DNA from: Candidatus Woesearchaeota archaeon | GTDB lineage: Archaea > Nanobdellota > Nanobdellia > Woesearchaeales > SKIA01 | Reading direction: 5' to 3' | Assembly (NCBI GenBank): GCA_043771635.1 | Contig: JAYVHA010000007.1 | Span: forward strand, 2,233 to 66,232 | Length of the DNA: 64,000 bases | Part shown: positions 1-64,000 of the stretch, piece after piece | How positions within the stretch are numbered: the first letter of the stretch is position 1 | Layout: each line of letters opens with the position of its first letter | Made by a program: the position numbers and the translations under genes | The notes under the pieces: generated by a model | Told to the model about the DNA's origin: nothing | Databases searched by the model: none | What the model saw: only the letters and a program-made list of their open reading frames with translations

Positions 1-3000
1 TGCTCTCACAGATCCAATAGATAATAAACAAACTGCCTCACAGCGTTCTGAACCCAGCTCACGATCCCTTTTAATAGGTGAACACCCTCACCCTTGGCCG
101 CTTGTGCACGGCCAGGATAGGAAGAGCCGACATCGATGTAGCAAGCCGCGCCGTCGATTTGAGCTCTCGGGCGCGACAACTCTGTTATCCCCGGAGTAAC
201 TTTTCGGTCATACCTAACTCCCATCAAGGAAGTATAGGGGTTCGCTAGGCCACGGTTTCCCGACTGGAATCTGTCTTGTTATGATTCCAGTTAAGCTGAC
301 TTTTACCCTTGCATTCTACGTCCGATTTCTGTCCGGACTGAGTCAACCATTGGGCACCATCGATACCGTTTCGATGGTGTGCCACCCCAGCCAAACTGTC
401 CACCTGCAGGTGTTCTCTTGTGGAGTAAGCGATGTAATAATCGAAGGGTAGTCTTACACCTTTCGCCTCCCCGTTACCTGGCGGCAACGGATCGACAGCT
501 CCTACCTATACCTCTACAACAATCATCACACCACAGCTACAGGCTACAGTAAAGTTTCACGGGGTCTTCACTTCCCATTGGATCTCTCTGGCTTTTGCAC
601 CAGAAAAGAGTTTTCGGAGGGTTCCAGATGGGGACAGTGGGAATCTCGTTGCGCCATTCATGCAGGCCGTCAATTAAACGGCAAGGCATTTCGCTCTGAT
701 TTGTTACTGTCTTCGTAAGAAGAACTGGCATACTAATTTCTTGCACGCTCAGAAGTAAAACTTCTGGCGTCCCGAAACTTTCGTTTCGTGGATGCTCTGC
801 ATATCGCTATGCAGGTCGGACTCTATCTTCACACTTGCGTGCGTTCAGCGTATTAGTCTCTGAGGATTCTGTACTTGCGTACAGTCTTTCCTGCTGATTG
901 GCTCCAGCACACGAATTGTCACTGCTCTTTCGAGCGAGTATCGGTGCATACTATGAATTTGTTACAATTCACGTACAAGAAATCTCTATTTCTGTGTACC
1001 GAGCTTTTCCAGCATATGGCTGAATTAACACTCACAGCCTCGCGGCCATGGTGCAGAAGTTCTTGCGAAATCCTTATATCTCGAATTACTTGGCGCGTCT
1101 GTTTGTTTAACAAGCAACTACTCGAGTCTTAAAGCAACGATTTACCTTAAGAGAGTTATAGTTACCCCCGCCGTTTACCAGCCCTTAGCTCGGTTGAACC
1201 CGAGTTTTAGGTACTGGCACTGGGCAGACGTCACCAGCTATACTCACCCTTACGGGCTTGCAGCTAGTTGTGTTTTTGTTAAACAGTCGGACCCCCCTAG
1301 TCACTGCGCCCTGCGCTCGCCTTGCGACGAGTACAGGGACCCCTTATGCCGAAGGCACGGGGCTATTTTGCCGAGTTCCCTCACCTGGATTGATCCCTTC
1401 ACACCTAAGGCTTCTCACCTAGGGGCACCTGTGCCGGTTCTGGGTACGGACAGAGTGGACTTGTATGCACTCCTTTTTCATGGGCACCAGGCATCAGCGT
1501 AATACAACTTGCGTCATACCATTCCTATGATTACTCCTCCGCTCATCGCTACGATACTTGGAGGACTTGCCATAGTTAGCGGCTCATCGCCGTACACCTA
1601 GCCCGATGCGTCAGTAGTTGCAATTTCGTTGCCGACTACCACTCCGGTTCCGGACTATTAACCGGATTCCCTTTCCGCGATACCTCGTTTTCCGAGGTTC
1701 GTTAGGACCGACTAACCCTCGGCTGATTTACATTGCCGAGGAACCCTTGCCCTTTCGGTGACGTGGATTCTCACCACGCTTTGATCCTACTATCACCAGG
1801 ATGCTCATTCCTGCGCGCTCCACCACAACTCACGAAGTGGCTTCTACGCACGCAGGACGCCTTACCTACCGCACACCCAATGGGTGGCCTAATGTATCGG
1901 TGAGCAGTTTAAGCCCCGTCCGTTTTAGGCGCCCGCGCTCTTGACGAGTAAGCTGTTACGCACTTTTTAAAGGATGGCTGCTTCTAAGCCAACCTCCTCG
2001 CTGTCTGTGAGCGCAGACAACCTTCACCCTTTAACACTGAACTGCTACTGTGGGACCTTAACATTAGTCTGGGTTGTTCCCCTCTCCCAGCGCAAGTTTA
2101 CCCCGCGCCGGCGTCTCCGGACGTCTACGATGTCCACGCATTCGGAGTTGGACAAGAGCCCGAACCCTTTCGAGTCCTGAAGCCCCAATCCGTCGCTCTA
2201 CCGCGCAGACTATCTCAGTCCAGGCTTGACTACGGCCAACTTTGGTAGGAACCAGCTATCACGGTTCTCGATTGGCTTTTTACCCCTACTCCCAGGTCAG
2301 AAGAACACTTGTACGTAGAACCTCTGCGGCCCTCCACGCAGTTTTACCCGCGCTTCAGCCTGCCCAGGGGTAGATCGAACCGCTTCGGGTCGTAAATCTG
2401 TGACTGCAGGCACTTTCATACCTCGCCCCTCATTGCTTGCGGGCTTGTCGCTTTCGCTACGCATACCTCTCTTCGAGTTATGCTTGCCACTGACATACAC
2501 TCCCTGGCTCGTTATTCAAAACGAACGATGCACGACCAATCTTTCGGCCGCGCATCACACTATCAGTAATTGGTTTCAGATTCTTTTCACTCCCTGTTAC
2601 GGGTTCTTTTCAGCTTTCCCTCGCGGTACTATTCGCTATCGGACTCTATTTGTGTTTAGCGTTAGAGGTTGATGCCCCCTATCTTCATGCCTCATATCCA
2701 AGAGGCACTACTCTTGTGCAACCATTACCCTTCCGCATACCCCTACGGGTCTGTCACCCTCTCAGGAGCCTCGTTCCAGAGGACTTCGGGTCTGCGGTGT
2801 CGGGTAGGCGATGCACCCACATCTCCTGCATATTTCTATGCACGATTCAGTTTGCGCTGTGCCGTGTTCAGTCGCCCTTACTAGCGGCATCTCAATTGAT
2901 TTCTCTTCCTGCGGTTACTAAGACGTTTCAATTCACCGCGTTCGCTATCCTTTCGGATTCCATGGCGAGGTCGCATTCGGATATCCCGGGTTCAATCCCC

Positions 3001-3100
3001 GCGTGCGGGTCGCCCGGGCTTTGTGCAGCTTGCCACATCCTTCTTCGCCAATAGAGCCAAGCCATCCACCAATTACTATCATTATCAGATCATTTAATTA
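1..3100 (-). rRNA. rrl: 23S rRNA, partial (3' end lies left of window); contains ~445-nt intervening sequence
   Basis: Reverse complement of 1-230 reads GGGGATAACAGAGTTGTCGC...CATCGATGTCGGCTCTTCC (23S domain V). rc of ~540-565 gives AAGACCCCGTGAAAC. rc of 3040-3095 gives GGTGGATGGCTTGGC..GGCGAAGAAGGATGTGGCAAGCTGC (23S 5' region). Boundaries approximate. Confidence 0.9.
696..1142 (-). other. intervening sequence/intron inside 23S rRNA (no ORF), inserted in the helix 69-71 region
   Basis: Exon sequence on the rRNA sense strand reads ..GTAACTATAACTCTCTTAAGGTA | ~445 nt | AGCGAAATGCCTTGCC..CCTGCATGAATGG. The universally contiguous GGTAGCGAAAT is interrupted. Junctions are approximate to a few nt. 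Confidence 0.6.
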
Positions 3101-3380
3101 TCACCAAAGGTGTTATTTCCGAAATTCTACGGTATTGCTACTGTAAAATCCAGTCTTAACTTATATTGGAATCATCCCTGCCTATGCACGACCACATGAA
3201 CGTAATGTTGGACATTCGTTTAGGTCCTGTGAGCCACAAGTTTCCTTGTGACTGGCACCCCAATCTCTCTTTGGGGACACGCACGTATTGCGCCTGGTTT
3301 GGTCATTTAACTTTCGTTATTTGACCGATGGACTCGCCGGTAACCGCGCACTTTCGTGCTTGGGAACCGTCTTCGTCCGA

Positions 3381-3452
3381 TGGACTCGCCGGGATTTGAA
3401 CCCGGAGCCTCCCGCGTGCAAGGCGGGCGCTCTACCGTTGAGCTACGAGCCC
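3381..3452 (-). tRNA. tRNA-Ala (anticodon TGC) in 16S-23S spacer
   Basis: rc = GGGCTCGTAGCTCAACGGTAGAGCGCCCGCCTTGCACGCGGGAGGCTCCGGGTTCAAATCCCGGCGAGTCCA. Cloverleaf with 7-bp acceptor stem (one G-T), anticodon loop CTTGCAC, T-loop TTCAAAT. No encoded CCA. Confidence 0.85.
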
Positions 3453-3631
3453 TTCCTTGCGGAGGCTTCTCCATCCTGCTGTTTCCAGCCGGACGGCAGA
3501 GTCCTAAAATATATACACGGAAAGTCTTTCGAAAATTCACCTTAGTTACCACGCCACGTGTTTAACTAAAGTTCAACCTCTCATTTACTGACAATCATCG
3601 CCCGAAAGCGCGACTATCTTAAAATAGAGTG

Positions 3632-5102
<1,471 letters not shown>

Positions 5103-5743
5103 GTTAGAATTGTACGTTACGTCTTTATGGACGCACGACTGCACACTAAAACTTTAATCGATTGACTTTCCGTGTACCCGTACTAGACACTGCTGTCTGG
5201 CACGTTTTTTTATGTTACGAAGACTTCGAAAAGCCTTCTAAGCATATCCCGATAGCGCGAGGCTGTTGGGAGTGTGGCGCGGATGATTTCGCAATTGAAT
5301 GCGATACTCGATGGAACTCGGCCCCTTTTATAAGCTTATCGGCGCAGCTATTTTGCATGATATTTCTGCAAGCACATACATTCGCTGTGGCGCATTAGTT
5401 TAACAAATTTGTGATTTACCCTCGGAGAAATGTCGCTTGTAAGCGGAGACCTGTGCGGAATTTATGCAGAGTACGCAGAACTTGAAGCGCATTGAAGTGC
5501 ATTCCGGACAAAATTTCAAGTAATTATTACAGCAATTTATACCTAAATTTTACGCTGACAAAATCATGAAAAAATGTACTAACCTATTGATTAGCTGAAA
5601 CAGTCATCAATAATCCCTATTATTTGTGCACATCAGTTATGAAGATAGATAGTAAATAGCATTCAGTCTGGCAGGAAGCGGAATCAATAGATAGTACTGA
5701 GCACACGTAGTAGTCTTAAAGGTATAATAGCGCACGCAAACAC
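5103..5743 (-). promoter_or_regulatory. rRNA operon upstream/promoter region (AT-rich, non-coding)
   Basis: 640 bp non-coding AT-rich stretch immediately 5' (in transcript sense) of the 16S start. No individual promoter mapped. Confidence 0.4.
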
Positions 5744-6433
5744 TCAAAAGCGCTCGTATCCTGATTGGCTTTCAGCATGCAGGTACCAAGACGCAGCAAG
5801 CCCAGTTTGAGTAGAACCTCTAGTTACTGCGTGTGAAATATCATCAAGCGTTGCGAGCGCATAGATTGGAACGGAGTGGCCTGCCAAGTCAGAGAATCGC
5901 TCATGCAGCTGATTTAGAGTTTTTTCTCGACGCTTTGCGCGCTCAGTAGCTAGTAGTGAAATAACGCCACGGCAAGACTTCAGCGAACGCGAACCTAAGT
6001 TAGACTTAGTAACTAAATTCCGCGCACCTTTTGCAGTATGGGCGTCCAAGTACACAATCCCTCTCGCCTCTTCAACGAAGTCGTCATTTGCTGCCCCAGC
6101 AATAATAGACATATAATTTGTAGCGCGCATAGGAACGAACGCGTTTCCAAGTAAATGAAAAGTACTTGCCGCACTTCTTAGGGATGTGACCAATTGCTCA
6201 AGACTCTTTGGAGCGGTAAGCGGTACTGCAGAGAAACATAGCTCTTTGGGATGGACCGGCTCGTTAAAATCCGGACCTACTCCATCTTGAAAGCCTATAG
6301 CGCCACTAGAAATAAGCAAACTAACGTAGTCGCTGTGTCCAGGCCAGTCCGCAGTACCGTTCTTCATTTTAAACCGGAGCGACTCCTGATTTATAGGAGT
6401 TATGCTATTGTCTAAATTGAATACGCTACACAA
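5744..6433 (-). CDS. hypothetical protein (229 aa)
   Basis: Long ORF with protein-like composition. No motif recognised with confidence. Confidence 0.4.
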   Translation of the reverse strand: MCSVFNLDNSITPINQESLRFKMKNGTADWPGHSDYVSLLISSGAIGFQDGVGPDFNEPVHPKELCFSAVPLTAPKSLEQLVTSLRSAASTFHLLGNAFVPMRATNYMSIIAGAANDDFVEEARGIVYLDAHTAKGARNLVTKSNLGSRSLKSCRGVISLLATERAKRREKTLNQLHERFSDLAGHSVPIYALATLDDISHAVTRGSTQTGLAASWYLHAESQSGYERF

Positions 6434-6661
6434 ACCAACACTAGAATAAGTAGATTAACTACTTACTTGTTGCGACGACGGCGCTTCTCTTTCTTCATAC
6501 GCTTACGCTGCCACTTCCAGCGCATCTGGCCTTTCTTCTTCCAGCGTCGTGAACTTCGCTTCATCAATTCCTGAGGAAAAATTGTCGGTTTATAAAGCTA
6601 TGGGTGCGGTGCATTTTAGAATGAAATTATTAACGTTCTATCAGGACTGCCGTCGCTGCGC

Positions 6662-7384
6662 TTATCGCTTTTTTTTACTCCGCCGTCCTTCTTGCAGTAA
6701 ATCTATCTCCATTTCTTGCATCTCAAGTAGGCGATGCCACTGCTGTTGCGTCAGATAATCAATCTTTTCGTGCAACTGCCGTATCTGTAGTTCCGCCTTG
6801 AGATTAACTTTGTAATCGTTTTCAGCGCGCAGTTCACTGCGCTTGCTCTGTACGTTTTGACTAATCATAATGAACGTAGCTAGAAAGATTGCCTCGAGTG
6901 AAACCACCATAGTTAACAGACCATACGGGAAAGGATCGAACACAAGACCCGCGCCAAAATGCCCGTCGTTTACCAGAATCCAAGCTATAAACCAAACGAT
7001 ATGTAAGCAAACAAAAAGCATGGAGCCGGAGAACGCAGTAATCGCATCAGAGATACGGATACCAATAGTGCGTTTGCGCGCTATCTGTGCATCAATGTTG
7101 CGTGCAAGAGTCTCGTGATTTATTAGACTCTTAATAACCTCGTGATCAATTTTTGTCAGTTCACCTTTTTCTGCAAGAAGTACATTTTCAATGTGCTTTT
7201 GTCTAAAAGTAACGAGGTCACGTCGACAAACATAGTCCGTCACCTTAAGTTTTGGATAGCGCTGCGCAACTAGTTCTGCAACACTTGGACGAATGCTCTC
7301 GAAAATGCGACACTCTGAGGCGAGCTTATCTTTACCGCATATTCCGCAAACTACGACGCGCCGCGGTACAAGTATTTTGCTCAT
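6662..7384 (-). CDS. DUF1003-family membrane protein with N-terminal Cys-rich (zinc-ribbon-like) segment
   Basis: Motif FDPFPYGLLTMVVSLEAIFLATFIMISQNVQSKRSELRAENDYKVNLKAE. N-terminal CGICGK..C. 4-nt overlap with upstream paralog. Confidence 0.55.
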   Translation of the reverse strand: MSKILVPRRVVVCGICGKDKLASECRIFESIRPSVAELVAQRYPKLKVTDYVCRRDLVTFRQKHIENVLLAEKGELTKIDHEVIKSLINHETLARNIDAQIARKRTIGIRISDAITAFSGSMLFVCLHIVWFIAWILVNDGHFGAGLVFDPFPYGLLTMVVSLEAIFLATFIMISQNVQSKRSELRAENDYKVNLKAELQIRQLHEKIDYLTQQQWHRLLEMQEMEIDLLQEGRRSKKKR

Positions 7385-8238
7385 ACGTCTGAGCCGTCCA
7401 TGTCACGAATACGCTCCTCTTTTGCATCCTCCTTACGGCGCTTAAGTTGCTCGAGGCGCTCTGCCAGCTGCGGCTTACTTTCTTTAGGGTGGAGTTGCGC
7501 GCGTAGCTGCTCTTCCTCGACTAGATCTTCTTGCTCTTTAAGTTCGCGCAGGAGCGCAAGAATCTCAGCCACTCCTTTCTCAGACTTTATGTTCGTTTGA
7601 TAATCAAGTTCTGCGCGTAGTTCACTACGCTTATTCTGTACGTTTTGGCTAATCATAATGAACGTAGCTAGAAATATTGCCTCAAGCGACACTATCATAG
7701 TTAGTAGACCATACGGAAACGGATCAAACACAAAGTCAGCACCGAACTGACCACCATTAAGCGCAATCCAAAAACCGAACCAAGCAATGTGGACATACAC
7801 AAACGTCATGCTGCCCGCAAAATTGGTAATAAGTTCTGCGATGCGTACCTGCACAGTTTCTACTTTTTCATATTCTACGTTCAGGTTTTTTGCTATGAAG
7901 TCAATAAGATTGTCAGTTGGTACCCAGCTAACTGCATCCGGCGCAACTTCTCCCTCGTCAGGAACTGTAAAATGCTCGCCTTTTTTGTACGCTTTCAGTT
8001 CATCGTTTTCTAGGCATTCGTACACTCCTGAGAAGGGTACAGTGTCGCCTACCGAATACTCACTCTTTCTGAGTAAGCCTAGATGGTATCGTCCGCGTTT
8101 TGCTGCGACGTTAACATCTCCAATAAGTTCGTCAGCCGATGGTATCGCGCCATTTGACGAACTAGATTTTGCTCCATCAGGCGAGGCGACTTGAGTCGGA
8201 GTTGCTTTTAAATCCTGATGTTCGCGATCGTCACTCAT
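7381..8238 (-). CDS. DUF1003-family membrane protein (paralog); start taken at internal Met (MSDDREHQ..)
   Basis: FDPFPYGLLTMIVSLEAIFLATFIMISQNVQNKRSELRAELDY near C-terminus. The maximal ORF runs to 8409 but would overlap the divergent gene at 8379. Confidence 0.5.
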   Translation of the reverse strand: MSDDREHQDLKATPTQVASPDGAKSSSSNGAIPSADELIGDVNVAAKRGRYHLGLLRKSEYSVGDTVPFSGVYECLENDELKAYKKGEHFTVPDEGEVAPDAVSWVPTDNLIDFIAKNLNVEYEKVETVQVRIAELITNFAGSMTFVYVHIAWFGFWIALNGGQFGADFVFDPFPYGLLTMIVSLEAIFLATFIMISQNVQNKRSELRAELDYQTNIKSEKGVAEILALLRELKEQEDLVEEEQLRAQLHPKESKPQLAERLEQLKRRKEDAKEERIRDMDGSDV

Positions 8239-8378
8239 AATAAATTGTGGAACTTGCGCTTTTAAACCGTTCCGGTTTATGTGTAAATTCTCAGCGGGAA
8301 TCCTTGGAGAGATTGACTCGGCCCAATAACGCAAGCGACATCCATAACACCTATAAACGCAGCCTTCTCCATACCTGC

Positions 8379-8876
8379 ATGAATTCGCGAAAATCAAACA
8401 AAAATCCAAATTTTATTGTGTTCGCGACACTTATGCTCATAGCACTATTTGTTTCGGCTTGCTCACAGAGTACGCCCCTGACCTCACCAGTAATCCCTAA
8501 TTCTTCGACACCAGCCCCAATAGTTCCGACACCAGAGGTTCGACCTCCAATAGTTCCAACACCAGTCATACCAGGTGCTCCTGAGGAGAAACCAGTATCG
8601 CCACCTATTGTTACTGAGCCCGCACCTACAAAATCAGAAAGTATTACGGCCGCGGAACTTGCCTCTCACAATACCCGCAGTGACTGTTGGGTCGGATTTC
8701 AAGGAAACGCATACGATGTTACAGCTTGGCTTCCCAGGCATCCTGGAGGAGTTAGTTCAATCGCACGATATTGTGGAACTGCAAATGAGTTTGCTCAAGC
8801 ATTCGCGAATAAGCACGGAAGTGGAAAGGTCAATCTTCTGAAGAAAGAAGGTACACTAATGGGCGCGCTAGCCTGA
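8379..8876 (+). CDS. secreted/lipoprotein-like cytochrome b5-like heme-binding domain protein with Pro/Thr-rich linker
   Basis: Signal-like MNSRKSNKNPNFIVFATLMLIALFVSAC. PT-rich repeat (PIVPTP). C-terminal b5 fold motif DCWVGFQGNAYDVTAWLPRHPGG. Confidence 0.55.
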   Translation: MNSRKSNKNPNFIVFATLMLIALFVSACSQSTPLTSPVIPNSSTPAPIVPTPEVRPPIVPTPVIPGAPEEKPVSPPIVTEPAPTKSESITAAELASHNTRSDCWVGFQGNAYDVTAWLPRHPGGVSSIARYCGTANEFAQAFANKHGSGKVNLLKKEGTLMGALA

Positions 8877-8887
8877 GTCATAATAAA

Positions 8888-9832
8888 TTACTTTGAGCTC
8901 GAAGACGCGCGGCCTGTCGAAACATAATGCGTTATTGTGCCACGCTCGTTAGTAACGGGAGTGATTTTCTTTTCTTCATAGTAGAGTTCTCCGTTCTTTT
9001 TCTTGTCTATAAATATTTCTTGAAACGTCTTTCCTGCCTTAATGGTTTTCCAAAGCCGCTCGTAAAATTCTCGCCCGTACACACCTGACTTCAGCACACG
9101 CGGGTTTTTCCCTAGCAACTCGCGCTGCGTATATCCCGATGACTTCTCAAATGCTTCATTCACATATTCTATGCTGCCCTTGCTATCAGTAATGCAAATA
9201 ATTTGTTCTGAATCCTTTATCGCCGCTAGTGCCGACGCAAGTTCGTCACGAATTGAGCATAGTCGAGTGCGGTTTTCTACAAGAATAATTAGCAATGGCT
9301 TGTCTCCATTTAAGCGCGTAATTGTAAGTCGGACTAATGAATCAAACTTATCTTTTAGCTCCGGCGATGCGCTCACTCCAGAATCAAACTGTCGTAATAG
9401 TAGTTTGCGCAGAGAAACGCTGGGCTTCGCCGTAAGAGTTTGGGCAAATGCTTTTCCAAGGCCACCATATACTTCCTGAAAGGCCGCATTTGCACGGCAC
9501 ACCATAAGACTATGATCGACTATTGCAAAACCTGTCGGCACTTCTTCAGTTACTTGGGCAAGCAATTGCCTCGTAAGCGGTAATGCAGACGATAGTGATC
9601 CTGATTGTAGCGGCGAGCTAGGATACCAAAGCGTCGCTGCACCCACTTTTCGATGTATCGCAATCCCTTCGATTTCTAGAAAGTGCAGATGCTTGGCCAT
9701 TGTGTGACGCTCCATCCCAAGCGTCTGCGCAAGACGCATCGTTGTGATTCCATCCAGTTTGTGTGTAAAAAGTGCCCTAACAATCGTTTCATGTCGCCAA
9801 GATGTTCGTACCATAAACACACTAGTATTCAC
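8888..9832 (-). CDS. transcriptional regulator, N-terminal winged-helix HTH plus PAS sensor domains
   Basis: N-terminal HTH-like region (MRLAQTLGMERHTMAKHLHFLEIEGIAIHRK). PAS-like blocks (ELLGKNPRVLKSGVY..FYERLW.., ITPVTNERGTITHYV). Confidence 0.55.
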   Translation of the reverse strand: MNTSVFMVRTSWRHETIVRALFTHKLDGITTMRLAQTLGMERHTMAKHLHFLEIEGIAIHRKVGAATLWYPSSPLQSGSLSSALPLTRQLLAQVTEEVPTGFAIVDHSLMVCRANAAFQEVYGGLGKAFAQTLTAKPSVSLRKLLLRQFDSGVSASPELKDKFDSLVRLTITRLNGDKPLLIILVENRTRLCSIRDELASALAAIKDSEQIICITDSKGSIEYVNEAFEKSSGYTQRELLGKNPRVLKSGVYGREFYERLWKTIKAGKTFQEIFIDKKKNGELYYEEKKITPVTNERGTITHYVSTGRASSSSK

Positions 9833-9919
9833 GTATTTAAATAAACTACCTGTACTGGTAATAAATTGAATTATAGCTTATATAGTTACTAGATTTTACC
9901 AGTATATGAGGGGATACAT

Positions 9920-12900
9920 ATGAGCAAAGTATCTGCGAGTAGCTTTTTCGCAATGTTTATACTGCTAATTTCAACCGCAGGTGTAAGCGCGCTTCCCGCG
10001 GGCTTTGAGCAAGTAAATGTTTTTACGGGCCTTGACAGCCCTGTGGCTGTGCGCTTCGCACCTGATGGTAGCGCGTTCGTTGCGGAGAAAGGGGGCAAGA
10101 TACAGTATTTTGCAAATCTAACAGCGACTAAAGTACTTACTGCTGACTTTAGTGCTGATGTGTATTCAAATGATGGCACCGATACAGGCTTGCTCGGTCT
10201 TGCTGTACACCCTCAGTACGGCGCCGGCAAAAATTATGTCTATGCACTATACACTCGCGAAAATTCTGTCTATCCTAGCGGACGACTTGTCAAACTGACA
10301 GTCAACCCACTCACAGGAATTATGCTTGACAGCGAAACAATTCTTGAAGGTTGGTGCCAAATGTCAAACACGCACTCCATTGGAGACTTACACTTCGGTC
10401 CCGACGGCGCACTTTATGTAAGCGGCGGGGAGGGCGCAAGTGCAGATAGCCTTGACTATGGACAAGTCGACTCGTCATCATACCCAGGTCAAACGTGCCA
10501 AGATCCGTTTGACGAAGCTGCAAACATACGCGAAGGCGGCTCGCTACGAAGCCAAGATATGATGACGGACACAGACCCGACAGGTCTCTCAGGTGCCATC
10601 CTTCGCATTGATCCGGAAACGGGACTTGCTATGCCAGGAAACCCTAACTACGGCAATGCTGATGAGAACAAAGCACGCATAATTGCATTCGGAGAACGTA
10701 ACCCCTACCGATTCACATTCCACCCACAAACAGGAGAAATTTGGACACAGAATACGGGCTGGTATAGCTGGGAAGAACTAAACCGCATTGAAGACCCAAC
10801 AGACGCCGTCATTGAAAACTTCGGCTGGCCGTGTTTCGAAGGCGACGTAGCTCAACCTGAATTTAAAACTAAGAACATAAGCATTTGTAATGCGCTTTAC
10901 GCAGATGATACTACGACTAAACCACATATTAAATTTACGTATGGCGATCGAAGATCCAGCTCAGGCCTTGCCTTCTACGAAGGAAGCACGTATCCTGCCG
11001 AATATAATGGAGCTCTGTTTGTAGCGGACGTAATTGGATACTTCACGCAAACTGATACTATCAGAGTAATTTATCCTGATGCTGATGGCTTGCCTGACGC
11101 GAGCCACATAGAATCCTTCGCAGGCCCATCCCTCGGACCTGTAGACTTGCAACTCGGTCCGGACGGTCTCATTTACGCAGCAGACATTTCTACATACACA
11201 ATTGTTCGAATTGAATATCATGCAGCAAACCCAGAAAGCTTTGGTACGCTCGCAATAACCAGTACTCCTCAAGGTGCAAGCATATCAATCGACGGAGCAC
11301 CACAAATTAACAGAACACCTACATCATTTGTGCTGCCGCAAGGAAATTATAGCATTACGTTAAGCATGACTGGTAGAAAAGATGCTACAGTTTCTACTAC
11401 TATAACCGCAAACAAGACAACGGACGTGCCTGTTTTGCTTGCAGTGGTAGATACTGGTATGCGATTTAATGCGGGCGGGCCAACCTATATTGACACGCAA
11501 GCTCGAACTTGGGCGCCCGACACAGCATACGTCATTGAACCAAGCGACTTTTTCACAAATCCCGCACCTATTTCTGATTCAGTTGAAGACGCACTATATC
11601 AAAGTGAGCGCTCGGCAATTCCAGGTAGCACTCAACTGGGTTACGAGTTTCCCGTACCAAATGGTAATTACATCGTCACACTACACTTCGCCGAAATTGA
11701 TTCTGCATTTCACCTTGAAGGGCTACGCGTATTCGATGCCTATGCTGAAGGAGAGGTAGTTAAGAACGACCTAGATATTTATGCGATTAGCGGCGCAGAC
11801 ACATCTAGTTCATACTTTACAACCGTGCCAGTTAGCGACGGAAACCTTTCAATTAACTTTGATGCCTCTGCAGGGTATCCTAAAGTTTCCGCAATTGAAA
11901 TTGTTCCGGTAGCAAATCAGTACACGTGCGCAGCAATCCATCAACATGACGATCCACTTACGGATTGCTGGCTCGTAGTTGACAGCTCTGTTTTTGACGT
12001 TACTGAAGCCTCGAAGTGGCATCCCGCAGCATACCACTGTGGAGAGAACATATCGGAAAATTATCATAGCAATCACGGACTTGTTATTAGGCCGCAGATG
12101 CTCAAGTTTCAAATCGGAATAACTGCCGATGTATGTCTGGCATACCAGCCAGAAGTAAACAATACTGATCCTAATCCAGTCACTGAACTATTTGTGCCTG
12201 AAGGCAGCTGGAACCCGCTTGAACTTATTAGTATTGTAGAGAGTACCAGCCACTCACTCCTGTTTGTTGACGGCACAACACACTCGCCAGTAGCGAGAAT
12301 TCATGATATTGGTGATAGACCCCACACTTCAGTATTCAGCCCTGAGGGCGATTTAATGTACATAATTTCGCGAGACGGATGGCTCTCAAAAATTGACTTG
12401 ACAACCTTAAAAGTAGCAGATTCAGCGCACGTTGGTGAGGACGCGCGCGGCACAGCAATAACTTCAGACGGCGCCATAGTGGCGGTCGGCAACTACGATC
12501 CACGCACAGTCGTACTGTTGAGCACACAAACTCTATCGACACTTGCAACATTCGAGCTAGTAGTAGAGCAGAATGGCACTAACGTAACATCACGCGCTGG
12601 TGCGCTGCTTGAGGATGGCGACAATATAATCGTTGCGCTTAAAGACGTAAATAGCGTATGGGTTATTGATGCTAAGACACTAACAGTTACACACAAGTAC
12701 TATAACATCGGCTCAAGCCAAACCCCACTTCACGATGGATTCGTCACGCCGAACGGTCAATACTTTATCGTAGCGGCGCAAGGCTCGAACACTGCATGGG
12801 TGCTAGACCTGGATACAATGACGCCTGTCGGTGAAGTACCCACAGGCCGTACGCCGCACACCGGCCGCGGCGCAGTATGGGGCGACTACGCGTTCGTTCC

Positions 12901-15250
12901 TGCGCTCGGCGAAGGCAATATTACCGCAATTGACATGCGCACTTGGGAGCCCGCAGCATACATTGCAACGGGTGGCCCTGGACTCTTTGTTCGAAGCTAT
13001 GATGCAAATCCACTGTATCCTTACGTGTGGGCTGACACCTCATTTGGGGAGCACCGCGACGAAATATATGTTATTGACGGTGCGAGCCTTAAGATTGTGA
13101 AAACACTCGTGCAAATTCAAGGCAATACTTCCATGCAACCAGAATTTACGAGAGATGGACGTTACGTGTACATTGCAGTGACTGACGGTGACGCAGTATA
13201 CGTATATGATTCGCTCACGTTTGAAATCGTAGCTACACTTGAGGCTACTACGCCGACCGCTATTTCCGCTATTGGAACCAGATTGCCTGTGCATTCACCA
13301 GTAACAGACAATAACATAATTGCGCGCATAAATGTCGGCGGCAATGCTTACAATGATTCGCATGGACAGCAATGGTCGGCAGACACTTATCCGCTTGATA
13401 CACATACCGTATCATCCAGCGCCAACATTAAGGGAACTGTTGATCACGCAATTTATCAGAACGCGCGGCGTACGGACGCGGACGCGCTCACGTACGCATT
13501 TGCAATTCCTGATGGGAAATACCAAGTTAGATTACATTTTGCAGAACTAGGTGCCTTTGAAGCAGGAATTAACGTATTTGACATTATAATCGAAAACGAA
13601 GTGGTGGAAAACAATTTTGACATCTTTGCAGCGGCAGGTATGGCGGCCGCCGTAGTTAAGGAGTACTCAACCACCGTTTCAGACGGAGTATTAACTGTCG
13701 CACTTAATCATAAAGAAGGCGAGCCGCTACTTGCCGGCATTGAAATTATTGCGCAAGATGCTGCGTGCTACGAACCGCAACCAGGCACTTATGTCGCGAA
13801 CGGCGATGATATAGTGGCCGCAACTAATTGGAACCTGACGCAAACTGTGACTGTTGAACTTGGCGAATTCTCCTTTAGTCCAAGTATACTGGCGCTCGAA
13901 GTAGGGCAGCCATACAAAATTATACTTAACAACACAGGACTAATCAAACATGAATTCGAGGCGGAAGAATTCTTCCGCACAGTTGCCTTGCACAAAGCGC
14001 AAGACACACATGCAGAAGTCAAGACAGCGTACTTTAGTGAAATTGAAGTATTTGCAGGAGAACAAGTTGAACTGTATGTAGTTCCATTAATCACAGGCAC
14101 CTATGCTATGGACTGCGCTATTACAGGCCACCACGAAGCAGGAATGTTCGGAAGCATAATCGTGACTGGTTCCGCGACTATTAGCCCGGCTCCGGTTATT
14201 GCACAGGTCTCAGATGGCGACTGGGTGCAGAATGCCGCTAACGTGATAGCAGGTGCGAATTGGACCAACATGCAAACTGTACGCATAGAACTTGATGAGT
14301 TCTCATTTAGTCCGAACAGCCTCGCGTTTGAAGTTGGAAAACCGTACAAGGTCGAGATAGTAAATATAGGAGTCACGCAGCACGAATTTGAAGCGGAAAG
14401 TTTCTTTAGAACTACCGCATTCAGAAAAGCTCAAGACGAAGCAGGCGAATTCAAATCACCATTCGTGCGCGAAGTTGAAGTATTCCCAAGTCAGCAATTG
14501 GATCTTTACTTCATACCCACTAAAGCCGGAACGTTTGGACTTGACTGCGCCATTGCAGGCCACCACGAAGCAGGAATGTTCGGCACAATTACTGTGAGCG
14601 GAAGCGACCTTGAGCAACTTACTTGTGCGCGTCCAACCGGCGCTATGCGTGTAATGTCTTCACCAGCTGGCGCAGCTGTGTTTGTCGACGGCATAAACAT
14701 AGGTGCTGCGCCGGCGACATACAACGCAATTCCGGGCGAGCACACAGTACAATGCGAACTCTCAGGATACACTAGCAGCACAGTCGCCGTGACTATTACC
14801 ATAGGAAGTACAACTGAAGTGGACTGCGACTTACAACGAATAATTAAGCGCAGTTCTGGTGGAGGCGGCGGTGGAGGAAGCAGTAAGCGCATAACAGCCA
14901 TCAATGTAACAAACAATACAGCAGCTGTGCCGCCAGTGAATACTGAAACGGCACCACCCGCACCGCCAGTTGATAAATTACCAACCTCTGACGCGACCTC
15001 AGGCGAAGGAGCTGCAGTTACAGCTAGTGACGCGCAAGCACAGAATGAATTGCAAGGGAGTACAGCACGCGCACCTAATAGCGAGCAAGAAAGTCCTTCA
15101 GCACTCACAGGCGCAGTAACTGGGGAACCTAGCGAATCCACGCAAGGGATTAAGTGGAGGTACGTGTACTATGCCCTGGGAGCAGCAGTAATACTTGGCG
15201 CCGCAGCGCTGGTATTCCGCGCAAGGCGATTGAAACGTAGGCAGGCTTAA
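9920..15250 (+). CDS. giant (1776 aa) C-terminally membrane-anchored multidomain surface protein: GSDH-like beta-propeller, PEGA, malectin-like x2, cyt b5-like, YVTN beta-propeller, cupredoxin x2
   Basis: Signal peptide MSKVSASSFFAMFILLISTAGVSA. LPAGFEQVNVFTGLDSPVAVRFAPDGSAFVAEKGGKI (glucose/sorbosone dehydrogenase family). ARINVGGNAY..YQVRLHFAE (malectin-like). Two CAI(T/A)GHHEAGMFG type-1 copper motifs. PEGA-like MRVMSSPAGAAVFVDGINIGAAP. Gly7 and PT-rich linker. Terminal TM plus RRLKRRQA. Confidence 0.85.
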   Translation: MSKVSASSFFAMFILLISTAGVSALPAGFEQVNVFTGLDSPVAVRFAPDGSAFVAEKGGKIQYFANLTATKVLTADFSADVYSNDGTDTGLLGLAVHPQYGAGKNYVYALYTRENSVYPSGRLVKLTVNPLTGIMLDSETILEGWCQMSNTHSIGDLHFGPDGALYVSGGEGASADSLDYGQVDSSSYPGQTCQDPFDEAANIREGGSLRSQDMMTDTDPTGLSGAILRIDPETGLAMPGNPNYGNADENKARIIAFGERNPYRFTFHPQTGEIWTQNTGWYSWEELNRIEDPTDAVIENFGWPCFEGDVAQPEFKTKNISICNALYADDTTTKPHIKFTYGDRRSSSGLAFYEGSTYPAEYNGALFVADVIGYFTQTDTIRVIYPDADGLPDASHIESFAGPSLGPVDLQLGPDGLIYAADISTYTIVRIEYHAANPESFGTLAITSTPQGASISIDGAPQINRTPTSFVLPQGNYSITLSMTGRKDATVSTTITANKTTDVPVLLAVVDTGMRFNAGGPTYIDTQARTWAPDTAYVIEPSDFFTNPAPISDSVEDALYQSERSAIPGSTQLGYEFPVPNGNYIVTLHFAEIDSAFHLEGLRVFDAYAEGEVVKNDLDIYAISGADTSSSYFTTVPVSDGNLSINFDASAGYPKVSAIEIVPVANQYTCAAIHQHDDPLTDCWLVVDSSVFDVTEASKWHPAAYHCGENISENYHSNHGLVIRPQMLKFQIGITADVCLAYQPEVNNTDPNPVTELFVPEGSWNPLELISIVESTSHSLLFVDGTTHSPVARIHDIGDRPHTSVFSPEGDLMYIISRDGWLSKIDLTTLKVADSAHVGEDARGTAITSDGAIVAVGNYDPRTVVLLSTQTLSTLATFELVVEQNGTNVTSRAGALLEDGDNIIVALKDVNSVWVIDAKTLTVTHKYYNIGSSQTPLHDGFVTPNGQYFIVAAQGSNTAWVLDLDTMTPVGEVPTGRTPHTGRGAVWGDYAFVPALGEGNITAIDMRTWEPAAYIATGGPGLFVRSYDANPLYPYVWADTSFGEHRDEIYVIDGASLKIVKTLVQIQGNTSMQPEFTRDGRYVYIAVTDGDAVYVYDSLTFEIVATLEATTPTAISAIGTRLPVHSPVTDNNIIARINVGGNAYNDSHGQQWSADTYPLDTHTVSSSANIKGTVDHAIYQNARRTDADALTYAFAIPDGKYQVRLHFAELGAFEAGINVFDIIIENEVVENNFDIFAAAGMAAAVVKEYSTTVSDGVLTVALNHKEGEPLLAGIEIIAQDAACYEPQPGTYVANGDDIVAATNWNLTQTVTVELGEFSFSPSILALEVGQPYKIILNNTGLIKHEFEAEEFFRTVALHKAQDTHAEVKTAYFSEIEVFAGEQVELYVVPLITGTYAMDCAITGHHEAGMFGSIIVTGSATISPAPVIAQVSDGDWVQNAANVIAGANWTNMQTVRIELDEFSFSPNSLAFEVGKPYKVEIVNIGVTQHEFEAESFFRTTAFRKAQDEAGEFKSPFVREVEVFPSQQLDLYFIPTKAGTFGLDCAIAGHHEAGMFGTITVSGSDLEQLTCARPTGAMRVMSSPAGAAVFVDGINIGAAPATYNAIPGEHTVQCELSGYTSSTVAVTITIGSTTEVDCDLQRIIKRSSGGGGGGGSSKRITAINVTNNTAAVPPVNTETAPPAPPVDKLPTSDATSGEGAAVTASDAQAQNELQGSTARAPNSEQESPSALTGAVTGEPSESTQGIKWRYVYYALGAAVILGAAALVFRARRLKRRQA

Positions 15251-15432
15251 TGTTAGTAGTGGAATTATGGAAGCATGAGTTTCGCAAGCAACTCAGAATA
15301 TACATATGCAAGTATACTATTTAATTTTTCATATCCTGAATTTACAATTAGAGCTATAGCACTTAATATTGCTAGCATGATATGAATTCATCACAAATAC
15401 ATAGTTCTATGTTAGCAGCTAATTACTTGCCT

Positions 15433-16461
15433 TTAGCCTTGACGCTTTTTCTGACGTACAGGTACACGCTTAGATTTCCGCGTTTTAGCGACGGAAATGC
15501 TTTCCGGCACAATAGCTGCTTTGGGCATGCCAAACTCTCGAATGACGGCGCGAATTATTTTATCGCGAACGCCATGGCGCGCGGCCTCGCTTGTATGCGT
15601 TTCTACAAAAACGACTAGCTTATCACGAGTTATATCAAGTTCAACACGGGGCGAGGGATGCTCGCGAGAAAGATCTGCTCGCACACGCTCAAGGCGCACA
15701 TCAATGTCTGTAGTGAACTCAGTGAACGGCACGCGCACTTGCACAAGCAACTCTTCATGACCATAGTTGTAAAATGATTGTTGCAGAAAGCGTTGGTTTG
15801 GAACTCTAATGTAGTCTGCACGCGTGTCCGGATTTTCATCTAGAACGACATAGAATGTGCCGATGTGCATTACGCGCCCTTCATCTTCACCAATGCGAAT
15901 GTAATCACCCATGCGGAAAGGCTTTTTTGTCAGTAGCATAAACCAGATGAAGTATGCGCCGATAATGTCCCGCATTGCAAACGCAACACCCGTTGTTGCG
16001 AGGCCGAGAAACACTGTTAGATTGCTTGCAGATAACCCGAGCCGCCATAGTATTACTAGGGTTGCAACTATATACGCCGCTAGAATGTAGAATTTTCTGA
16101 CAATGAGTAGCTGTTCAATATGATTCTCGATTGAGAAAATACGCACACCTGCATGAACGGTAAAACGAACAAAAAGTGAAGCTAGCAAATACACACCTGC
16201 AATAACTGCTAATGTTGCTATAGGTGACGCCAGGGAATCCGGCAAGCGCCATGAAGTGTACAGCTGTAGCCCGCGCATACCTAACAATACTACAAGGGCA
16301 AGAATGAAAACAAGAATCCAAGCATTTAGCCCGCGAAGTACGGCACGCTTAGGCTGCACAGTTGATGCAACACCATTCACTCTGGCGCCGTTTGATTCTG
16401 CAACTACCATAACTAATTTTGGCAGAGTGCGATTTATATGTGTGCTCGCAACTTTTCTCAC
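15433..16461 (-). CDS. mechanosensitive ion channel, MscS family
   Basis: Multiple TM helices then MscS signature RMGDYIRIGEDEGRVMHIGTFYVVLDENPDTRADYIRVPNQRF. Confidence 0.8.
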   Translation of the reverse strand: MRKVASTHINRTLPKLVMVVAESNGARVNGVASTVQPKRAVLRGLNAWILVFILALVVLLGMRGLQLYTSWRLPDSLASPIATLAVIAGVYLLASLFVRFTVHAGVRIFSIENHIEQLLIVRKFYILAAYIVATLVILWRLGLSASNLTVFLGLATTGVAFAMRDIIGAYFIWFMLLTKKPFRMGDYIRIGEDEGRVMHIGTFYVVLDENPDTRADYIRVPNQRFLQQSFYNYGHEELLVQVRVPFTEFTTDIDVRLERVRADLSREHPSPRVELDITRDKLVVFVETHTSEAARHGVRDKIIRAVIREFGMPKAAIVPESISVAKTRKSKRVPVRQKKRQG

Positions 16462-16474
16462 TCAGACTTAGTAG

Positions 16475-17461
16475 TTACGCTTGTGTACCGCACGCGCGCT
16501 GCTGCGCTTCTCTTTCACGGCGCGCGTGCTCATTCAAACAAAATCTTGAACAAAAGCCTTGCAGACGTTCAATGCACTTGCTGCAGCCAATAAGTCGCTT
16601 ATCGCACAGTACACGACGACAGTTGTAGTAAGTGTCAGCTGGCAAATGACAATCATGGCATGAAGCTATGGGCTCACTCTGCCCTTCCGGATGAATTGCA
16701 ATGCTGCCGCGTGTGTCAAACACAAAGCAGCGCCCTTCCCAATGGTCGTTGCCGACTTCCTCACCATAGCGAATAATTCCTCCATGAAGTTGCTGTACAT
16801 CAGTAAAGCCGCGCTCCTTGAGTACTGCGCTTGCTTTCTCACAGCGAATACCGCCAGTACAATAGGTAACTATTTTCTTATTCTTGAGTTTACTTAACTC
16901 GTCGGCAACGTCAGTAAATTTGCGAAACACAGAGATGTCAGGCGTAATCGCATTCTTGAAGCGACCTATCGCACTTTCGTAATTATTACGAGCGTCGAGC
17001 AAAATAACCTCCTCTCCACTCTCAAGCAATGCCTTGAGTTCGTTTGCCTCTATGTATGGAGCAGCATTTGTTAAGTTCACTGTTGTACTCGACGTCACTA
17101 TCTCTGGTCGTACCCGCACGATTGTTTTACGAAAACCGTGCTCAGACGCGGGCGTATCCTTAAACTCTAAATCCGCAAATCGCGAATCTGTGCGCATAGC
17201 CGCTTTGTAGTTCTCAGCGTCTTGCTCCGCACCAGTAATGCAACCGTTAATTCCTTCTCGTGCAACGAAGACTTTTCCTTTTAGATTCAGGGATCGCAGA
17301 AGCTGCAAATGCTCGTCCCGAAACGCGTCAGGGTCGACGATTTCGACGTACTTGTAGTACAATAAGTTGCGCATAATAACAAGAGAACACCATAGGTTAA
17401 AAGCGTTTTGCCATGCACGCACAAGACTGTTAAATACCGTAACATGTAGCATCTCATGCAC
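16475..17461 (-). CDS. rhodanese-domain protein, UPF0176/TrhO (tRNA U34 hydroxylase)-like
   Basis: Rhodanese active-site YCTGGIRCEKASAVLKERGF. C-terminal Cys cluster CHDCHLP..C..C. Typical 328 aa length. Confidence 0.7.
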   Translation of the reverse strand: MHEMLHVTVFNSLVRAWQNAFNLWCSLVIMRNLLYYKYVEIVDPDAFRDEHLQLLRSLNLKGKVFVAREGINGCITGAEQDAENYKAAMRTDSRFADLEFKDTPASEHGFRKTIVRVRPEIVTSSTTVNLTNAAPYIEANELKALLESGEEVILLDARNNYESAIGRFKNAITPDISVFRKFTDVADELSKLKNKKIVTYCTGGIRCEKASAVLKERGFTDVQQLHGGIIRYGEEVGNDHWEGRCFVFDTRGSIAIHPEGQSEPIASCHDCHLPADTYYNCRRVLCDKRLIGCSKCIERLQGFCSRFCLNEHARREREAQQRACGTQA

Positions 17462-18133
17462 TTCACAATTCTACTGCCTCCAAGTGAAGGGAAAGTGCTG
17501 CGCGGAACGGGCGCCGCAAAAACCTATTGGACAGCACTCTCACGACACCTACTTCAAGAGTGCACTAGCGGAGATCCTGAAAAACTTTACTCCACTCGGC
17601 GCGCAGAGGCTGTAAGTCTTAACGCAGATGCTTTAACAGCACCGACAATGCCTGCTATTGAGCGATATTCTGGAGTCGTATACAAAGCGCTTGATTACAA
17701 CTCCCTGGAAGCGAAGGAGCAAGAGTACATAAACAATCATGTGCGTATTGAATGCGCACTTTTTGGCCTTGTGCCACCGCAAGAACCAATTCCGAATTAT
17801 GTGCTCAGCATAACTAAACTTCAATGCGCAAAACTATGGTTGGACACAAACTCACGTCTTCTGCACAAAAGTTTTGTTCTGGATTTGCTTCCCGCCGCGC
17901 ACCGCAAGGCAGTTTTGTACCGAAACGGACTAGCTATCGACTTTACAACAAACCGTAATGGCTCGACTAAGCTTACAGGACACGAAGGCAAACGTATCAA
18001 AGGTGTTTACGTACGCTGGCTTGCACAGAACTTAGTTACTTCACAGGACCAGGCGCTACAATTTAGTGAAGACGGTTACAAATGGAACGGAAAAACATTT
18101 CACCAAAATAATGCGCCCAAAAAAAAGCAATAG
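17456..18133 (+). CDS. YaaA/DUF328 (UPF0246) family protein
   Basis: N-terminal MHFTILLPPSEGK and central ECALFGLVPPQEPIPNYVLSI resembling the YaaA family. Confidence 0.5.
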   Translation: MHFTILLPPSEGKVLRGTGAAKTYWTALSRHLLQECTSGDPEKLYSTRRAEAVSLNADALTAPTMPAIERYSGVVYKALDYNSLEAKEQEYINNHVRIECALFGLVPPQEPIPNYVLSITKLQCAKLWLDTNSRLLHKSFVLDLLPAAHRKAVLYRNGLAIDFTTNRNGSTKLTGHEGKRIKGVYVRWLAQNLVTSQDQALQFSEDGYKWNGKTFHQNNAPKKKQ

Positions 18134-18204
18134 CAACCATAAGCTAAACCACTATAGTGACTTCAAGGAGCAACCTTTAAAACTCAGCACAAGTATACCA
18201 TGTT

Positions 18205-19662
18205 ATGGCAGATGAACTCGGCATTCGCGAAAAAAAAGAGCAAGATCCTAACGCATGGTACACAGAAATAGTTACTAAAGCCGAACTAATCGATTATACA
18301 GAAGTTTCCGGATGCTACATTTTAAGGCCTAAGGCGCAGTATATCTGGGACACTATTCGTACAGTTATGGACGCGCGCCTAAAAGAGCGCGGCGTCAAAA
18401 ACGCGTCTTTCCCGTTACTTATTCCTGAGCGACTTCTTAAGACTGAAGAAGAGCACGTTGAAGGCTTCACTCCTGAAGTCGCATGGGTTACGCACGCAGG
18501 TGAGACTCTACTGCCTGAACGACTTGCTATTCGTCCTACTTCTGAAACTATTATGTACCCAGCATACGCTAAGTGGATTCGCTCACACAAGAATTTACCG
18601 CTAAAGCTCAATCAGTGGTGCTCTGTTGTGCGCTGGGAATTCAAACACCCTATGCCGTTTCTTCGGTCCCGTGAATTTTTATGGCAGGAAGGCCACACCG
18701 CGTTTGCCACACAGCAGGAAGCAGAAGAAGAAGCAATGGATATTTTGATTGGCGTGTACAAGTACGTGTACGAAGAGCTGCTTGCAGTTCCGTGTATTGC
18801 AGGCATCAAAACACTTCGAGAAAAGTTCGCAGGCGCAACACACTCACTCTCTTGCGAATGCTATTTGCCAATCGGCAAAGCAGTGCAAGGCTGCACGTCG
18901 CACTACCTGGGCACTAACTTCGCTAAAGCGTTTAACATTACGTACACCGCAGAAGATCAACAAACGCATCACGTCCATCAAAACAGTTGGGGCTTCTCAA
19001 CACGCGCAATTGGCGTGACAGTTATGATGCACTCTGACAATAAAGGGCTAATTTTACCTCCGCGAGTAGCTCAAAATCGACTTTGCATACTGCCAGTATT
19101 CGGTAAAGTAGTTGACGGTAAATCAAGCAACGCAGACGTAATAGAATACTGCGAAACCCTGGCTGAAATGCTGCGCGAGCATGATCCAATTGTGGACAGT
19201 CGCGAGCAGCACACGTTCGGTTTCCGCATAGCAGACGCAGAATTAAGTGGCGTGCCACTACGACTAGATGTTGGACCGAAAGAAATGGTTGAAGGAAAAG
19301 TAACCCTCGTGCGTCGCGACACCGGCGTCAAAGAAAGCGTATTTGTGCGCGACCTTGTAGCATACATCCCGCAAGTGCTTGATTCAATACACAGTAATCT
19401 GTTTGCGAGAGCAAAAGCGGTGCTTGACGGCGCAATCGTTGAGGAGCACGCAAGCGTTGAGCGCATTGCAGCACTTGTAGCTGAAGGCAAGATTGTACTT
19501 ACACCATACGACGGCGACGGCGCAACCGACGACATGATACGCGAGACAACAGGCGGAAAGACACTGTGTATTCCGTTCGGCAAACATCCTGAAGCTGGCG
19601 CCGTTTGCGTGTTCTCTGGTAAGCCTGCAAGGCACGTTGTTTACATCGGTAAAAGTCTGTAG
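18205..19662 (+). CDS. proS: prolyl-tRNA synthetase (archaeal/eukaryotic type)
   Basis: Class II aaRS motifs, WYTEIVTKAELIDY..GCYILRP, FPLLIPERLL, RWEFKHPMPFLRSREFLWQEGHTA. 485 aa typical for archaeal ProRS. Confidence 0.85.
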   Translation: MADELGIREKKEQDPNAWYTEIVTKAELIDYTEVSGCYILRPKAQYIWDTIRTVMDARLKERGVKNASFPLLIPERLLKTEEEHVEGFTPEVAWVTHAGETLLPERLAIRPTSETIMYPAYAKWIRSHKNLPLKLNQWCSVVRWEFKHPMPFLRSREFLWQEGHTAFATQQEAEEEAMDILIGVYKYVYEELLAVPCIAGIKTLREKFAGATHSLSCECYLPIGKAVQGCTSHYLGTNFAKAFNITYTAEDQQTHHVHQNSWGFSTRAIGVTVMMHSDNKGLILPPRVAQNRLCILPVFGKVVDGKSSNADVIEYCETLAEMLREHDPIVDSREQHTFGFRIADAELSGVPLRLDVGPKEMVEGKVTLVRRDTGVKESVFVRDLVAYIPQVLDSIHSNLFARAKAVLDGAIVEEHASVERIAALVAEGKIVLTPYDGDGATDDMIRETTGGKTLCIPFGKHPEAGAVCVFSGKPARHVVYIGKSL

Positions 19663-21450
19663 TTATTTGCTAACCGTAATTGGGGGCAGTACGCCATCGA
19701 AAAAGTATGACGGTGTCGTGGTGTAAGTTACTATTAACGTCTCTTTAGCGCGAGACACAGCTACGTACAATAGGCGACGCTCTTCTTCTTCACGATCAAG
19801 GTATGCGTCTTTAATTAAATCTACAACCGGATGCTCTGAAACTTTGCATGGAAAGTATCTTGACGTCGCGCCAATAACAATTACTGTGCGAGCTTCGAGA
19901 CCTTTGATTGCGTGAACGGTCGCAAGCACCAGTCCTGATGGAGCGCCCTCATCTTCCTCTTTTTTTATGCTATGCGCGACGCCACCTCTAGTTAGCAGAA
20001 CTGACAAATCCTGGAGTTGACGGTTTGTTCGAGCAAGTACAAATATATCAGTGTTTGTTGCATGCTTAAGAATCGCCGCAACCGCGCCGAGTTCCTCTTC
20101 TTCGCCTGTGTACTTGAGGGTTTGTACGGCGCCACCTGCAGTTTGCGCGGCAACTAATTCAGGCAAGTTCATGCCAGCAATAAGTTTGTTCATGAGAGTT
20201 GCTATCACCGGGCGTGAGCGGTAGTTTGTTTGAAGCTGGATTGTTGAATCGGCAACGAACTCCGTGATGTACCTCAACTGGGAGCCTCGCCATCCAAATA
20301 TGCTTTGCCGAGGATCACCAACTACAAATAAATTCTCGGGCTTAAGCAAATCAATAAGTCTTTGCTGCGCAACATTTACATCTTGATATTCATCTACAAG
20401 GACGTGAGTGTACGCAGGGACAGATATGGACTTATTTCTTAGGAGTGCAAGAATGTCTCGCGTTTGTCCCGAATAGTCGCGCAACCCTCTTACAGTTATT
20501 TCTCTTTCTATACGACGCGCAAGTCCAAGGAGCGTACTTGCAAGTGTTGATTTTCCCTTACTTGGCAAAGCCTCGTCTTCGTTTGAATAGTGATCAATTA
20601 TACTGTACACATCACCCATTAATCGTCGCTCTAACTCCTCTTTTGTTGCGCCTTTACGTTGCGCATCAGTAAAATAATCGAACACAAGTTCGTGTAAATT
20701 AATTCGCTCCGCCGAAAGTGCGTCTTGAAATAAGCGGACGCGTTGCCCATAGTTAACCAATGGTTTTGCATATCCGTGTGAGCGAAGTAACTTCTCACAA
20801 AAACCGTTAAAGGTGGTTACTTCTGCCCCCACACTGCTCAGTCTGGCTTGCATTTCTGCACGAGCTTTGCGAGTGAAAGTGATAGCAAGAATACTACTCG
20901 GCTTTACTCCCCGGTAGGCAACTAAAAACTCGATTCGCTTTGTCAGCACAGTTGTTTTACCTGTGCCCGCTCCCGCAACACACAATATTTTTTTAGCAGG
21001 AGAAACAATTGCGTGCTGCTGCTGCACATTATAGGACTTCAGAAAAAATTGGAACTGCTGCATTAATTGCTTAGACAATTCATCCGGCTCACTTATCCCG
21101 AAGCTACTTGCGTAAGTAGTTTTACCAATTTTAGGCGCCTTAAGTTCTCCAATTCCTTTTGCAGTAATTTCTATCACGCGCATGTGTGACTGGCCGCGGG
21201 GATGCACTAGCGCCAAGTGTCCGCTTGCTACAAGACGGTCTATTGTTTGCTCAATTCGGATTTGCGGGTAGGCAGACAGCGCGCTGTACGAATCAAGTTC
21301 CATGTACGTGTCGTTGCTAACCATTTTCTTGCTTACAGCGCCGACGAGTAGCTCGCTTAAGGTTCCTTTTCCCACGGAGAAAGGCAACTCTTGCACCGCA
21401 GCCAGAATTACTGCATGATCCAGGTCCTCCGCATTATTCATTTCATACAA
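19663..21450 (-). CDS. UvrD/PcrA-family superfamily 1 DNA helicase
   Basis: Walker A CVAGAGTGKTT. Motif II VLVDEYQDVN. Motif VI TVHAIKGLEARTVIVIG. Confidence 0.8.
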   Translation of the reverse strand: MYEMNNAEDLDHAVILAAVQELPFSVGKGTLSELLVGAVSKKMVSNDTYMELDSYSALSAYPQIRIEQTIDRLVASGHLALVHPRGQSHMRVIEITAKGIGELKAPKIGKTTYASSFGISEPDELSKQLMQQFQFFLKSYNVQQQHAIVSPAKKILCVAGAGTGKTTVLTKRIEFLVAYRGVKPSSILAITFTRKARAEMQARLSSVGAEVTTFNGFCEKLLRSHGYAKPLVNYGQRVRLFQDALSAERINLHELVFDYFTDAQRKGATKEELERRLMGDVYSIIDHYSNEDEALPSKGKSTLASTLLGLARRIEREITVRGLRDYSGQTRDILALLRNKSISVPAYTHVLVDEYQDVNVAQQRLIDLLKPENLFVVGDPRQSIFGWRGSQLRYITEFVADSTIQLQTNYRSRPVIATLMNKLIAGMNLPELVAAQTAGGAVQTLKYTGEEEELGAVAAILKHATNTDIFVLARTNRQLQDLSVLLTRGGVAHSIKKEEDEGAPSGLVLATVHAIKGLEARTVIVIGATSRYFPCKVSEHPVVDLIKDAYLDREEEERRLLYVAVSRAKETLIVTYTTTPSYFFDGVLPPITVSK

Positions 21451-21650
21451 GCAGTTTTAGGGTTTATAAGCGCTGAGGTCGTTTGACTAGTGGCTAGCAC
21501 AATTGTATTACTAGTTGGCAACAGACACTTACGGATTCTACTAAGCATAAGTGCGTAACTTTGATTTAATATAGAATAAGCTGAGTCGACCTTATGTACT
21601 TCAGTTTTATAACTTCAAAGAATTTCTGGCGACATAGGATAAACTAAAGT

Positions 21651-22466
21651 ATGGCAAACTGGGATAAAATTCAAGAACGAGGAAGGGTCGACGACAGACG
21701 AGGCGCGCCCAAGATGGTTATGGGAGGAATGGGCCTCGGAATGGTAGCGGTTGCCATCATATTTAGTTTAATTTCGGGCGCAGATCCAAGTCAAGTCCTC
21801 GAAAGCGTCTCGCAAGCGAGTGCGAACCAGCCACCACAAACAACCGATACTGGCGAATACGCTGGCCTTGATAGTTACGAAGTTTATGTTTCGAGCGTCA
21901 CAGGTTCTGCGAACACAATGTGGAGTGCAGCATTTGCTAACTCTAACTTACAGTATCGCGAGCCTAACACTGTTCTATTTCGAGGCGCCACAGACTCCGC
22001 CTGCGGTGGCGCGGATTCGCGTTCAGGACCGCACTATTGCCCAGCGGACGAAACAATCTACCTAGATGAAACTTTCTTTGATGAACTCACTAAGCGCTAT
22101 GGTGCGCGCGGCGGGGACGTCGCGGAAGCTTATGTACTCGCGCACGAAGTTGGTCACCACGTGCAAAATCTTCTCGGCGCAACTAAGAATGTTAAAACCA
22201 ATGAAGCATCAATTGCACTAGAGCTGCAGGCGGACTGCTACGCAGGTGTTTGGGCAAAATCAATTGAAGATAGAGGAGTTATCACTTTAGAAGAATTGGA
22301 TCAAGCAATCGATGCCGCTGCCGCAGTTGGCGACGACCGAATACAAAAATCCACGACAGGACGCATTAATCCGGAAACCTGGACACATGGCTCTTCGGCG
22401 CAGCGCAAAGAGTGGTTTCTAACTGGGTTCACAACTGGAGACCCAAGTAAGTGCAAAACCAGTTAA
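21651..22466 (+). CDS. YpfJ-like putative neutral zinc metallopeptidase
   Basis: N-terminal RGRVDDRRG, single TM, HEVGHHVQNLLG (HExxH), LQADCYAGVW. Confidence 0.7.
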   Translation: MANWDKIQERGRVDDRRGAPKMVMGGMGLGMVAVAIIFSLISGADPSQVLESVSQASANQPPQTTDTGEYAGLDSYEVYVSSVTGSANTMWSAAFANSNLQYREPNTVLFRGATDSACGGADSRSGPHYCPADETIYLDETFFDELTKRYGARGGDVAEAYVLAHEVGHHVQNLLGATKNVKTNEASIALELQADCYAGVWAKSIEDRGVITLEELDQAIDAAAAVGDDRIQKSTTGRINPETWTHGSSAQRKEWFLTGFTTGDPSKCKTS

Positions 22467-22511
22467 GCCTTGTTTGTCAGTAGAAATAGTATTCTTGGAC
22501 TGAAGTTTGTG

Positions 22512-23210
22512 CTACAATACATACCACAGCATGAGCCAGAAATGGCAGAAGCTGCCTGCAATAACGAATAAATGCCAAACATCGTGCATGCCGAACCAGC
22601 GCGGATGCCAGCGAATATGATCAAAGCCGAATACAACTGCGCCCACCGTGTAGCAAAGGCCACCTGCAAGTAGCCATAGAAACCCGCCAAGCGAAAGCTG
22701 CTCGCGTAGCGGAATAAAAGCTATTATGACAAGCCAACCCATTAGCACATAGAGCACTGTTGAGACTACCGGGTGATGCGTGCGCCATACAGACTTCCAG
22801 ACAATCCCACTGATTGCAAGCGCCCAAATAATACTGAAAAGAGTCCAACCCCAAGCGCCACGTAGCGTAATAAGACAAATGGGCGTGTACGTTCCGGCAA
22901 TAAGTACATAGATCATGGCGTGGTCGACCTTGCGCATTATTCGTTTTGCGTTTGCAGTAACGGGCAGGAAATGGTAGATCGTGCTCGCCAAATACAGTAA
23001 CACGCAGCTCACCCCGAAAACTGTAAACCCGACAACATGCCACACCGTGCCTTCAAGCACGGCAAAGATCACCAATAGTATAAGTCCTGCAAGCGCGAGC
23101 AGAAAGCCAATAAAATGCGTCAGCGCACTCATTGGTTCATTCTCATCGTACACCATAGCACAATTTACACGCACAAGTTCATTACTTTTGTGGCCGAGCG
23201 GCGGCGACAC
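22512..23210 (-). CDS. hemolysin III / PAQR-family 7-TM channel protein
   Basis: 7 predicted TM helices with His-rich conserved positions (HFIGFLL.., ..DHAMIYVLIAGTYTP.., ..HDVWHLFV). Confidence 0.7.
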   Translation of the reverse strand: MSPPLGHKSNELVRVNCAMVYDENEPMSALTHFIGFLLALAGLILLVIFAVLEGTVWHVVGFTVFGVSCVLLYLASTIYHFLPVTANAKRIMRKVDHAMIYVLIAGTYTPICLITLRGAWGWTLFSIIWALAISGIVWKSVWRTHHPVVSTVLYVLMGWLVIIAFIPLREQLSLGGFLWLLAGGLCYTVGAVVFGFDHIRWHPRWFGMHDVWHLFVIAGSFCHFWLMLWYVL

Positions 23211-23294
23211 TTACGCACGCCTACGAAGCGCAAGTAATTCACAGAGGATTGAAGTTGAATACTTTACGATTATCTGGTTGAGAACAAGTAAACA

Positions 23295-23846
23295 CTAAGC
23301 CGCGTTCCGTCGCTTCTTGTGCGACTCAACGTAAACCGCCGTTAAGTACGCAACAGCGAGCGCAAGACCGTACAAGAACAAGTATAGAAGCGCCGAGTAA
23401 TCAATCGTCTTTGTCAGGGAAAGTACAACAATCGCGAACCAGGTGACCACTGATACGCTGCCGGCAAGCGCAGCTCTCTTCATTAATGCTGGAGGGTAAA
23501 CGCCTGTGAGTACGCTTCGCTTAACTTTTGGCCAAAGTATGCGATGAAGAATATAGCCATTAATAGTCACTATAACGACTAGCGCGAGCTTAAGTTGGAA
23601 TAAACTATTACTCATGATAGAGGGTTTTGCCCATATAAGCAGCGCGCCCGTTACATAAATTATTGCTAAGCAGAGAATTATCAATTTGGATAGTACGGGA
23701 TACAAAAACAAGGATTGTTTCTCGAACCTAGCGCTGCGTAAACCAAGAATATGTATGTAGTCAGTGACAGTTACAGACCCGACCGCAATCATTACAGCTA
23801 GGATATGTATAACTAAAACTTTAGTTATTAGAAGCTCTAGCACCAC
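23295..23846 (-). CDS. hypothetical polytopic membrane protein
   Basis: Hydrophobic ORF with 4-5 TM segments. Confidence 0.4.
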   Translation of the reverse strand: MVLELLITKVLVIHILAVMIAVGSVTVTDYIHILGLRSARFEKQSLFLYPVLSKLIILCLAIIYVTGALLIWAKPSIMSNSLFQLKLALVVIVTINGYILHRILWPKVKRSVLTGVYPPALMKRAALAGSVSVVTWFAIVVLSLTKTIDYSALLYLFLYGLALAVAYLTAVYVESHKKRRNAA

Positions 23847-23879
23847 TCTACGCAGAACGGTCTGTTTATAATATTTAAC

Positions 23880-23932
23880 CTGACGGATTAACTGCTCCAG
23901 CCGACGTATCGATCTGGCAGGTCACGAATCTT
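23880..23932 (+). repeat. dispersed repeat, 5'-block-only copy A
   Basis: ctgacggattaactgctccagccgac...ctggcaggtcacgaatct. Confidence 0.55.
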
Positions 23933-24000
23933 TTGTTTGAGGTCTGTTTCTTGTGGTTCGCCGCAGCGTTAGTCCGGGAGCGTAAACCGATCAAGGACAG

Positions 24001-24495
24001 CTAGATTTCTACGGCAACTTCGTTTCTGCGAAGAAACGGCAACGTCCACGGAGCGTTGTAGCCGAGGACAAACGGCGCTCCCTTCACCCGTATTTTTTCA
24101 GCCGCGAGTATCGCGAGAAGGCGAGCTATCTGCTCGTCTGTTTTCTGTTCAGAAGTAAATCCTGAGAAACGAAGAGCGGCTATGGTGCGCGCAGGAACGG
24201 ATTCAAGTTTCACTGCAGCGGAAATAGGCGCGGGCAACGACTGTTTAGAGTACTCTTCCGGCATAATAAACGCCATAGTGAATGTTTTTATCTTATGACT
24301 CATAACTACAGGAGCCGTCATCGCTATCTGCTTCTTCTCTTTGTTGCCGCCGAAAATATACGAGGCCACCTGCCGAAACGCCAGATTACGATCATCCAGC
24401 GGAAGTTCGGTCTTTGCCATTACGCACGCAGTATATGCGCGCACCTCTACTTCACCAAGCGTTCGTAGAAGGGTGTATTTCGCCTGTTCAACCAC
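24001..24495 (-). CDS. SOUL/HBP heme-binding family protein
   Basis: YTLLRTLGEVEVRAY..IAMTAPVV pattern typical of SOUL domain. 164 aa. Confidence 0.6.
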   Translation of the reverse strand: MVEQAKYTLLRTLGEVEVRAYTACVMAKTELPLDDRNLAFRQVASYIFGGNKEKKQIAMTAPVVMSHKIKTFTMAFIMPEEYSKQSLPAPISAAVKLESVPARTIAALRFSGFTSEQKTDEQIARLLAILAAEKIRVKGAPFVLGYNAPWTLPFLRRNEVAVEI

Positions 24496-24603
24496 ATGAG
24501 AAAAAAGGGACTACTCCGTATAAAGATGCTGAATCATACAGTCATTACTGCAGAGCAAAAGAAGCGATACTAAATCCCCATTCAATAGGGAAAAGACTTG
24601 ATA

Positions 24604-24850
24604 GGTTAACTGCTCCGGCCGGACACAAATACTTCTTGTCCCGAGCAGGGATGTGATGATAAAAAATAGAAAAACTAGTGGTTAACACAATTTTATGAAT
24701 GCTTTTCACCATAAGAAGTCAACCTCAAGCAGACTTCACGGAAAAATACGCTGGCTCAGATTAAAGTTCTGAATCGGCGAGAAAACCGTACAACATCGAC
24801 AAAGACTGACCTGAAGCAGAGTTTATATATTTCTAGACAGTTCTCAACAC
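24604..24850 (+). repeat. dispersed repeat, diverged copy D ending in TATA for gene 24851
   Basis: ggttaactgctccggccggac ... gatgtgatgataaaaaatagaaaaactagtggttaacaca ... gagtttatatatttc. Confidence 0.45.
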
Positions 24851-25954
24851 ATGAACTTACCGACAACCATGCTTAAAACTTACTTGCATGATTCGGGGTG
24901 GCGCACGCATACGTGCAACTCATGTGGAACCGAGGCACTAAAAAAAACAACGGAAGTATGTCTCAATGCCACCTGTCCGCAAGCCGGCTTTATTCCGAGA
25001 ACGACATTCATGAGTCTTGCCGAAGCAGCCGGTAAATTCGACGGCATCCTCGAACATTCACACACAAAACTTTCCCCTGCACCAATCGTTCACCCCACAT
25101 ACTCCTCTCTCTTTGCCAGTGCAGGCGTCAATGCAGTACACGAGACGATTTTTTCGGAAACTGCCGATGAGTATCGTCGAGTATATGTTATACAGCCAGT
25201 TATTCGAACACAGTTCTTTGACGCAGTCTCGTCCAAAGGTTCATCTACATCCTTTGTCAACCCAAGCTTCATGCAACTAACGGCTTCTCCTGACGACCAC
25301 ATATATGGAATTGAACGACTTTTCGACTGTCTCTCTGGTCTTGGCATCTATGTAGGCAATATGGCCCTTTCACTCAGCGAACGAACTTCTCAGTGGGGAA
25401 TAAGTCCTCACCGAAAATTACAGCTCGATGTACACTACCGAGGGTTACAAATTGCTGACGCAATATATACTTCGGAATTTCCTCAAAGCACACGAGATTC
25501 GCTGTCAATGTCAGATATAGGTATCGGTTTGGAACGTGCAGTGTGGCTCGTGAACGGTTCACCATCTTACTTCGATGCAATAGGTCCTCACGCGCACGCC
25601 CTGACACACGCACCTGAATTGCTTGATGGCGTCCGCACTATGACCCTCATGGCATTAGGAGGTGTAACGCCTGGTCGGACGAACCAAGGATACCAATTCA
25701 GAAGACTCGCGAAGCGAACAGCCTCATTACTAACGGTTCCCGACGTGCGTAAGCTTGCGGAGCACTACTCACGACAGTGGCAAACCTATGGCCCTTCAAC
25801 AGTTAGCGACGCAGATGCAATCGCGACTGTCGAGTCCGAGGTAGATAAACAGTTCGCAAACGCGCTCGCAGCAGAAACCGGGTTCACAAAGCAAACGCCG
25901 GATGAAAACACTGAAACGTTCCTGCAACGTTTGCTCCTCCGAGGGTCCACATGA
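24851..25954 (+). CDS. hypothetical protein with class-II aaRS (AlaRS-like) catalytic-core resemblance
   Basis: FASAGVN (cf AlaRS FTNAGMN), IQPVIRTQFFD, DIGIGLERAVWLV (cf AlaRS DTGMGLERL). No tRNA-binding or editing domain. Leaderless start 26 nt after tttatata. Confidence 0.4.
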   Translation: MNLPTTMLKTYLHDSGWRTHTCNSCGTEALKKTTEVCLNATCPQAGFIPRTTFMSLAEAAGKFDGILEHSHTKLSPAPIVHPTYSSLFASAGVNAVHETIFSETADEYRRVYVIQPVIRTQFFDAVSSKGSSTSFVNPSFMQLTASPDDHIYGIERLFDCLSGLGIYVGNMALSLSERTSQWGISPHRKLQLDVHYRGLQIADAIYTSEFPQSTRDSLSMSDIGIGLERAVWLVNGSPSYFDAIGPHAHALTHAPELLDGVRTMTLMALGGVTPGRTNQGYQFRRLAKRTASLLTVPDVRKLAEHYSRQWQTYGPSTVSDADAIATVESEVDKQFANALAAETGFTKQTPDENTETFLQRLLLRGST

Positions 25955-26670
25955 GGGGTTCCTCATCTGGGTCGATTTTTCTTGCAGGCGGCGGCGATGA
26001 ACTCCAGTCACGTGCAGTGGACGAACTGTTCCTCTCCGCACTTCCTCATAAGCGGGTCGCGTACCTTCCTATAGCGCTCGATTCAAAAAAACACCCATAC
26101 GATGACTGTTTGCGCTGGCTATCCGGCGCATTTGAAGCTATTGGACCTGTTTCCATTACGCTTTGGCCATCTCTTACAGGCAAGACGCTCGCCGACCTCG
26201 AGCCATTCGATGCTCTCTATGTGGGCGGAGGAAACACGTACGCGCTTCGCCAAGCGCTACGCGAGGCGAATTTCGACCAAGTCATACAAGAATTCATTCA
26301 GCGCGGCAAGACAGTCTATGGCGGGAGCGCAGGCGCCATTGTTTTAGGGAACTCTATAACCCCGGCCAGCGTCGGCATAGAGGCCGATATCAACACAGTC
26401 GGACTAGCCAACCTGTCCGGGCTGCAGCTACTCGGGCGGTGGAGCGTCCACTGCCACTACCATTCTGTCGATGACGACGAACTGATTCGATTGAGCGAAC
26501 GCGGCCCAATTATGGCGATTCCCGAACATGCAGGCGTCCACATGCACGCAGGCACGTTTTTCGTAATCGGCAGCTCTATCGCGGTATTCGTTACCGGTAC
26601 GAAGTCCTTCCATAAACCGGGCACTCAGATCAGCATAACCGCAGGCGATCTTCGAGGAAATCAATCGTAA
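25951..26670 (+). CDS. peptidase S51 family (dipeptidase E / cyanophycinase-like)
   Basis: LYVGGGNTYAL and VYGGSAGAIVLG (GxSAG nucleophile elbow). Confidence 0.65.
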   Translation: MRGSSSGSIFLAGGGDELQSRAVDELFLSALPHKRVAYLPIALDSKKHPYDDCLRWLSGAFEAIGPVSITLWPSLTGKTLADLEPFDALYVGGGNTYALRQALREANFDQVIQEFIQRGKTVYGGSAGAIVLGNSITPASVGIEADINTVGLANLSGLQLLGRWSVHCHYHSVDDDELIRLSERGPIMAIPEHAGVHMHAGTFFVIGSSIAVFVTGTKSFHKPGTQISITAGDLRGNQS

Positions 26671-27955
26671 TAGATGGAATATTAGAAAGTTCCTCAAGCG
26701 CTATGCGTCGAAGCTCATCCAATCCAGGATTTTTGCCTACAGTGTTGATGATTACCTGCCACGGCTGCGTAAGTGGCTGGCCAGTCTGGCTCGAAAGGAA
26801 CACTTCAACTGAAGTGCCGAGCTCAGCGAAAATACGCTGCGCTATTCGTTGCGCGGCGACGCTGTAGAGCATGCCGATATGATACACAGGATTCTTCCCA
26901 CAAGCACCCTCCATACTATAGGGACGGTTCATATCAATGACACCATTCACCCTATTTCCCCTGCCTACGAAGCCTTCGTCACCCATCTCGATGGACGAAC
27001 CGGTCAGCGTTAGATAAAGTTCAAGCATATCATAGTTGTCGCGCATATTCAGCGATACTTCCGTGCGCAATTCAGGATGTGCAGCGTTTGCAATGCGGAG
27101 GATTTCCACACGAGCAGTTTCTAGGTTTATCTTGTACTGCTGCACATCAAGTACATTCAGACATAGTTGTGGAATGCACGCAGTAATGTGGAGTTCCGTC
27201 CCACAGCGAACGCCTGTGAGCTTGATGTCTGTTCCTATCCAAGGATGCTGCTCACGAAAGTCAGACCCAGTCATATGCGTCTCGATCGTGAGAAGCAAGC
27301 TCGCCGTATTCGTAAGCGGAGCATAACCTGCTCCTGTCGACGTGTCGTTCGCGAACAGCGATCGCAAATATGGCAAATCCGCTTCGTCACGTGGGGCGAA
27401 CCAGTGCGAGCGCGTCGAAGGTGCATCAGCGACATGCACCTGGCCAGGACTACTCCCCGTTTGTACCTCATAGAGGATTATAATATCCCTATCTGCGTCA
27501 ACGTTCGGAAGACGCTGCACTAGGAACGCTCGCGCAGCTCCTTCAAGGAGCTGCCGGACCGGAATTAACCTATCTCCAAACGATACGGACGCTCGGCCGT
27601 TGATAAGAACGCGAATTGGTGCACGCATGATTCCTTTGCCGAATGAGACGAACGCCTTACCGCCCATCAAGCCAACCTTATCGAAGTTGTGATGTAAGAT
27701 GAAACCAAAGTTCTCTATACAGTATGTAGAATATACCCTGGACAGATGCATGGCAAGCATATCAGCTAGCGTGTCAGGATGTCCTACACCTTTTCGTTCA
27801 GCGACCTCGACATTCTCATAGGCATTTCGATGCGAGAACTGGAAAGTAATCTTTTCAGGATTATTTGCATGTAACGAAATGCGATCAGAGAATGATTTGA
27901 GATGATTCATATTTGAAATTAACGCGACCTCTATTTTATGCTTTGCGTTTAACAA
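26630..27955 (-). CDS. mat: S-adenosylmethionine synthetase, archaeal type
   Basis: VEVAERKGVGHPDTLADMLAMHLSRVY..FGFILHHNFDKVGLMGGKAFVSFGKG..LINGRAS and MGDEGFVGRGNRVNG..GKNPVYHIGMLY match archaeal MAT. Confidence 0.85.
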   Translation of the reverse strand: MLNAKHKIEVALISNMNHLKSFSDRISLHANNPEKITFQFSHRNAYENVEVAERKGVGHPDTLADMLAMHLSRVYSTYCIENFGFILHHNFDKVGLMGGKAFVSFGKGIMRAPIRVLINGRASVSFGDRLIPVRQLLEGAARAFLVQRLPNVDADRDIIILYEVQTGSSPGQVHVADAPSTRSHWFAPRDEADLPYLRSLFANDTSTGAGYAPLTNTASLLLTIETHMTGSDFREQHPWIGTDIKLTGVRCGTELHITACIPQLCLNVLDVQQYKINLETARVEILRIANAAHPELRTEVSLNMRDNYDMLELYLTLTGSSIEMGDEGFVGRGNRVNGVIDMNRPYSMEGACGKNPVYHIGMLYSVAAQRIAQRIFAELGTSVEVFLSSQTGQPLTQPWQVIINTVGKNPGLDELRRIALEELSNIPSITIDFLEDRLRLC

Positions 27956-28095
27956 TTCGGAAAATTTTCGGAAAATTCTGACACAGTAAACAGAGTTTTA
28001 CTTGAGATATATCACTGTAACACACATTTTTAAGATGGTGTTCTATAGTGGATAAAGCTGTTGAAAAGAATCCTTTGCTGGGACAAAAAGTATTA

Positions 28096-28379
28096 CTGAT
28101 CCAGCCGACCGCCCGACCTGACAGGTCTCAAGTCTCAGTCTTTCGGGATATTTTTGGCAGTTGTAGGTTCGCCGTAGGCGGCACTTTCGGACGGAAGAAC
28201 AAAGCGTCAAATTCCTCACCTGTTTTTCTCAGAGCGGCCATCCCTCGAGCAAAAGTTGAGATGATATAATAGAGGAACTCCGAGTCTGTAATACAAACCC
28301 GAAAAAACACATGAAAAAACGTTATACAAATATGAGCCTCGTATAAGATTTATAAGCACCTACAGCGCAACCAAATGAG
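28096..28379 (+). repeat. dispersed intergenic repeat, copy C (conserved 5' block, variable middle, conserved 3' block with bidirectional promoters)
   Basis: 5' ctgatccagccgaccgcccgacctgacaggtctcaagtctc. 3' gagatgatataatagaggaactccgagtctgtaatacaa...gatttataag. Aligns to 38834-39116. Confidence 0.7.
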
Positions 28380-28670
28380 ATGGTTGAATTTCCTATCTTT
28401 AAAGTGGACTTCAGCAATCTTGCAAAGTTGTTTCGTCGTGGAAAAATCGACGTGGTATACAACAAGATGTACTCAACTGCATGCGAGTTGGCAGTCTTTG
28501 AAACCCGAAAATTTGCTTCCAGTTTTAAGGAGCCCAATCATACTAACGTTAGAAGCGCGATGGAAGCCCACTTCGACAAAGTATCCAAGTATCAACAGCG
28601 CCGAATTGCTCACCATATGAATGAAATGAAGGATCTGCTAAGAATGCATCTCGAACTTGAAAAAAAGTGA
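28380..28670 (+). CDS. small hypothetical protein (96 aa), leaderless
   Basis: Charged helical ORF starting ~26 nt after TATA 'gatttataa' (28346) at the 3' end of a dispersed repeat copy. Confidence 0.3.
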   Translation: MVEFPIFKVDFSNLAKLFRRGKIDVVYNKMYSTACELAVFETRKFASSFKEPNHTNVRSAMEAHFDKVSKYQQRRIAHHMNEMKDLLRMHLELEKK

Positions 28671-28684
28671 ATAGCCGCAGGGCG

Positions 28685-29464
28685 CTACTGCTTGTTAGCA
28701 ATTCTTTGCGCATGCATTTCTATAAGAATGTCTAGAAGGCTCGCGAAGAACTCAAATGATTTATCGATTAGACCTTGCGTAAACTGTTCTATTTCAACTT
28801 CGGAATCCGAATATCCTAATGCATCTTTCAAAGAATGAGGAACGCTGACAATAATTCGCTCAAAATATTCCGCTACCCCCAGCTGATTTCGATTCATGCG
28901 AAGTTCCATGCTAACGCGCGCTGTTTGAGAGTGATGGTGAAAGACCTTTCCTCGAAAGTCCTTTATCTTTCCAATCCAATCCCAGTTAGCGATAATGATT
29001 TGTGCCACTTTCGACTCTATTGTGTGTTCGTGACTCAATTGCTTTTTCGCGGCCTTAAGGCTCATATCTGAGCTTACCGTCGATTGAAAAACACTTATTA
29101 TTTTAGGCAGATTTTCGAAGGCACTCAGTAGATGGTGAATAGCGTCCTCCAATAGACAAGTAAACTGAAAACGAACTTTTCTTTCAAAAGCCAGCGCCCG
29201 CTGAGTATTACGGGGCACCATAAGAAGCTCATGATTATTGTGCAGTTCTTCTGCTATTATACGCTCAATTTCTCGTTTGGTTTTACGAATCAAGTCAATG
29301 TGGAATACAGTAGCTGCGCATTTATGTCTAAACGTATCTCTAAAGGCCACAATTTGACGGACAGCACGGTCCTGATCAATATCAACACCTATGCTCCAGC
29401 CGCTGATGAGAGATTGGACTTTTGCGATAAGCTCTTCCACCTGCATGCATATGTGAAACAGCAT
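28685..29464 (-). CDS. hypothetical protein (259 aa)
   Basis: Long ORF, no recognisable motif. Confidence 0.4.
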   Translation of the reverse strand: MLFHICMQVEELIAKVQSLISGWSIGVDIDQDRAVRQIVAFRDTFRHKCAATVFHIDLIRKTKREIERIIAEELHNNHELLMVPRNTQRALAFERKVRFQFTCLLEDAIHHLLSAFENLPKIISVFQSTVSSDMSLKAAKKQLSHEHTIESKVAQIIIANWDWIGKIKDFRGKVFHHHSQTARVSMELRMNRNQLGVAEYFERIIVSVPHSLKDALGYSDSEVEIEQFTQGLIDKSFEFFASLLDILIEMHAQRIANKQ

Positions 29465-29541
29465 GCACTTAAATGACTTGAGCTGACGCTAGCCAGACAT
29501 ATAGACGTTGAATTCATAAAGAAGGAGCGACACACTCATTC

Positions 29542-30144
29542 ATGTCCCAGCAGAAAGACGTTGGCCTGCTAAAGAGCATCTCTAAGACCATTCTCAGCCT
29601 AATTCTTGCAGTAGGAATCTTGCTGCTGGGCGCGATCCTAATTGCAGGTGCAGCGTACGGCATGATCTCGGTATTCGCGGCTCCTGAAACGTTGTCAGCA
29701 GCAGACACTACTATAATCGGCTTCATCATATTTGCACTAACGTTGGCAGGTCTAAGCTACGGGGCTGGCTCTAGTCAAGCCCAGGAGCTTAAGCAAGAGT
29801 ACGTTGCCAGAGGAGGCTCCTTTAGCATCGATGCAATTCTTCTGTTTGCAGCATATGCCATATTCCGGGCCGCTCCATTGGCGCAACATGATGTGCTAAC
29901 TCCTTGGATGGGCACGGTATTTCTATGGATGGGACTTTCAGGCGTAATTATCTTCCTGTTTAAATTTCCCCTTGGCTTACTGCAGTTTGTTCTACTGCAG
30001 GCTGGCCTGCAAAAGATGACTTACGAGTGGTTCACGTCGCTTGCCAAGTCCCTTCGAAGTGAACGTGGGATTGTAGCGTATGCAATCTTGCTCTTGCTAG
30101 CTCTAATTATAGGATTGCTGCTTCAGCATTTCATTCCCAAATGA
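29542..30144 (+). CDS. hypothetical membrane protein (200 aa, ~5 TM)
   Basis: Hydrophobic segments throughout. Confidence 0.45.
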   Translation: MSQQKDVGLLKSISKTILSLILAVGILLLGAILIAGAAYGMISVFAAPETLSAADTTIIGFIIFALTLAGLSYGAGSSQAQELKQEYVARGGSFSIDAILLFAAYAIFRAAPLAQHDVLTPWMGTVFLWMGLSGVIIFLFKFPLGLLQFVLLQAGLQKMTYEWFTSLAKSLRSERGIVAYAILLLLALIIGLLLQHFIPK

Positions 30145-30620
30145 GAGAATGCGGGATAGGTTTCCAATACGGATGGGAGAACTCATGGAACGTCTATAAT
30201 TTTACAACTATATCGGGCGCGCCAGAATTCAAAGGAGAAGTTTCTGTAGAATCGGGCGGCGTTCTCCTCCCGACAAATGACGGCGGTAACAGGCTTGGAA
30301 GCGTTATGACGTACATTGGAGCAAGCGGCCTAGCAGGAAGCACATTAATGGTGCAGGCTCGAACAGGAGGCTTTACAAAAAACGGAAGTCCTGTGATTGA
30401 TGTGGAAGCAGTCTTGCGCCTCAACGGCACCAACGTTAAGGACGTTATGCGCCAACAACTACCATTTCACCAACTTACCGACGTTGAGAAATTGAAACAG
30501 CATGGCTTTCGAGTCGCGACGTTTATTGATGGCGAAGTTGTTCCAGGCACTGTCAAAGAATACACACCGGAAACCATTCAAGCGGCGTACACTGAATCAA
30601 TTAAGTGGGTGACTTTTTAG
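30141..30620 (+). CDS. hypothetical protein (159 aa)
   Basis: ATGA overlap with the upstream gene suggests co-translation. Confidence 0.4.
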   Translation: MRECGIGFQYGWENSWNVYNFTTISGAPEFKGEVSVESGGVLLPTNDGGNRLGSVMTYIGASGLAGSTLMVQARTGGFTKNGSPVIDVEAVLRLNGTNVKDVMRQQLPFHQLTDVEKLKQHGFRVATFIDGEVVPGTVKEYTPETIQAAYTESIKWVTF

Positions 30621-30924
30621 CACAAGCTTGCCTTAACGCTTGTTCAGCATAGATGTCCATCTCGACAAGTTTCTGCTGCTCGGCTGGCGACAGTAGTTCC
30701 CAGCTGTGCAGGAGGATTTCTTTGAATTTGTCTACGTCTAGTGTTACAGTGCGTTGTATCATAACTTGTCTTTGATCGTTGACAGTTTTATGTCTTGTCG
30801 TCGGAGACAATGCTCCGCCCGAGCAGTATACCCGGCCACTTAATGTTTCGGGTTTAGATCGCAAGCTGTTCCAGATTTTATCAATTGCAATGCTTTGGGG
30901 AAAGTATATACTTTGGACTTCCAC
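30601..30924 (-). CDS. small hypothetical protein; source gene of the dispersed repeat family (fragments elsewhere)
   Basis: Peptide ..KPETLSGRVYCSGGAL.. and ..KFKEILLHSWELLSPAEQQKLVE... Nucleotide-level relatives at 28096-28136, 38834-39013 (encodes MNEPTITLSVSKFKAILIHSWDLLSPQEQQKLV), 23880, 24604 and 31591. The 5' portion overlaps the 30840-31484 ORF. Confidence 0.35.
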   Translation of the reverse strand: MEVQSIYFPQSIAIDKIWNSLRSKPETLSGRVYCSGGALSPTTRHKTVNDQRQVMIQRTVTLDVDKFKEILLHSWELLSPAEQQKLVEMDIYAEQALRQACAKKSPT

Positions 30925-31484
30925 TTCGAGTCGTTTGCGCTGTAAACTTCGGCGAAATTTGCCTTAAACGAATTGCGAAGCTTTTTCCAAAAAGTAGAAG
31001 TTGATTTATTAGGAACCAGACCAATAGCGCTGTAACGATTTCCAATCCAGCCAACGCCAGACATGCCGATCGATTTCTTGTTTCCCGTATGAATCGTTAG
31101 TAGAAAAACTCCTGGCCAGCCGGCGCCAAAGTACGGAACATAACTGTTTGCTCCGGTTCTCAACTCAGTCCAGCCTCTAAACGGGTCTTCTATCCAGGAC
31201 TGTTTGCCATCCAATTGCAAAAGCGGTAGAGCGCCACTTGGAATGTGCCACAGGTAAAAGACACTACTAGACTTTAGTTCAAATTTACCACTTGCAATCC
31301 ACTGGTGCGGACCATTTGGTAGGATGGCAGCAAGTTCGCCTGACGAGCTAAGCAAGCCGCCAAGAGCTGCTAAATCATCTTCAGTCAAGCAAAGATCAAT
31401 CTGAGGCACTTCGTCATATGCGAAAGGCACTATAAAAAATATTCCAGGCACAAAATACGCCGAGCATGGTACCCGAGCGTCCAA
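30840..31484 (-). CDS. hypothetical protein (214 aa)
   Basis: Long ORF. Start context next to repeat copy E. Confidence 0.35.
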   Translation of the reverse strand: MDARVPCSAYFVPGIFFIVPFAYDEVPQIDLCLTEDDLAALGGLLSSSGELAAILPNGPHQWIASGKFELKSSSVFYLWHIPSGALPLLQLDGKQSWIEDPFRGWTELRTGANSYVPYFGAGWPGVFLLTIHTGNKKSIGMSGVGWIGNRYSAIGLVPNKSTSTFWKKLRNSFKANFAEVYSANDSKWKSKVYTFPKALQLIKSGTACDLNPKH

Positions 31485-31590
31485 AGTCCCACCACTAGTT
31501 TCGGAAGAACGAGCCTAGATACCGAAGACCATCCGGACCAAACGGACCACTTCCGACCAAACTGGAAGATTTCCGGTAAAACGAGAAAAA

Positions 31591-31747
31591 TCTGAGAATG
31601 TATTACAACTGCTCCAGCCGGTCCCCAGGGCAAACAGGTCCTGAACCGGACGTATAAAACCCTCCTAAGCACTTCTGGGCTTTTAAAGCCGAAAATCCTT
31701 CGAATTTTCGCAGCGGGTTTAATAAGGTCGAAACGGCTCCACCCCCC
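31591..31747 (+). repeat. dispersed repeat copy E upstream of the biosynthetic operon
   Basis: tctgagaatgtattacaactgctccagccggtcc ... caggtcctgaa ... gggtttaataagg (TATA ~32 nt before ATG 31748). Confidence 0.45.
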
Positions 31748-32797
31748 ATGGACGCCACTTTCAACCAACGAGTCGTGTGTGGCAAAGGAATAACGGCGCA
31801 GGAGCTTGCTCAGCTACCCTCCGCATGCGTGATTTCAACAAAGTCAGCAGTACGGGCCTTCAAGCAGTATTTGCCAGAAAGCGATTACCCAACGATTATT
31901 ATTCGTTCAAACAACCAAACAGAGATTGAGCGAGTAGTTATCCAAATCCAAGGCAGCAACTGCGAGACCATCATCGGGCTTGGCACGGGCTCGGCGATCG
32001 ATGTCTCCAAAGTAGTTGCGGATGCTGTGAACAAACCACTTGTATGTATTCCAACCGGTCTATCGTGCAATGTCTTTGCAACAAATAAATCCGTGATTTG
32101 TAAGCAGTCTGCTATTTGCACGATTGTTTCCAAAATCCCCGAGATAGTGATCGTGGACACAAATTTACTATCTCTCTCCGACCTTCGCTACACCATTGCA
32201 GGAATCGGCGATGTGCTATCTGTGTACACTGCAATGCATGACTGGGATCTTGCGCGAGTTCATAGCGATGAACCTGACAATTTCACAATACGAACGGTAG
32301 CTGAATCTTTGATAGACCCGATGGTACAGTTAGTTCCAAAGCTTATCCAAAATGATCCGTCGGCAATAGAGCAACTCACGCAACTACTACTGCTTTCTGG
32401 ATACCTGACGAATATGTACGGCTCAGGCCGCCCTGAAAGCGGATCAGAGCACATGTTTGCACGCGCTATAGAAACAGATCCAGTATTCGGTAAACGATTG
32501 CTTCATGGAGAAGCAGTTCTCCTTGGCATCCTTCTCAGTGCAGAACTTCAGGGACGCCCAAGCGACGCAATTCTAGGTATTGCACAAATGAGTGGCTTAA
32601 GGGCGCGCTATGAAGACGCTGAACTAACCGAAAACGATATGGTGAAGTTCTTAATAACAGCGAGTACAATCAGACCTGAACGGTTCTCAATTTTCAACAT
32701 TGTCCACCTAGACGCTACACTCGCACACGATATCGTGAAGCGTGTGCTGGCGAAGCTTTCGGTGCCACATGTCATTCCTGCAGCTACCACACTTTAA
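31748..32797 (+). CDS. DHQS/iron-ADH superfamily enzyme; glycerol-1-phosphate dehydrogenase (EgsA)-like or sugar-phosphate cyclase-like
   Basis: GLGTGSAIDVSKVVA (nucleotide-binding), PTGLSCNVFATNKS, metal-ligand-like SGSEHMFARAIE and HGEAVLLG. 349 aa. Confidence 0.5.
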   Translation: MDATFNQRVVCGKGITAQELAQLPSACVISTKSAVRAFKQYLPESDYPTIIIRSNNQTEIERVVIQIQGSNCETIIGLGTGSAIDVSKVVADAVNKPLVCIPTGLSCNVFATNKSVICKQSAICTIVSKIPEIVIVDTNLLSLSDLRYTIAGIGDVLSVYTAMHDWDLARVHSDEPDNFTIRTVAESLIDPMVQLVPKLIQNDPSAIEQLTQLLLLSGYLTNMYGSGRPESGSEHMFARAIETDPVFGKRLLHGEAVLLGILLSAELQGRPSDAILGIAQMSGLRARYEDAELTENDMVKFLITASTIRPERFSIFNIVHLDATLAHDIVKRVLAKLSVPHVIPAATTL

Positions 32798-33683
32798 ACT
32801 GGACGGCAACAGAGTGATCTTTCTGAACCAATACGAATATCTCAGCACACCGGAAAGGCTTTCGGTGAATAACCCGTTACACCAAAAAGTACTTGTTGAC
32901 GAAGGCATCATTGTCGGTCCTCCACCGCCTGCACCTGCTACAACAAAGTTGCCAGTGCTGTTCATTGAACCTCACTACGATGACATTGCACTATCCTGTG
33001 CGAATGCACTTCTTGTACATCGTGCTAACGGGCATCCCGTGCACGTCGCAACGTTGTTCCCTCGTACTGCGATAGCGACGTTTCCATGGCGAGCACAAGT
33101 TACATTGTCGGCTGAGGCGTATCATAAGCTGCGGCAGGCTGAAGGCTCTGGAGCTATGCATGCTTACCTAGGGGGTACGGTCCACTCATTTGACGAGCGG
33201 GGCGCAAGCCTGCGGGGATCAAAAGAACCATTCGGCCAATATGAAACCGGCGATCAAATTGTTGTTGAACGGCTGTTAGAAGGAGTTGAAGCACTTATAC
33301 AGGAGATAAAGTGCAATAATGTATTTGCGCCTATGGGATTTGGTATGCACCGCGATCACCGCGTGGCTCATGAAATCGGCCTTGCGTTAGCGAACCGCGG
33401 CCATCAAGTACAATTTTACGAAGATCAGCCCTATGCAAGCAACCGGTTCACATTTGCCACCACACTCGGATCGCAATGGCAAATGCACTACACAGACAGT
33501 GGCCCGAACCTTGATTCGATAGCAAATCTCATCACTATGTATCGCTCCCAATTTGACGATAGTACACGATCACAAACACTTGCAACTCTTAAGTGTCAAG
33601 CACGTACAGCGGCAGTTGAAGGTCGAGGCGCCCACGAATTCGGGGATGCAGAGTTTGCTGAACGGACACGGGTGCTTAGATGA
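32742..33683 (+). CDS. LmbE/PIG-L family N-acetylglucosaminyl deacetylase
   Basis: LFIEPHYDDIALSC (PIG-L HPDDE-type metal site) and MHRDHRVAHE. Confidence 0.65.
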   Translation: MCWRSFRCHMSFLQLPHFKLDGNRVIFLNQYEYLSTPERLSVNNPLHQKVLVDEGIIVGPPPPAPATTKLPVLFIEPHYDDIALSCANALLVHRANGHPVHVATLFPRTAIATFPWRAQVTLSAEAYHKLRQAEGSGAMHAYLGGTVHSFDERGASLRGSKEPFGQYETGDQIVVERLLEGVEALIQEIKCNNVFAPMGFGMHRDHRVAHEIGLALANRGHQVQFYEDQPYASNRFTFATTLGSQWQMHYTDSGPNLDSIANLITMYRSQFDDSTRSQTLATLKCQARTAAVEGRGAHEFGDAEFAERTRVLR

Positions 33684-35002
33684 GAATCGCGTTCATCGAT
33701 GACGAACCAGAGATATATCCGCATTCGTACGGTGGAAAAGCACGGACAATACGAACACTTGCAAACGCACTAGCAAATACGCCTTCAGTAGATAAGGTGC
33801 TTATCGCAAGTCGAAGTATCCGAGACTCACGGAAAATATTCTATGAAGAGGGCGTACAGTTTCAATTGCTCGAGGGCTACGGCATAGCAAGTGAGTTGCG
33901 AAGAATCACTCATGAATATGACATTGTAAACGTTCATACTTGCTCGTTTACATTCCCACAGGTGCTTGATACGCCAGCGCGTATTATCAACCACCTCCAT
34001 GATGTTATCTACGCAACATGCGACGCAGGAAGTCATCTTGACAAAGCCCTCGGCGGCCAATGGAGCGGAATTATAGCGCCATCCGAATTCGCAGCTCAAA
34101 CCGCACGGAATGTTGGCTGGTGGAACCTGAGCCTAGACGATATTGCTGTAATTCCTCGCATCATTGACGCCAATCGATTTTTTTTGATGGACCAGAGTGC
34201 TGCACGCCAAGCGCTCGCAGAAGTACTACCGAAGCACGCGCAAGTAATTCGGGACAGCTATCCGTTACTTGCATTTCCGAATCGACCAACCGCAGGAAAA
34301 GGCGGCGCCATACTCGCTGAATTACATGAATTACTCCGTGAAGAATTTGAATCGCCGCTTATTATCACAACCGGCGGCGACAGCGATTCGCATGCAATCA
34401 GTAGCGGCTGGTTGCAAACCAATCAGCTTCGCGCACTGTATGCAGCGGCAGATATATGCCTTGTCCCATCACTTCTTCCTGAGTCATTCTCTCAAGTTCC
34501 TCTGGAAGCAGTTATGTGCGGAACACCAACCATCTCTACGCGATTTGGTAATCTTGGACTGCTTGCAGACACTGTACCGGGAATATACGAAGCGAAACCT
34601 TCAGCAGCACACATTAGAGAGCGAGTGCATGAAGTGCTTGCTGAAGGGAAAGAAGCAGCAGCAGAAGGCCGCACCAGAATTATGACGCAGTATAGCGCAC
34701 GCAGCGTTATTGTAAAACTGCTTGCTGCGTATGATTCGATGCCCGCACATCCAAAACCCGCAGTAACACATAGTTCTCTGGACGCACGGTGGTTTACATC
34801 CCCTCTCCTTGCAGTCTACGGGACAGAGGCATTCCTGGGAACTGACGGTTTGCCTCAGGCAATTGCACTAACAGAGAACGATCGCTCCCTTCTGCAGTAT
34901 TGCGCACGCGCACGAACACAAATCGACTTGAGTCGTTCGGGCCTAGAATACACACAAAGCGTGCGACGGCTCAGTGAAGCAGGAGCACTCATCAAGGCAT
35001 AA
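33680..35002 (+). CDS. glycosyltransferase, GT-B fold (GT4-like)
   Basis: C-terminal ADICLVPSLLPESFSQVPLEAVMCGTPTIST (GT1/GT4 E-x7-E region). Confidence 0.65.
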   Translation: MRIAFIDDEPEIYPHSYGGKARTIRTLANALANTPSVDKVLIASRSIRDSRKIFYEEGVQFQLLEGYGIASELRRITHEYDIVNVHTCSFTFPQVLDTPARIINHLHDVIYATCDAGSHLDKALGGQWSGIIAPSEFAAQTARNVGWWNLSLDDIAVIPRIIDANRFFLMDQSAARQALAEVLPKHAQVIRDSYPLLAFPNRPTAGKGGAILAELHELLREEFESPLIITTGGDSDSHAISSGWLQTNQLRALYAAADICLVPSLLPESFSQVPLEAVMCGTPTISTRFGNLGLLADTVPGIYEAKPSAAHIRERVHEVLAEGKEAAAEGRTRIMTQYSARSVIVKLLAAYDSMPAHPKPAVTHSSLDARWFTSPLLAVYGTEAFLGTDGLPQAIALTENDRSLLQYCARARTQIDLSRSGLEYTQSVRRLSEAGALIKA

Positions 35003-35005
35003 AAC

Positions 35006-36136
35006 ATGGTACAAAAAACTCCCTTCGTCATTAATGACATATTGTTCTTAGAAGAATTCTGCAATCTCGCATGCGGTTACTGTGAAGGTTTCTACCCGAC
35101 TGAATTCAAGTTCAAACCCCGAGAAGGCAAACTCCGTATGCCAACTTCATGGAAAGCCATGGTTGAAGCGGATCAGTCACTGCAAACACGCCTAAGCAGC
35201 GAACCAACTGTTGACAGTTTATTCGATGTCGGAAGAGAAGTGCTTGAGCGCATGAATGAAAAAGCAACCTACCCTATTCTGAAACTTTCAGGAGGCGAAA
35301 TATTTCTCTATGATAAGCTCGTTTCATTTGTTGAATCTATTCATGATCAATACTCAGGCGTTCAGTTACTCACGAATGGCGTTCTCTTTGGTGCCGCCGA
35401 GGTTGACCGTTTAGCGTCACTCGGGAACGTTTACTTTCAAATATCTCTAGATGGCGTTACACCACAAACAAACTCCTCGCGCTCTAAAAGTGGCGCAACA
35501 CTTGATCGAATACTACGGAACATCGATCGCATTCAAGATGCCGGCATGGGACTCGAAATAAACTGTGTATTAACGAATACAAACACTGATTCTTTCCTAC
35601 ATCTTGCGGAATACATGGCGCACCGCGGCACGTCTATTGTAATGCCTCGCCCAGTACGCGGACCACCTGCAAAAACGCAAGCGGCAAGCGATGAACAAGT
35701 GCGCGCATTTGCAACGGTTCGTGAGCGATATAATGATATTGGACACGTGCTTCCACCTGAAGCGTATCTTGATCGAGTCATTAGCGTACTCGAACGTAAG
35801 CAACGAAGTTGGGATTGTTTCGTGCCCTTTTTCGTACTCGGAGAAAACTATTACGGAAAAATTAACACCTGTACTTGTAGTGGAGCTTTACCGGTTCTTG
35901 GAAACGCACTTGACAAGGATACAACCGCATTCCACACACTGAGCACTCGTGCACAATACGATGCAAAGAGTAAGCCCGAGCCATGCGCAGACTGCATAAC
36001 GCAATACGAAGTGTTCAATCTGTATGCAGAAGGAAAAGTGACTGATGCCGAGCTTACCAAACTCGCGACATTCCGTGTACCAAACGCACTTGCAACAGCA
36101 CAGAGAATTAAAGCAGAGCTGCATACTTCGCGATGA
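35006..36136 (+). CDS. radical SAM enzyme (possible SPASM/twitch auxiliary cluster)
   Basis: CNLACGYC (CxxxCxxC). Extra Cys near C-terminus (CTCSG..CADC). Confidence 0.7.
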   Translation: MVQKTPFVINDILFLEEFCNLACGYCEGFYPTEFKFKPREGKLRMPTSWKAMVEADQSLQTRLSSEPTVDSLFDVGREVLERMNEKATYPILKLSGGEIFLYDKLVSFVESIHDQYSGVQLLTNGVLFGAAEVDRLASLGNVYFQISLDGVTPQTNSSRSKSGATLDRILRNIDRIQDAGMGLEINCVLTNTNTDSFLHLAEYMAHRGTSIVMPRPVRGPPAKTQAASDEQVRAFATVRERYNDIGHVLPPEAYLDRVISVLERKQRSWDCFVPFFVLGENYYGKINTCTCSGALPVLGNALDKDTTAFHTLSTRAQYDAKSKPEPCADCITQYEVFNLYAEGKVTDAELTKLATFRVPNALATAQRIKAELHTSR

Positions 36137-37305
36137 AAACTCTTGTACATATTCCATGGAGTTTGCAGCCAGGGTTTATTGGCGGCACCGAACGCTTTGC
36201 AATCGATCTTACGAAGGGACTGCGCAAGCAAGGCAACGATGCGACAATTGTTTGTTCCAACCTTGAAGAGCAATTAATTATCGAAGGCGTACCGGTGTTC
36301 GGACGCATTCCAGCACAATATCGAGATAAAGTTAAAAACTATGGCGCAGCCGACGAACACTTCTTTCGGAACGAAGTGCTTCGCGGATCAGAGCCAGGTT
36401 TCTGTGAACGCATGTCGGCATATGTTGCACAGCAAATAGAAGGGTTTGATTTCGACATCATTCATTTTAACAATATGATCGGCGCGGCAAAATTACCACC
36501 AGCGCTTCTTCGTCGTTCGATTGTAAGCGTACATGACTGTCCTGAAGAGCTAACAAACTATTGGAAAATGCCGTACGAGACAATACGACGCGCTGTGGAC
36601 CAAAATGGCGAACTAGTGCAAGCCGGTGCGCTCGTCGCAAGTACTCAGCACTATGCTGCTCGATTTAGTGCCGACCTCAATTTCACGTTTGCTGTTATTC
36701 CACTTGGTGTGCAACCAAGCGCAGTTACTCAATCCCAACGGAACCCTTCTGAGCCACCCACCATTCTTTTGCCCGCGCGATTTGATGTAAACCAAAAGGG
36801 ACAAGACATTGCCGTGCGAGCGCTTAGTATGCTGAAAGCATGGAACGTACCCGCACGCATGATACTGAGCGGATACCAGCCTGAAACGTATGCTCGCGAT
36901 AAAAAGATGATTGATACACTTATTGCTGAGTGCGGCGCCGAGGAAGAAATAACCATAACCCGATTCGAGCGACGAAGTGATGCATATGCAGCCGCTGACA
37001 TTGTTGTTTCCCCGGAACGTTTTTGTACGTTTGGACTTTCTATAGCTGAATCATTAGCAGAAGGGATACCAACTGTACTTGCACCAATTCCAACGTATCA
37101 GGAAATAACGAAGGGTGCCCCTCATGCATCCTTCGCTGTCGATCACACTCCACTTGCGTTTGCGAATGCACTACGTACCGTGATTCGGAGCGGATACTTA
37201 CGCGATCCTGTAGCTGCAAAACAGTTCCAAGCCGATCACTCGTTTGCAACAACAGTAAACCGCTATAGCGATTTGTATGCCGCAGTTCTGCGGCGAGCAC
37301 AATGA
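36133..37305 (+). CDS. glycosyltransferase family 4
   Basis: N-terminal GGTERFAIDLTKGLRKQGNDATIV. C-terminal GLSIAESLAEGIPTVLAP. Confidence 0.65.
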   Translation: MKTLVHIPWSLQPGFIGGTERFAIDLTKGLRKQGNDATIVCSNLEEQLIIEGVPVFGRIPAQYRDKVKNYGAADEHFFRNEVLRGSEPGFCERMSAYVAQQIEGFDFDIIHFNNMIGAAKLPPALLRRSIVSVHDCPEELTNYWKMPYETIRRAVDQNGELVQAGALVASTQHYAARFSADLNFTFAVIPLGVQPSAVTQSQRNPSEPPTILLPARFDVNQKGQDIAVRALSMLKAWNVPARMILSGYQPETYARDKKMIDTLIAECGAEEEITITRFERRSDAYAAADIVVSPERFCTFGLSIAESLAEGIPTVLAPIPTYQEITKGAPHASFAVDHTPLAFANALRTVIRSGYLRDPVAAKQFQADHSFATTVNRYSDLYAAVLRRAQ

Positions 37306-37943
37306 TTCGTGCAGTACTATTCGACATGGACGGAGTACTCATCAACTCGGAAGAATTATGGCATAGCATCGAACCTGAAATCCTTCGTACTATAGTACCT
37401 GAGTGGAACGAAGCCTTGCAAAAACACATTACGGGCATGAGTTCGCGAGGCGTGTACGCTTATCTCTGTGCTGAGCACGGCGTTACGGAATCGTTTTCCG
37501 TGTTTGAAGGACGCTACCGCGCTGCAGCAAAACGCATTTACGGGAAGGAAGGAGCGCTATACCCTGGTGTGCGTGAAGCACTGGTTATGGCGAGTAAAGA
37601 CGGTCGAAAAATCGCGATTTGCTCATCTTCACCCACAGCCTGGATACAGATGATGGTGGAACACCTCAACATTAAGGATTGTTTCGATGCAGTAGTAAGC
37701 GCAGACCGCATTGGCGGAAAAGGCAAACCTGCACCTGATGTATATTTGCTTACCTGTCAGACACTTGCTGTGAAACCAGCCGAATGTATTGCAATTGAAG
37801 ACTCAAGAAACGGAATCGCATCAGCGAAGGCTGCTGGGATATTCACGTATGGATATCTAAATGGCTTCAACACGCTAGAAGATTTGGCTAACGCGGACGC
37901 CATAATCACAGACTTCGCGCAGATCGAATGGAACAAGCAATAG
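37302..37943 (+). CDS. HAD-superfamily hydrolase (subfamily IA, beta-phosphoglucomutase-like)
   Basis: AVLFDMDGVLINSE motif I. IAICSSSP. IEDSRNGIASAKAAG. Confidence 0.7.
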   Translation: MIRAVLFDMDGVLINSEELWHSIEPEILRTIVPEWNEALQKHITGMSSRGVYAYLCAEHGVTESFSVFEGRYRAAAKRIYGKEGALYPGVREALVMASKDGRKIAICSSSPTAWIQMMVEHLNIKDCFDAVVSADRIGGKGKPAPDVYLLTCQTLAVKPAECIAIEDSRNGIASAKAAGIFTYGYLNGFNTLEDLANADAIITDFAQIEWNKQ

Positions 37944-38727
37944 CGTTGCGCAGCGCAGGTGCATGTTCAGAAAGCAACGCGAGTTTCGTGCGAGCTGAAG
38001 CAGTAATCGATTTCGACGACGCATCACGTTTCTTTCCGAACTCTGCAATTAAATCCCTATTGCGTTTCTTCATTAAGGGCAGCACCTTAGCAGCTTCTAC
38101 TCTATTCAGTGGAAACACGCCGTCATAAGCGCCGAGAAACACTGTTAAACCTTTCAGGTCCAGGCCGTTAGTGCGGGTGATGAATAGCTGTGTGCTGGCA
38201 ATTGCTAGGTCTTGAACTACTGTAGCGCTATGAGCGTCACCAAAGTCAATGAATACTATGCCTCCCTGAGTTCGAATACTATTTTCCCGAGTGATGTCTG
38301 CGTGAATGGTGGCCCGTCGAAGCGAGTTTGGAGCGTTTGAACTTCCCCCAATCGCGCTAAGCGCACGGTGCAGCATCCCAAGAGACTTGCCCACAGCCTT
38401 TGCTACCGGAGTCGAGATTCGCAAGCCAAGCGGTTCACCCTGTACGTATGAAAGAAGCAAAGCCGAACAGTTCTGGTCCACAGTAAAGAGTTTTCCGGCC
38501 TTCGTAGGTATTACTGCAGGCACCGGCGCTGAATGCCCAGTTAGCGCTGCCAGAAGCACCCCTTGTGCTCGCAGCGTTTTGCTCGTTTTTGCAAACCGGA
38601 GTACGTAATCGCGCTTACCGGCAGTGACCTTGAATACAGCGTCCGGACCTCGATTAAGGCGTTTAATCGCGCTTGCGGAAATTCCATACTGCCGCAATAC
38701 TAATTGCACGATTCGGACAGTTGCCAT
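37906..38727 (-). CDS. aminoglycoside/choline-kinase-like phosphotransferase (APH family)
   Basis: IHADITRENSI and FIDFGDA (Brenner and DFG-like motifs of the PF01636 family). Confidence 0.6.
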   Translation of the reverse strand: MATVRIVQLVLRQYGISASAIKRLNRGPDAVFKVTAGKRDYVLRFAKTSKTLRAQGVLLAALTGHSAPVPAVIPTKAGKLFTVDQNCSALLLSYVQGEPLGLRISTPVAKAVGKSLGMLHRALSAIGGSSNAPNSLRRATIHADITRENSIRTQGGIVFIDFGDAHSATVVQDLAIASTQLFITRTNGLDLKGLTVFLGAYDGVFPLNRVEAAKVLPLMKKRNRDLIAEFGKKRDASSKSITASARTKLALLSEHAPALRNAIACSIRSARSL

Positions 38728-38833
38728 GACAACTTGCTTCTAGCAGTGAATTAAAATGTGCCTATCCTGCAAAACGGGAAAAAACGCACTAGTGTCACGA
38801 GAAAGTAGTCAGGAGAGTCTCTGTGAATCTGAC

Positions 38834-39116
38834 CTGACGGGTTAACTGCTCCAGCCGACCCCACGACCTGGCAGGTCTCAAGTCTCCGGGAAAAGGCCAA
38901 TGGCCACTAGCTTTTGTTGCTCTTGGGGTGAGAGCAAGTCCCAGCTGTGGATTAGAATAGCTTTGAACTTCGAAACACTCAGAGTTATGGTAGGTTCGTT
39001 CATACCACCTCTAAAGGTAAGATGATATTTAGCGGGAACTCCGAGTCCGTATAACACGCGACGAAAAACGGCCTAAAAACCGTATAACATATTCGAGATT
39101 TATAAAGGATCAATTC
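38834..39116 (+). repeat. dispersed intergenic repeat, copy B
   Basis: 5' ctgacgggttaactgctccagccgaccccacgacctggcaggtctcaagtctc. 3' gtaagatgatatttagcgggaactccgagtccgtataacac...gatttataaagg. Minus strand retains a 41-codon remnant MNEPTITLSVSKFKAILIHSWDLLSPQEQQKLV.. with SD agaggtgg. Confidence 0.7.
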
Positions 39117-39156
39117 GAGTTTGCATTTGCGGCTCTACTCAGCGTCAAAGTGCTGT

Positions 39157-39726
39157 TTATAATACGCTTCTTCGCTTTAATTCAAAAAAGCATTTTGCAC
39201 ACATTGCTACATCAACTTTTGCATCGTGAGCACCAGAAAATTCACTATCAAACAATTTTTTGTGTAGTTCTTTGAGCGCCGGCCATTTAAATCCTCGATC
39301 GGTTTTTATCGCACAGTATTCAGTGGTTGTTAACATCGTGCATGTTCTAATTGAGTCCCCGAACGGAAATAATAATTCACAACGTATAAACTCTGCGTGA
39401 ATTACTGGTTCATCAAAACTCAAATTATGGGCAATAATGTTCTTAGACTTCTTTACATCTTCTGAAAACATAATAAGTGCTTCTTTTAACAAAATACCTT
39501 CTTGCAGGGCTCTTTCAGTAGTAACGCCATGAATGCGAGAAGCCTCCAAAGGTATAGTATAACCCTCTGGATAAATTATGAAATCCTCTTGTTTGACTAA
39601 GGAGCCCTCACCATCATATAGTTGCCAAGCAAGCTGAACAACCCGAGGCCAGTTTTGCAAATCAGATGGAAGACCTTTGTAGTTTTTTGGTAAACCGGTA
39701 GTTTCAGTGTCGAAAATGAGAAACAT
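39157..39726 (-). CDS. DEDDh 3'-5' exonuclease (DnaQ/RNase T-like)
   Basis: Exo I FDTETTGLP, Exo II HNLSFDEPVI, Exo III HDAKVDVAMCAKCF. Confidence 0.8.
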   Translation of the reverse strand: MFLIFDTETTGLPKNYKGLPSDLQNWPRVVQLAWQLYDGEGSLVKQEDFIIYPEGYTIPLEASRIHGVTTERALQEGILLKEALIMFSEDVKKSKNIIAHNLSFDEPVIHAEFIRCELLFPFGDSIRTCTMLTTTEYCAIKTDRGFKWPALKELHKKLFDSEFSGAHDAKVDVAMCAKCFFELKRRSVL

Positions 39727-39851
39727 TTATTCGGGACTCATTTTTGATTTATATTACTTAACTGAACCCGGCAAGTTAATTACGATCGCACGGAGAACGG
39801 CTCCCGACGCATAATGAGTAAGTATTTAACTCTCAAAACGACAGGCAGAGC

Positions 39852-41603
39852 ATGAAACTAGTAGGGTTAAAACTAGCCTACATTAAGTCTTTTAAAACTC
39901 TGGATTGGAATATAGCCCGAACTAAGGTAATAATTGGTCAAAATGATCATGGCAAGTCCTCAATTCTTAAGATACTAAATTTTGTTCTGAACGAGATTAC
40001 CGACTATCATCTGGATCAAGGATTTTTGGAGCCTGCACTAGCAGAAAAACTAATTCCTGCATTTAGTACGAGCGCTCGCGCCAGGCGCATAACATTAATT
40101 GTGCAAGAAAAAAGCAAATATAAAGAACTGTATATTGATATTGGACGCAATTACTCCATAAAAGTTCATGATAAAATAACGCGGGGCGCTAAAACTACTC
40201 CTGCAGGCAAGAAGCTATTCACAAAGATACGTAGTAAAAATAGGTTTGAACTGGTACCAGCGATAAGAGACGTATCGTCAGAGATATATAAGCAGCTTTT
40301 TTCTACAACGCTACAGCAACACGGACTTTCAAAACTAAAACCCAAAGCCGCGGGTGGAACACAGAGAGAATACAGAGAACTACTAGCTATTAGAAATAGC
40401 ATCGATGAAATTATCCAGCCGTATGTACATAAACGATTGCTGCCCAAGTTAAGTGACGAATTTGGTTTCACGCCACAGCACGAACTTCTTCTAACATTCA
40501 ATAAGGATACAGAGGCAATTGCCGAATGGATTCAAAGCAACCTACAACTTGGTTTCAAATTAGGCAAGGAAGCAGAAGAATATATTTCAATTGATGAAGC
40601 GGGAACAGGAATACAAAGTGCCTTGCTCCTTGCGCTCATAAGATTAAAAAATAGAAGTGAAGCTGACAAGAATGTTCATTTTTTTCTTGCCATCGAAGAA
40701 CCGGAGACATTTCTACATCCACAAAAACAAAAAGAGCTTTACTCTAGCATCAAGGGATTGGAGTCTGATAACCTAACCATAATTATCACGACGCACAGCC
40801 CATACATTGTTTCTGAATCTAAATTTTCTAGCTTAGGGATAGTTCGCAAAGACGACAAGTTCTCAAACCTCCACACTGTGAAGAGCGTGCCACCAAAAGA
40901 TATGGACATATTTGACAGCTATAGTGGTGAAGTAAATTCACAATTGTTTTTTGCGGATAAAGTCATACTCGTAGAAGGAGAAAGCGATAAAAGAGTTATA
41001 GAAACAATTTTACACCGCAAATTTGGAGCCAAGTCATTTAGGTATACAGTAATTTCGGCGGCAGGCAACAGAAATTTTTCGCCATATCTAAAAATGATCA
41101 ACTGTTGGAAAGAATTGAAGATTCCTCATCTAGTTGTTACTGATTTTGATTCATTAACGGCGGGTAGCGATAGAGCCATGAATACTGGCGCAAAGGCCGC
41201 AGGATATTTGCTAAATGCTGAGCAACTGTTAAATCAAAACGTAGACGACGCGATTCAAAAAGATGAAGGCGAGTATAGAAAAATAGCCATTCAAGCAGCC
41301 AATTTCTATGCTCGTTCAGGATTAGAAGTATTCATTTGGACTTGTGACTTGGAGTATGCACTAATTTCGGATAGCAAAATAGACCCAATAGTTCGGGAAT
41401 TAAGTGCAGCGAACAATTCAAGCTATTCAGGCTACACTTGCGCTCAACTGCGTACATTAATCGGAAGCAAAGGCATCCCTCTAAACAGCGGATCAGATGC
41501 ATTAAAGAAACCGTACATACATCAAAAATTGTCGTGGCATTTAGACCTGGATGACACTGAAAGTGATGTATATCGTCTGATTCAAGCAATAAATAAGTTA
41601 TGA
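39852..41603 (+). CDS. OLD-family nuclease: N-terminal ABC-type ATPase + C-terminal Toprim
   Basis: Walker A GQNDHGKSSILK. Walker B/H-loop FLAIEEPETFLHP. Toprim ILVEGESDKRVIE and HLVVTDFDSL. Confidence 0.75.
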   Translation: MKLVGLKLAYIKSFKTLDWNIARTKVIIGQNDHGKSSILKILNFVLNEITDYHLDQGFLEPALAEKLIPAFSTSARARRITLIVQEKSKYKELYIDIGRNYSIKVHDKITRGAKTTPAGKKLFTKIRSKNRFELVPAIRDVSSEIYKQLFSTTLQQHGLSKLKPKAAGGTQREYRELLAIRNSIDEIIQPYVHKRLLPKLSDEFGFTPQHELLLTFNKDTEAIAEWIQSNLQLGFKLGKEAEEYISIDEAGTGIQSALLLALIRLKNRSEADKNVHFFLAIEEPETFLHPQKQKELYSSIKGLESDNLTIIITTHSPYIVSESKFSSLGIVRKDDKFSNLHTVKSVPPKDMDIFDSYSGEVNSQLFFADKVILVEGESDKRVIETILHRKFGAKSFRYTVISAAGNRNFSPYLKMINCWKELKIPHLVVTDFDSLTAGSDRAMNTGAKAAGYLLNAEQLLNQNVDDAIQKDEGEYRKIAIQAANFYARSGLEVFIWTCDLEYALISDSKIDPIVRELSAANNSSYSGYTCAQLRTLIGSKGIPLNSGSDALKKPYIHQKLSWHLDLDDTESDVYRLIQAINKL

Positions 41604-42045
41604 TACTAAAAACCGGCAATGACCTGATTATGCATGGCAAATAAGTACCCGAATTTCAGCTTTTGGGTTCGCTAGAAAAAACAAATCAAAGCTAAATTTG
41701 ACGGAAGTTACGGCGCCCGGCATGGGAGGCAACTCGCGCGCGGGAGCCTCGTATATGGCACAGAATCAGAACAGAGTATTTTCGGGAATGATAAATGGCT
41801 ACGGTTTCGAGCGCTTGCGCAGAAGATTCTAGTACTAAGAAAAGAATCGAAATCTCGTTAATAGCACGTTATCGCATCGTAAACATAATGATAGACGTAC
41901 ACATAACTTCAATTATACGCACACTATGCTGTGTAAGAAATAATGTAGTAACTACTTTGTAGAATCATACTAGCTTATATTTGAATCAATGATTTGCATG
42001 TAATTCTCCCAAAAAGGTTATAACTAAGCGAATCACGGAAATAAT

Positions 42046-45000
42046 TTGGGTGGGCAGATAATCTGCCAAAGAGTGATAGAAGCAACAAGAAAAAACGTAC
42101 TACTCTTTATTGCATTAGTTGCACTTTTTTCTTGCGTATTTTCAGTGCGGGCTGCGGAATATAGTACTGCTACAGCTTTTCCGACAATTCCAGGCTTAGG
42201 ATTGAATACAGGTGTTGTTGCGGCTGCAGATCAGAACACTGGTGCTTTCGCATATAGTTACCAGTTTACAGTCCCTGAAGGTCCTGGCGGTTTAAAACCT
42301 GAGGTAGTACTGTCATATAATTCTCAGGCTGCTCGTGAACAGCGAGGAAACCAAGCAGCTGGCTGGGTTCTTAATAACGAGTATATTGACCGATTCCAAA
42401 ACTATACTCCATACATACTAACGGATGACGAATTCTACTTAGTATCTGGAAACGGGCGTGAGAAACTCATGTACAATGGATCTGGGACTAATAGATGGCA
42501 TACTCAGCACGAGACATTTACTTACATACAGAACTTAACATCAACTTCCAACAACTTTGGGATGTACTGGTCGATAAAGTATCCTGATGGTACAACAAAA
42601 CGTTATGGAGAATCTAGTAGTGAAGAATATGAAACCACTTACGGTGTAATGGCGAAACGCTATCATCTCGACCAGACAAATGACACATATGGCAATAAAC
42701 TACAGTTCCACTATCAACCAGCTGGAGTATTCACCTTAGACTACATAACTTATGGCGGTTCTACCCCAAGAACAGTTCAATTCGTGTATGAACCAAGACA
42801 ATATCCTAGGACCACTTACTATAATGGCTTTGAAGAACAATACACAGCTAGGCTTGCTGGAGTACAAACTACATACGGCGGAACACAAGTAAGATACTAC
42901 GATTTGAACTACTCAGTATCTGATTATTTGGAGCTATTACAATCAATAACTGAGTTATCAGCAACGAATAGCACATCATTACCAGCTACCACATTTAGCT
43001 ACTACTCAGCAACCGGGTGGATCAATCTAACCAGTCCATGGAGTCTTAACCCGCTATACTTCTTTGAATTCGAAGATGGTAAGGATTCAGGCGCCAGGGT
43101 AATTGACATAACTGGAGATGGCTTAGCTGACTACATACGACAAGTAATGTGCAATTCAAGCGCCTATAATAATACGCCTAACGTAAGTACAGCATATATG
43201 CGACAATTCCCTGGCGCAAGCAAAATAACTGTAACGGCGCAAGCATATGGAAATAGTTCTAACATGCAAAACTATGCCGTATCAGCAGGATTTCCACTAA
43301 CTGCAGCTCACAACCTTACGCAATCAGGCATTCTCAGCATCACTAATCAAGAGTATGGTCTTTACATAACTCCGAATAGAAACATATCGCTTCACCGCGT
43401 CAATGGTGATGGAATAGGTGCACCTTTCGAAATTGAGGTATTCAATGTATCATCAAGGATAGAAATCGCATCAGCTATAGGATCGAATGGCTATGCACAA
43501 TTTGACTCAGGCGTAAATTTATTCGCGCACCAGCGATATAGAGTGAGCTTTAAAGGAGCATCGCAAACGTATAGATATGGATCAGGTACAGGAGAGACTG
43601 TCAATTCAACATATCTTGCTATTGAGTGCGGCTACAGATATAATGATCCAAATGAAGGGTACTGCTATTCAATAGCATCATTCTCTATAGAGGAGCTATT
43701 TGAAAACAGCACCACTACAGGTTCCACTACCCTGAATCTAAACAACGGCGTGTACAATGGCAGGATACTTGCGGAAAACCACACGACAAAAACCTTTACG
43801 CTCACAGTTAACGGAACAGGTACGCAGCATGTATCAGATGTAGTTACCTCAAACGACTACTGTGCACCTGTACTGATAAACAACGGAAGCGGATACAACC
43901 TAGACGATGGCACTTGGAGAGTACCTACAAACTACTCGTTCGTGGACAATGGCACTGATTTAGGCACAAGATTTGCAGACATAAATGGAGATGGCCGCGT
44001 TGATCTCGTGCGAAGCGACTGCACCGCCGGAAAAACATTCAACGGAGTGATGCTAAACAATGGAGCTGGCTGGACTGCAACAAACTGGACTGTTCCAGCG
44101 GGTTACTGCATCATAGATGCCGGTTACAACGCAGGAACAGAACTTCTTGACGTAAACGCAGACGGAAGAGCAGATCTAGTAAACGGACGCGATCAAGCGC
44201 CGCTTATACTAAAAACAGCACTAAACACAGGATCTGGCTGGTCTAACTCAACTCAATTTACTCCACCAGTAGCCACAATGACCTACCTTGGAGGAGACGA
44301 CAGTGTGCGATACGTTGATATGAATGGAGATAATCTCGTGGATGTTCTTCAGCAATGCGGAGCTACAGCTTGCAGATCCTCTTACTTGAATAATGGTTCT
44401 GGCTGGAAATCAACGCAGGTATGGTGGACGCCTACCACGTACGCGTTTACTAACGGAATAACTGACGAGGGACTGCGACTAGTGGATCTTAACGGAGACG
44501 GGCTAACCGACATATTGAGGAGAAAGAATTGCACCTCCATTAACTGCTATGGAGTGCTGTTCAACAATGGAAGTGGCTGGATACAAGATACTTCAACATT
44601 ATGGATACCAAACAATACAATGGCGTTTACCATCGGTGAAAAAAACAAAATAATTCGACTAACAGACATAGATGGAGACGGAGCAGTAGATCTTGTTAAA
44701 CGAGATTTGTGTACAACCGCGGACTGTAATACTACACTGCGAAGCTTAGGAGCTAATAACAACCTGCTGCAATCAATAAAGTACAGCACCGGCGGAAACG
44801 TGACCGTTACGTACAACTACTCTGCTCGCAAAAAGAACCTCGGAACAGACAATATCGCAGACATGCCCTACTCTCTACCCGTGGTCGAAACGATAACGCA
44901 GGCAAATGGTATTAGCGGGGCGTCCCAAAGACAAGAAACGACAGGTTACAACTATTCGGGTGCCGTTTACGCAAGAAACGCTTGGACAAGTGAGTTCCGA

Positions 45001-47106
45001 GGATTCGCCACCACAAACCAAACTATAGGTAGAAAAAGAATCTCGACAAACTGGTTCCAATCAACAGGTCTCGAAGGCCGAATTAAGTATCGCGAAACAC
45101 ACGACGGCAGCACAAGGCTCAGAAACGAATCAAGCGACACATTTGTGCACAACTCATCCTATATTTACAAAGCGGTAACGCTGGGCGTTACAACAGCCCA
45201 ATACGATGGAAACTCAACACCTTGGACGACAATAACGAACTTTACGTACGACCAGTACGGAAACGCCCTCACGGAATACTCGCAAGGCGACACAGCAATA
45301 ACTGGTGATGAGCGTCTAAAGAATAAAACTTACACTGCGAACACCGCATTATGGATCATTAATACAGTCAATAAAGAGCAGCTACTGGCTGCAAATAACG
45401 TAACAATTCTGCGGCAAACTAACTACAGCCGAAACACACAAGGATCAGTCAGCGGAGAAGAAAAATTCCTATCTGGAGGAACGAACACGTACAAGAACTA
45501 CACGTACGATGCGTACGGCAACATAAACAGAACAGCAGACGAAAGAGGATACGTAACAGCACAAACGTACGACTCATCCGGAACATTCCCCCTGACAACG
45601 CTTAATGCCCTCGGACAGTACACATACAGAACCTGGAACTCATCGCTTGGCACCTTAATTAGCGAAAACGACAGTAACAACTACTCGACAAACCACATGT
45701 ACGACGCATTCGCAAGAAAACTAACAACAACAAAACCGTACGACACAACAGCATCACCAACAGTATCGCACAGCTATTCATTTGACGGAGTAAGCCCCGA
45801 ATCAATTACAACTACGACAAAGATAAACGCAACAACAAACGCAGTAACAATCCAGTACCTGGACGGCCTAGGAAAAGTAGTACAAACCAAACAACTAGCA
45901 GAAGATGCACTGTACGCAGTACAAGACTTCACGTACGACACTCAAGCACGACTAAACCAAACAACAAACCCATACTACTCAAACAACAGCAGCTACGCAC
46001 ACCCCATACTAACCAACGGTTACTCGGGAATAACATACGACGCACAAGACAGACCAACACAACTAAGGTACGCAGATAGTAGGACAAAAAACACAACCTA
46101 CGCCAAGAACGTCACAACCAGTTATGATGAAAACGCGGAAAGAACAGACACGGTAAAAGATGCATACGCAAATACTATACGGATACTAGAGTACTTGAAC
46201 GGAACTGCATACGCGACTTCGTACACGTATGACGCAGTAAGCCAGCTACTAACAATTGAAGATGCACAAGGCAACGACATAACGTTCAGCTACGACACGT
46301 TTGGCCGAAAGACCTCACTTGTCGATCCTGACCTCGGAACTTGGAACTACACCTACGATGCTGCAGGTAACTTAGTTTCTCAACGTGACGGCCGCGGCGT
46401 GACAGTATCCCTCTCGTACGACGCACTGAACAGGGTAACTCGCAAAAACGGAACATCAAGCGCAATGGACTTCACATACGATACCATCGCAAAAGGAACA
46501 TTGGCAAAAGTGGCTCTGACAAGCGCGAACAAGACATTCGCGTACGACCAACGTTTACGACGCACGCAAGAGAACTTGAGCATAGACGGAATAACATTCA
46601 GCACGAATTATAGCTACGACAGTGCAGACCACCTCATCCAGAAGAATATGACGAATGGGACTAGCATTAGATATACGTATAACGCTTTTAACAAACCTGA
46701 GAGTATTACAGGGATAATTAATGACTTTGATTATGTTGCTGTAGGCCAGCCAAGCGGCCGCGCGTATAACAATACACTCACAACAAACCTGACTTACGAC
46801 ACGAATAGCTTGCGTCTTAGCCGCATATATACGGGCACGAAGCAAAACATGAGTTATAGTTACGATGCTGTTGGAAACATATTGTTAATTACAGATGTCG
46901 CAAATAACGCGTCAGAAACATACACGTACGACGACTTAAACAGAATTAGCACGGCGAACAGAATAGTAAACGGAACAACACAATTTAGTGCAGCATACAC
47001 AGTAAGCCCAATTAACGTAATTACGAAGATAGTCACAAATAGTTGGACTAAGACTTTCAGCTTCGGATCTGCGCCAGTGCATGCTCCAAGCGAGGCAGCA
47101 GAGTGA
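42046..47106 (+). CDS. TcB-like RHS/YD-repeat protein: SpvB-N domain, FG-GAP-like beta-propeller, long YD-repeat shell (no RHS core)
   Basis: Signal-like NVLLFIALVALFSCVFSVRA. SpvB-like PGLGLNTG..YSYQFTVPEGPGGLKPEVVLSYNS..AGWVL. Repeats DINGDGRVDLV, VDLNGDGLTDIL, TDIDGDGAVDLV with NNGSGW. Dozens of YD repeats (YTYDAAGNLVSQRDGRG, YDALNRVTRK). Start codon uncertain (TTG/GTG). Confidence 0.85.
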   Translation: MGGQIICQRVIEATRKNVLLFIALVALFSCVFSVRAAEYSTATAFPTIPGLGLNTGVVAAADQNTGAFAYSYQFTVPEGPGGLKPEVVLSYNSQAAREQRGNQAAGWVLNNEYIDRFQNYTPYILTDDEFYLVSGNGREKLMYNGSGTNRWHTQHETFTYIQNLTSTSNNFGMYWSIKYPDGTTKRYGESSSEEYETTYGVMAKRYHLDQTNDTYGNKLQFHYQPAGVFTLDYITYGGSTPRTVQFVYEPRQYPRTTYYNGFEEQYTARLAGVQTTYGGTQVRYYDLNYSVSDYLELLQSITELSATNSTSLPATTFSYYSATGWINLTSPWSLNPLYFFEFEDGKDSGARVIDITGDGLADYIRQVMCNSSAYNNTPNVSTAYMRQFPGASKITVTAQAYGNSSNMQNYAVSAGFPLTAAHNLTQSGILSITNQEYGLYITPNRNISLHRVNGDGIGAPFEIEVFNVSSRIEIASAIGSNGYAQFDSGVNLFAHQRYRVSFKGASQTYRYGSGTGETVNSTYLAIECGYRYNDPNEGYCYSIASFSIEELFENSTTTGSTTLNLNNGVYNGRILAENHTTKTFTLTVNGTGTQHVSDVVTSNDYCAPVLINNGSGYNLDDGTWRVPTNYSFVDNGTDLGTRFADINGDGRVDLVRSDCTAGKTFNGVMLNNGAGWTATNWTVPAGYCIIDAGYNAGTELLDVNADGRADLVNGRDQAPLILKTALNTGSGWSNSTQFTPPVATMTYLGGDDSVRYVDMNGDNLVDVLQQCGATACRSSYLNNGSGWKSTQVWWTPTTYAFTNGITDEGLRLVDLNGDGLTDILRRKNCTSINCYGVLFNNGSGWIQDTSTLWIPNNTMAFTIGEKNKIIRLTDIDGDGAVDLVKRDLCTTADCNTTLRSLGANNNLLQSIKYSTGGNVTVTYNYSARKKNLGTDNIADMPYSLPVVETITQANGISGASQRQETTGYNYSGAVYARNAWTSEFRGFATTNQTIGRKRISTNWFQSTGLEGRIKYRETHDGSTRLRNESSDTFVHNSSYIYKAVTLGVTTAQYDGNSTPWTTITNFTYDQYGNALTEYSQGDTAITGDERLKNKTYTANTALWIINTVNKEQLLAANNVTILRQTNYSRNTQGSVSGEEKFLSGGTNTYKNYTYDAYGNINRTADERGYVTAQTYDSSGTFPLTTLNALGQYTYRTWNSSLGTLISENDSNNYSTNHMYDAFARKLTTTKPYDTTASPTVSHSYSFDGVSPESITTTTKINATTNAVTIQYLDGLGKVVQTKQLAEDALYAVQDFTYDTQARLNQTTNPYYSNNSSYAHPILTNGYSGITYDAQDRPTQLRYADSRTKNTTYAKNVTTSYDENAERTDTVKDAYANTIRILEYLNGTAYATSYTYDAVSQLLTIEDAQGNDITFSYDTFGRKTSLVDPDLGTWNYTYDAAGNLVSQRDGRGVTVSLSYDALNRVTRKNGTSSAMDFTYDTIAKGTLAKVALTSANKTFAYDQRLRRTQENLSIDGITFSTNYSYDSADHLIQKNMTNGTSIRYTYNAFNKPESITGIINDFDYVAVGQPSGRAYNNTLTTNLTYDTNSLRLSRIYTGTKQNMSYSYDAVGNILLITDVANNASETYTYDDLNRISTANRIVNGTTQFSAAYTVSPINVITKIVTNSWTKTFSFGSAPVHAPSEAAE

Positions 47107-50100
47107 ATCGAATGTTCCTTGCTGTCATGTTCGTTGCATTAGCATTAGCAATTCCTTCGGCATTAGCTGATAACATCACTAATGAAACGAACAACTCAAT
47201 TCCAATACTATTACCGAACGGCACGATCAACACAACAGCCCCAGTAATTATACTCGTGCCAACAGAGAATGTAGTAGAACAGCCTGCTGTAACAATATCA
47301 GAACCAAACCCTAAGCCTGCCGATGAGCCACAAGTAATTGAGGCTCTAGAACTTGTTGTAGCTCCTACTGAACCTCGTGACGCGCCCACACGCGACCCAG
47401 CAACAGTAGACGCACCCATACCTTATTGCGGACATAAGTCATGCGCAAAGGAGATTCTGACTACTGTGCGTGTTTCTGAAACAGCGTTTGGACGGCAGGA
47501 GATACTACAGCTAGAAAAAGATCCAAATTACCCGTGTACCATCGAAGAAGGCGGATTTGTAGTATGCGAGCCAATAACTCCTCAAGGAGAAGCAGCATTA
47601 AGGGCTGCATACGACCTCTCCGAAGGAATTCCCACTACAGACTACCGCCAGCCAGTTTACGAAGGATATTCAAGCCAACTGAGTACAGGCATCGTACGCG
47701 GAGTGAGAATTGGTTCTTACAAACGATCCACGATCAACCCTACCGTCCGGCAAAGATTCGAAATTAACGCTTCCGAACCTGGCGTATTCGTCGTAGGATT
47801 CGCCTCAAACGTCTTTGTCGTGTCAGACTTTAATTACGGTACGTGCGAGAACTGCTCAATTGGCACAACACAAGTAACACTTGAAAACTACCACTCGACA
47901 GACGCAGCACAAGCGCTTTCATGGCGTTTCTCAGGAAACGGACTAGACAGCTCAGGAAACGCAAACACAGCAACATTCGGCGGAGCAGCATACGTAAACA
48001 ACACATTTGCTGATGGTTTCGCGTTTAATGATGCCAATAAACTATCAGCTCCAGATGCCGCTAGCCTTGATATTTCAAACATGACGTTGTCTTTCTGGGT
48101 TCGGTTTAAATCCCTAACAGAAAACCAAACACTGATTTACCGCTACACATCAACAAACGGGTACTTATGCGAATTCGCTAAATACGACACAACAGGAATT
48201 CAATGCTACACAAGAAACTCAACAGCAGGAGGTGCTGCATGGGTACAGACAGGAGGAGCTAGCGAGACACAAAACCCTGACTATGAAATAAACAAATGGT
48301 ACCACATAGTACTAACCTATAACCTAAGCTCAGGAAACCTAAGCATATACCAAGACGGAACACTAAAGCACTCAAAAATTGCAACAAACCACAGCATGTC
48401 GTCAACAGCTTCATTCAAATGGGGAGCGGACTACTTCGACGCGTTCAACGGAACTGTAGACGAAATAAACCTCTACAGCAGAACATTCTCAGCAACAGAA
48501 GTAACATCCCTGTACAACTCGGGCTTATACCTAGTAAACCCATCATACGGAAACTACACAAGCATGATTGACCTCGGCCAATCATCGACTGTTTCAAGTG
48601 TGTCTTGGACTGGAAGTGGAAACCTAACAATAGCAGCAAGAACCGGAGACTATGCAAAACCAGGATTAACAGATACTGGACTATTCGGGTACTGGCCACT
48701 AAACCAATCACTGCTTTGTAAGGATGCGAACAGCCGTTATAACGGAACAGCATCATCAGGAGTAATCTGTGGAAACGTATCAGGACCATTCGTGCTAGAA
48801 AACGCAACATGGTTTGACAGCGACACCGACAAAATAACTCTACCACTCGCGACAAACTTCACCAACTGGTCTGTGCAAGTATGGGTGCGAAGCGATGGCA
48901 CATGTGTCGACGGACAAAACATATTCGCAAAAGGATGGGACTACCGAATATACACAACAAGCTCTTGCGGCATAACCATAGTATCAGCGAACAGCAGTGG
49001 CTCAAACAAATCAATGTCGTCCGTATGCTCAATATCCGACGGCCGATGGCACTCACTAGCATACGTATACAACGACACAGCAAAGACCGCGTACGCGTAC
49101 TGCGACGGAGTACAAAAGTCTAGCGTGACTCAGCAAGGCACAGCAACCTCATCAACTAACTTCACAATCGGCGGAGGAACTTCCGGCTTGACCTTCAGAG
49201 GATCCGTAGCGCAAGTATCATTATGGAATAAGACACTAGCACCAGCAGACCTAGTAGCATGGAACACGTGGAGCAGCACGCTCACATCAGGAAACGACCC
49301 AGGACTAACAGACGGCAGGTATGTACAATATTCAGCAATACTGCGCACGAACGATACTCGCAATACTTCGATGCTGACTAGCGTAAGCGTAGGCACAAGC
49401 AGTTCTTGCTCACTTTCAAACGGAGGTTACAACGTAACCCTAATGAACGGCGCATCAACAGGAAGCGGATACGCAACACTAGATGGAACTGATGATAGAA
49501 TAGATACTGACCTAAATGTTAGTTCTGTACTTAATAACGGAAGCTTCACACTTGCCATGTGGGTGAAAAGTGATGTCGACAGTGGGCAGCGAGCATTCTG
49601 GAGCGCGGACAGTAGCGGAACAGATAGATTCTATTTACGACAGAGCGATATAAGCTCAAACCAAGTAGTGCTCGGCGCCAGTAGCTGGAATCCGGTGTTG
49701 ACAGGTTATGGTGCTTTGAGTAACTGGACACATTACGTCCTGATTATTAACGGAACTAGTGGCCTATTCTACCGTAACGGGTTGAACGTTGCTAACACAA
49801 CAGGAATAACAAAGAACTATCCAGGAAAATACTTACGATTCGGCGCTAACGGCGATACACTAGCAGAAACACACGACGGAAACATAGACGGGATAAACCT
49901 ATACAACCGAGCACTAACATTAACAGAAGTTAGCCAGCTGTACACAAACATAACTGTAACAACCGGTCAAATACTTAGCATAGAATTCAATACCTGCAGC
50001 GCAACAACGAGTTTAACATACGACCCTAACGGAAACATGGTTTACGACGGTACGTATACCTACGAGTATGATTCATTCAATAGGTTGACCAAAATCTGGC

Positions 50101-51218
50101 TTGGTTTAGCGAATACTACCAACGTGTCAGCGTACTTGTATGACGACGAAGGAATTAGAATCAGAAAAATAGAATACAACACCACATCAGGTGCCATTCT
50201 TTCTAGAACATATTACCCTGACGATGACTTTGTACGCGTTTACAACGCAAGCAATCAAACCACTGACGAGGTTTACTATCGTGTCGACGGAACATTGCTC
50301 GCACAAATGAAAGGGAACAACTTGACCTTTATTCATACTAACCATTTGGGAACGCCTGACCTCGTCACGAGCACAACCGGTAGCACGATCGAGACGACAA
50401 AACTCGACCCTTACGGAAACGACATAACAGGGGGGAACAGTCGCTATGTTTTTACTGGCCATGAACGTGATACAGAAACTGGGCTAGATTACATGAAGGC
50501 AAGGCACTATAGTCCAGACCTCGCGATGTTTGTACAACCGGATAGTTTACTAGAAGATATATACTCTCCGCAAAAATTGAATAGATATGCGTATGTTTCA
50601 AACAGGCCGACGATTTATACAGATCCGACCGGGCAGTACAGTTGTGATGCAACGGGAGGATGCATTAGTTTCTGTGTGGGGTTCATATGTCCAATAATGA
50701 ATGCAGTTCCAGATGAAGGAGACAATCCTGACGTAGGTTTATACAACGGCAAAAATGTTCGTTTTGCTAACCAGGAACAAAATGCCTTTATGAGTGCTGT
50801 TATTTCGTTAACAACTATGGGAGGAGTTAGATCGTTTGGATTAGCCTCTAGTACTAAAGTTACCGGCAATAATGCTGTGAATTACGCAGATCTTCCTGAG
50901 GATGTCCAAAACACCCTGGCCAAAGTCAAATCCGGAGAAAAGTTACCCTATGCCAAGGATGGAACAATATATCAAAATAGAAACGAAGCTCTTCCAAAAC
51001 AAGCCGCTAATTATTACCGCGAGTATACAGTCCAAGCAGACCCTGCAAAAGGTAGAGGGACCAATAGGTTGGTAGTTGGAAATAATGGAGAGACTTACTA
51101 CACAACAAACCATTATGGCTCATTCAAAAGGGTCACCTCTGAGCCTGACCGCACTAATTTTAATCAAGCGTATAAAATGCTACAGAGAGCAGTAAATAGA
51201 ATTGGAGGCAATAAATGA
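47103..51218 (+). CDS. secreted LamG x3 - RHS-repeat - RHS core - barnase-family RNase toxin (polymorphic toxin)
   Basis: Signal MFLAVMFVALALAIPSALA. Three ConA/LamG-like domains. YD repeats. RHS core RYVFTGHERDTETGLDYMKARHYSPDLAMFVQPDS..YVSNRPTIYTDPTGQ. C-terminus GTIYQNRNEALPKQ..YREYTVQ..GRGTNRLVV..YYTTNHYGSFKRV aligns to barnase (GDIFSNREGKLPG..WREADI..RNSDRILY..YKTTDHYQTFTKI). Confidence 0.85.
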   Translation: MNRMFLAVMFVALALAIPSALADNITNETNNSIPILLPNGTINTTAPVIILVPTENVVEQPAVTISEPNPKPADEPQVIEALELVVAPTEPRDAPTRDPATVDAPIPYCGHKSCAKEILTTVRVSETAFGRQEILQLEKDPNYPCTIEEGGFVVCEPITPQGEAALRAAYDLSEGIPTTDYRQPVYEGYSSQLSTGIVRGVRIGSYKRSTINPTVRQRFEINASEPGVFVVGFASNVFVVSDFNYGTCENCSIGTTQVTLENYHSTDAAQALSWRFSGNGLDSSGNANTATFGGAAYVNNTFADGFAFNDANKLSAPDAASLDISNMTLSFWVRFKSLTENQTLIYRYTSTNGYLCEFAKYDTTGIQCYTRNSTAGGAAWVQTGGASETQNPDYEINKWYHIVLTYNLSSGNLSIYQDGTLKHSKIATNHSMSSTASFKWGADYFDAFNGTVDEINLYSRTFSATEVTSLYNSGLYLVNPSYGNYTSMIDLGQSSTVSSVSWTGSGNLTIAARTGDYAKPGLTDTGLFGYWPLNQSLLCKDANSRYNGTASSGVICGNVSGPFVLENATWFDSDTDKITLPLATNFTNWSVQVWVRSDGTCVDGQNIFAKGWDYRIYTTSSCGITIVSANSSGSNKSMSSVCSISDGRWHSLAYVYNDTAKTAYAYCDGVQKSSVTQQGTATSSTNFTIGGGTSGLTFRGSVAQVSLWNKTLAPADLVAWNTWSSTLTSGNDPGLTDGRYVQYSAILRTNDTRNTSMLTSVSVGTSSSCSLSNGGYNVTLMNGASTGSGYATLDGTDDRIDTDLNVSSVLNNGSFTLAMWVKSDVDSGQRAFWSADSSGTDRFYLRQSDISSNQVVLGASSWNPVLTGYGALSNWTHYVLIINGTSGLFYRNGLNVANTTGITKNYPGKYLRFGANGDTLAETHDGNIDGINLYNRALTLTEVSQLYTNITVTTGQILSIEFNTCSATTSLTYDPNGNMVYDGTYTYEYDSFNRLTKIWLGLANTTNVSAYLYDDEGIRIRKIEYNTTSGAILSRTYYPDDDFVRVYNASNQTTDEVYYRVDGTLLAQMKGNNLTFIHTNHLGTPDLVTSTTGSTIETTKLDPYGNDITGGNSRYVFTGHERDTETGLDYMKARHYSPDLAMFVQPDSLLEDIYSPQKLNRYAYVSNRPTIYTDPTGQYSCDATGGCISFCVGFICPIMNAVPDEGDNPDVGLYNGKNVRFANQEQNAFMSAVISLTTMGGVRSFGLASSTKVTGNNAVNYADLPEDVQNTLAKVKSGEKLPYAKDGTIYQNRNEALPKQAANYYREYTVQADPAKGRGTNRLVVGNNGETYYTTNHYGSFKRVTSEPDRTNFNQAYKMLQRAVNRIGGNK
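48495..50530 (+). repeat. ~2-kb direct repeat copy 1 (inside main RHS gene), partner at 51609-53650
   Basis: acagaagtaacatccctgtacaactcgggcttatacctagtaaacccatcatacgg.. recurs at 51609 with ~95% identity. Identity decays after the conserved RHS core. Confidence 0.85.
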
Positions 51219-51541
51219 CAAAGGAAAAAACACTGACTAAGAATTTGAACGCAGACATCCTTGTTAATTTGTCCAATGTGGCAAGTAAAAAAAAAGTGTT
51301 CGAGATATTTAGTTCAGAACTATTTTTTCCAGAGTATTTCGGACACAACTGGGATGCGCTATATGACTGCTTAACAGACCTTGTTTGGCTTCCAAAAGTT
51401 AAAACAACTATTACAGTCTGTCTTCCAAAAAGGCTTTCTAACAATGATAAACTCGTTTTAGTAAGATTGCTTCAGGATGTAGACGCCTACTGGGAGCAGG
51501 AAAAGAGACATATTAGGGTCAAAATTGGTAATAACAATTAG
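51215..51541 (+). CDS. barstar-family immunity protein
   Basis: ELFFPEYFGHNWDALYDCLTDLVWLP versus barstar [26 protein letters not shown]. ATGA overlap with the toxin stop. Confidence 0.8.
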   Translation: MTKEKTLTKNLNADILVNLSNVASKKKVFEIFSSELFFPEYFGHNWDALYDCLTDLVWLPKVKTTITVCLPKRLSNNDKLVLVRLLQDVDAYWEQEKRHIRVKIGNNN

Positions 51542-54269
51542 GTCATTAAATTCTGTATTAGAAGCCTGCATAGAGGGAGTTGCACAGTACAATCGCACTA
51601 GATCTATGACAGAAGTAACATCCCTATACAACTCAGGCTTATACCTAGTAAACCCATCATACGGAAACTACACAAGCATGATAGACCTCGGCCAATCATC
51701 GACTGTTTCAAGTGTGTCTTGGACAGGCAGCGGAAACCTAACAATAGCAGCAAGAACCGGAGACTACGCAAAACCAGGATTAACCGATACAGGACTATTC
51801 GGGTACTGGCCACTAAACCAAACACTGCTTTGTAAGGATGCGAACAGCCGTTATAACGGCACAAATTCAAGTGGGGTCATATACGGCAATGTTACAGGCC
51901 CATTTGTTCTAGAGAACGCAACGTGGTTTGACAGTGACACTGACAAAATAACTCTACCACTCGCGACAAACTTCACAAACTGGTCTGTGCAAGTATGGGT
52001 AAGAAGCGATGGCACATGTGTCGACGGACAAAACATATTCGCAAAAGGATGGGACTACAGAATATACACAACAGGTTCGTGTGGCATAACCATGGTATCA
52101 GCAAACAGTAGCGGATCAAACAAAACAATGGCATCAGTGTGCTCAATTTCAGACGGCCGATGGCACTCACTTGCATACGTATACAACGACACAGCAAAGA
52201 CCGCGTACGCGTACTGCGACGGAGTACAAAAGTCTAGCGTTACTCAGCAAGGCACAGCAACCTCATCAACTAACTTCACAATCGGCGGAGGAACATCCGG
52301 ACTAACCTTCAGAGGATCAGTTGCGCAAGTATCGTTATGGAACAAGACACTAGCACCGGCAGATCTAGTAGCATGGAACACGTGGAGCAGCACACTAACA
52401 TCAGGAAACGACCCTTTACTTTCTGACGGAAGATATGTGCAATACAGCGCAATACTGCGCACGAACGACACTCGCAATACTTCGATGCTGACCAGCGTAA
52501 GCGTAGGAACAAGCAGCTCCTGCTCACTATCAAACGGAGGATACAACGTAACCCTAATGAACGGCGCATCAACAGGAAACGGCTACGCAACACTAGACGG
52601 CGTTGACGACCGCATATCAACAGACATGAATGTTAGTTCCGCTCTTAGCAACGGAAGCTTCACGATATCTATGTGGGCAAAAAGCGACGCAGACGCTGGC
52701 CAACGAACGTTCTGGAGCGCAGACACAAACGGCTCCGATAGATTCTACTTCCGTCAATCAGACGTAAGTTTAAACCAAGTTGTACTGGGCATGAGCAGTT
52801 GGAATACAGTATTGACAGGCTACGGGGCTTTGAGTAACTGGACGCACTATGTGCTAGTAATTAGCGGCACGAGCGGAACGTTGTATCGCAATGGCGTAAA
52901 TATCGCAAACATGAGCGGCATAACAAAGAACTATCCTGGAAAATACTTACAACTAGGAGCAAACGCTGAATGGTACGCAGAAACGATGGACGGGAACATG
53001 GATCGAGTTGCAATATACACTCGCGCATTAAACAACACAGAAGTAGCTCAACTATACGCAAATACGAGCGTGAGCAGCGGACGCATATTCAACTTAGATT
53101 TCGACCCTTGCAACGGCAGCACTAGCCTAACATACGATGCCAACGGAAACATGGTTTACGACGGTACGTTCACTTACGAATATGATTCATTCAATAGATT
53201 GACCAAAATCTGGCTTGGATTAGCAAATACTACCAACGTGTCGGCGCACTTGTATGACGACGAAGGAATTAGAATCAGAAAAATAGAATACAACACCACA
53301 TCAGGCGCCGTTCTTTCTAGAACATACTACCCAGACGATGACTTTGTACGCGTTTACAACGCGAGCAATCAAACCACAGACGAAGTTTACTATCGTGTCG
53401 ACGGAACATTACTTGCTCAAATGAGAGGCAACAACCTAACGTACATCCATCCAAACCATCTAGGTACACCTGATTTGGTGACAAACAGTTCTGGAGGAAC
53501 CGTAGAGGTCACAAAACTGGACCCCTACGGAAATGACATAACTGGTGGAAATGGCAGATATGCTTTCACTGGCCATGAACGAGACACAGAAACTGGGCTA
53601 GATTACATGAAGGCAAGGCACTATAGCGCAGATCTTGCGATGTTCGTGCAGCCAGATTCGATTAAAGAGAATGTGTACGATCCACAAACACTAAATCCAT
53701 ACGGCTACGTTAGAAATAATCCGACTAACAAAGTTGACCCGACCGGCATGTTTAGCTCTCAACTCCTCGGACTAGGAGTCTTTATGGCAAGTGCTAATAC
53801 TGGTGCTGCGCTATACGGAGGTCCGTTCGGAATTGGTTTTGCAGCAATAGAAGGCCCAATAACCATTTCAGTTATTGCGACTTCATTCATTATTGATGAA
53901 GATGAGACTGATGAGTATGCTCGTGCTTTTGCTGCAGGTTCGATTTCGGCAGAATTCTTGGTCACTGCCAAGGACATATATAATACGGGATCTGTTTCAG
54001 GAGTGCCATTCACAGGACCAGCAGGCCAAGCGTTATACGGCACATATGGCAATAATAGACGGCAGACCTTCCTGAAAGAAGCACAAGCACGCCAGGACTC
54101 TCAACGAGACAAATCTATCGAGAGGGAGTACAAAGGCAAATCCATGAGTACTCCTAGTGGCAAGGAGGCAAAAATAGATAAAGTGCTGCGAGGTAATAGT
54201 GGTAAGATCTGGGTTATTAGTGAACCCTATAAAAAAAATTCTAATGGCAGTAGTAGGGACAAGAAATGA
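51525..54269 (+). CDS. orphan RHS C-terminal cassette (LamG x2 - YD repeats - RHS core - alternative C-terminal toxin CT2); may lack an authentic start
   Basis: From nt 51609 it is ~95% identical to 48495 onward of the main gene. RHS core RYAFTGHERDTETGLDYMKARHYSADLAMFVQPDS..NPTNKVDPTGMF. Divergent tail with Gly-rich hydrophobic segment GLGVFMASANTGAALYGGPFGIGFAAIEGPITISVIATSFII. Confidence 0.6.
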   Translation: MVITIRSLNSVLEACIEGVAQYNRTRSMTEVTSLYNSGLYLVNPSYGNYTSMIDLGQSSTVSSVSWTGSGNLTIAARTGDYAKPGLTDTGLFGYWPLNQTLLCKDANSRYNGTNSSGVIYGNVTGPFVLENATWFDSDTDKITLPLATNFTNWSVQVWVRSDGTCVDGQNIFAKGWDYRIYTTGSCGITMVSANSSGSNKTMASVCSISDGRWHSLAYVYNDTAKTAYAYCDGVQKSSVTQQGTATSSTNFTIGGGTSGLTFRGSVAQVSLWNKTLAPADLVAWNTWSSTLTSGNDPLLSDGRYVQYSAILRTNDTRNTSMLTSVSVGTSSSCSLSNGGYNVTLMNGASTGNGYATLDGVDDRISTDMNVSSALSNGSFTISMWAKSDADAGQRTFWSADTNGSDRFYFRQSDVSLNQVVLGMSSWNTVLTGYGALSNWTHYVLVISGTSGTLYRNGVNIANMSGITKNYPGKYLQLGANAEWYAETMDGNMDRVAIYTRALNNTEVAQLYANTSVSSGRIFNLDFDPCNGSTSLTYDANGNMVYDGTFTYEYDSFNRLTKIWLGLANTTNVSAHLYDDEGIRIRKIEYNTTSGAVLSRTYYPDDDFVRVYNASNQTTDEVYYRVDGTLLAQMRGNNLTYIHPNHLGTPDLVTNSSGGTVEVTKLDPYGNDITGGNGRYAFTGHERDTETGLDYMKARHYSADLAMFVQPDSIKENVYDPQTLNPYGYVRNNPTNKVDPTGMFSSQLLGLGVFMASANTGAALYGGPFGIGFAAIEGPITISVIATSFIIDEDETDEYARAFAAGSISAEFLVTAKDIYNTGSVSGVPFTGPAGQALYGTYGNNRRQTFLKEAQARQDSQRDKSIEREYKGKSMSTPSGKEAKIDKVLRGNSGKIWVISEPYKKNSNGSSRDKK
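51609..53650 (+). repeat. ~2-kb direct repeat copy 2 (orphan RHS cassette)
   Basis: See copy 1. Confidence 0.85.
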
Positions 54270-54556
54270 ATTCAAAGCAATTTCCCGTGCGTGTGCGACC
54301 AACTCAGTTAATTGCCGGGGCAGTATTCTTTTTCGGCTTTTTGGGACTATTGTTTGCCTTCAAGTATCTGCCACTCCAATCGGCTATCGGATTGACAATG
54401 GTCTACGTAGTGATATTTGCTTTGGTTGTGGCTAACATCAAGAAGTTAATTTTATACGTTGAAAGCGGACTTCTTTATAGACTTCTGGTTTGGTTATTGA
54501 GCCTAATCTTCTTTATACTCTTCATCTTGCAAGTTATTAAGTTACTTTCTAATTAA
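54266..54556 (+). CDS. small 3-TM membrane protein, candidate immunity protein for orphan toxin CT2
   Basis: ATGA overlap with the orphan cassette stop. 96 aa, three hydrophobic helices. Confidence 0.5.
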   Translation: MNSKQFPVRVRPTQLIAGAVFFFGFLGLLFAFKYLPLQSAIGLTMVYVVIFALVVANIKKLILYVESGLLYRLLVWLLSLIFFILFILQVIKLLSN

Positions 54557-55002
54557 GATTCTATTGTGTCTCTCGAACTAGTGTGCTTAGCCCTCAATAT
54601 CTTTAATAGCTACTACGGCGCGCATGATGAGCGGAATACTATTTGTTCTTTATAGCTTAGTAATCCTGGGTTGAGCATTGTTCGTATTTGGTTCTTGTGA
54701 AAGCCTAAGGTATACTTTGACATCCAAAACTTTCCTAAGAAAATACTTTGCAGAGTCGCTTTTATCAGCTGCTTTATTGTTTAAACATTTGAGCGGCTGG
54801 TAGAATTGGCTCTGCCGGTAGAATTTATTTTTCACAGCCCCTGTAAAGTTTATACAGTTAGTTGCCCACTTACAGTTTGGACCGACTTCAGTTACTATCT
54901 TAAACCTCTGCAAATAAGTAATTTACATTTATGTGCGCATTTTGTGGTAGCGTTTTTGGGTACATTTTTGTGTCCTAACTCTATGTTAATTATGACAACC
55001 AT

Positions 55003-55188
55003 ATGTTATGTATGGTTAAAACGCGTCTTGTGGGTTTTCGCGTGAGTGAGGAGCAGTATTTTTTGCTTCGTTTGTGGGCGCGACAGGATGGCTTGGGGGT
55101 TTCTAGCTACGTCAGAATGCGTTTTTTTAGGAAGGAGCGGGCTGCGGGCAAGGAAATGGCCTCTGAGGGCGAGAAAAATGGATATTGA
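55003..55188 (+). CDS. ribbon-helix-helix (CopG/Arc-like) DNA-binding protein
   Basis: TRLVGFRVSEEQYFLLRLWARQDGLGVSSYVR resembles the RHH beta-strand plus two helices. Confidence 0.45.
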   Translation: MLCMVKTRLVGFRVSEEQYFLLRLWARQDGLGVSSYVRMRFFRKERAAGKEMASEGEKNGY

Positions 55189-55351
55189 GTTGCTTCGTGG
55201 TGAGCGGCGTTGCTTTTACTGCACAAATACTGTATGGAACGCCATGTGCGCTTACACCGAGGATTGTATGTCCCGGTCTGAATTCATCCGTGTTGCGATA
55301 GAGGAGAAGCTTCTTCGTGATTCGGAGAATTTACGGGAAAAACGCAAATGA
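55178..55351 (+). CDS. ribbon-helix-helix (CopG-like) DNA-binding protein
   Basis: MSRSEFIRVAIEEKLLRD RHH motif. Start taken at internal ATG 55178 of ORF 55046-55351. Overlaps the previous RHH gene by 11 nt. Confidence 0.45.
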   Translation: MDIELLRGERRCFYCTNTVWNAMCAYTEDCMSRSEFIRVAIEEKLLRDSENLREKRK

Positions 55352-55477
55352 GCATATAAAACTCATTAGCTTAGTTGAAATCACAATGAAGGCTATAGTT
55401 GAACTTTCCAATGAAGAATATGAGACGCTTGCAAAGAATTTCGACGAAGGAACCGGTACACGTATTCGAATGTTTAT

Positions 55478-56269
55478 TCATCTAAATTGAGAGTTAGTAC
55501 GTAGCTGCTTACTCCGCCTTCTAATAGTTACTTCGACGACTCCAGTGTAGCGTGTAAACAGTCTCTGTGCGCGGTATTCGCCTGTTGTTTGCATCGCGAC
55601 GTACAGGCTTGTTGCTGCGAGCGTACTTGGCTTAAGGCCGTTACTGGCATTCATTCCTGCGTATTGTATTGCTAGAGTTACTGTGTTGCTTGGCAGCCGT
55701 AGTCTTGTTGCGAACCGCGGTATGAGGTCTATTGCTTCTATCGTGCCCGTTCTTATTTTTAGAGCTCTTTGAATGTGTTTTGCAGCCTTAAGCAATTCAG
55801 CTTTAGGTATTTCTGTGTGCGCAGTAATTTCTAGCGCTGTTTGCGGCGTTCCGGCGTCGATGCATGCAATGTATACTGCTGCGTATGCAAATGCCTGATT
55901 GCTTCTGCCGATTGTTATTTCTTTATTGGTTACTTCGAGGAACATTCTTTTTGCTTCTGCCGCTACGGTTTTAGGTGCTTTAATTCTTGATACTAGAAGG
56001 TCTATTTCGCTGCATGTTGCTCGGAAGTTTTTTTGTTTGGTTGTTAATAGCCATGATTCTGTTAGGTGTCTTCCGTTTGTGTTGAAGGTGCCTGCTTGCG
56101 CTAAGGCTGGATGTGATGCGTGGCTGCCTTCGGATAACAAGGTACTTTGTTCTATTCTGTTGTCTTCAAGCACTAACCCGCAGCCTAGGCACACTAGCTC
56201 TCCTTGGGATTCTCTAAATCTCTTTTCCGCGCATTCAGAGCACCGCATTAGAATCTTCGCCTCCTTCAT
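55478..56269 (-). CDS. tfb: transcription initiation factor TFB (TFIIB) homologue, short form
   Basis: N-terminal Zn ribbon CSECAEKRF..GELVCLGCGLVLED. Cyclin-fold region NQAFAYAAVYIACIDAGTPQTALEIT. Confidence 0.7.
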   Translation of the reverse strand: MKEAKILMRCSECAEKRFRESQGELVCLGCGLVLEDNRIEQSTLLSEGSHASHPALAQAGTFNTNGRHLTESWLLTTKQKNFRATCSEIDLLVSRIKAPKTVAAEAKRMFLEVTNKEITIGRSNQAFAYAAVYIACIDAGTPQTALEITAHTEIPKAELLKAAKHIQRALKIRTGTIEAIDLIPRFATRLRLPSNTVTLAIQYAGMNASNGLKPSTLAATSLYVAMQTTGEYRAQRLFTRYTGVVEVTIRRRSKQLRTNSQFR

Positions 56270-56507
56270 CGGTAAAGTATAGTAGTACTGGCATTGTCTT
56301 CTGTTCGGAGAGTTTTTCGAGCCTGCTTAGCACTTGTTCTTTGCTTAGGCATAGCTCCATAACGTATTCTACTTTTGAGCTGCTTGAGCTGAATAGCTGT
56401 CGCACGGGTAATTTTAGATCTATTCTTCTTCGGCTATCGTTGTAGAGTACTTTCCCTGTTATGGTTACGATTTTGTTTGTTGTGCCGAATAGTATTTTTT
56501 CTCCCAT
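56235..56507 (-). CDS. hypothetical protein (90 aa)
   Basis: ORF lying between the ATPase and TFB genes in the same orientation. Confidence 0.3.
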   Translation of the reverse strand: MGEKILFGTTNKIVTITGKVLYNDSRRRIDLKLPVRQLFSSSSSKVEYVMELCLSKEQVLSRLEKLSEQKTMPVLLYFTDEGGEDSNAVL

Positions 56508-56617
56508 CCCGTATACATATACTGTATTTCATAATTTATCTACTTTCGCGTGATAATTTCAATGTATTTCCGGCGTTTCCGGATTACCGACGGCGCCACC
56601 CCTAAATCCAGGCCTAA

Positions 56618-59617
56618 TCACTCTTTTACGGCGTGCACAGGCCGTGCGCCACCCCTAATTCTTGCAGGAGATCTATGGGAGAACAGATTAGAAAGTAGGC
56701 CTGGTACTTCGTTGCGTACGAGTATTGGTCGCTCGAGGGTACGCTCGTAGGCTCGTTTGAACTCTGCGTCTGTCAATACTATGTGTACTTCGTCGTACTG
56801 CTCGTCTAGGTCAGCGAATTTTTGTTGTATGTTTCTTCTGTTCTTTTTGTATTGAGATCCTGTTTCTACTTCTATCGCTATATTTCGTCCTCTTGTGTCC
56901 TTGAATACCACGTCTGCGTCGCTTACAATGTTTACTTCTACTTCTTGCGTGTGTTGCTTGATGTGTTCTTTGATGTTTTGTACTAGGAACGTGTGCGCTA
57001 TTGTCTCTACTTTGTTTGTTTTTACCCAGCATTCTTCTTGCCTTGGCTTTCCTATAGGCACGAACATTCCTTTCACGTATCCGTTGTGTACTAGGTAGTT
57101 TTTGTCTGCGAAGCTCATTCCTGTGCCGTATATGAGTCCTTTCTCTGTGTTTACGGTTATGTCTACTTCTTTTTTTTCATCTGGTTTTGTTATTGTCTTT
57201 GTTTTTTCGTTCGGGTTTGTTGTAATTAATTCGTGTTCTTTCTCTGAGGCTATTACGCTTAGTTCCTGGTGGTCGTTGTCGAGTATGAGAATTCCTTTTC
57301 CTTGTGTTGCTGTGAGTAGGTAGTTCTTTTCTGGTGTGCTAAGGTGGAATGTTCGCACTACGCTGTCTATTATGGCTGGTTTTTGTCTTAGGAGAAATGT
57401 GTAGCTGCTGTTCGCTAGTACCGCGTGTCCTGCGTTGCTGTTCACTAGGTCTGCCACGTCTTGTGTTATTAGGAGTAGTCCCATGTTGAATTTTCTACAG
57501 GTTTTTACTATTTCGAATAGGTATCCTGCTTCTTCTGTGTGGCTTAGAAGGCTCCATGCTTCGTCCACGACAAGCATTTTCTTGCCTGGACGGGTCTTCA
57601 TGTTCATGTATGCGTAGTCAAGAATTAGGAACATTACTATTGGCTTGACTTGTTTTGGCATGTCGCCTATGTTGAAGCATACGAAATTGTTTTCGTAGTT
57701 GATGTTTGTTTGTCTGTTAAGAAAGTTGTATACTCCGTCAGTGTACATGTAGAGTCTGTTGATGAGTGCTCTGTACGTTATTTTCTCTGATTGCGCGGCT
57801 TTCCTGTCCATTTCGACGAGTGTTTTGTATAAGTCTTTGAGAATGGGTGGTTTGTTCTTTTTTCCGCGGTCAGCTGTTATGCCTTTTCTTGCGTACGTCT
57901 CGTTTACTGCCTTGTCGAGTATGCTCTTTTGAACTTCGCTTAGCTCCCCGAACATTATTCTGAACAAGTCCATTAGTGCCAGTCGTTTCTCGATATAGTC
58001 GTGTCCCATTAAATCCAAGGGGTTAATCATCGTCTTGCTGGTGCGACTTATGCTGATCTGCTCTCCGTTGCATGCTTGCACGAGCCCCGTATACTCTCCT
58101 TGGGGGTCGATGACGGTTACGCTTGTTCCATTGAGTATTTGGCGGCTTACAAGGAGCTTTGTGAAGTAGCTTTTCCCTGCGCCACTCGTTGCCAATACTA
58201 TTCCGTTTGCGTTGTTTAGGTTGAATATGTCTTTGATGTACGGCACGTTATTTTTGTTGAGACCTAGAAGGGTTCCGCTTAACTCCATTGTTAGGAACGG
58301 GCTTGTGAATGGGAAGAACGCGCTTAAGGCGCCGGTTGTAACGTTTCTTCGCTCTCCCAGGTAGTTTTTGCCGAACGGCATCATTGACTTGTATGCCGCA
58401 AGCTGCCGAAAGAGCGGCGCTTTCGGGATAATCATTATGCTGTGCAGCTCTGCTTCGACTTTTCTTGTGAGCAGGTTAAGCTCTTCTTTCGTGTTGGCTT
58501 TGCAGGCTATGAGAAGGCTTACGTTGAATAGTTTCTCTTCGCCCTTTTGAAGGGCTTCAAGGACTTTGAGTGTGTCTCGGTACTTAATTTCAAGGCTCGG
58601 GTTAATACTCTTTCTCTGCTCTTCAGAGTACAGGTCGGCTCTTTGCTTTTGGAGTTCTTGGTTTAGAATAAGCATGGTTGTTTCTATGCTGAAAGGCTCT
58701 ACGTGAATGCTTATGTCATAGTCTTCGTTACTGCTAATTATTTTATCTAGGAACCCGCTTTCCACATTTCTAGGATACCCTGTCGCGACCACTACGCGCA
58801 CAAGCTTCCCGTCAACGTCCAGGTAATCAGCGTGATCCTTGATTCTTCCCGGCGCTACAAGGGAATGCACTCCTTTTACGCTGCTAGGGTGCTCTGACGG
58901 TTTAGTATTGTAGGATTGCGCCAAGAACTCTAGCAACGCATTCTGCCCTAGCCGCTCTACTTGCAAGCCCATGCTTTCAAGCCTATCTTGACATAGCTTA
59001 GATTGAATACTGAGATCTGCTCTTTTTGGTATTATGACGAAAAACTCTCTGTTTCTTTGCGTTGCTGTTTTGGCATTTATGTACATTGAAAACTCTTCGA
59101 ACCGTTGTTTGTCTTTAGTTCGCTCCTCTAAGCTCGCGAGGTATTTGTCAAGGTTCAGAGTTTGCGTGTTTACTAGTATTTGTACTGGAAAGTCAAGGCT
59201 GTTCAGGAACTTTTGGAAACCAGCTATAATGCCTTCCTTCTCCGCATCAGTTTTTATGCCGAAGTTGATAGTGGCAACTCTTAGAACAGCGACGCTATCC
59301 TCAGCGATTATGGTGTCGTTTACGACTTCTTTAATGGGAAAAGCCTGGCTCATGTGCTTTGTACCGAGAAGTACTTCTCTGTGGCGTATGTAACCTATTG
59401 CGTTCCTTACCCATGACCACATGTTAAAGAAAATAAACAGTACGCCAAGCACTATCGGCACAACTGCCACACCCATCTTAACGTACAGCGATAGATTACT
59501 TGCGAGCGCGGCAAGTACGAAGAACCCGAAGAATGCAGCCCAGCCAAGCTGCGTAAACGTCAGGCCAAAAACTATTCGCTCTTTGTGCTGAAGCTGCTGC
59601 GGAATTTCGTAACTCAT
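56618..59617 (-). CDS. VirB4/TrbE/CedB-like (HerA-FtsK superfamily) DNA-transfer ATPase with N-terminal TM segments and C-terminal PD-(D/E)xK-like nuclease-like domain
   Basis: N-terminal TM helices. Walker A IVLATSGAGKSYF. Walker B KKMLVVDEAWSLL. ..LLLITQDVADL. C-terminal ~200 aa with DADVVFKD..RNIAIEVETGSQYKK (D..E.K-like). Confidence 0.75.
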   Translation of the reverse strand: MSYEIPQQLQHKERIVFGLTFTQLGWAAFFGFFVLAALASNLSLYVKMGVAVVPIVLGVLFIFFNMWSWVRNAIGYIRHREVLLGTKHMSQAFPIKEVVNDTIIAEDSVAVLRVATINFGIKTDAEKEGIIAGFQKFLNSLDFPVQILVNTQTLNLDKYLASLEERTKDKQRFEEFSMYINAKTATQRNREFFVIIPKRADLSIQSKLCQDRLESMGLQVERLGQNALLEFLAQSYNTKPSEHPSSVKGVHSLVAPGRIKDHADYLDVDGKLVRVVVATGYPRNVESGFLDKIISSNEDYDISIHVEPFSIETTMLILNQELQKQRADLYSEEQRKSINPSLEIKYRDTLKVLEALQKGEEKLFNVSLLIACKANTKEELNLLTRKVEAELHSIMIIPKAPLFRQLAAYKSMMPFGKNYLGERRNVTTGALSAFFPFTSPFLTMELSGTLLGLNKNNVPYIKDIFNLNNANGIVLATSGAGKSYFTKLLVSRQILNGTSVTVIDPQGEYTGLVQACNGEQISISRTSKTMINPLDLMGHDYIEKRLALMDLFRIMFGELSEVQKSILDKAVNETYARKGITADRGKKNKPPILKDLYKTLVEMDRKAAQSEKITYRALINRLYMYTDGVYNFLNRQTNINYENNFVCFNIGDMPKQVKPIVMFLILDYAYMNMKTRPGKKMLVVDEAWSLLSHTEEAGYLFEIVKTCRKFNMGLLLITQDVADLVNSNAGHAVLANSSYTFLLRQKPAIIDSVVRTFHLSTPEKNYLLTATQGKGILILDNDHQELSVIASEKEHELITTNPNEKTKTITKPDEKKEVDITVNTEKGLIYGTGMSFADKNYLVHNGYVKGMFVPIGKPRQEECWVKTNKVETIAHTFLVQNIKEHIKQHTQEVEVNIVSDADVVFKDTRGRNIAIEVETGSQYKKNRRNIQQKFADLDEQYDEVHIVLTDAEFKRAYERTLERPILVRNEVPGLLSNLFSHRSPARIRGGARPVHAVKE

Positions 59618-61638
59618 TAGATTACTCCGCCGAGATACTTCGCAGCTTGAGCGACGCTTCCTCCCATGTCGCCTAGAGCCGACTTAGTGATGATGTGCTT
59701 GCCGAGAACCAAGAATAGCAAGTTAACGAGCAGAAAGCACGTTATCATGATAACTATCTTGAAATTTTGAAACAATTCAACTTGTACGAGCATACTGCTT
59801 GCAAGAATGATAATGGAAGCTAGAAACGTACTGAAAATTGCCATGCCAAGCAAGTTAAGAATGAGCTTACCATAACTGCGGAGCGGAGGCACGAAGTAGC
59901 AGAAAATACCAACAGGAGCAAATATGACACCCGCAGCAACCACCAAGTACCGAAGCGTAAGAACCACGATCGTGGCGAGCAAAACCACGGCGTAGGTGAG
60001 AACGAGCAAGAACTCAAGAGCAACATTCACCACGTTATCTGCAGTTAACTGAAAGAACGCAGGATCAACTTGCACTAGCACCGTACTTGCGAGAGCGGAA
60101 CCGAGCTCAAGCATAAGACCGTACAAGTAAAAGCTAGCTTGAACGAAAATAATTAGCAAAATAGCATTCTTTAGCGACTCCTTAGCAAGCTCGCGCTTAA
60201 CTACATCATGACCACTCGTCATAAACTGATAACCAGCGTACAAAAACAAGAAACCATAAAGAATACTCAGCAACGCTACAATTACTTGCCACACGCCTTG
60301 AAACAATGCGATACTTGGCGGATTCTCGATGAGACTGCGCGTAAAGTCAAGCAAAGGCTGCAAAGGAGCATTCAAAGCGCCAATCAGGAACTCGAAGAAC
60401 TTCTGGGGAATACACGTCGCAAGATTGGTTATACCACAATCATCCGCTCGGACACCAGGAAGAGCTGCAATAGCTGCCAGAACGACGCCGAACAGCGGCG
60501 GGAACTTCTTACGAGCAAATCGTATCAAAACAAGTATCAAGAGAATGAGAAGAAGCAGCTTGAAACCGAACTTAAGATCGGACGAGAATCTAGTTTGTTT
60601 GAACGGCGTGAAAATAGCACCAGTAATATTTCTCGCGCAAGACAAAGTCTTAGTGTCGAAGAAGTCGCTAAGAACGAGGTTGCAAGCGCTCGAGTCCTTA
60701 ACCGTTACCGACCCATTACTGTAAAACAGGTTCGTAGGATACTCTTGACGCTGCCTCGTGGCTTGCAATGCAATAAAGTCGTACGGTGCCTTTGTGAAAT
60801 TAGCAGAGTAAACGAACTCACCAACAAGTAGATGGCTTTGGTTAAAATCTAAACGGACATACGTCAGATTGTCTTTGGTAAGCTCTCCGCCAACACTATC
60901 TGCGTATTGCGTGGTGAGAATGAAAGATGCGTTAGGTGAATGATTGTATGCCGCGACAGTTTGGTAATCCTGAAGAGTCAGGTTATCTAATTTGTACGTA
61001 GTGAGACTGAATGAACAACTATAGCAAGTGCTTTCGCACGCTAACCCGCAACACCGGGCAGTTGTACGGTACGTATCAACTTTAGTTGTAGCTGACAATT
61101 CTAAATTTGCTCGTATAACTGAATCTACAGGCACGGAGAAATTACTTATTTTATTTGAACCAACCGTTTCACCGTTTAGTACAATACTATAATTCTCTTG
61201 CGTATCCTCTAGCGAATATAGTATTTTGCAAATGCTACCTGTGACGCGGTTTGAATTTCTATAATCTGGCGGCAGTTCAATGGAGTAACCGTACTCGCTC
61301 CGCGCAGTTACTATTGCGGGAACATACGTGCGCCCCTCAAATAACATACTCGGCTGAATGGAGAGCAGTACAAGCCAAGCGTCTTTAATAACACCCTCAG
61401 AAGTATTTTGATAACCTTCTGGGGGACCGGTAACGATGATTCCATCATTGTACGACGCAACAAACTCGTGATCTGGCGAGCTAGTGTTCGTATAGATAAG
61501 GTTAGCAATCGCGCCAGGCGATGTTACGCTCAGCGCAAGACACGCCTCGTAACTGGGCGAAGCGAATAGCGAACAATCAAAAGCGTAAACTCCACCAACA
61601 AGCGACGACAAAAATAGAAGAAAAATAAATGATTTCAT
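59617..61638 (-). CDS. VirB6/TrbL/CedA-like polytopic membrane protein with N-terminal glycosylated Cys-rich extracellular domain
   Basis: Signal MKSFIFLLFLSSLVGGVYA. ~340-aa sequon-rich ectodomain with CCGLACESTCYSC. 6-7 TM helices in the C-terminal half. TAATG overlap with the ATPase start. Confidence 0.6.
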   Translation of the reverse strand: MKSFIFLLFLSSLVGGVYAFDCSLFASPSYEACLALSVTSPGAIANLIYTNTSSPDHEFVASYNDGIIVTGPPEGYQNTSEGVIKDAWLVLLSIQPSMLFEGRTYVPAIVTARSEYGYSIELPPDYRNSNRVTGSICKILYSLEDTQENYSIVLNGETVGSNKISNFSVPVDSVIRANLELSATTKVDTYRTTARCCGLACESTCYSCSFSLTTYKLDNLTLQDYQTVAAYNHSPNASFILTTQYADSVGGELTKDNLTYVRLDFNQSHLLVGEFVYSANFTKAPYDFIALQATRQRQEYPTNLFYSNGSVTVKDSSACNLVLSDFFDTKTLSCARNITGAIFTPFKQTRFSSDLKFGFKLLLLILLILVLIRFARKKFPPLFGVVLAAIAALPGVRADDCGITNLATCIPQKFFEFLIGALNAPLQPLLDFTRSLIENPPSIALFQGVWQVIVALLSILYGFLFLYAGYQFMTSGHDVVKRELAKESLKNAILLIIFVQASFYLYGLMLELGSALASTVLVQVDPAFFQLTADNVVNVALEFLLVLTYAVVLLATIVVLTLRYLVVAAGVIFAPVGIFCYFVPPLRSYGKLILNLLGMAIFSTFLASIIILASSMLVQVELFQNFKIVIMITCFLLVNLLFLVLGKHIITKSALGDMGGSVAQAAKYLGGVI

Positions 61639-61964
61639 GCGACCAAGTACTGGATAACATAAGGAGCTATCCAGATCACCCCTAGGCCAACAATAACATA
61701 GCCAGCCATCTTCTTAGCCTGAGAACGCGCAGCCTGATCATCACCACTAGTGATAAAAGTAACACCAGCAAAGACCAAGAACAAAACCGCAATTACGGAA
61801 GCAGCGTACTTAATGAAATTATAGACCTTCATAACAGGCGACAAAATCAAATCGAAAGTAGCCTGATCCTGCGCACTAATAACCTGATTATAATCAACAG
61901 CAAAAGCAGCAGGCAACAAAACAAATAATACAGCCAAAATACCATACAATAACTTCTTCATCAT
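61635..61964 (-). CDS. VirB2/TrbC-like pilin candidate (signal peptide + two TM helices)
   Basis: 109 aa. MMKKLLYGILAVLFVLLPAAFA signal, then two hydrophobic helices. Strong SD AAGGAGGTGG before ATG. ATGA overlap with the downstream gene. Confidence 0.5.
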   Translation of the reverse strand: MMKKLLYGILAVLFVLLPAAFAVDYNQVISAQDQATFDLILSPVMKVYNFIKYAASVIAVLFLVFAGVTFITSGDDQAARSQAKKMAGYVIVGLGVIWIAPYVIQYLVA

Positions 61965-62426
61965 TCCACCTCCTTAAGCTCCATATGAGCTATGGCATCC
62001 AAAAGCCGCAAATATGCCTCGACAGAACCATACTTCCAAGTCAGAAAAGCAGCACAAGAAAAGCAAAAAGCAACATCAGAACCAGCAAGCCGTCCACCAC
62101 ACAAAGCACATTCAGCTACAAACACCATACAAACCTAAGAATTGCGATGACTAAAGTAAGGAACTCAGAGAATGTATAACAAAGCCGGCACTTATCTAGA
62201 GCTAACTCGCTGCCAACGGCGACTGCATTTTTTACATGTATAATCTGTTCGAAAATCCGTTACAGCAACAGGTCTAGATTCTGTTCGAACAACAGACCAG
62301 TTAGAATGCCGCGACTATGTTCAAATCATAACCATTCTAACTCGGAGAATGTAATACGCATGACTGTAACATACCTGTCGCATACCCGACAAGCTTTAAT
62401 TCGCATAACACTTTTAGGTTAATGTC

Positions 62427-62882
62427 ATGCTGTCCACACTCGAAAAAGAAGTTAACGCAGAACTAAGCAGAACCGATGAGAACTTTCGGCAGTTGGACAA
62501 CAAGATATCGCAAATAACAGCAGTAAACACGGGTTTAATCGTATTATTTACGAGCATAATCAAGCTTAACGAGTTGGAGGGTCTTGCTACCGTCGGCTTC
62601 TCGATAGGAATCTTGGGGTATATAGCGTCTTTGATAGTGTTGATTGTAGCTTACACTCCACGATCGTCCGAGGCAATAGACACTTTCAAACTGCTTGCGA
62701 AATTTGAAAAAAAAGGATTCAAGAGCGAAGATGAACTTAGAAAAGCCATTTTGGGTGGCCTCGCAGAGTCCACCAGTCAAACAAAAAAGCACAGCAGTAA
62801 GAAAAGCAAGCTGCTAACTTGGGGCATTGCTATATGCCTTTCGTCCACAATCTTGCTTAGCATCATACTTACGGTAAAATAA
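62427..62882 (+). CDS. hypothetical membrane protein (151 aa)
   Basis: Two hydrophobic helices. Divergent from the transfer operon. Confidence 0.35.
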   Translation: MLSTLEKEVNAELSRTDENFRQLDNKISQITAVNTGLIVLFTSIIKLNELEGLATVGFSIGILGYIASLIVLIVAYTPRSSEAIDTFKLLAKFEKKGFKSEDELRKAILGGLAESTSQTKKHSSKKSKLLTWGIAICLSSTILLSIILTVK

Positions 62883-63095
62883 TGACGGAAGAACCTAAAC
62901 CAAATAGAAAGCCTCCCTTCTACGACCCTGAGATAATGGGGACAAGAGACGAAACGCTTCAATACAAGTCGAACGATCCTCGTAAGGGCAAAGATTCAAA
63001 ATAATTTTTAACTTCTTTTACACTTTCAAAGCAGAAAGATATGAGCGCAACCTAGAATGTGAAGCATCAGACATTCGTTCAACGTTGGGCGCCCA

Positions 63096-63809
63096 CTACA
63101 CATCTATACGTCTTTGAGCTGCCTTGACGAATTCGGGGCTGAGTTCGCACCCTAGGAAGTCTCTTCCGCTGATTTTGGCCGCTACAGCTGTACTACCAAT
63201 CCCTATAAACGGGTCAAGAACCACATCGCCCTCTTGGCTACTTGTCTCAATAAGTCTCTTGAGAACGCTCAATGGTTTTTGAGTGGGGTGAAATGCCATT
63301 CCGTTTTCTTGCTTTAATCTTTCTCTGCCTTGAAGCGCCGGTGTAATGAAAATGTTTTTCATGGCGGGTTGACTTTCGAAATTGAATGTTATTTTGTTGA
63401 GTTTTGTTTTGTCGTTTATTGCGTATATGATGTATTCGTTTGCGAATACCCAGTTCGTTTTACTTAATCGAGGCGGAGGGTTCGTCTTACTCCATACGAG
63501 AAGGTTTCTGAAGAACCAGTTTTCTTGGAATATTTTCATATATACTGGGATTTGTTCTGTGCTGCAGAACACGTAGATTTGCCCGTTTGGTTTTAAGACT
63601 CGTTTGATTTCGCGCATTACTGGCACCGGATCAAAGTTGTAGTCCCACTCACCAAAATCTTTACGGATTACTCGTCCCTGAAATAATATGTTGGTTTTGC
63701 GCGATACGTTGTATGGTGGATCCGTCACGACGAGATCTACACAATTGTCAGGAAGTGTTTTCAAGTACTCCAGACAATCCATGCAAGCGATCGTGTTAAG
63801 TGCGAACAT
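63096..63809 (-). CDS. beta-class N6-adenine/N4-cytosine DNA methyltransferase
   Basis: Motif IV DLVVTDPPYNV precedes motif I VVLDPFIGIGSTAVAA (beta-class order). Confidence 0.8.
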   Translation of the reverse strand: MFALNTIACMDCLEYLKTLPDNCVDLVVTDPPYNVSRKTNILFQGRVIRKDFGEWDYNFDPVPVMREIKRVLKPNGQIYVFCSTEQIPVYMKIFQENWFFRNLLVWSKTNPPPRLSKTNWVFANEYIIYAINDKTKLNKITFNFESQPAMKNIFITPALQGRERLKQENGMAFHPTQKPLSVLKRLIETSSQEGDVVLDPFIGIGSTAVAAKISGRDFLGCELSPEFVKAAQRRIDV

Positions 63810-63841
63810 AGAAGCATAAAGTTCGCCTTAACCTATATCAA

Positions 63842-63864
63842 GAACTCAGAGAATGTATAACACT
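63842..63864 (-). promoter_or_regulatory. conserved promoter/operator motif upstream of methyltransferase gene (GTTATACA TATA + ACTCnGAGT palindrome)
   Basis: Minus strand reads gtgTTATACAttctCTGAGTTcttgatatagg..ATG. 46 nt from the TATA end to the ATG, identical spacing to repeat copies B and C. Related copies at 62161-62182 and 62338-62360. Confidence 0.45.
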
Positions 63865-64000
63865 AAATGAATCAGTTTAGCATACTTCAAATATAGCGTG
63901 TATTCGTGTCGCTCCTGTGATGTGATTCTAAAGAGGGTATACTCTCCAAAGATAAGTTTCCTGTTCGCGTGCTTTTTATCCACAATGCCAGCGTCTCAGG

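Follow-up and report, generated by a model that had tools for sequence, protein, structure and literature searches.

An OLD-family nuclease gene beside a divergent DEDDh exonuclease gene in a low-GC patch of an archaeal chromosome

Class 1 OLD nucleases are encoded by single genes in variable neighbourhoods of bacterial and archaeal genomes, and defence by a single gene of this kind has been proven (PMC10568477, PMC12392090, PMC12796447). The class comprises, among others, P2 Old, TsOLD from Thermus scotoductus (PDB 6P74), Vibrio cholerae OLD (Vc OLD) and Escherichia coli YbjD. We know of no archaeal Class 1 OLD that has been characterised or experimentally shown to be antiviral. In Gabija, the Class 2 system, gajB lies immediately downstream of gajA. 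Cran1-type genes (Class 5) are restricted to Sulfolobales, vertically inherited and paired with a membrane-protein gene (PMC12796447).

Here we analyse an OLD gene on a contig of a Candidatus Woesearchaeota archaeon, within a stretch of 64,000 nucleotides that we refer to as the window. The host of the contig is archaeal, as seen from a 16S-tRNAAla-23S operon at window positions 1-5102 (16S at 3635-5102). According to the ORF list, the OLD gene and an exonuclease gene are transcribed divergently from a common spacer. An APH kinase gene lies on the exonuclease side of the locus and an RHS gene downstream of OLD, beyond a gap of 442 bp (41604-42045, GC 0.391). The features of the locus are as follows:

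39157-42045, no strand: low-GC block (about 0.38-0.39) that comprises the two genes and the 442-bp gap up to the RHS gene
39157-39726, - strand: stand-alone DEDDh (DnaQ/epsilon-like) 3'-5' exonuclease gene, 189 aa, exonuclease domain only
39727-39851, no strand: divergent intergenic spacer, 125 bp, sequence read directly
39748-39755, - strand: TATA-like TTTATATT, reading AATATAAA on the - strand, some 25 nt ahead of the start codon (ATG) of the exonuclease gene
39823-39829, + strand: TATA-like TATTTAA, some 26 nt ahead of the start codon (ATG) of OLD
39852-41603, + strand: OLD-family nuclease gene, 583 aa, with N-terminal ABC-type ATPase containing a dimerisation insert and C-terminal Toprim domain
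39936-39962, + strand: Walker A/P-loop GQNDHGKSS, aa 29-37; G29-S37 invariant in a 20-sequence alignment
40683-40724, + strand: FLAIEEPETFLHPQ (aa 278-291), the Walker B and D-loop region, which includes the catalytic glutamate
40947-41150, + strand: Toprim nuclease core, aa 366-433, Pfam OLD-like_TOPRIM 1.4e-14

The pair is found with identical flanks on seven independently assembled metagenome contigs and is therefore not an assembly chimera. The proteins are 100% identical across the seven contigs, which thus represent one population and a single observation of the pairing; adjacency of OLD and DEDDh genes is known only from this archaeal population. With the adjoining APH kinase gene as query for sister genomes, no relative above 29% identity was recovered, and the archaeal lineage carrying the pair is thus poorly sampled.

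Class assignment of the OLD nuclease

All ATPase motifs of the OLD protein, namely GQNDHGKSS (Walker A), EAGTGIQS (signature-like), IEEPETFLHP (Walker B/D-loop) and THSP (H-loop), fall on invariant columns. Within the Walker B/D-loop segment, which aligns with IEEPEMYLHPQ of TsOLD, residues A280, E282-E285 and F287-Q291 are invariant in the 20-sequence family alignment. The same alignment shows E375, G376, S378, D431 and D433 to be invariant in the metal-binding Toprim motifs EGESD (aa 375-379) and DFD (aa 431-433). The ORF is full length relative to the family and retains every catalytic and invariant residue. The original prediction had described a 583-aa ABC-ATPase with a Toprim domain on the basis of GQNDHGKSS, IEEPETFLHP, VEGESDK and VTDFD, and all four motifs are indeed present in the translation on invariant columns. 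Its assignment of an Old/GajA-type architecture is borne out by Pfam (AAA_15 1.8e-25, AAA_21 3.3e-17, OLD-like_TOPRIM as listed), PADLOC (GajA 7.5e-41, Old 3.1e-35) and the PDB profile search.

The signals for the class of the protein are mixed. The best PDB match of the family profile is the Class 1 TsOLD structure (6P74, 8.8e-18; GajA about 5e-9), PADLOC places its GajA model slightly above Old, and the fold search is non-discriminating. In the latter, an AlphaFold model (pLDDT 74.5) was compared by Foldseek and retrieved Eco8 OLD, GajA and TsOLD at E values of 1e-18 to 3e-17 with TM about 0.5, the match to GajA equalling that to TsOLD. The protein is best placed with the stand-alone OLDs of Class 1, because its bacterial orthologues occur without any UvrD partner. 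In line with a stand-alone gene, neither a DEDDh nor a UvrD-like gene is present in any of 34 OLD-centred loci (24 genome loci with 10-kb flanks and 10 annotated loci with 7-kb flanks, a small share of the 912 detected homologues); the neighbours are variable, and type I restriction-modification (R-M) genes are frequent among them.

Like P2 Old, TsOLD, Vc OLD and YbjD, the OLD gene described here stands alone in a variable or mobile neighbourhood and lacks a conserved partner. It differs from these proteins in its archaeal host, and its bacterial orthologues, rather than being isolated, mostly lie within type I R-M operons. The resemblance to TsOLD is remote and local, with a profile match over about 200 residues.

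With GajA the protein has the ATPase-Toprim architecture in common, and the PADLOC GajA models give its strongest HMM scores. The window also holds a UvrD-family helicase gene (19663-21450, - strand) whose product scores 1.1e-51 on the PADLOC GajB model, and the two genes could be taken for a split Gabija system of Class 2. We consider this extremely unlikely, as the helicase matches housekeeping PcrA/UvrD models equally well (1.7e-51), has an ordinary GC3 (0.419), adjoins a prolyl-tRNA synthetase gene and is situated about 18 kb upstream of OLD, more than 15 genes away. The gene directly downstream of OLD encodes an RHS toxin and not a UvrD-like helicase, UvrD-like genes are absent from all 34 orthologue loci, and the OLD profile is nearer to Class 1 TsOLD than to the GajA structures. 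The earlier statement that OLD has no UvrD partner is thus correct for its immediate neighbours, but the window does contain this one UvrD-like gene.

Assignments to Classes 3, 4 and 5 were rejected. For Class 3 (retron Eco8 type), the neighbours do not fit (APH kinase, DEDDh and RHS genes), the NCBIfam Eco8 effector model scores 63.8 bits (cut-off 250), and there is no Rfam match at E<=1 in 38600-42100, a stretch that thus shows no sign of a retron RNA or a tRNA attachment site. In Class 4 (PARIS AriA/AriB) the domains reside on two proteins, whereas both are found here on one 583-aa polypeptide. The protein is set apart from Cran1 (Class 5) by description, given its foreign composition, its bacterial relatives and the lack of a membrane-protein operon.

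Cran1, the sole archaeal OLD to have been characterised, is an essential protein and does not act against viruses (PMC12796447). By the same token, the present OLD might have a cellular, non-defence role like that of Cran1 in the Sulfolobales cell cycle and chromatin, and the exonuclease might be a repair enzyme. Such a role is very unlikely: Cran1-type genes are vertically inherited and confined to Sulfolobales, unlike the compositional outlier described here, the nearest OLD relatives are bacterial (49% identity) and lie in restriction-modification operons, and our searches detected no OLD orthologue in any other archaeon.

The exonuclease and the search for a conserved partner

The coordinates confirm a divergent gene across a 125-bp spacer, and RNase_T and DEDDh matches (Pfam RNase_T, 1.8e-8, aa 3-180 of 189; PADLOC DEDDh, 5e-23) confirm that it encodes a DnaQ-like 3'-5' exonuclease, as had been claimed. 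The motifs D6-x-E8, H100-N-x-x-x-D105 and H167-x4-D172 are kept, with D6, E8, D105, H167 and D172 (Exo I/II/III) invariant in 22 aligned exonuclease sequences, and the ORF is full length relative to the family. The PDB profile matches are the PolC exonuclease domain, DnaQ, TREX1 and epsilon; NCBIfam returns weak Pol III epsilon and PolC matches, and all epsilon scores are far under the cut-offs. An identification as Pol III epsilon (DnaQ proper) was rejected, since RNase_T fills nearly the whole chain without a polymerase-binding C-terminal tail and the host is archaeal. To our knowledge, archaea have no Pol III.

Relatives of the exonuclease form the N-terminal domains of DnaE proteins of about 1,400 aa (PHP, Pol3 alpha, fingers, HhH, OB), and the fusion of the exonuclease to DnaE1 in Bacteroidetes has been described (PMC3919608). 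The archaeal protein shares 43-48% identity, the DEDDh fold and the three Exo motifs with the Bacteroidetes-type DnaE1 proofreading domain; in contrast to DnaE1 and DnaQ, it is a separate 189-aa protein with neither an attached polymerase nor a tail for binding one. The relatives closest to it (52-56% identity) likewise stand alone, and their neighbours are variable. The exonuclease is from a bacterial proofreading family that is often fused N-terminally to DnaE1 and is also common as a stand-alone protein in bacteria, phages and giant viruses.

The original prediction held that OLD and DEDDh form a distinct two-gene defence module, and conserved co-occurrence was the proposed check. In the 24 genome loci, no DEDDh gene was found within 10 kb of OLD relatives with the subfamily HMM at E<=10 and filters off, nor was one found in the 7-kb flanks of the 10 further annotated loci, where RNase_T is absent from the Pfam-annotated neighbourhoods. 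Conversely, no OLD gene is present in the 8-10 kb flanks of 163 DEDDh-centred loci (10-kb flanks for 80 metagenome and 80 IMG/VR loci, 8-kb flanks for the 3 nearest homologues), a small share of the 1,543 detected homologues. A divergent DEDDh gene overlooked beside bacterial OLDs was considered and dismissed, as the unfiltered rerun at E<=10 gave nothing credible. The OLD subfamily was not found on viruses in IMG/VR.

A lineage-specific module, in which the exonuclease would for example widen OLD nicks to gaps and take a GajB-like accessory place, is unlikely and already largely refuted by this neighbourhood analysis (linkage in 0/34 and 0/163 loci). The adjacency of the two genes across a short divergent spacer, their GC3 values below those of all other genes in the window, suggestive of joint acquisition, their intact active sites and their constant company on all seven contigs that bear them speak for it. 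However, the seven contigs count as a single observation, the divergent orientation means that the genes are not an operon, and OLD orthologues function in settings that lack any exonuclease. Nor does the exonuclease appear to be a dedicated partner, as its widespread DnaQ-like family is one of replicative proofreading, has variable contexts and occurs without OLD, frequently fused to DnaE1. Missing linkage and an exonuclease family that occurs without OLD are the two observations which the original prediction had named as speaking against it. The exonuclease gene is therefore a neighbour of OLD and not a conserved partner.

Origin and likely function of the two genes

GC falls to 0.388-0.40 at the locus, and the exonuclease and OLD genes have the two lowest GC3 values (0.305 and 0.342) among the 38 genes of the window, the remainder ranging from 0.39 to 0.57. 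The nearest relatives of both proteins are bacterial (49% identity for OLD, 55% for the exonuclease). Since both genes are compositional outliers with bacterial closest relatives, the low-GC block is probably horizontally acquired DNA, and OLD is best filed as a bacterial-type nuclease gained horizontally by an archaeon. A search for insertion boundaries around the pair revealed only short, imperfect repeats of a chance-level kind. The suggested defence-island context is broadly right in that the setting is mobile and variable and that the toxin locus exists as a pair of RHS/YD-repeat genes, the second of which ends in a barnase-like RNase and is followed by a barstar gene; the supposed adjoining transfer module, however, is a VirB4/TraC-like ATPase gene 15 kb from the pair.

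We think it likely that the locus consists of two functionally independent, horizontally acquired genes lying side by side in a variable low-GC chromosomal patch, with OLD stand-alone and the exonuclease an orphan. OLD and DEDDh genes are neighbours in none of the other loci surveyed, and the locus therefore appears to hold an ordinary single-gene OLD with a chance neighbour. By analogy to P2 Old, V. cholerae OLD and E. coli YbjD, the OLD protein most likely works alone as an anti-virus or anti-plasmid nuclease. Its ABC ATPase, dimerised via the inserted helical domain, would sense or license, and the Toprim domain would nick or degrade invading or replicating DNA by two-metal catalysis; the outcome may be abortive infection. 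We infer both the defence function and the nicking mechanism. In the archaeon, the orphan exonuclease probably trims DNA ends or takes part in repair, or else it is cargo left over from a mobile element.

The two A/T-rich elements in the spacer suggest two separate, putative leaderless archaeal promoters, judged by letters and spacing. Small ORFs (25-59 aa) in the two spacers flanking the pair are without supporting evidence.

Given their adjacency and their GC3 values, the two lowest of all, the genes may stem from a shared fragment of an unsampled donor that already had them linked; their low GC3 is one point in favour of joint arrival. A defence cassette travelling from such a low-GC donor, in which the exonuclease would process OLD nicks or remove 3' ends and thereby block viral replication, is nevertheless quite unlikely. 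If it existed, this exonuclease-partnered cassette would represent a new OLD class.

It is likewise improbable that the pair is inert cargo or a decaying mobile-element remnant without current function. The foreign composition and the nearby RHS toxins and VirB4-like ATPase element would fit such a remnant, but neither ORF is shortened relative to its family, all catalytic and invariant residues are in place, the pair is identical across the seven contigs, and the TATA-like elements are suitably spaced from both start codons for putative promoters.

On the preferred reading of two independent genes, the locus matters little as it stands: it is a further case of a stand-alone OLD gained by horizontal transfer, here in an archaeal genome. 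Nevertheless, this bacterial-type OLD, whose catalytic residues are intact, could be of use in asking whether Class 1 OLDs defend archaea from viruses.

Bacterial OLD orthologues and type I restriction-modification

The bacterial orthologues are about 48% identical to the archaeal OLD, and HsdM, HsdS or HsdR neighbours occur in 12 of 22 genome loci of OLD relatives. The typical order is hsdM-hsdS-OLD-...-hsdR, with hsdS and OLD overlapping by 4 nt. The OLD subfamily is thus closely associated with type I R-M operons in bacteria, and its translation is often coupled to that of hsdS. This arrangement points to a functional link of OLD with type I R-M. Type I loci habitually carry extra defence genes, V. 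cholerae VPI-2 being an example (PMC11411939), and the position of the bacterial OLD orthologues between hsdS and hsdR resembles that of such embedded genes. Beside the archaeal OLD copy there are no hsdM, hsdS or hsdR genes. Other bacterial OLD loci adjoin a HaeII/Dcm type II system. The window encodes a single methyltransferase, a type II-like N6/N4 enzyme whose gene lies 21 kb from OLD.

The divergent OLD and DEDDh genes

The two genes are divergent at the positions originally predicted and are separated by exactly 125 bp, as had been claimed:

39157-39726 (-): DEDDh gene, 189-aa exonuclease
39852-41603 (+): OLD gene, 583-aa ATPase-Toprim protein

All peptide motifs quoted in the original prediction are found in the translations, and profile searches uphold the calls of an OLD-type ATPase-Toprim protein and a DnaQ-like exonuclease. 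The OLD protein matches AAA_15 (1.8e-25), AAA_21 (3.3e-17) and OLD-like_TOPRIM (1.4e-14) in Pfam and the PADLOC models GajA (7.5e-41) and Old (3.1e-35), and the DEDDh protein matches Pfam RNase_T (1.8e-8) and the PADLOC DEDDh model (5e-23). Both active sites are intact: Walker A, Walker B, the H-loop and the Toprim motifs E-G-x-S-D and DxD are invariant in an alignment of OLD with 19 homologues, as are the three Exo motifs in an alignment of DEDDh with 21 homologues.

The pair occurs with identical flanks on seven separately assembled metagenome contigs, and the adjacency of the two genes is therefore real; since the copies are 100% identical, they represent a single population. A/T-rich TATA-like elements 25-26 nt upstream of both start codons suggest, as far as sequence can tell, that the genes are on separate leaderless transcripts.

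Conservation of the pairing and origin of the two genes

We fetched the loci around relatives of both proteins and scanned them in six frames with HMMs derived from the two alignments. Both have numerous relatives; the nearest share only 49% identity with OLD and 55% with DEDDh, and those that carry a name come from bacteria. None of 24 OLD loci from species-representative genomes (flanks of up to 10 kb) contains a DEDDh gene, even when rescanned with HMMER filters off at E≤10, and an RNase_T gene is absent from 10 further Pfam-annotated loci (7-kb flanks) of three more OLD homologues. Conversely, no OLD gene is present in 163 DEDDh-centred loci (80 metagenome and 80 IMG/VR loci with 10-kb flanks, and the three nearest homologues with 8-kb flanks). 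The OLD HMM picks up 30%-identical relatives at 1e-27 and also finds GajA, PtuA and Eco8 OLD in the PDB, and is thus sensitive enough for this comparison. The OLD subfamily was not found in IMG/VR.

The exonuclease belongs to a widespread family of DnaQ-like proofreading enzymes, which occur without OLD. Of its 80 metagenomic relatives, 58 lie within ORFs of at least 280 aa or ORFs truncated by the contig end, about 38 of them in ORFs of ~1,300-1,560 aa. Pfam identifies all four of the long ORFs that were checked as DnaE, and three carry the full set of PHP, Pol III alpha catalytic, fingers, HhH and OB domains. The arrangement is that of Bacteroidetes DnaE1, which carries an N-terminally attached proofreading exonuclease (Timinskas et al., PMC3919608). 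A Hint/intein domain splits one of the exonuclease-DnaE fusions (locus L045, 9983-12202). The other relatives, the closest among them, are free-standing genes of ~190 aa with no conserved neighbour, and are also frequent on phage and giant-virus contigs; on giant-virus MAG contigs in IMG/VR (L137, L139, L141 and other GVMAG loci) they are common, with 33-41% identity.

The original prediction regarded the two genes as a two-gene defence module. With the pairing found in none of 34 OLD-centred and 163 DEDDh-centred loci, and the exonuclease being of a DnaQ-like type found without OLD (the two outcomes set beforehand as speaking against the module), this proposal is not supported. A lineage-specific OLD-exonuclease cassette derived from an unsampled donor is very improbable. 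The only point favouring some link is composition: the GC3 values of the pair, 0.305 and 0.342, are the two lowest among 38 genes (others 0.39-0.57), and both genes and the spacer after them form a contiguous low-GC block. This block fits arrival as a single fragment or successive insertions at one hot spot. Searches around the pair turned up neither flanking repeats nor a tRNA attachment site, and because the relatives of the adjacent APH-family kinase gene do not exceed 29% identity, there is no sister genome for comparison. OLD orthologues occur inside R-M islands and are missing from viral contigs, whereas DEDDh relatives form part of replisomes in bacteria and are frequent in viruses; this difference in typical vehicles argues mildly for separate origins.

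Context, class and proposed function of the OLD protein

HsdM, HsdS or HsdR genes flank OLD orthologues in 12 of 22 genome loci, usually in the order hsdM-hsdS-OLD-(0-4 genes)-hsdR and often with a 4-nt overlap between the hsdS stop and the OLD start. Our limited literature search found no published description of this coupling.

Type I R-M operons with OLD between hsdS and hsdR, an arrangement seen in many bacteria (locus numbering)
L005 7142-19301
L009 6309-16662
L190 4196-14501
L198 3610-12213

A Fic or Schlafen/AlbA_2 gene is sometimes also inserted in such operons. In another lineage, the OLD gene adjoins a HaeII/Dcm type II system, a PLD nuclease and a recombinase. A Leptospira alstonii contig (L018) carries two OLD paralogues of the same subfamily ~8.6 kb apart (10-1791 and 10408-11790).

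OLD classes are based mainly on gene context, and Class 1 comprises single genes with variable neighbourhoods in bacteria and archaea (PMC10568477, PMC12392090, PMC12796447), a description that the window gene fits. In Class 2 (Gabija), a UvrD-like gajB gene lies directly downstream, whereas here an RHS-repeat toxin gene follows after 442 bp, and a UvrD-like helicase is present in none of the 34 OLD orthologue loci. Class 3 (retron Eco8 type) has a reverse transcriptase gene and a retron RNA alongside, whereas the neighbours here are an APH kinase gene, DEDDh and an RHS gene, and 38600-42100 gave no Rfam match at E≤1. ATPase and Toprim are on two proteins in Class 4 (PARIS) but fused here, and Class 5 (Cran1) passes vertically within Sulfolobales, accompanied by a gene for a membrane protein, in contrast to the compositionally foreign gene studied here.

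One helicase gene in the window raises the alternative of a split Gabija system:

19663-21450 (-): UvrD/PcrA-family SF1 helicase, 595 aa, RQC-like N-terminus

Although its product matches GajB models at 1e-51, it scores equally well on PcrA/UvrD models, has ordinary GC composition, adjoins a prolyl-tRNA synthetase gene and lies 18 kb from OLD, outside Gabija adjacency; we therefore reject this pairing. The best PDB match of the OLD family profile is Class 1 Thermus scotoductus OLD (6P74, 8.8e-18; GajA, ~5e-9). The AlphaFold model (pLDDT 74.5, with the dimerisation insert modelled poorly) resembles Eco8 OLD, GajA and TsOLD to a similar degree, so that the fold confirms the family, not the class. 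We conclude that the 583-aa protein is best placed as a Class 1-type OLD that the archaeon probably gained by horizontal transfer.

The best explanation as a whole, which we consider quite probable, is a stand-alone Class 1-type OLD nuclease beside an independent DnaQ-like exonuclease. The OLD protein probably dimerises via the helical insert of its ABC ATPase, and its Toprim domain would cut or nick DNA by two-metal catalysis. Judging from the analogous proteins P2 Old, Vc OLD and YbjD and from the R-M context of orthologues, its most likely role is protection against viruses or plasmids, possibly through abortive infection. The DEDDh protein, predicted to act as a 3'-5' exonuclease without a polymerase-binding tail, cannot be a Pol III subunit since the host is archaeal; it may serve in repair or end trimming or be mobile-element cargo.

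Host and surrounding genes

The window is a piece of archaeal chromosome, with archaeal 23S rRNA, tRNA-Ala and 16S rRNA at its start, and encodes TFIIB. The 23S rRNA gene at 1-3093 (-) is interrupted by an intron:

797-1121 (-): group I catalytic intron (Rfam RF00028, 55.3 bits, E 2.6e-11)

A 1,776-aa multidomain protein (9920-15250, +) combines glucose/sorbosone dehydrogenase, cytochrome d1-type beta-propeller, malectin, cupredoxin/sulfocyanin-like and PEGA domains. The region 31748-38727 holds a co-directional cluster encoding a Fe-ADH_2/DHQS-like enzyme, a PIG-L deacetylase, a GT4 glycosyltransferase, a radical SAM enzyme, a second GT4 and a HAD phosphatase, together with the convergent APH-family kinase gene; its genes resemble sets for sugar, aminocyclitol or thiol-glycoside biosynthesis.

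Genes downstream of OLD
42046-51218 (+): two very large RHS/YD-repeat proteins, 1,686 and 1,371 aa
~51215-51541 (+): barstar-family gene, after the second RHS gene (called at 21364-21690 in L001, a separately numbered locus)
55478-56269 (-): TFIIB paralogue
56618-59617 (-): VirB4/TraC/HerA-like ATPase, 999 aa
59617-61638 (-): 673-aa protein adjoining the VirB4-like ATPase, no Pfam or PADLOC match
63096-63809 (-): type II-like N6/N4 DNA methyltransferase

The first RHS protein carries FG-GAP repeats, and in the second, Laminin_G_3 domains are joined by a barnase-like ribonuclease at the C-terminus; this second protein and the barstar gene are arranged like a polymorphic toxin and its immunity gene. 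The region 55478-63809 has the appearance of a segment from an integrated element, conjugative or plasmid-like.

Follow-up and report, generated by a model that had tools for sequence, protein, structure and literature searches.

The locus at positions 42046-54556 of a 64-kb window (the window being the whole stretch of DNA analysed here, in which all positions are counted) encodes, with a probability of about two in three, a toxin that a DPANN archaeon makes as two polypeptides and exports by Sec, an RHS polymorphic toxin of the 'SpvB + beta-propeller + RHS' (TcdB/TcaC-type) class. It comprises five ORFs, all on the plus strand: a TcB-like protein, a protein with LamG domains, Rhs core and RNase, a barstar, a truncated paralogue of the second ORF and a protein with three TM segments. 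The ORFs described in an earlier note on this DNA were found where it had placed them. The TcB-like protein has the following layout.

42046..47106, + strand: ORF1, 1686 aa from a TTG start; gene callers choose GTG 42073 (1677 aa)
ORF1 N-terminus, + strand: Sec signal peptide, cleavage at about VRAA/EY, judged from a single N-terminal hydrophobic segment
ORF1 aa 65-228, + strand: SpvB-like module, 25.3 bits against a cut-off of 22 (Pfam on segments)
ORF1 about aa 345-890, + strand: FG-GAP propeller (FG-GAP_3, E 8.5e-14, 52 bits)
43141..43875, + strand: insert of about 245 aa (ORF1 aa 366-610) interrupting the first propeller blade
ORF1 about aa 866-993, + strand: TcdB_toxin_midN, 50.7 bits (Pfam on segments)
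ORF1 to aa 1686, + strand: RHS/YD shell (RHS_repeat, E 1.4e-11, 45 bits; YD_repeat_2x, E 2.6e-12)

The matches to SpvB, FG-GAP_3, TcdB_toxin_midN and RHS_repeat bear out the earlier view of ORF1 as a TcB-like protein with SpvB module, propeller and YD shell. The protein ends in HAPSEAAE, without an Rhs core. For aa 881-1686 the AF2 model (pLDDT 85) consists of continuous beta-hairpins throughout, and in Foldseek searches this shell model matched every solved RHS cocoon with E < 1e-13. The top match was the TcdB2-TccC3 fusion with a TMq of 0.82; the score drops to about 0.45 with TcB-only chains, to 0.2-0.24 with TcC-only chains and to 0.3-0.58 with T6SS Rhs proteins and teneurins, the T6SS Rhs structures fitting the shell less well than the Tc BC structures. 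The insert in the first blade had no family match in the Pfam search and is missing from the compared single-chain homologues, whose alignments cover aa 20-376 and resume at aa 583-615. Possibly it is an extra binding domain.

The second large protein and the small gene behind it are organized as follows.

47103..51218, + strand: ORF2, 1371 aa, starting in a GTGA overlap with ORF1, or at ATG 47112
ORF2 aa 4-22, + strand: signal peptide, cleavage SALA/DN
ORF2 aa 23-271, + strand: Pro-rich linker and Cys-containing domain
ORF2 aa 272-955, + strand: three LamG domains (Laminin_G_3, E 2e-51)
ORF2 from aa 971, + strand: YD repeats, beginning at LTYDPNGN
50406..50636, + strand: Rhs core, the aspartyl autoprotease plug (ORF2 aa 1102-1178; Rhs_assc_core TIGR03696, E 1.9e-18, 66.7 bits)
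ORF2 aa 1178-1371, + strand: toxin tail
50853..51134, + strand: RNase domain of the barnase/RNase Sa (N1/T1) family (ORF2 aa 1251-1344; Ribonuclease PF00545)
51215..51541, + strand: ORF3, barstar-family immunity protein of 108 aa, with an ATGA overlap on the ORF2 stop

That ORF2 is a secreted protein with an Rhs core and a barnase-family RNase, as had been proposed, is confirmed by the TIGR03696 match, by PF00545 (E 2.4e-16, 60.5 bits against a cut-off of 24) and by DPxG motifs at aa 974, 1102 and 1174. The core keeps the family-invariant aspartates D1147 (in VQPDS) and D1174 (in TDPTG), which correspond to the invariant D198 and D225 in the alignment of the tail; self-cleavage is predicted directly after DPTG (nt 50622-50633). 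The core region matched the C-terminal ends of the solved Rhs shells 8qja, 7q97, 8h8a and Tse5. The AF2 model of the tail is poor, with a pLDDT of 54 overall and below 50 in the toxin part, and lends the predicted arrangement of plug and RNase no structural support. The RNase gave residue-level alignments with RNase Sa3, Sa2 and Sa (E 3e-17 to 2e-16) and retains the equivalents of RNase Sa E54, R65, R69, H85 and Y86. For ORF2 as a whole, the top match beyond itself and ORF4 among 5.8 billion proteins covers just 18% of its length.

ORF3 had been taken for a barstar homologue, and both the match to Barstar PF01337 (E 9e-22, 77.3 bits against a cut-off of 23.4) and the ATGA overlap in the sequence agree with this. 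The alignment with barstar, 'PEYFGHNWDALYDCLT' versus 'PEYYGENLDALWDCLT', shows that the equivalents of barstar Y29, D35, D39 and T42 are present, D35 and D39 belonging to the acidic barnase-binding helix, and ORF3 also matched barstar chains including 1ay7_B of the RNase Sa-barstar complex. The pair thus resembles RNase Sa or barnase with barstar (PDB 1ay7, 1brs) in the catalytic residues of the RNase, in the acidic residues of the inhibitor and in the position of the inhibitor gene directly after the RNase gene. Unlike those free secreted enzymes, however, this RNase forms the C-terminal cargo of an RHS protein, and ORF3 has an N-terminal extension of about 15 aa.

The closed YD shell that the earlier note expected within the 47103-51218 product lies mainly in ORF1. 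Ahead of the core ORF2 has only about 130-140 aa of YD repeats; YD shell and core together come to about 200 residues. The split is non-canonical: ORF1 holds nearly the whole shell and ORF2 its last ~200 residues together with the aspartyl-protease plug. In single-chain relatives the equivalent of the ORF1 C-terminus is followed within about 10-30 aa by the equivalent of ORF2 aa ~967, with the junction consensus HAxT-x9-YDxNGN. Other single-chain relatives have an insert, LamG or something else, where the main RHS shell gives way to the final YD/core segment. The split arrangement was found in at least 13 archaeal-labelled loci, where the TcB-like gene is followed by a gene for a mini-TcC of 416-455 aa that combines a separate signal peptide with YD repeats, core and an approximately 200-aa tail; 10 of the split pairs have 4-nt overlaps, and orphan arrays follow several of them. 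In the related loci both subunits likewise have a Sec-type N-terminus. A gene for a LamG-family secreted protein adjoins the TcB-like gene in about 22 related loci, and the LamG array fused to the plug protein in the window is a fusion of the Rosetta-stone type.

The two signal peptides and the large N-terminal body of ORF2 could also be taken to mean that no joint cocoon exists, ORF2 being a self-contained secreted RNase with a lectin tether and a vestigial stub of YD repeats and core, ORF1 a separate surface protein or empty shell. We consider this quite improbable. ORF1 is devoid of core and plug, and ORF2 has exactly this missing segment, colinear with the single-chain relatives; the mini-TcC proteins align only to positions ~690-891 of the 909-position YD-shell profile; and gene order and 4-nt overlaps are conserved in at least 10 loci.

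The claim that the contig is archaeal is well founded. The window contains archaeal LSU and SSU rRNA genes with a tRNA-Ala gene between them, an archaeal TFIIB gene lies shortly downstream of the toxin locus, and the closest relatives of the ProRS are from Woesearchaeota/Nanoarchaeota (DPANN). The locus was found identical or near-identical (100-99.9%) in four assemblies. Among 75 related loci in species-representative genomes 36 are archaeal, and 20 of the 39 bacterial ones are from CPR/Patescibacteria. Throughout the 39.8-61.6 kb block codons are used differently from the core genes (RSCU r 0.1-0.47 versus mostly 0.6-0.83) and we therefore regard the toxin system as a recent acquisition. It appears to reside on an acquired island of a DPANN (Woesearchaeota-like) archaeon, its activity in this host being predicted.

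A bacterial fragment fused to the archaeal contig by misassembly or a binning error, the chimera that the earlier note had named as grounds for dropping its proposal, would also account for this codon usage and for the fall in GC to 0.39-0.42 over 39-43 kb, and the family is common in bacteria too. This explanation is nevertheless extremely improbable: the same contig of 80-84 kb was assembled in several independent samples with 99.9-100% identity spanning both junctions, the TFIIB gene is located just past the locus, the nearest homologues are archaeal, and sigma-70-like sites are fewer than expected (17 versus 26.1 in shuffles). The sequon content also argues against it. ORF1 has 63 N-x-S/T sequons where 30.4 are expected from composition-shuffled sequences (z 6.9) and ORF2 has 43 where 21.8 are expected (z 5.3), about twice the expectation, and the description of both large proteins as dense in sequons is correct. 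In favour of the two-chain toxin, the twofold enrichment is on the shell and LamG parts, with 0 sequons in the 189 aa of the ORF2 toxin tail and 1 in the 169 aa of the ORF4 tail. It resembles that of archaeal (2.09x) rather than bacterial (1.02x) homologues (p 1.7e-9).

Such a system is not new for the archaeal domain, as had been suggested, because SpvB-propeller-RHS toxins with barnase/barstar have already been catalogued in Euryarchaeota (Zhang et al. 2012, PMC3482391). Table 1 of this study (Zhang, de Souza, Anantharaman, Iyer & Aravind) lists 'signal peptide + SpvB + integrin-like propeller + RHS' for Euryarchaeota, and Tox-Barnase/Imm-Barstar is described there with RHS repeats, TcdB/TcaC export and a range that includes euryarchaeota. 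Archaeal polymorphic toxin systems have since been resurveyed (Makarova et al. 2019, as cited in PMC8416519). Our locus shares with the TcdB/TcaC-type RHS toxins (PMC3482391) the signal peptide, SpvB module, integrin-like beta-propeller and RHS repeats, the Rhs core with both aspartates and the terminal DPxG ahead of a variable C-terminal toxin, the adjacent immunity gene and the orphan cassette. It differs in being divided into two Sec-exported chains some 200 residues ahead of the cleavage site, in the three LamG domains inserted at the seam, in its DPANN host and in a second cassette whose C-terminal domain has no homologue. We see in it an archaeal weapon of an already predicted kind, in an unusual split and lectin-decorated form.

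The BC cocoon of the Tc toxins (TcdB2-TccC3, PDB 4o9x and 6sup; YenB-YenC2, 4igl) is similar in its SpvB, FG-GAP propeller and TcdB_midN modules, in its two-chain RHS cocoon and in the aspartyl-protease core which frees the encapsulated C-terminal toxin. Here, however, a TcA channel partner is absent, each chain has its own signal peptide, ORF1 covers the equivalent of TcB together with most of the TcC shell, and the TcC-like chain carries a LamG array. The locus also has an immunity gene and an orphan cassette, which indicate that the target is microbial rather than animal. A canonical TcC is 851-1050 aa long and begins with an RHS half-shell of about 650 aa, behind which come core and hypervariable toxin (PMC7861908), whereas ORF2 has 1371 aa, a signal peptide and three LamG domains and the related mini-TcCs have 416-455 aa. 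The earlier designation as a complete Tc toxin can thus not be upheld, since the window holds no TcA, ORF2 is not a canonical TcC and both proteins carry Sec signals.

A canonical three-component (ABC) toxin with the TcA gene elsewhere in the genome, to which the TcB hallmark domains and the top structural match TcdB2-TccC3 would point, is very improbable. Tc subunits are not known to have Sec signals and are assembled in the cytoplasm. Both N-termini here, in contrast, show a hydrophobic segment with an AxA-type site behind it. Neither the 64 kb nor the related locus L079, the only one with gene calls inspected, has a TcA-like ORF. A Tc-locus screen of 1,966 archaeal genomes names archaea in its methods only, and ORF2 lies outside the size and architecture of canonical TcCs (PMC7861908). 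Like TcA, other translocation devices such as T6SS or CdiB were not found in the 64-kb window, a point against the two-chain toxin too, and Pfam/NCBIfam searches of ORF1 and ORF2 gave no PAAR, VgrG or prePAAR/chaperone-binding N-terminus.

In Bacillus subtilis WapA is a Sec-dependent cell-surface RHS toxin with a nuclease tip which serves in interbacterial competition and is neutralized by the immunity protein WapI. The likeness lies in Sec export without an outer membrane or injection apparatus, in the RHS shell with an RNase-type C-terminal toxin and in the linked immunity gene; WapA differs in being a single chain with cell-wall-binding repeats, without SpvB/propeller modules or LamG array, and not archaeal. 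The SPEARE proteins of Nanohaloarchaeota (Hamm et al. 2019, PMC6642349) are likewise DPANN surface proteins with laminin-G domains and a region modelled on the BC subunit. They are, however, single giant proteins of 3,000-8,500 aa that are anchored in the membrane, contain protease and restriction-endonuclease domains and lack the organization in Rhs-core/toxin/immunity cassettes; ORF1 and ORF2 have neither protease or REase domains nor a TM segment at the C-terminus.

From the observed domain content, catalytic residues, split point, family context, archaeal origin and recombination footprint we infer how the system could work, above all its extracellular assembly, the targeting role of the LamG domains, the uptake of the toxin and its ecological target. 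ORF1 would provide the SpvB module, the propeller and nearly all of the YD shell, and ORF2 the last ~200 shell residues, the plug and the RNase Sa/barnase-type toxin behind the DPTG site. Both would be translated in a coupled manner through the GTGA overlap, exported by Sec, N-glycosylated on their exposed surfaces and joined outside the cell to a closed cocoon with the self-cleaved RNase within. The three LamG lectin domains, placed outside at the seam, could bind glycans on the surface of the target cell, which the RNase would then enter to degrade RNA, while barstar would shield the producer and its kin. To our knowledge an RHS cocoon made from two separately Sec-exported chains has not been described before, and encapsulation after export is a real mechanistic difficulty for a two-chain cocoon.

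The same machine might instead serve an episymbiotic DPANN cell as an effector against its host, and not against competitors. LamG array and propeller would then attach to the host surface, the guanyl-specific RNase would kill the host or free host RNA as a nucleotide source, and barstar would merely protect the producer before export. DPANN archaea usually cannot make nucleotides. The organism is DPANN-like, and the nearest ORF1 relatives are concentrated in DPANN and CPR/Patescibacteria, both rich in episymbionts. Moreover, an action on hosts has been proposed for the DPANN SPEARE proteins, which have laminin-G and BC-toxin-like regions (PMC6642349), and some DPANN MAGs, including several Woesearchaeota, have been proposed to scavenge RNA and to lead a 'vampiristic' life (PMC9723730). 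We think this use rather unlikely, as kin/non-kin competition has its hallmark in orphan cassettes, diversifying C-terminal domains and tightly linked immunity genes (PMC3482391), the membrane immunity protein of the second cassette suggests that toxin re-enters sister cells, and the organism has no known host.

More tentatively, and doubtful in our own estimate, LamG protein, TcB-like shell and mini-TcC with signal peptide might form a self-sufficient, TcA-independent delivery machine whose parts are Sec-exported separately and assembled outside, typical of DPANN (and related CPR) episymbionts and methanogen neighbours and used on hosts. The LamG component would then be the receptor-binding subunit, and the LamG/mini-TcC fusion of the window a Rosetta stone for the docking of LamG at the shell seam.

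Returning to the Sec-exported two-chain toxin, we note that as of 2021 no archaeal polymorphic toxin system had been experimentally characterised (PMC8416519). The locus is an unusually tractable entry, with the well-understood chemistry of barnase and barstar, a clean predicted self-cleavage site and an adjoining second, putative toxin/immunity pair. The split RHS cocoon with Sec signals on both halves raises the question whether a BC-type capsule can be closed around its cargo extracellularly. DPANN archaea, Methanosarcinales-labelled MAGs and CPR bacteria hold most of the family, and as interactions between cells are difficult to investigate by other means in these groups, it is a candidate mediator of symbiont-host or symbiont-symbiont conflict.

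The earlier description of 42046-54556 was right as to the main genes and overlooked an orphan cassette inside the same coordinates, a truncated ORF2 paralogue with a second putative immunity gene at 51525-54556.

51525/51606..54269, + strand: ORF4, 887 aa from ATG 51606, exactly at the homology boundary
53748..54266, + strand: C-terminal domain of ORF4, candidate second toxin
54266..54556, + strand: ORF5, 96 aa, three predicted TM segments, ATGA overlap on ORF4
48495..50543, + strand: copy 1 of a direct repeat of 2.05 kb; copy 2 at 51609-53657, offset 3114 nt
52059..52172, + strand: tract differing between natural variants

ORF4 has no signal peptide and is a 5'-truncated copy of ORF2 aa 452-1185 (85% aa identity) comprising LamG2, LamG3, the YD repeats and the Rhs core (Rhs_assc_core, E 2.2e-18, 66.5 bits). 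The tails of ORF2 and ORF4 part company directly after DPTG, at nt 53736-53747 in ORF4, and behind each of them a separate small gene begins in an ATGA overlap. The unrelated 173-aa C-terminal domain of ORF4 is Gly/Ala-rich and hydrophobic in its first ~50 residues, with small-xxx-small repeats, and has a charged tail. Its sole match among 1.84 billion representative proteins was itself, and Pfam and PADLOC gave no match. Judged from its composition the domain is probably membrane-active, and it could be a decayed remnant. ORF5, without a family match in Pfam, NCBIfam and PADLOC, is its putative immunity protein. For this pair only, Tse5-Tsi5, the pore-forming T6SS Rhs toxin of P. aeruginosa (PMC10684867), offers an analogue with a glycine-zipper-like hydrophobic Rhs C-terminal domain and a small membrane immunity protein; the resemblance is only compositional, without sequence similarity and without a T6SS/PAAR/VgrG module here.

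ORF4 and ORF5 would form a promoterless and signal-less spare cassette with another, probably membrane-active, domain and a membrane immunity protein, which recombination over the 2-kb repeat could shift into the expressed gene. The repeat copies are 84% identical overall and mosaic, with 97% down to 62% identity per 100 nt, and they would be the substrate for toxin-cassette exchange. In the tract 52059-52172 the window differs from the related locus L081 by 17 SNPs, at all of which L081 has the base of the ORF2 paralogue, and the sole SNP in ORF2 (48965) is the base of the orphan paralogue. The tract looks like gene conversion between main gene and orphan across samples, and it could be a switch of the assembler between repeats of 84-97% identity. 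The contig L002 from a sister sample stops at 52057, the edge of this tract.

The flagged block at 42046-54556 contains five co-directional open reading frames:

42046-47106 (+), ORF1, TcB-like shell protein of 1686 aa
47103-51218 (+), ORF2, protein of 1371 aa with LamG domains, Rhs core and RNase; GTGA overlap with the ORF1 stop
51215-51541 (+), ORF3, barstar (Barstar family, E 9e-22); ATGA overlap
from 51606 (+), ORF4, 5'-truncated paralogue of ORF2
54266-54556 (+), ORF5, putative immunity protein with three predicted transmembrane segments; ATGA overlap with the ORF4 stop

ORF1 starts with a single hydrophobic segment followed by an AxA-type cleavage site. It matches FG-GAP_3, RHS_repeat and YD_repeat_2x (Pfam/NCBIfam), and a segment-wise scan added SpvB with 25.3 bits (cut-off 22) and TcdB_toxin_midN with 50.7 bits; the C-terminus consists of YD repeats without an Rhs core. 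A PDB sequence search with ORF1 returned generic Rhs-repeat matches only, TcB not being among them, and the assignment as TcB is based on Pfam and on a fold search. ORF2 carries in this order a signal peptide, about 250 aa without family match, three Laminin_G_3 domains, a short YD stretch, the Rhs-associated core (TIGR03696, E 1.9e-18) and the RNase (Ribonuclease, PF00545, E 2.4e-16). The TcB-like, Rhs-core/barnase and barstar genes which an earlier note had read from the sequence alone are thus confirmed, as SpvB, TcdB_toxin_midN, RHS_repeat, TIGR03696, PF00545 and Barstar were all matched. No family match was obtained for an insert in the first propeller blade of ORF1 (aa 366-610, about 245 aa; 43141-43875) or for the N-terminal 270 aa of ORF2, and ORF1 aa 366-610 and ORF2 aa 23-271 are covered by none of the homologue alignments obtained. 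The latter region (47169-47915) is made up of a Pro-rich linker and a Cys-containing domain.

The best matches of the ORF2 RNase are RNase Sa3, Sa2 and Sa (E 3e-17 to 2e-16), and in the alignment the equivalents of RNase Sa E54, R65, R69, H85 and Y86 are present. Likewise the equivalents of barstar Y29, D35, D39 and T42 are conserved in ORF3, and one of the chains matched by ORF3 is 1ay7_B from the RNase Sa-barstar complex. In the Rhs core, D1147 (VQPDS) and D1174 (TDPTG) occupy invariant columns of an alignment with 21 relatives. Judged from these alignments the catalytic motifs of the toxin system are intact. An AF2 model of the ORF2 tail (aa 950-1371, 22-row alignment) reached a pLDDT of 54, with values below 50 over the RNase, and was left out of the fold search.

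The contig itself is of archaeal character. The rRNA genes at the start of the window are archaeal:

1-5102 (-), 23S rRNA with a group I intron, tRNA-Ala and 16S rRNA

The nearest named relatives of the ProRS (18205-19662; 61-50% identity) belong almost all to the Woesearchaeota, Nanoarchaeota or Pacearchaeota (DPANN), and a TFIIB gene lies directly downstream of the toxin locus. Several independent samples yielded the same contig (83,367 nt, 84,053 nt, 80,523 nt and two short contigs). Four copies were retrieved; in their overlap with the window they are 100-99.9% identical to it, and the two long ones cross both locus junctions. Together these observations bear out the archaeal setting proposed in the earlier note. 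A chimeric assembly or a bacterial origin was considered, as there is a GC dip at 39-43 kb and the codon usage from 39.8 to 61.6 kb (OLD-family nuclease to VirB4-like operon) correlates with that of the core genes with an RSCU r of 0.1-0.47, compared with mostly 0.6-0.83. Since the same junctions are found in independent assemblies, the atypical codon usage and the GC dip mark an acquired island and not a misjoined fragment. In view of the independent assemblies, the downstream TFIIB, the archaeal nearest relatives and the archaeal-type sequon bias described below, both the chimeric assembly and the bacterial origin are rejected, and the toxin locus is genuinely archaeal. A scan for bacterial sigma-70 promoters found fewer sites than in shuffled sequences, which is uninformative for an archaeon. 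The group I catalytic intron within the 23S rRNA gene of this DPANN-like archaeon is located at 797-1121 (-) (Rfam RF00028, 55 bits).

Even the nearest relatives of ORF1 share just 34-37% identity with it. The toxin locus itself is absent from the GTDB species representatives, where the best relative of ORF1 has 35-37% identity. A pattern-based scan, which biases the set toward close relatives, gave 75 related loci in species-representative genomes, 36 archaeal and 39 bacterial by label. The archaeal ones are from Woesearchaeota, Nanoarchaeota, Pacearchaeota, Altiarchaeota, archaeon AR15, Methanosarcinales-labelled MAGs and the isolate Methanosarcina sp. DH2; 20 of the 39 bacterial loci are from CPR/Patescibacteria. 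The bacterial relatives are mostly single chains of 2000-2800 aa with shell and core together. At least 13 archaeal-labelled loci are split into a TcB-like gene (1500-1990 aa) and a following gene for a protein of 416-455 aa, here called mini-TcC, with a 4-nt overlap in ten of the split pairs. The mini-TcCs have their own signal peptide, a start of the type 'L[ST]YDANGNL...', a core whose DPxG motif lies around residue 230, and then about 200 aa of tail, and extra core-plus-tail reading frames often follow downstream.

In single-chain relatives the part matching the end of ORF1 lies no more than about 10-30 residues ahead of the equivalent of ORF2 residue ~967, as was observed in Methanosarcina sp. 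DH2 and in a Terriglobia, a Bacteroidales and a Nomurabacteria MAG; the family consensus at the split point is 'HAxT-x9-YDxNGN'. This contiguity indicates that ORF1 and ORF2 residues 967-1177 are one continuous shell which is broken at the seam, the point where it is divided between the two chains. Three other results agree with this reading. Of the 909 positions in the teneurin YD-shell profile, only ~690-891 are matched by the mini-TcCs. The AF2 model of ORF1 aa 881-1686 (pLDDT 85, pTM 0.79) shows an unbroken run of beta-hairpins and superimposes best on the fused TcdB2-TccC3 cocoon (TMq 0.81-0.82), with weaker fits to TcB only (about 0.45), TcC only (0.2-0.24), T6SS Rhs (0.31-0.58) and teneurins (at most 0.46). 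The model is consistent with ORF1 covering TcB and much of the TcC shell, and the split thus differs from the canonical TcB/TcC split. Canonical TcCs comprise 851-1050 aa (PMC7861908).

Two loci are outliers with respect to their label. Locus L015 (CAZMZH010000022.1, labelled Nitrospinota) looks archaeal in that its genes are split, a LamG gene lies upstream and sequons are enriched 2.05-fold; L055 (Methanosarcina sp. DH2, NZ_WJBI01000010.1) is bacterial-like, with shell and core in one reading frame and sequons only 0.68-fold. Mis-binning or recent inter-domain transfer could explain both. The mini-TcC tails (loci L005-L080) are diverse and mostly unannotated: a colicin-E3-type 'Cytotoxic' domain is found in L009 and DUF6765 in L005, and eight of ten tails have no match to a toxin-domain Pfam family. 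These tails represent a pool of uncharacterised archaeal toxin domains. A barnase-tipped relative is also present in a Saccharibacteria MAG (L064).

An iterated profile search found a gene for a secreted LamG-family protein (430-840 aa) beside the TcB-like gene in about 22 related loci, nearly all of them archaeal; Pfam Laminin_G_3 was confirmed for L021, L023 and L079. This LamG gene mostly lies just upstream, separated by no more than 135 nt or overlapping by 4 nt. No separate LamG gene is present in the window, where the three LamG domains reside within ORF2 between the signal peptide and the YD start. In some single-chain relatives (P0011, P0013, P0023 and P0026) a LamG domain follows the main RHS shell and precedes the final YD/core segment. 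Among 5.8 billion proteins, and not counting ORF2 itself and ORF4, the top match to ORF2 spans only 18% of the ORF2 length, so that no other protein with the full ORF2 architecture is found there. We read the LamG/plug arrangement of ORF2 as a Rosetta-stone fusion. Probably the LamG component acts together with the cocoon and is located at the seam. ConA-like lectin domains generally bind glycans, and from this general function we infer that LamG could be a glycan-binding targeting module. The closest TcB-like relatives (L079/L080 and P0001/P0002, 1920-1930 aa) are prolonged at the C-terminus by about 240 aa behind the 'HAPS' motif; thus their accessory domain is on the TcB side of the seam, and the LamG of ORF2 is on the TcC side.

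The number of N-x-S/T sequons in ORF1, ORF2 and ORF4 is about twice that of composition-matched shuffles (z 5.3-6.9; 0 of 2000 shuffles reached the observed count), with 0 and 1 sequons in the toxin tails of ORF2 and ORF4, respectively. Among TcB-like homologues the median enrichment is 2.09-fold for archaeal (n=30) versus 1.02-fold for bacterial sequences (n=30; Mann-Whitney p 1.7e-9). The enrichment in the window and in the archaeal homologues supports the idea of the earlier note that these are glycosylated archaeal exoproteins, and the bias argues for a long residence of the toxin lineage in archaea.

The earlier note overlooked the duplicate ORF4 and ORF5. The region 51609-53657 is a direct repeat of 48495-50543 with 84% nucleotide identity (a mosaic of 97% to 62% per 100 nt), and ORF4 therefore duplicates ORF2 residues 452-1185 at 85% amino acid identity, including LamG2, LamG3, the YD repeats and the core (TIGR03696, E 2.2e-18). 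An ATG of ORF4 at 51606 coincides with the homology boundary, and there is no signal peptide. Straight after the DPTG motif of ORF4 the two proteins diverge completely. The C-terminal domain of ORF4 (173 aa, the first ~50 residues Gly/Ala-rich and hydrophobic) has no Pfam, NCBIfam or PADLOC match and no homologue among 1.84 billion representative proteins. ORF4 and ORF5 share the classic orphan toxin/immunity cassette layout of polymorphic toxin loci (PMC3482391).

Compared with the window, locus L081 from another sample shows 18 substitutions over 22.4 kb. All but one are within a 114-nt tract of the orphan (52059-52172), and at all 17 positions L081 has the base of the ORF2 paralogue; the 18th is at 48965 in ORF2 and has the base of the orphan paralogue. 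The contig of a sister sample stops at 52057, at the edge of the tract. Gene conversion between ORF2, the expressed gene, and the orphan ORF4 would be expected to leave such a footprint. The tract may also stem from an assembler switching between similar repeats.

A canonical Tc toxin is rejected and the complete Tc toxin of the earlier note could not be upheld, as there is no TcA in the window and ORF2 is a non-canonical TcC-like protein. A signal peptide, SpvB, an integrin-like propeller and RHS define the 'TcdB/TcaC' class among the polymorphic toxins; its range includes Euryarchaeota, and Tox-Barnase and Imm-Barstar are listed with RHS repeats and TcdB/TcaC export, euryarchaeota included (Zhang et al. 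2012, PMC3482391). The window has the same domains and the same barnase/barstar pairing. Archaeal polymorphic toxins were surveyed by Makarova et al. 2019 (as cited in PMC8416519); they are predicted in many archaea, DNase and RNase tips being commonest, and as of 2021 none had been characterised experimentally, according to a later paper of the same group (PMC8416519). The kind of toxin system and its occurrence in archaea are therefore known, and the novelty for this domain which the earlier note had claimed falls away. SPEARE proteins of DPANN archaea combine laminin-G domains with a BC-toxin-like region (Hamm et al. 2019, PMC6642349). Nothing describing the system of the window was found in full-text literature on RHS, YD-repeat or polymorphic toxins of DPANN archaea or Woesearchaeota. 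In the papers compared here, Zhang et al. 2012 and Hamm et al. 2019 among them, we found no description of a form in two chains that each carry a Sec signal, of LamG as a recurrent partner or fused as in the window, of the DPANN setting or of a second toxin tail without homologue.

We propose that the ORF1 and ORF2 chains would each be exported by Sec, become glycosylated and form, once outside the cell, a closed capsule that encloses the self-cleaved RNase. LamG, and perhaps also the propeller with its unique 245-aa insert, would bind the target surface, and the RNase would then reach the target cytoplasm; neither TcA nor T6SS nor another injector is encoded in the 64-kb window. Barstar would protect the producer and its kin, and ORF4/ORF5 would be a silent spare that recombination can activate. 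Direct observations are the parts list, the intact catalytic motifs, a shell split into complementary portions, a gene order and coupling that are conserved, a signal peptide on each chain, and tails that diverge and are each linked to a small gene. The weakest step is encapsulation after separate export of two chains, for which we know of no precedent.

Directly upstream of the toxin locus there are two defence-type genes, a stand-alone OLD/GajA-like ATPase-TOPRIM nuclease at 39852-41603 (+) (GajA E 7.5e-41, Old E 3e-35), with no GajB-like partner seen, and a DEDDh/RNase T exonuclease at 39157-39726 (-). The right flank (55003-63809) is a conjugation-like block:

55003-55188, NikA-like ORF of 61 aa
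55478-56269 (-), TFIIB
56618-59617 (-), VirB4/TraC/TraG-like ATPase
59617-61638 (-), protein of 673 aa without family match
61635-61964 (-), TrbC/T4SS-pilin-like protein of 109 aa
63096-63809 (-), N6/N4 DNA methylase

The toxin genes and this block are equally atypical in codon usage, and the region 39.8-64 kb may thus be one integrated mobile element with the toxin as cargo. A 151-aa protein at 62427-62882 (+) matches PycTM (Pycsar transmembrane effector) models (E 6e-10), with no cyclase gene visible beside it. At 9920-15250 (+) the contig encodes a protein of 1776 aa with GSDH, cytochrome-D1-type propeller, two malectin, cupredoxin/sulfocyanin-like and PEGA domains, which is an unusual cargo for a DPANN genome.

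What the first reader, a model, noticed from the sequence alone, without database searches (positions are those of the whole stretch)
47103..51218. Unusual split architecture: TcB-like shell gene overlaps a separate signal-peptide LamG-RHS-core-toxin gene
ORF 42046-47106 has the SpvB domain, the propeller and most YD repeats but ends without an RHS core. The next gene starts in another frame 4 nt before its stop. It encodes a canonical cleavable signal peptide (MFLAVMFVALALAIPSALA / DNITNET), about 450 aa of three LamG domains, only the last few YD repeats, the RHS core and the toxin. This is not the standard TcB/TcC partition, since TcC has neither signal peptide nor LamG domains. It is also not a typical single-chain RHS. 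It may be a WapA-like secreted RHS toxin that completes the shell in trans, or a new lectin-targeted delivery variant.
Basis: inference. Interest (0 to 1): 0.6.

Follow-up and report, generated by a model that had tools for sequence, protein, structure and literature searches.

The report
Two-gene split RHS toxin cocoon, archaeal
An archaeon encodes its RHS toxin container as two separately exported proteins, a large shell and a lectin-bearing piece with the last shell strands, the plug and an RNase toxin; this split recurs widely in small symbiotic archaea and seems undescribed.

Summary
ORF1 (42046-47106) is a TcB-like protein: signal peptide, SpvB, FG-GAP propeller, TcdB_midN and YD shell, with no RHS core. 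ORF2 starts at GTG 47103, overlapping ORF1's TGA by 4 nt. It has a signal peptide, three LamG domains, about 130 aa of YD strands, the RHS core and a barnase-type RNase. Barstar follows, then an orphan cassette (ORF3) with its own small downstream ORF.

The junction is not a frameshift. It is identical in an independent metagenome. Woesearchaeota-type relatives keep the same break with an NTGA overlap and a signal peptide on the second gene. In three loci the order is small gene, immunity gene, big gene. Twenty-five of 27 bacterial homologues are single-chain.

ORF1's end and ORF2 residue ~970 are adjacent positions of one shell, just after the conserved PHA motif. That lies about 450 aa downstream of the TcB|TcC boundary. 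An AlphaFold model of the joined pieces folds as a Tc/Rhs cocoon.

The best reading is a two-subunit, Sec-exported cocoon completed in trans. ORF2 is a rarer "extended" small subunit that carries lectin domains. Trans assembly is inferred, not shown. This is a new variant of a known kind; interest 0.6.

The parts
42046..47106 (+). ORF1, the big subunit (1686 aa; likely start GTG 42073): a TcB-like shell protein without an RHS core
   Evidence: ORF list. Pfam and NCBIfam matches. 33-35% identity to coreless Woesearchaeota proteins.
42073..42156 (+). Predicted signal peptide of ORF1 (MIEATRKNVLLFIALVALFSCVFSVRA|AEY)
   Evidence: Read from the translation. The gene call starts here. No predictor was run.
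42238..42729 (+). SpvB domain
   Evidence: PF03534, E 1.7e-5, 24.6 bits against a cut-off of 22. BLASTP to the SpvB regions of P0009 and P0010.
43141..43845 (+). Insertion of about 230 aa that the relatives lack; no family match
   Evidence: Gap in the BLASTP alignments to P0009-P0016. No Pfam hit.
43951..45024 (+). FG-GAP beta-propeller and TcdB_toxin_midN
   Evidence: PF13517 in 5 stretches and PF12256 at 67 bits. The family profile hits TcdB1 and YenB.
45025..47073 (+). YD-repeat shell wall contributed by ORF1
   Evidence: PF05593 and TIGR01643. PDB Rhs shells matched. High pLDDT in the joined model.
47074..47091 (+). PVHAPS, the conserved 'PHA' motif, 4 residues before the stop
   Evidence: Single-chain consensus RPHAVT..YxYDANGNM. 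Big subunits of L070 and L071 end the same way.
47092..47106 (+). Junction: GAGG, then a 7-nt spacer, then GTGA (ORF2 start overlapping the ORF1 stop)
   Evidence: Sequence. An NTGA overlap is also present in L002, L004, L006 and L064. The junction is identical in sample L063.
47103..51218 (+). ORF2, the extended small subunit (1371 aa)
   Evidence: The exact protein occurs on contigs from NCBI and ENA sources.
47103..47168 (+). Predicted Sec signal peptide (MNRMFLAVMFVALALAIPSALA|DN)
   Evidence: Read from the translation. Small subunits of relatives begin with an equivalent segment. No predictor was run.
47169..48035 (+). Pro/Glu-rich linker and a Cys-containing region of unknown fold
   Evidence: No Pfam match. 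N-glycosylation sequons at 2.6 per 100 aa.
48036..48503 (+). LamG domain 1
   Evidence: PF13385, aa 312-467, 77 bits.
48819..49250 (+). LamG domain 2
   Evidence: PF13385, 61.6 bits. dN/dS 0.07 against ORF3.
49482..49934 (+). LamG domain 3, which differs strongly between ORF2 and ORF3
   Evidence: PF13385, 64 bits. dN 0.21 against ORF3.
50010..50405 (+). Last YD strands of the shell (from SLTYDPNGNM)
   Evidence: Alignment with small subunits. PDB shells matched over their last ~200 aa. pLDDT 83-93 in the joined model.
50406..50636 (+). RHS-associated core (plug and aspartyl autoprotease; conserved D1147 and D1174, DPTG)
   Evidence: TIGR03696, 66.7 bits. Invariant columns in alignment A2.
50853..51134 (+). 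Barnase-family RNase toxin
   Evidence: PF00545, E 2.4e-16. No N-X-S/T sequons.
51215..51541 (+). Barstar immunity gene (ATGA overlap with ORF2)
   Evidence: PF01337, E 9e-22.
51606..54269 (+). ORF3, an orphan cassette with no signal peptide: LamG2, LamG3, YD, core and a different hydrophobic toxin
   Evidence: DNA homology 51609-53657 to 48495-50543. TIGR03696. dN/dS 0.07-0.09.
54266..54556 (+). Putative immunity gene of the orphan cassette (96 aa, 4-nt overlap)
   Evidence: Position only. No family match.

Best explanation
ORF1 and ORF2 are the two subunits of a split RHS (BC-type) toxin cocoon of an archaeon.

Shown:
- The cocoon gene is broken right after the conserved PHA motif, about 200 aa before the end of the shell.
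- ORF1 carries the SpvB domain, the propeller and most of the YD wall. It has no plug.
- ORF2 carries the last YD strands, the autoproteolytic RHS core and a barnase-type RNase.
- Barstar is encoded next.
- The same break is conserved in many archaeal loci.

Inferred:
- Both proteins are exported by Sec through their own signal peptides and are N-glycosylated.
- ORF2's YD strands and core dock onto ORF1 outside the cell, closing the shell around the RNase.
- The core then cuts at DPTG.
- The three LamG domains sit outside the shell at the seam. They either bind glycans on a target cell or hold the complex on the producer's surface.
- ORF3 and its downstream gene are a spare LamG3-toxin-immunity cassette, brought into ORF2 by recombination across about 2 kb of shared sequence.

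How the toxin crosses the target membrane is unknown. No TcA-like partner lies nearby.
For: Domain content.

The pieces are complementary:
- On about 100 single-chain homologues, ORF1 aa 1686 and ORF2 aa 970 project to within -15 to +50 residues of each other in about half, most often 0-10.
- The single-chain consensus reads RPHAVT..YxYDANGNM.

The split is conserved:
- L002/L003, L004, the contig carrying P0011, L006 (Archaeon GW2011_AR15) and L065 all show a coreless big gene followed by a small gene of signal peptide, YD, core and toxin.
- L070, L071 and L073 have the order small, immunity, big. The big subunits of L070 and L071 end right after PAHSP or LHAPS; that of L073 was not read.

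The junction is identical in a second sample.

The small-subunit family is large:
- 655 hits; the best 120 are nearly all 225-458 aa, and the few named ones are mostly Woesearchaeota or Nanoarchaeota.
- 92 of 111 that start with Met have a hydrophobic N-terminus.
- 122 of the 148 nearest cluster representatives are under 560 aa.

Bacterial relatives are single-chain in 25 of 27 loci.

The joined model has pLDDT 80-94 on both sides of the seam. It matches TcdB2-TccC3 (TM 0.70, E 5e-47) and RhsA.

Export is supported by sequon density: 3.7-4.4 N-X-S/T per 100 aa in ORF1 and the LamG region, against 0.2-0.4 in cytoplasmic proteins.

The orphan cassette is under purifying selection, dN/dS 0.07-0.09.
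Against: - No direct evidence of a complex. The model is of an artificial fusion, and pLDDT drops to 53-65 at the seam.
- Signal peptides were judged by eye and by hydrophobicity, not by a predictor.
- One locus (L072) has an extended small subunit with no big gene within 10 kb, so pairing may not be obligatory.
- Known Tc and T6SS-Rhs cocoons enclose their toxin in the cytoplasm. Assembly of two exported chains has no experimental precedent that I know of.
- The window lacks the Cys-rich 212-aa gene and the 412-702-aa accessory gene seen next to most relatives.
- The host lineage of the window is unresolved.
Confidence: 0.65

Rival explanations
1. ORF2 works alone as a secreted lectin-toxin. 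Its short YD-core segment serves only as a self-cleaving release module and does not complete any shell. ORF1 is a separate surface protein, or an adaptor with another role.
For: - L072 has a small subunit of signal peptide, CBM96, YD, core and toxin with no SpvB gene within 10 kb.
- Small-subunit genes often occur in arrays that outnumber big genes.
- Various binding or enzyme domains (subtilase S8, PKD, CBM96, Ig, LamG) are fused in front of the YD-core, as in stand-alone toxins.
Against: - Big subunits in this clade lack their own core and end exactly where the small subunit's shell sequence begins.
- Ten of the 11 loci examined put the two side by side.
- About 130 aa of YD strands cannot enclose a 190-aa toxin. 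The Rhs1 barrel needs about 840 aa (PMC8636562).
- The joined sequence models as a cocoon.
Confidence: 0.2
2. The two ORFs are one gene broken by a sequencing or assembly error or a recent frameshift. The real product would be a single ~3050-aa RHS protein with LamG domains inserted in the shell, and the hydrophobic stretch would be internal.
For: - Bacterial single-chain homologues do carry LamG, DUF2341 or other inserts at this very position (P0012, P0013, P0019, P0021, P0031, P0034).
- Frameshifted big genes occur in related MAGs (L064).
Against: - ORF2's frame is closed by a stop about 17 codons upstream, so only 47052-47106 could hold the error.
- That stretch is identical in an independent sample.
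- The break, the 4-nt overlap and the signal peptide recur in distant relatives.
- The gene order is reversed in three loci.
Confidence: 0.03
3. The locus is decaying. ORF1 would be the remnant of a once complete RHS gene whose 3' end was displaced when a foreign LamG-RHS-toxin gene arrived. The two products would no longer cooperate.
For: - The locus sits beside mobile-element genes: an OLD nuclease upstream and a TraC/VirB4-like cluster downstream.
- ORF3 shows that cassettes do accumulate here.
Against: - A displacement would not leave ORF1 ending 4 residues after the PHA motif, exactly as the intact big subunits of L070 and L071 do.
- It would not create a translationally coupled GTGA junction.
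- ORF1 is an uninterrupted 1686-codon frame.
Confidence: 0.05

Closest known systems
Tc toxin BC subcomplex (TcB-TcC, e.g. TcdB2-TccC3, YenB-YenC2)
   Same: - Two polypeptides build one YD-repeat cocoon.
- The first has SpvB, a beta-propeller and TcdB_midN. The second ends with the RHS core and a variable toxin.
- The joined model's best structural match is TcdB2-TccC3 (TM 0.70).
- The family profile hits TcdB1 and YenB.
   Different: - The break lies about 450 aa further downstream, so the second subunit brings only ~130 aa of wall plus the plug.
- Both subunits have signal peptides.
- The second carries LamG domains.
- No TcA-like gene is among the called genes within about 10 kb.
- The host is an archaeon.
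- An immunity gene follows the toxin.
Single-chain SP-SpvB-propeller-RHS polymorphic toxins (the 'TcdB/TcaC-like export' class of Zhang et al. 2012, PMC3482391)
   Same: - Same domain order and same toxin-immunity logic, including orphan cassettes.
- Homologues at 23-34% identity.
- Some carry LamG or other inserts at the same place, between the PHA motif and the last YD-core module.
   Different: - Those are one polypeptide: 25 of 27 bacterial loci.
- Here the chain is cut at the insert site, and the second piece has its own signal peptide.
WapA-type Sec-exported RHS toxins of Gram-positive bacteria
   Same: A signal peptide, surface-binding domains before the RHS part, and an RNase-type toxin with adjacent immunity. 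This comparison rests on my own knowledge and on PMC8636562.
   Different: WapA is a single chain with a complete shell. It was not compared by sequence here.
T6SS Rhs effectors (RhsA, Rhs1/Tre23, Tse5, RhsP)
   Same: - Same shell and aspartyl-protease plug.
- ORF2 aa 970-1180 aligns to their last ~200 shell residues.
- The D..DPxG catalytic pattern is conserved.
   Different: They have no PAAR, VgrG or chaperone link here. They are cytoplasmic and single-chain. They also cut off an N-terminal plug, which was not looked for here.

Membership tests
RHS/YD-repeat polymorphic toxin | YD/RHS repeats that form the shell wall | tested here: met
   PF05593 and TIGR01643 in ORF1. PDB Rhs shells matched.
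RHS/YD-repeat polymorphic toxin | RHS-associated core (TIGR03696) with conserved Asp residues and a DPxG cleavage motif | tested here: met
   ORF2 aa 1102-1178, 66.7 bits against 32.5. ORF3 666-742. Absent from ORF1. D1147, D1174 and G1177 are invariant in alignment A2.
RHS/YD-repeat polymorphic toxin | Variable C-terminal toxin followed by a cognate immunity gene | tested here: met
   PF00545 RNase, with PF01337 barstar immediately downstream.
RHS/YD-repeat polymorphic toxin | Shell, core and toxin on one polypeptide | tested here: not met
   Stop at 47104-47106 and a new frame. Identical in a second sample.
Tc toxin TcB subunit | SpvB, beta-propeller, TcdB_midN and YD repeats, with no core | tested here: met
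   (TcdB1 E 2e-18, YenB E 6e-17 with the family profile).
Tc toxin TcC subunit | About 680 aa of N-terminal YD shell, then core and hypervariable region; no signal peptide or extra domains | tested here: not met
   ORF2 has ~130 aa of YD before the core, plus a signal peptide and three LamG domains. The TcB|TcC boundary maps inside ORF1.
Tc toxin complex | A TcA translocator encoded with the BC genes | tested here: not met
   No TcA-type Pfam family among the called genes within about 10 kb or among the ten larger window ORFs scanned. The rest of the genome could not be searched.
Archaeal split RHS family (defined here) | Big subunit with no core, ending at or soon after the PHA motif | tested here: met
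   ORF1 ends ..APVHAPSEAAE*. Compare L070 and L071 and L002, L004, L006 and L065, which add a PKD-like tail.
Archaeal split RHS family (defined here) | Small subunit in which the signal peptide is followed directly by YDxxGN (median position aa 32) | tested here: not met
   ORF2 has about 950 aa between the signal peptide and YDPNGN. It fits the minority 'extended' subclass: 21 of 148 nearest representatives, for example P0402 with three LamG domains.
Archaeal split RHS family (defined here) | Big and small subunits physically assemble | not testable with these tools
   Only a model of a fused sequence was possible.
Sec-exported protein | Cleavable N-terminal signal peptide | tested here: inconclusive
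   An n-h-c layout with AxA is read from the sequence, and sequon enrichment supports export. No signal-peptide predictor was available.

The most novel reading that the evidence does not exclude
A cocoon assembled outside the cell from two separately exported chains, with exchangeable plug-toxin subunits ('one shell, many plugs').

- In these archaea the small subunit is a complete gene with its own signal peptide, so several different toxins could load the same big subunit without any recombination.
- In the window's variant, the plug subunit also brings its own lectin module. LamG3 differs between the two cassettes, which would couple target choice to toxin choice.
- This would be a delivery design distinct from Tc, T6SS-Rhs and WapA, used by small symbiotic archaea.
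Probability: 0.35. Interest if true: 0.8.

Novelty: new variant of a known kind. Interest (0 to 1): 0.6.

Why it matters
RHS cocoons are thought to enclose their toxin as the chain folds. In Tc toxins this happens as two cytoplasmic subunits meet. Here the plug and toxin are a separate protein with its own export signal, and the break is kept across many archaeal lineages. If the two parts join after export, three things follow:

- A shell can be closed and loaded in trans outside the cell.
- Toxins, and in this window lectin domains, can be swapped as whole subunits.
- Little-studied archaea with small genomes hold a large, unexplored toxin arsenal.

The system also offers a natural two-piece scaffold for engineering cargo-loaded cocoons.

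Tried and rejected
- **Frameshift or fusion.** Rejected on the frame check, the second sample, the conserved split and the reversed gene order.
- **A three-gene split in L064 (big, PKD, small).** This turned out to be a frameshift inside the big gene, because the 'PKD' ORF starts upstream of the PHA motif.
- **Accessory genes of the relatives.** A search of the window for the 212-aa Cys-rich and 412-702-aa genes found only a weak LamG match.
- **Closer relatives of ORF2.** The word-index search gave 8 hits. The metagenome scan gave only generic core matches.
- **Naming the organism.** The cluster look-up returned no names. The genome scan did not return the window's own genome. Only 'archaeon' is established.
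- **Pfam on ORF2 aa 23-270, the ORF1 insert, the ORF3 toxin and the 96-aa ORF.** Nothing was found.
- **Bacterial-type promoter and terminator scan.** Fewer matches than shuffled controls.
- **Literature.** No paper in the held library describes a split archaeal or DPANN RHS. Makarova et al. 2019 (mBio) on archaeal polymorphic toxins is not held, so prior description cannot be excluded.
Full report
**What is in the window**

ORF1 (42046-47106, + strand, 1686 aa) begins with a signal-peptide-like segment. It matches SpvB, five FG-GAP repeats, TcdB_toxin_midN and YD/RHS repeats. It has no RHS-associated core.

Its stop is TGA at 47104-47106. ORF2 opens in the -1 frame at GTG 47103, giving a GTGA overlap, with GAGG 7 nt upstream. 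An ATG follows at 47112 and is the start used in public gene calls.

ORF2 (1371 aa) reads as follows:
- MNRMFLAVMFVALALAIPSALA|DN at the N-terminus.
- A Pro/Glu-rich linker and a ~170-aa Cys-containing region with no family match.
- Three Laminin_G_3 domains at aa 312-467, 573-716 and 794-944.
- YD strands from SLTYDPNGNM (aa ~970).
- The TIGR03696 core at aa 1102-1178.
- A hydrophobic Cys-rich linker.
- A barnase-family RNase at aa 1251-1344.

The next gene (51215-51541, ATGA overlap) is barstar.

ORF3 (51606-54269) repeats ORF2 from the end of LamG1 to the core: 48495-50543 matches 51609-53657 at 84% nucleotide identity. It has no signal peptide and carries a different, hydrophobic C-terminal domain. 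A 96-aa ORF follows it.

The host is an archaeon. The window holds an archaeal 16S-tRNAAla-23S operon, a TFIIB gene and an archaeal-type AdoMet synthetase.

**Is the split real?**

ORF2's frame is closed about 17 codons upstream of its start. Only a change inside 47052-47106 could fuse the two ORFs.

A contig from a different sample (L063) is 99.92% identical over 22.4 kb. It has 18 differences, none near the junction.

Homologues 33-35% identical to ORF1 show the same layout. They come from other metagenomes and from two named genomes, Archaeon GW2011_AR15 and Woesearchaeota UBA9989. In the loci that extend far enough, a coreless big gene is followed, usually with an ATGA, GTGA or TTGA overlap, by a 396-450-aa gene. 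That gene starts with a signal peptide, for example MKLNGYLRVIVSILVYLMTSLPVIFA|QE. It goes straight into YDxxGNL, then about 200 aa of YD plus core, a variable toxin, and small hydrophobic ORFs in the position of immunity genes. UBA9989 itself (L005) shows only the coreless big gene followed by the two accessory genes before its contig ends.

In three further archaeal loci the order is small gene, immunity gene, big gene. No frameshift can produce that order.

As a control, 25 of 27 bacterial loci with both parts have them in one ORF.

**Where the break lies**

When ORF1 and ORF2 are aligned to about 100 single-chain homologues, ORF1's last residue and ORF2 residue 970 project to within -15 to +50 residues of each other in about half of them. 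The most common offset is 0-10.

The single-chain consensus there reads ...RPHAVTxxGxxxYxYDANGNM.... ORF1 ends ...APVHAPSEAAE*, and ORF2's shell part begins ...SLTYDPNGNM. Nothing is missing and nothing is duplicated.

ORF2 aa 970-1180 equals the last ~200 residues of solved Rhs and teneurin-like shells. This is the final wall strands plus the plug. In Rhs1 the barrel spans residues 420-1262 and the plug 1263-1357 (PMC8636562).

The ORF1-family profile reaches into TcC, matching YenC2 277-430. Whole TcC chains align to about the last 676 columns of the joined model. I therefore infer that the TcB|TcC boundary maps about 450 aa before ORF1's stop. This is a different partition from Tc toxins.

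**The same site takes inserts**

Several bacterial single-chain homologues carry 170-500 aa of extra domains between the PHA motif and the last YD-core module. These include LamG, DUF2341 plus LamG, and others.

In most archaeal relatives the big subunit continues past HAPS into ~470 aa of sequon-rich PKD-like repeats before its stop.

In the window, and in L070 and L071, the big subunit stops right after the motif. The decoration sits instead on the N-terminus of the small subunit: three LamG domains in the window, S8 plus three LamG in L070, and three PKD in L071. L073 has an S8-bearing small subunit of the same kind, but there the big subunit carries a CARDB match and its end was not read.

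**Size of the family**

A profile of the small-subunit N-terminal part found 655 proteins. The best 120 are nearly all 225-458 aa. The few that carry a source name are mostly labelled Woesearchaeota or Nanoarchaeota. Of the 111 that start with Met, 92 have a hydrophobic N-terminus. The consensus is MKxxxYLRxIAxFLxxLVISLPxxFA|EELNLxYDANGNL.

An exhaustive HMMER search with LamG3 plus YD-core gave the same picture. Of the 148 nearest cluster representatives:
- 122 are under 560 aa.
- 21 are 560-1500 aa ('extended'; 12 of them have hydrophobic N-termini).
- 5 are longer than 1500 aa.

ORF2 is thus an uncommon extended member. Its only near copies are in the same organism. P0402 (L070) is the nearest analogue with three LamG domains.

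**Does ORF2 complete ORF1?**

A fusion of ORF1 aa 900-1686 with ORF2 aa 965-1371 was modelled with 15 single-chain homologues as the alignment:
- Mean pLDDT 72, pTM 0.65.
- pLDDT 80-94 on both sides of the seam, dropping to 53-65 at the seam.
- The toxin was not modelled, because the alignment does not cover it.

The best structural matches were TcdB2-TccC3 (E 5e-47, TM 0.70 over the query) and RhsA.

This shows that the two pieces are compatible with one cocoon. It does not show that they assemble as separate chains.

**Export**

N-X-S/T sequons occur at about twice the compositional expectation in ORF1 (3.7 per 100 aa) and in ORF2's LamG region (4.35 per 100 aa). Cytoplasmic proteins of the window have 0.2-0.4 per 100 aa. 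The RNase domain has none, although it is 10.7% Asn (2.6 expected).

This fits surface-exposed, glycosylated carrier parts and a cargo that must stay unmodified. The toxin figure is only suggestive.

**The orphan cassette**

Between ORF2 and ORF3, dN/dS is 0.07 for LamG2 and 0.09 for YD-core, with dS 0.4-0.9. The orphan has therefore been kept under protein-level selection.

LamG3 is far more diverged (dN 0.21).

In sample L063, 17 clustered SNPs in ORF3 all switch to the ORF2 base. This is either gene conversion or mixing by the assembler.

**Weak points**

- One locus (L072) has an extended small subunit with no big gene within 10 kb. Stand-alone function of such proteins cannot be excluded.
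- The window lacks the two accessory secreted genes that flank most relatives.
- No translocator was found.
- The host lineage is unresolved.
- The main review of archaeal polymorphic toxins could not be read.

**Verdict**

This is a member of a widespread, apparently undescribed archaeal family of two-gene, doubly signal-peptide-bearing RHS cocoons. The break is at a site different from TcB/TcC. The window shows the rarer form in which the plug-toxin subunit carries lectin domains.

I file it as a new variant of a known kind, interest 0.6.

Noticed in passing
window 1-5102 (- strand): An archaeal rRNA operon: 23S at 1-3093 (cut by the window edge) with a group I intron at 797-1121, tRNA-Ala(TGC) at 3381-3452, and 16S at 3635-5102. 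The 16S could place the organism, but no reference set was available.
   Followed up: partly
window 52059-52172 and 48965; L063: In an independent sample, 17 clustered SNPs in orphan ORF3 all switch to the base of the ORF2 paralogue. One SNP in ORF2 switches the other way. This is either gene conversion between the cassettes or paralogue mixing by the assembler.
   Followed up: yes
window 49482-49934 compared with 52590-53040: LamG3 is much more diverged between ORF2 and ORF3 (dN 0.21, dS saturated) than LamG2 and the YD-core (dN/dS 0.07-0.09). Each toxin cassette appears to bring its own LamG3 variant.
   Followed up: partly
window 50628-51215: The RNase toxin region of ORF2 has no N-X-S/T sequon despite 10.7% Asn (2.6 expected). 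The rest of ORF1 and ORF2 has about twice the expected number.
   Followed up: yes
window 50637-50700; 53760-53900; L006 13020-13090: Directly after the DPxG cleavage motif, ORF2, ORF3 and several relatives have a hydrophobic, Cys- or Gly-rich stretch (GGCISFCVGFICPIM; LLGLGVFMASANTGAALYGGPFGIGFAAI). It may be a membrane-entry segment for the released toxin.
   Followed up: no
P0136-P0255 (small-subunit family): The signal-peptide-like N-terminus is unusually conserved in sequence across the family (..LVISLPxxFA|EELNL..), more than export alone would need.
   Followed up: no
window 43141-43845: ORF1 carries an insertion of about 230 aa between the SpvB domain and the propeller. The Woesearchaeota relatives lack it, and it has no family match.
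   Followed up: partly
window 56618-63809 and 39852-41603: The RHS locus is flanked by mobile-element-type genes. Upstream is an OLD-family nuclease. Downstream are a NikA-like ORF, a TraC/VirB4-like ATPase (999 aa), a 673-aa ORF, a T4SS-pilin/TrbC-like ORF, PycTM and an N6/N4 DNA methylase.
   Followed up: no
window 9920-15250: A 1776-aa protein combines glucose/sorbosone dehydrogenase, a cytochrome-D1-type propeller, two malectin domains, cupredoxin and PEGA domains.
   Followed up: no
L006 14671-17615 (Archaeon GW2011_AR15): An orphan unit made of a 3' fragment of the big gene (including HAPS and the PKD-like tail) followed by a complete second small-subunit gene with its own signal peptide and a different toxin. 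The split junction is copied along with the cassette.
   Followed up: partly
L072 8985-17122: An archaeal locus with proteins of signal peptide, CBM96, YD, core and toxin, and further YD-core ORFs, but no SpvB-type big gene within 10 kb.
   Followed up: no
L002 7941-9967; L004 6616-8489; L005 12895-14825; L006 5726-7834: Most relatives have two more secreted genes next to the big gene: a 212-aa Cys-rich protein and a 412-702-aa protein (LamG in some) with a conserved Cys-rich C-terminal domain. The window has neither.
   Followed up: partly

Follow-up and report, generated by a model that had tools for sequence, protein, structure and literature searches.

A probable displaced toxin/immunity module beside an RHS-core polymorphic toxin gene in a Woesearchaeota archaeon

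In a 64,000-nt stretch of a Candidatus Woesearchaeota contig (hereafter the window), which carries an archaeal rRNA operon, the gene of a barnase-tipped RHS-core toxin is followed by a 5′-truncated copy that ends in a different tip. This raised the question of whether the second copy is a displaced toxin/immunity module, an independent toxin gene, a relic or an artefact of assembly. We consider it probable that the second copy is such a displaced (orphan) module, belonging to an RHS-core polymorphic toxin that the archaeon secretes by the Sec route; the action of its tip is the least certain part of this explanation.

Layout of the locus and the RHS core

Five genes form a cluster on one strand: an FG-GAP/YD partner gene, the main toxin gene, a barstar gene, the truncated copy with the second tip (CT2) and a 96-aa open reading frame (ORF) (Table 1). 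The partner gene, which matched Pfam FG-GAP_3 and RHS_repeat and NCBIfam YD_repeat_2x, overlaps the start of the main toxin gene with its 3′ end. The main toxin is composed of a Sec signal peptide, three Laminin_G_3 (LamG) domains (Pfam, 2.1e-51), a short YD stretch, an RHS core (TIGR03696, 1.9e-18) and a barnase-type RNase tip, CT1, which begins at 50622 (Ribonuclease PF00545, 2.4e-16). Its cognate immunity gene lies directly 3′ of the tip, barnase then barstar, and the two genes share an ATGA overlap.

Table 1. Coordinates of the features of the locus within the window.
Feature	Position	Strand	Remarks
Partner gene	42046..47106	+	1686-codon secreted protein; FG-GAP repeats and C-terminal YD repeats
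Main toxin gene	47103..51218	+	likely start ATG 47112
Repeat copy A	48495..50543	+	within main gene; BLASTN against 51609-53657
Barstar gene	51215..51541	+	immunity to CT1; Pfam Barstar 9.1e-22
Orphan ORF	51525..54269	+	914 codons from TTG; gene callers: ATG 51606, 887 aa
LamG1-end remnant, in frame	51525..51608	+	5′ end of orphan ORF; candidate ATG at 51606
Repeat copy B	51609..53657	+	orphan's LamG2, LamG3, YD stretch and most of core
Conversion-like tract	52059..52172	+	variant contig L004 has main copy's base at 17 sites
Orphan RHS repeat-associated core	53520..53750	+	TIGR03696 2.2e-18
CT2, variable tip	53736..54269	+	177 aa counted from DPTG
Candidate immunity gene, 96-aa ORF	54266..54556	+	ATGA overlap with orphan

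Nucleotide identity between the orphan ORF and the main gene rises from about 45% to 97% at 51609, where the orphan reads IEGVAQYNRTRSM followed by TEV and the main gene VDEINLYSRTFSA followed by TEV; the remnant ahead of this boundary corresponds to the last strand of LamG1. No signal peptide was found in the orphan ORF, so that the orphan would not be exported as it stands. Homology between orphan and main gene ends at the DPTG motif, and the ATGA overlap is common to both toxin/immunity pairs. These results support the assignment of the locus to the main-gene/orphan-cassette layout of RHS-core polymorphic toxins, which is already known as the Rhs-type orphan toxin/immunity module; the present instance comes from an archaeon and bears a tip for which no relatives were detected. 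The initial annotation of this DNA had recognised a classic rhs-orphan arrangement, as is borne out by the truncated same-strand copy, its different tip and the overlapping candidate immunity gene, and had described the ATGA overlap with a 96-aa three-transmembrane protein, which was recovered together with three hydrophobic peaks. The archaeal host, the short YD part, the upstream FG-GAP/YD partner and the in-frame LamG1 remnant were absent from that annotation.

The core of the orphan scored 66.5 bits against TIGR03696 and that of the main gene 66.7 (cut-off 32.5). The predicted autoprotease aspartates of the orphan lie at 53655-53657 (QPDS) and 53736-53738 (DPTG); across 49 sequences, D186 of QPDS and R173 were invariant and D213 was at least 90% conserved, D213 and G216 being the conserved residues of DPTG. 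The AF2 model of the orphan core (pLDDT above 90) matched Rhs, Tc and teneurin shells in Foldseek (E = 1e-13 to 1e-9), which confirmed the predicted core fold. In solved structures an enclosing YD-repeat shell takes about 650-1000 residues, and no toxin-enclosing shell of that size fits into the about 215 residues between LamG3 and DPTG, a span (about 215-220 residues) that represents only the last part of the shell. Foldseek aligned 210-290 columns with solved shells, mostly about 215-235, at a coverage of 6-27% (TMt 0.06-0.27), and Pfam RHS_repeat did not reach its threshold in the main gene and gave no match in the orphan. With the additional YD repeats of the partner protein encoded upstream, a two-chain shell is possible.

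The direct repeat and exchange between its copies

The two copies were aligned by BLASTN at 83.9% identity over 2058 columns (E = 0), with an offset of 3114 nt, a multiple of 3. The content of the repeat, two Laminin_G_3 domains, a short YD stretch and an RHS-associated core matched by TIGR03696, agreed with its initial description as LamG2-LamG3, YD repeats and core. The direct repeat itself was likewise confirmed, but the identity of roughly 95% given for it was not: the copies are not near-identical but form a mosaic of 63-97% per 100 nt, with about 90% in the first 1 kb, about 70% in LamG3 and 68-81% in the core, a 200-nt patch at 93-96% and a longest identical run of 68 nt. An assembly artefact, which that annotation had named as one of its refuting conditions, might be suspected from two contigs of other assemblies that break in the repeat (L002 starts at 52186, L003 at 53597). 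However, 16% of positions distinguish the copies, their tips are different, and both are spanned by contigs of three separate assemblies (ERZ27315199, ERZ28573545 and an 84-kb NCBI contig); an artefact was ruled out on these grounds, its probability being negligible.

The variant contig L004 differed from the window at 18 positions over 22.4 kb, all of them in the repeat, and 17 of these fell within a 114-nt tract of the orphan copy, the eighteenth lying at 48965 in the main copy. By a rough count of the differing sites, the chance that all 18 would fall on positions at which the copies differ is about 3e-28. Synonymous divergence was uneven among the segments of the repeat (chi-square 92.6, p = 6e-20). 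Because every one of the L004 differences moves to the paralogue's base, the conversion-like tract, together with the mosaic identity and the uneven synonymous divergence, lends indirect support to the view that the copies exchange sequence. The L004 tract could partly reflect the choice of an assembler's path between the repeats, against which speak the new haplotype and the non-reciprocal change. Between the copies, dN/dS was 0.07-0.12 (pS 0.31-0.77), and this low ratio and the intact 2.7-kb ORF support protein-level constraint on the orphan copy; the low ratio may also predate the displacement of the orphan.

Of the proposal that recombination switches the tips, exchange was indirectly supported by the conversion-like tract and the uneven divergence, whereas no main-CT2 junction was seen in the assembled contigs, and barstar would be lost in a simple crossover. 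Given its 84% identity and short longest run, the repeat would be a poorer substrate for recombination than the 522 bp at 95% of the main/orphan rhs locus STM0291/STM0292 of Salmonella Typhimurium (PMC3967940; Poole et al. 2011, PMC3150448).

The second tip and its candidate immunity protein

CT2 starts with a Gly/Ala-rich, uncharged segment (residues 1-52, 53736-53891; GRAVY +0.97) that contains the ladder A24-G28-G32-A36-G40 with one GxxxG (G28-G32). It continues with an acidic patch (53892-53921), a neutral Gly/Ala-rich segment (53922-54050) and a strongly basic, hydrophilic tail (residues 106-177, 54051-54266; pI 10.2). A single 19-residue window attained a Kyte-Doolittle mean of 1.6. Of the Gly-zipper-like hydrophobic, non-barnase domain that had been described, the non-barnase character held, but only the first ~52 residues are hydrophobic, not the whole. 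No relatives of CT2 were detected among 1.84 billion representative proteins, domain libraries or the PDB, with no Pfam, NCBIfam or PDB match even at E <= 10 and a best Foldseek match at E = 0.17; the remote homology and structure searches were thus in line with the earlier impression that CT2 has no obvious family. A barnase-type ribonuclease (PF00545) was considered and rejected: neither Pfam at E <= 10 nor Foldseek returned an RNase, and the BLASTP alignment of CT2 with the CT1 barnase (E = 0.2) is weak and motif-like and has Pro at the position of the barnase catalytic His. AF2 modelled CT2 with low confidence (pLDDT 30-79), predicting neither membrane helices nor a helix at the Gly/Ala ladder, and in both of two runs gave residues 106-177 as a long helix followed by a beta-hairpin. 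The codon usage of CT2 is coding-like (+0.33 bits per codon), its 177 aa contain one N-x-S/T sequon compared with 45 per 1000 aa upstream, and glycosylation sequons are rarer than expected in the two tips (P = 6e-4 and 2.7e-3); because of this codon usage and depletion, CT2 looks like a working tip.

The protein encoded by the 96-aa ORF has a basic N-terminus and three predicted transmembrane segments, with 19-residue Kyte-Doolittle means of 2.2-3.0 at its hydrophobic peaks. Its codon-usage score (+0.20) is close to that of barstar (+0.22), and neighbouring non-coding ORFs scored about 0. The only match among the 1.84 billion representative proteins was the identical sequence, and none was found in domain libraries or the PDB. 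In the lack of homologues, conservation supports neither CT2 nor the 96-aa protein. We regard the ORF as the candidate immunity gene for CT2.

A related locus, L005, was found in the Nanoarchaeota archaeon MAG GCA_964357875.1. As in the window, a partner gene overlaps a signal-peptide toxin with the core, and orphans follow, which are 76-89% identical in nucleotide sequence to the L005 main gene. The two partner genes are 33% identical over 1134 aa (E = 7e-161), and both proteins end with a ...PVHAPS... motif. L005 differs in that it has no LamG domains and has three or four orphans with a conserved start segment, while its core is only 38% identical and its tips are unrelated to CT2. Small multi-transmembrane proteins follow its Gly-rich tips without known domain, and a soluble ImmD follows its colicin D tip. 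Likewise, the Gly/Ala-rich tip of P0008 precedes a 97-aa protein that has three transmembrane segments.

A hydrophobic peak within 70 aa of DPxG is present in all five nearest homologues, in the CT1 barnase tip and in the L005 colicin D toxin, and in only about 10 of 74 distant homologues, which indicates that the hydrophobic start of CT2 is a trait of the clade, occurring also before soluble nuclease tips. Membrane activity of CT2 is therefore no more than plausible. By analogy with the blocking of Tse5 by Tsi5, the Gly/Ala-rich segment may insert into the membrane of the target cell and damage it, with the 96-aa membrane protein blocking this action, for which we see slightly less than an even chance. 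Somewhat unlikely, in our estimation, is a toxin acting in the cytosol, in which the first 52 residues would serve only for entry or as a linker, toxicity would reside in the C-terminal ~115 residues, which are basic and might form, for example, a small nucleic-acid-targeting domain, and the 96-aa protein would block entry or would not be an immunity protein. Such a toxin would accord with the peaks near DPxG, with the basic tail modelled as helix and hairpin and with the faint resemblance to CT1, but not with the empty domain and fold searches or the Pro in place of the catalytic His. Moreover, in both the window and L005, soluble nuclease tips are paired with soluble immunity proteins (barstar, ImmD), whereas tips without known domain precede membrane proteins.

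Two further readings concern the cassette as a whole. Were it a decaying relic without present function, with a 96-aa ORF arisen by chance, one would understand why CT2 and the 96-aa protein are singletons, and AT-rich sequence can indeed give rise to hydrophobic ORFs; this is nevertheless very unlikely in view of 914 stop-free codons at a dN/dS of about 0.1, codon-usage scores matching those of real genes and not the near-zero ones of spurious neighbours, an ATGA coupling identical to that of barnase/barstar, a sequon depletion like that of CT1, and analogous pairs of tip and membrane protein in related loci. The orphan may be translated alone, since the point at which identity rises coincides with an ATG from which gene callers predict a gene. 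That it is an independently translated second toxin gene (from ATG 51606 or TTG 51525) and not a silent reserve, its product lacking a signal peptide but reaching the surface by other means, such as association with the partner protein, is unlikely, even though the 887-aa gene was called in three assemblies, the ORF is intact and under constraint, and three signal-less L005 orphans are conserved from the start codon on, in an N-terminal segment reading MQTxTxQK.... No Shine-Dalgarno-like sequence adjoins the ATG, the degenerate in-frame LamG1 remnant upstream marks a truncation and not a designed start, and export signals are missing here as they are from known Rhs orphans (PMC3967940).

Proposed history and comparison with known systems

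Under the displaced-module reading, which we prefer, an incoming 3′ half with barnase tip and barstar would have entered, by recombination, an older gene that ended in CT2 and displaced the 3′ part of that gene downstream, and patches of the two copies would later have been re-homogenised by gene conversion. The five-gene cluster would be transcribed as one unit, so that the 96-aa protein would protect the cell against relatives armed with CT2. Recombination at any point along the 2-kb repeat, which is in frame, would join CT2 to the exported 5′ portion of the main gene; as a simple deletion also removes barstar, this fusion would probably need a prior duplication. Once outside the cell, CT2 would be set free by cleavage of the core at DPTG.

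Polymorphic toxin systems of archaea are known from prediction only, none having been characterised by experiment (PMC8416519), and have been called rare (PMC3482391). The locus provides a compact archaeal example with barnase/barstar as an internal positive control and with population-level signs of sequence exchange between the two copies. As CT2 is a singleton, a function, once found, could not yet be taken as general. It would be a long shot that CT2 and the 96-aa protein form a new toxin/immunity family directed against archaeal (ether-lipid) membranes and delivered by a two-chain, Tc-like shell of the Sec-exported LamG-YD-core protein and its conserved FG-GAP/YD partner; if true, this archaeal weapon, contact-dependent or secreted, would have a bacterial counterpart neither for its tip nor for its delivery pair.

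Recombination between main and orphan genes occurs at the rhs loci of Salmonella (Koskiniemi et al. 2014, PMC3967940). As in enterobacterial rhs loci, a 5′-truncated fragment with its own, here candidate, immunity gene lies behind a full-length gene in the same orientation; the core-encoding sequence is common, divergence sets in at DPxG, the fragment is without export signals, and the repeat would permit main/orphan fusion. The differences lie in the archaeal host, a Sec signal instead of T6SS/PAAR, a common stretch of 2 kb that includes two LamG domains and is less conserved, a YD part of about 220 aa in place of a full shell, and no recombinant among the contigs. The RHS-core protein, with a tip that has a hydrophobic segment and no enzymatic signature and a small predicted membrane immunity candidate, resembles the pair of Pseudomonas aeruginosa in which the pore-forming Rhs tip Tse5 is accompanied by the membrane immunity protein Tsi5, with two predicted transmembrane segments (PMC9637101, PMC10684867). 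Unlike Tse5 and the glycine-zipper tip EsxX (PMC12744356), to which it has no sequence or fold similarity, CT2 has only one GxxxG and a small-xxx-small ladder, where such tips are marked by repeated GxxxG motifs in a membrane-inserting segment, and it is two thirds polar.

In the Tc toxin TcB/TcC, the YD repeats of two adjacent genes form one closed shell, the first gene also contributing a beta-propeller. Similarly, the upstream gene with FG-GAP and C-terminal YD repeats overlaps the toxin gene here, and the pair is conserved in L005; the toxin's own signal peptide and the LamG domains before its YD part argue against a simple TcB/TcC arrangement. WapA of Bacillus subtilis, reportedly a Sec-dependent, wall-associated YD-repeat toxin, resembles this locus in a YD/RHS core, in export by Sec without T6SS, in a toxic C-terminus that varies and in an immunity gene next to it, and differs in its long YD array, its cell-wall-binding region and its bacterial host.

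Among archaea, RHS toxins with cassettes were predicted in Methanosarcina acetivorans by comparative genomics (Zhang et al. 2012, PMC3482391), archaeal polymorphic toxins were treated by Makarova et al. 2019 (as cited in PMC8416519), and barnase/barstar is among the archaeal modules listed in these sources, the latter as cited. The present locus agrees with the predicted systems in its RHS-repeat stalked toxin with downstream toxin/immunity cassettes, and departs from them in a stalk with three LamG domains, a short YD stretch, a separate FG-GAP/YD partner gene and a second tip outside the listed toxin families. Taken with L005 of the Nanoarchaeota, it suggests that a main gene with orphans is a recurrent arrangement in archaea, as is the association of unclassified tips with small membrane proteins.

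Gene cluster, surroundings and related loci

A 16S-tRNA(Ala)-23S operon of archaeal type (16S gene at 3635-5102) lies in the window together with archaeal housekeeping genes, such as those for an archaeal-type AdoMet synthetase and ProRS, and the host is therefore an archaeon. Five genes on a single strand constitute the toxin cluster: the partner gene, the main toxin with its barnase tip CT1, barstar, the orphan with its tip CT2, and an ORF for a 96-aa candidate immunity protein. In the gene calls of other assemblies, the orphan starts at ATG 51606, giving a protein of 887 aa.

Features of the window and compositional parts of CT2
Feature	Position	Strand	Remarks
Group I catalytic intron	797-1121	-	in archaeal 23S rRNA gene 1-3093; Rfam, 55.3 bits, E = 2.6e-11
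Surface protein, 1776 aa	9920-15250		cytochrome D1-like beta-propeller, malectin, glucose/sorbosone dehydrogenase, cupredoxin and PEGA domains
OLD/GajA-like gene	39852-41603		AAA ATPase + TOPRIM; PADLOC GajA, 7.5e-41
Partner gene	42046-47106	+	1686 codons; secreted; FG-GAP and YD repeats; overlaps start of main toxin gene
Main toxin	47103-51218	+	signal peptide, three Laminin_G_3, short YD stretch, RHS-associated core, barnase-type RNase tip
Barstar	51215-51541	+	
Orphan ORF	51525-54269	+	914 codons, TTG start; from ORF listing and translation
96-codon ORF	54266-54556	+	ATGA overlap with orphan stop
Conjugation-like or integrated-element module	55012-63809		
TFB paralogue	55478-56269	-	
VirB4/TraC-like ATPase	56618-59617	-	
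PycTM-like membrane protein, 151 aa	62427-62882		no cyclase nearby
NikA-like/RHH proteins	within 55012-63809		
673-aa protein with pilin-like stretch; TrbC-like pilin	within 55012-63809		
N6/N4 DNA methylase	within 55012-63809		
CT2, first part	residues 1-52		no charge, Gly/Ala-rich; GRAVY +0.97; A24-G28-G32-A36-G40 ladder; one GxxxG
CT2, second part	residues 53-62		acidic
CT2, third part	residues 63-105		neutral, Gly/Ala-rich
CT2, fourth part	residues 106-177		strongly basic, pI 10.2

The OLD/GajA-like gene lies directly upstream of the cluster, with no obvious GajB partner among the listed ORFs of the window, and the conjugation-like or integrated-element module adjoins it downstream. The G+C content drops from ~39 kb onward, and no additional repeat or orphan remnant was found in 54557-55478.

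For the YD/core half, many homologues were found at 28-44% identity, with a few short matches up to 59%. The closest were short proteins composed of signal peptide, YD stretch, core and tip, one of them from a Nanoarchaeota MAG (GCA_964357875.1, locus L005). This locus follows the same plan as the window, with a homologous partner gene (L005 3-3452; 33% identity over 1134 aa, E = 7e-161; common ...PVHAPS... ending) overlapping a signal-peptide toxin. Locus L008 displays a similar overlap. In L005, the main toxin is followed by two small membrane proteins and then by orphans, each with a different tip, which are 76-89% identical to the main gene at the nucleotide level. Tips without a known domain precede proteins with 2-3 predicted transmembrane segments, and a colicin D tip precedes a soluble ImmD. 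Elsewhere, the Gly/Ala-rich tip of P0008 is followed by a 97-aa protein that has three transmembrane segments, and P0011 by two small membrane proteins. The tips and membrane proteins of L005, P0008 and P0011 showed no sequence similarity to CT2 and the 96-aa protein; resemblances noticed by eye to the P0008 tip (BLASTP E = 32) and to its 97-aa neighbour (E = 0.3) were unsupported.

Three signal-less L005 orphans, at 6533, 8392 and 12775, open with ATGCAAAC...AATAACGAATT..TGGACA (MQTxTxQKxNxEFxWT). This conserved segment overlaps with the 3′ end of the small membrane-protein gene that precedes it, and could be either a cassette-junction sequence or a true common start.

The direct repeat and the anatomy of the orphan

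BLASTN of the window against itself revealed one long direct repeat, 48495-50543 versus 51609-53657, at an offset of 3114 nt, a multiple of three. The initial annotation had placed this 2-kb repeat correctly and called it near-identical at ~95%, whereas the measured identity was 83.9% over 2058 columns and was distributed as a mosaic. Per 100 nt, it amounted to 80-97% in the first kilobase and fell to ~70% over LamG3; a 200-nt patch stood at 93-96% and the core at 68-81%, and the longest identical run measured 68 nt. An assembly duplication was considered and excluded, because 16% of the sites differ between the copies and the tips are distinct. Moreover, a MEGAHIT contig of ERZ27315199, 100% identical to the window in this arrangement, and a scaffold of ERZ28573545, with 18 substitutions, both span the two copies. 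A separate 138-nt direct repeat with 85% identity (6809-6945 and 7596-7733) is unrelated to the toxin locus.

In the main gene, the long repeat starts at the extreme end of LamG1. Upstream of 51609, the orphan ORF runs on in frame (...IEGVAQYNRTRSM|TEV), where the main gene has the usual LamG closing strand (...VDEINLYSRTFSA|TEV), and the nucleotide identity is only ~45% before it jumps sharply to 97% at 51609. This in-frame remnant of the LamG1 end indicated that the orphan is a 5′-truncated gene, with a truncation point abutting barstar, and that the jump at 51609 marks the border of a tract homogenised later rather than the truncation point. The orphan has no signal peptide.

The orphan core matched TIGR03696 with 66.5 bits (cut-off 32.5). 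In an alignment of the orphan with 47 homologues and the main copy, R173 and D186 (QPDS) were invariant and D213 and G216 (DPTG) were conserved, positions predicted to correspond to the Rhs/TcC autoprotease aspartate sites. AF2 supplied with this core alignment gave pLDDT above 90 for the YD/core part, the only part that the alignment improved. With the YD/core model, Foldseek returned 43 matches at E <= 0.001. Every one was an Rhs, Tc BC or teneurin shell; the best rmsd was ~3.2 Å, and ~215-235 columns aligned, covering 6-27% of each target. Since only this many shell columns align, the chain holds no more than the last part of the shell and the plug, and the full cocoon that defines canonical RHS proteins is absent from it. 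With only ~220 aa of shell in the toxin, the partner protein and the toxin may together build one joint Tc-like shell.

The CT2 tip and the 96-aa protein

CT2 comprises 177 aa from DPTG and falls into four compositional parts. Of the earlier description of it as a hydrophobic, Gly-zipper-like domain, the hydrophobic character holds for residues 1-52 only and fails for the basic residues 106-177. Its lack of an obvious family was borne out. A word-indexed search of 5.8 billion proteins returned no relatives, and it also missed the orphan's own protein (P0002) and a second window protein (P0004), both cluster representatives in that collection; the absence of relatives was therefore judged by running HMMER in full over 1.84 billion representative proteins, which found only CT2's own protein. 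Neither CT2 nor the 96-aa protein matched Pfam, NCBIfam, PHROGs (E <= 10), PADLOC (E <= 1) or PDB sequences. Comparison of CT2 with 123 related toxins by phmmer gave composition-level scores only, an exact 32-mer of CT2 did not occur in JGI metagenomes, and scans of genome contigs with the orphan protein and with AdoMet synthetase yielded no relatives. Modelled alone, CT2 reached pLDDT 48 in AF2, and Foldseek on that model returned noise. Both AF2 runs were of low confidence for CT2, and repeatedly drew the basic tail as a long helix with a beta-hairpin. A barnase-like motif noticed by eye in this tail was rejected as unsupported by the sequence and structure searches.

In the 96-aa protein, a basic N-terminus is accompanied by three strong hydrophobic segments. 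In database searches this protein matched only itself, and against 10 neighbouring small membrane proteins phmmer gave composition-level scores only.

Three lines of indirect evidence suggest that CT2 and the 96-aa ORF are real genes. Scored for codon usage in their annotated frame, CT2 reached +0.33 and the 96-aa ORF +0.20, compared with +0.26 for barnase, +0.22 for barstar and ~0 for nearby spurious ORFs. The two are joined by the same ATGA coupling as the barnase/barstar pair. Finally, within 47103-51218 and 51606-54269, N-x-S/T glycosylation sequons are very dense in the exported stalks, at 37-45 per 1000 aa, and this run stops at the DPTG cleavage motif, with none in the 198 residues of CT1 (P = 6e-4) and one in the 177 of CT2 (P = 2.7e-3); CT2 thus has a compositional constraint in common with a tip of known function.

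Probable exchange between the copies and comparison with known systems

Between the copies, dN/dS was 0.07 over the first 334 codons, 0.09 in the YD patch, ~0.05 in the core and 0.12 overall; in the LamG3 segment, saturation of the synonymous sites precluded a ratio. Synonymous differences ranged from 0.31 to 0.77 per site and were extremely uneven among segments (chi-square 92.6, p = 6e-20), which fits segments of different age, as repeated conversion or import would produce. Over 22.4 kb, all 18 differences between the ERZ28573545 scaffold and the window fall within the repeat: 17 in the orphan (52059-52172), each towards the base of the main copy, and one in the main copy (48965) towards that of the orphan. 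An assembler path error is the less likely source of this pattern; the change is non-reciprocal and the haplotype is new, which speaks for a genuine conversion tract of 114-238 nt.

As to the target of CT2, the Rhs toxin Tse5, whose pore-forming tip is neutralised by the integral-membrane immunity protein Tsi5 (PMC9637101, PMC10684867), offers a likeness, for CT2 is likewise paired with a predicted membrane protein. All 5 nearest homologues have a hydrophobic stretch directly after DPxG, as do the colicin D toxin and the barnase tip CT1; among distant homologues the figure is only ~10/74. Being typical of near relatives that include nuclease tips, this stretch suggests that in CT2, too, the Gly-rich start may be an entry segment or linker typical of the clade, and possibly not the toxic part. 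By analogy with Tse5, action on the membrane is a plausible reading that we hold at slightly under even chances, and action of the basic tail on a cytosolic target is the less likely reading.

For the locus as a whole, the Rhs orphan model known from Salmonella is the best-supported reading. There, a displaced 3′ fragment that has neither a start nor export signals undergoes recombination with the main gene across 522 bp at 95% identity, following a duplication that keeps the main immunity gene (PMC3967940). The repeat in the window is four times longer and more diverged. Since it keeps the frame from end to end, a crossover within it would join CT2 to the exported stalk of the main toxin; plain deletion between the copies would remove barstar as well. 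A few archaea have been described as carrying RHS toxins with cassettes (PMC3482391), and archaeal polymorphic toxins have been predicted and are uncharacterised (PMC8416519). Against this background, the locus stands out for its LamG stalk, its conserved FG-GAP/YD partner gene and a tip without relatives.
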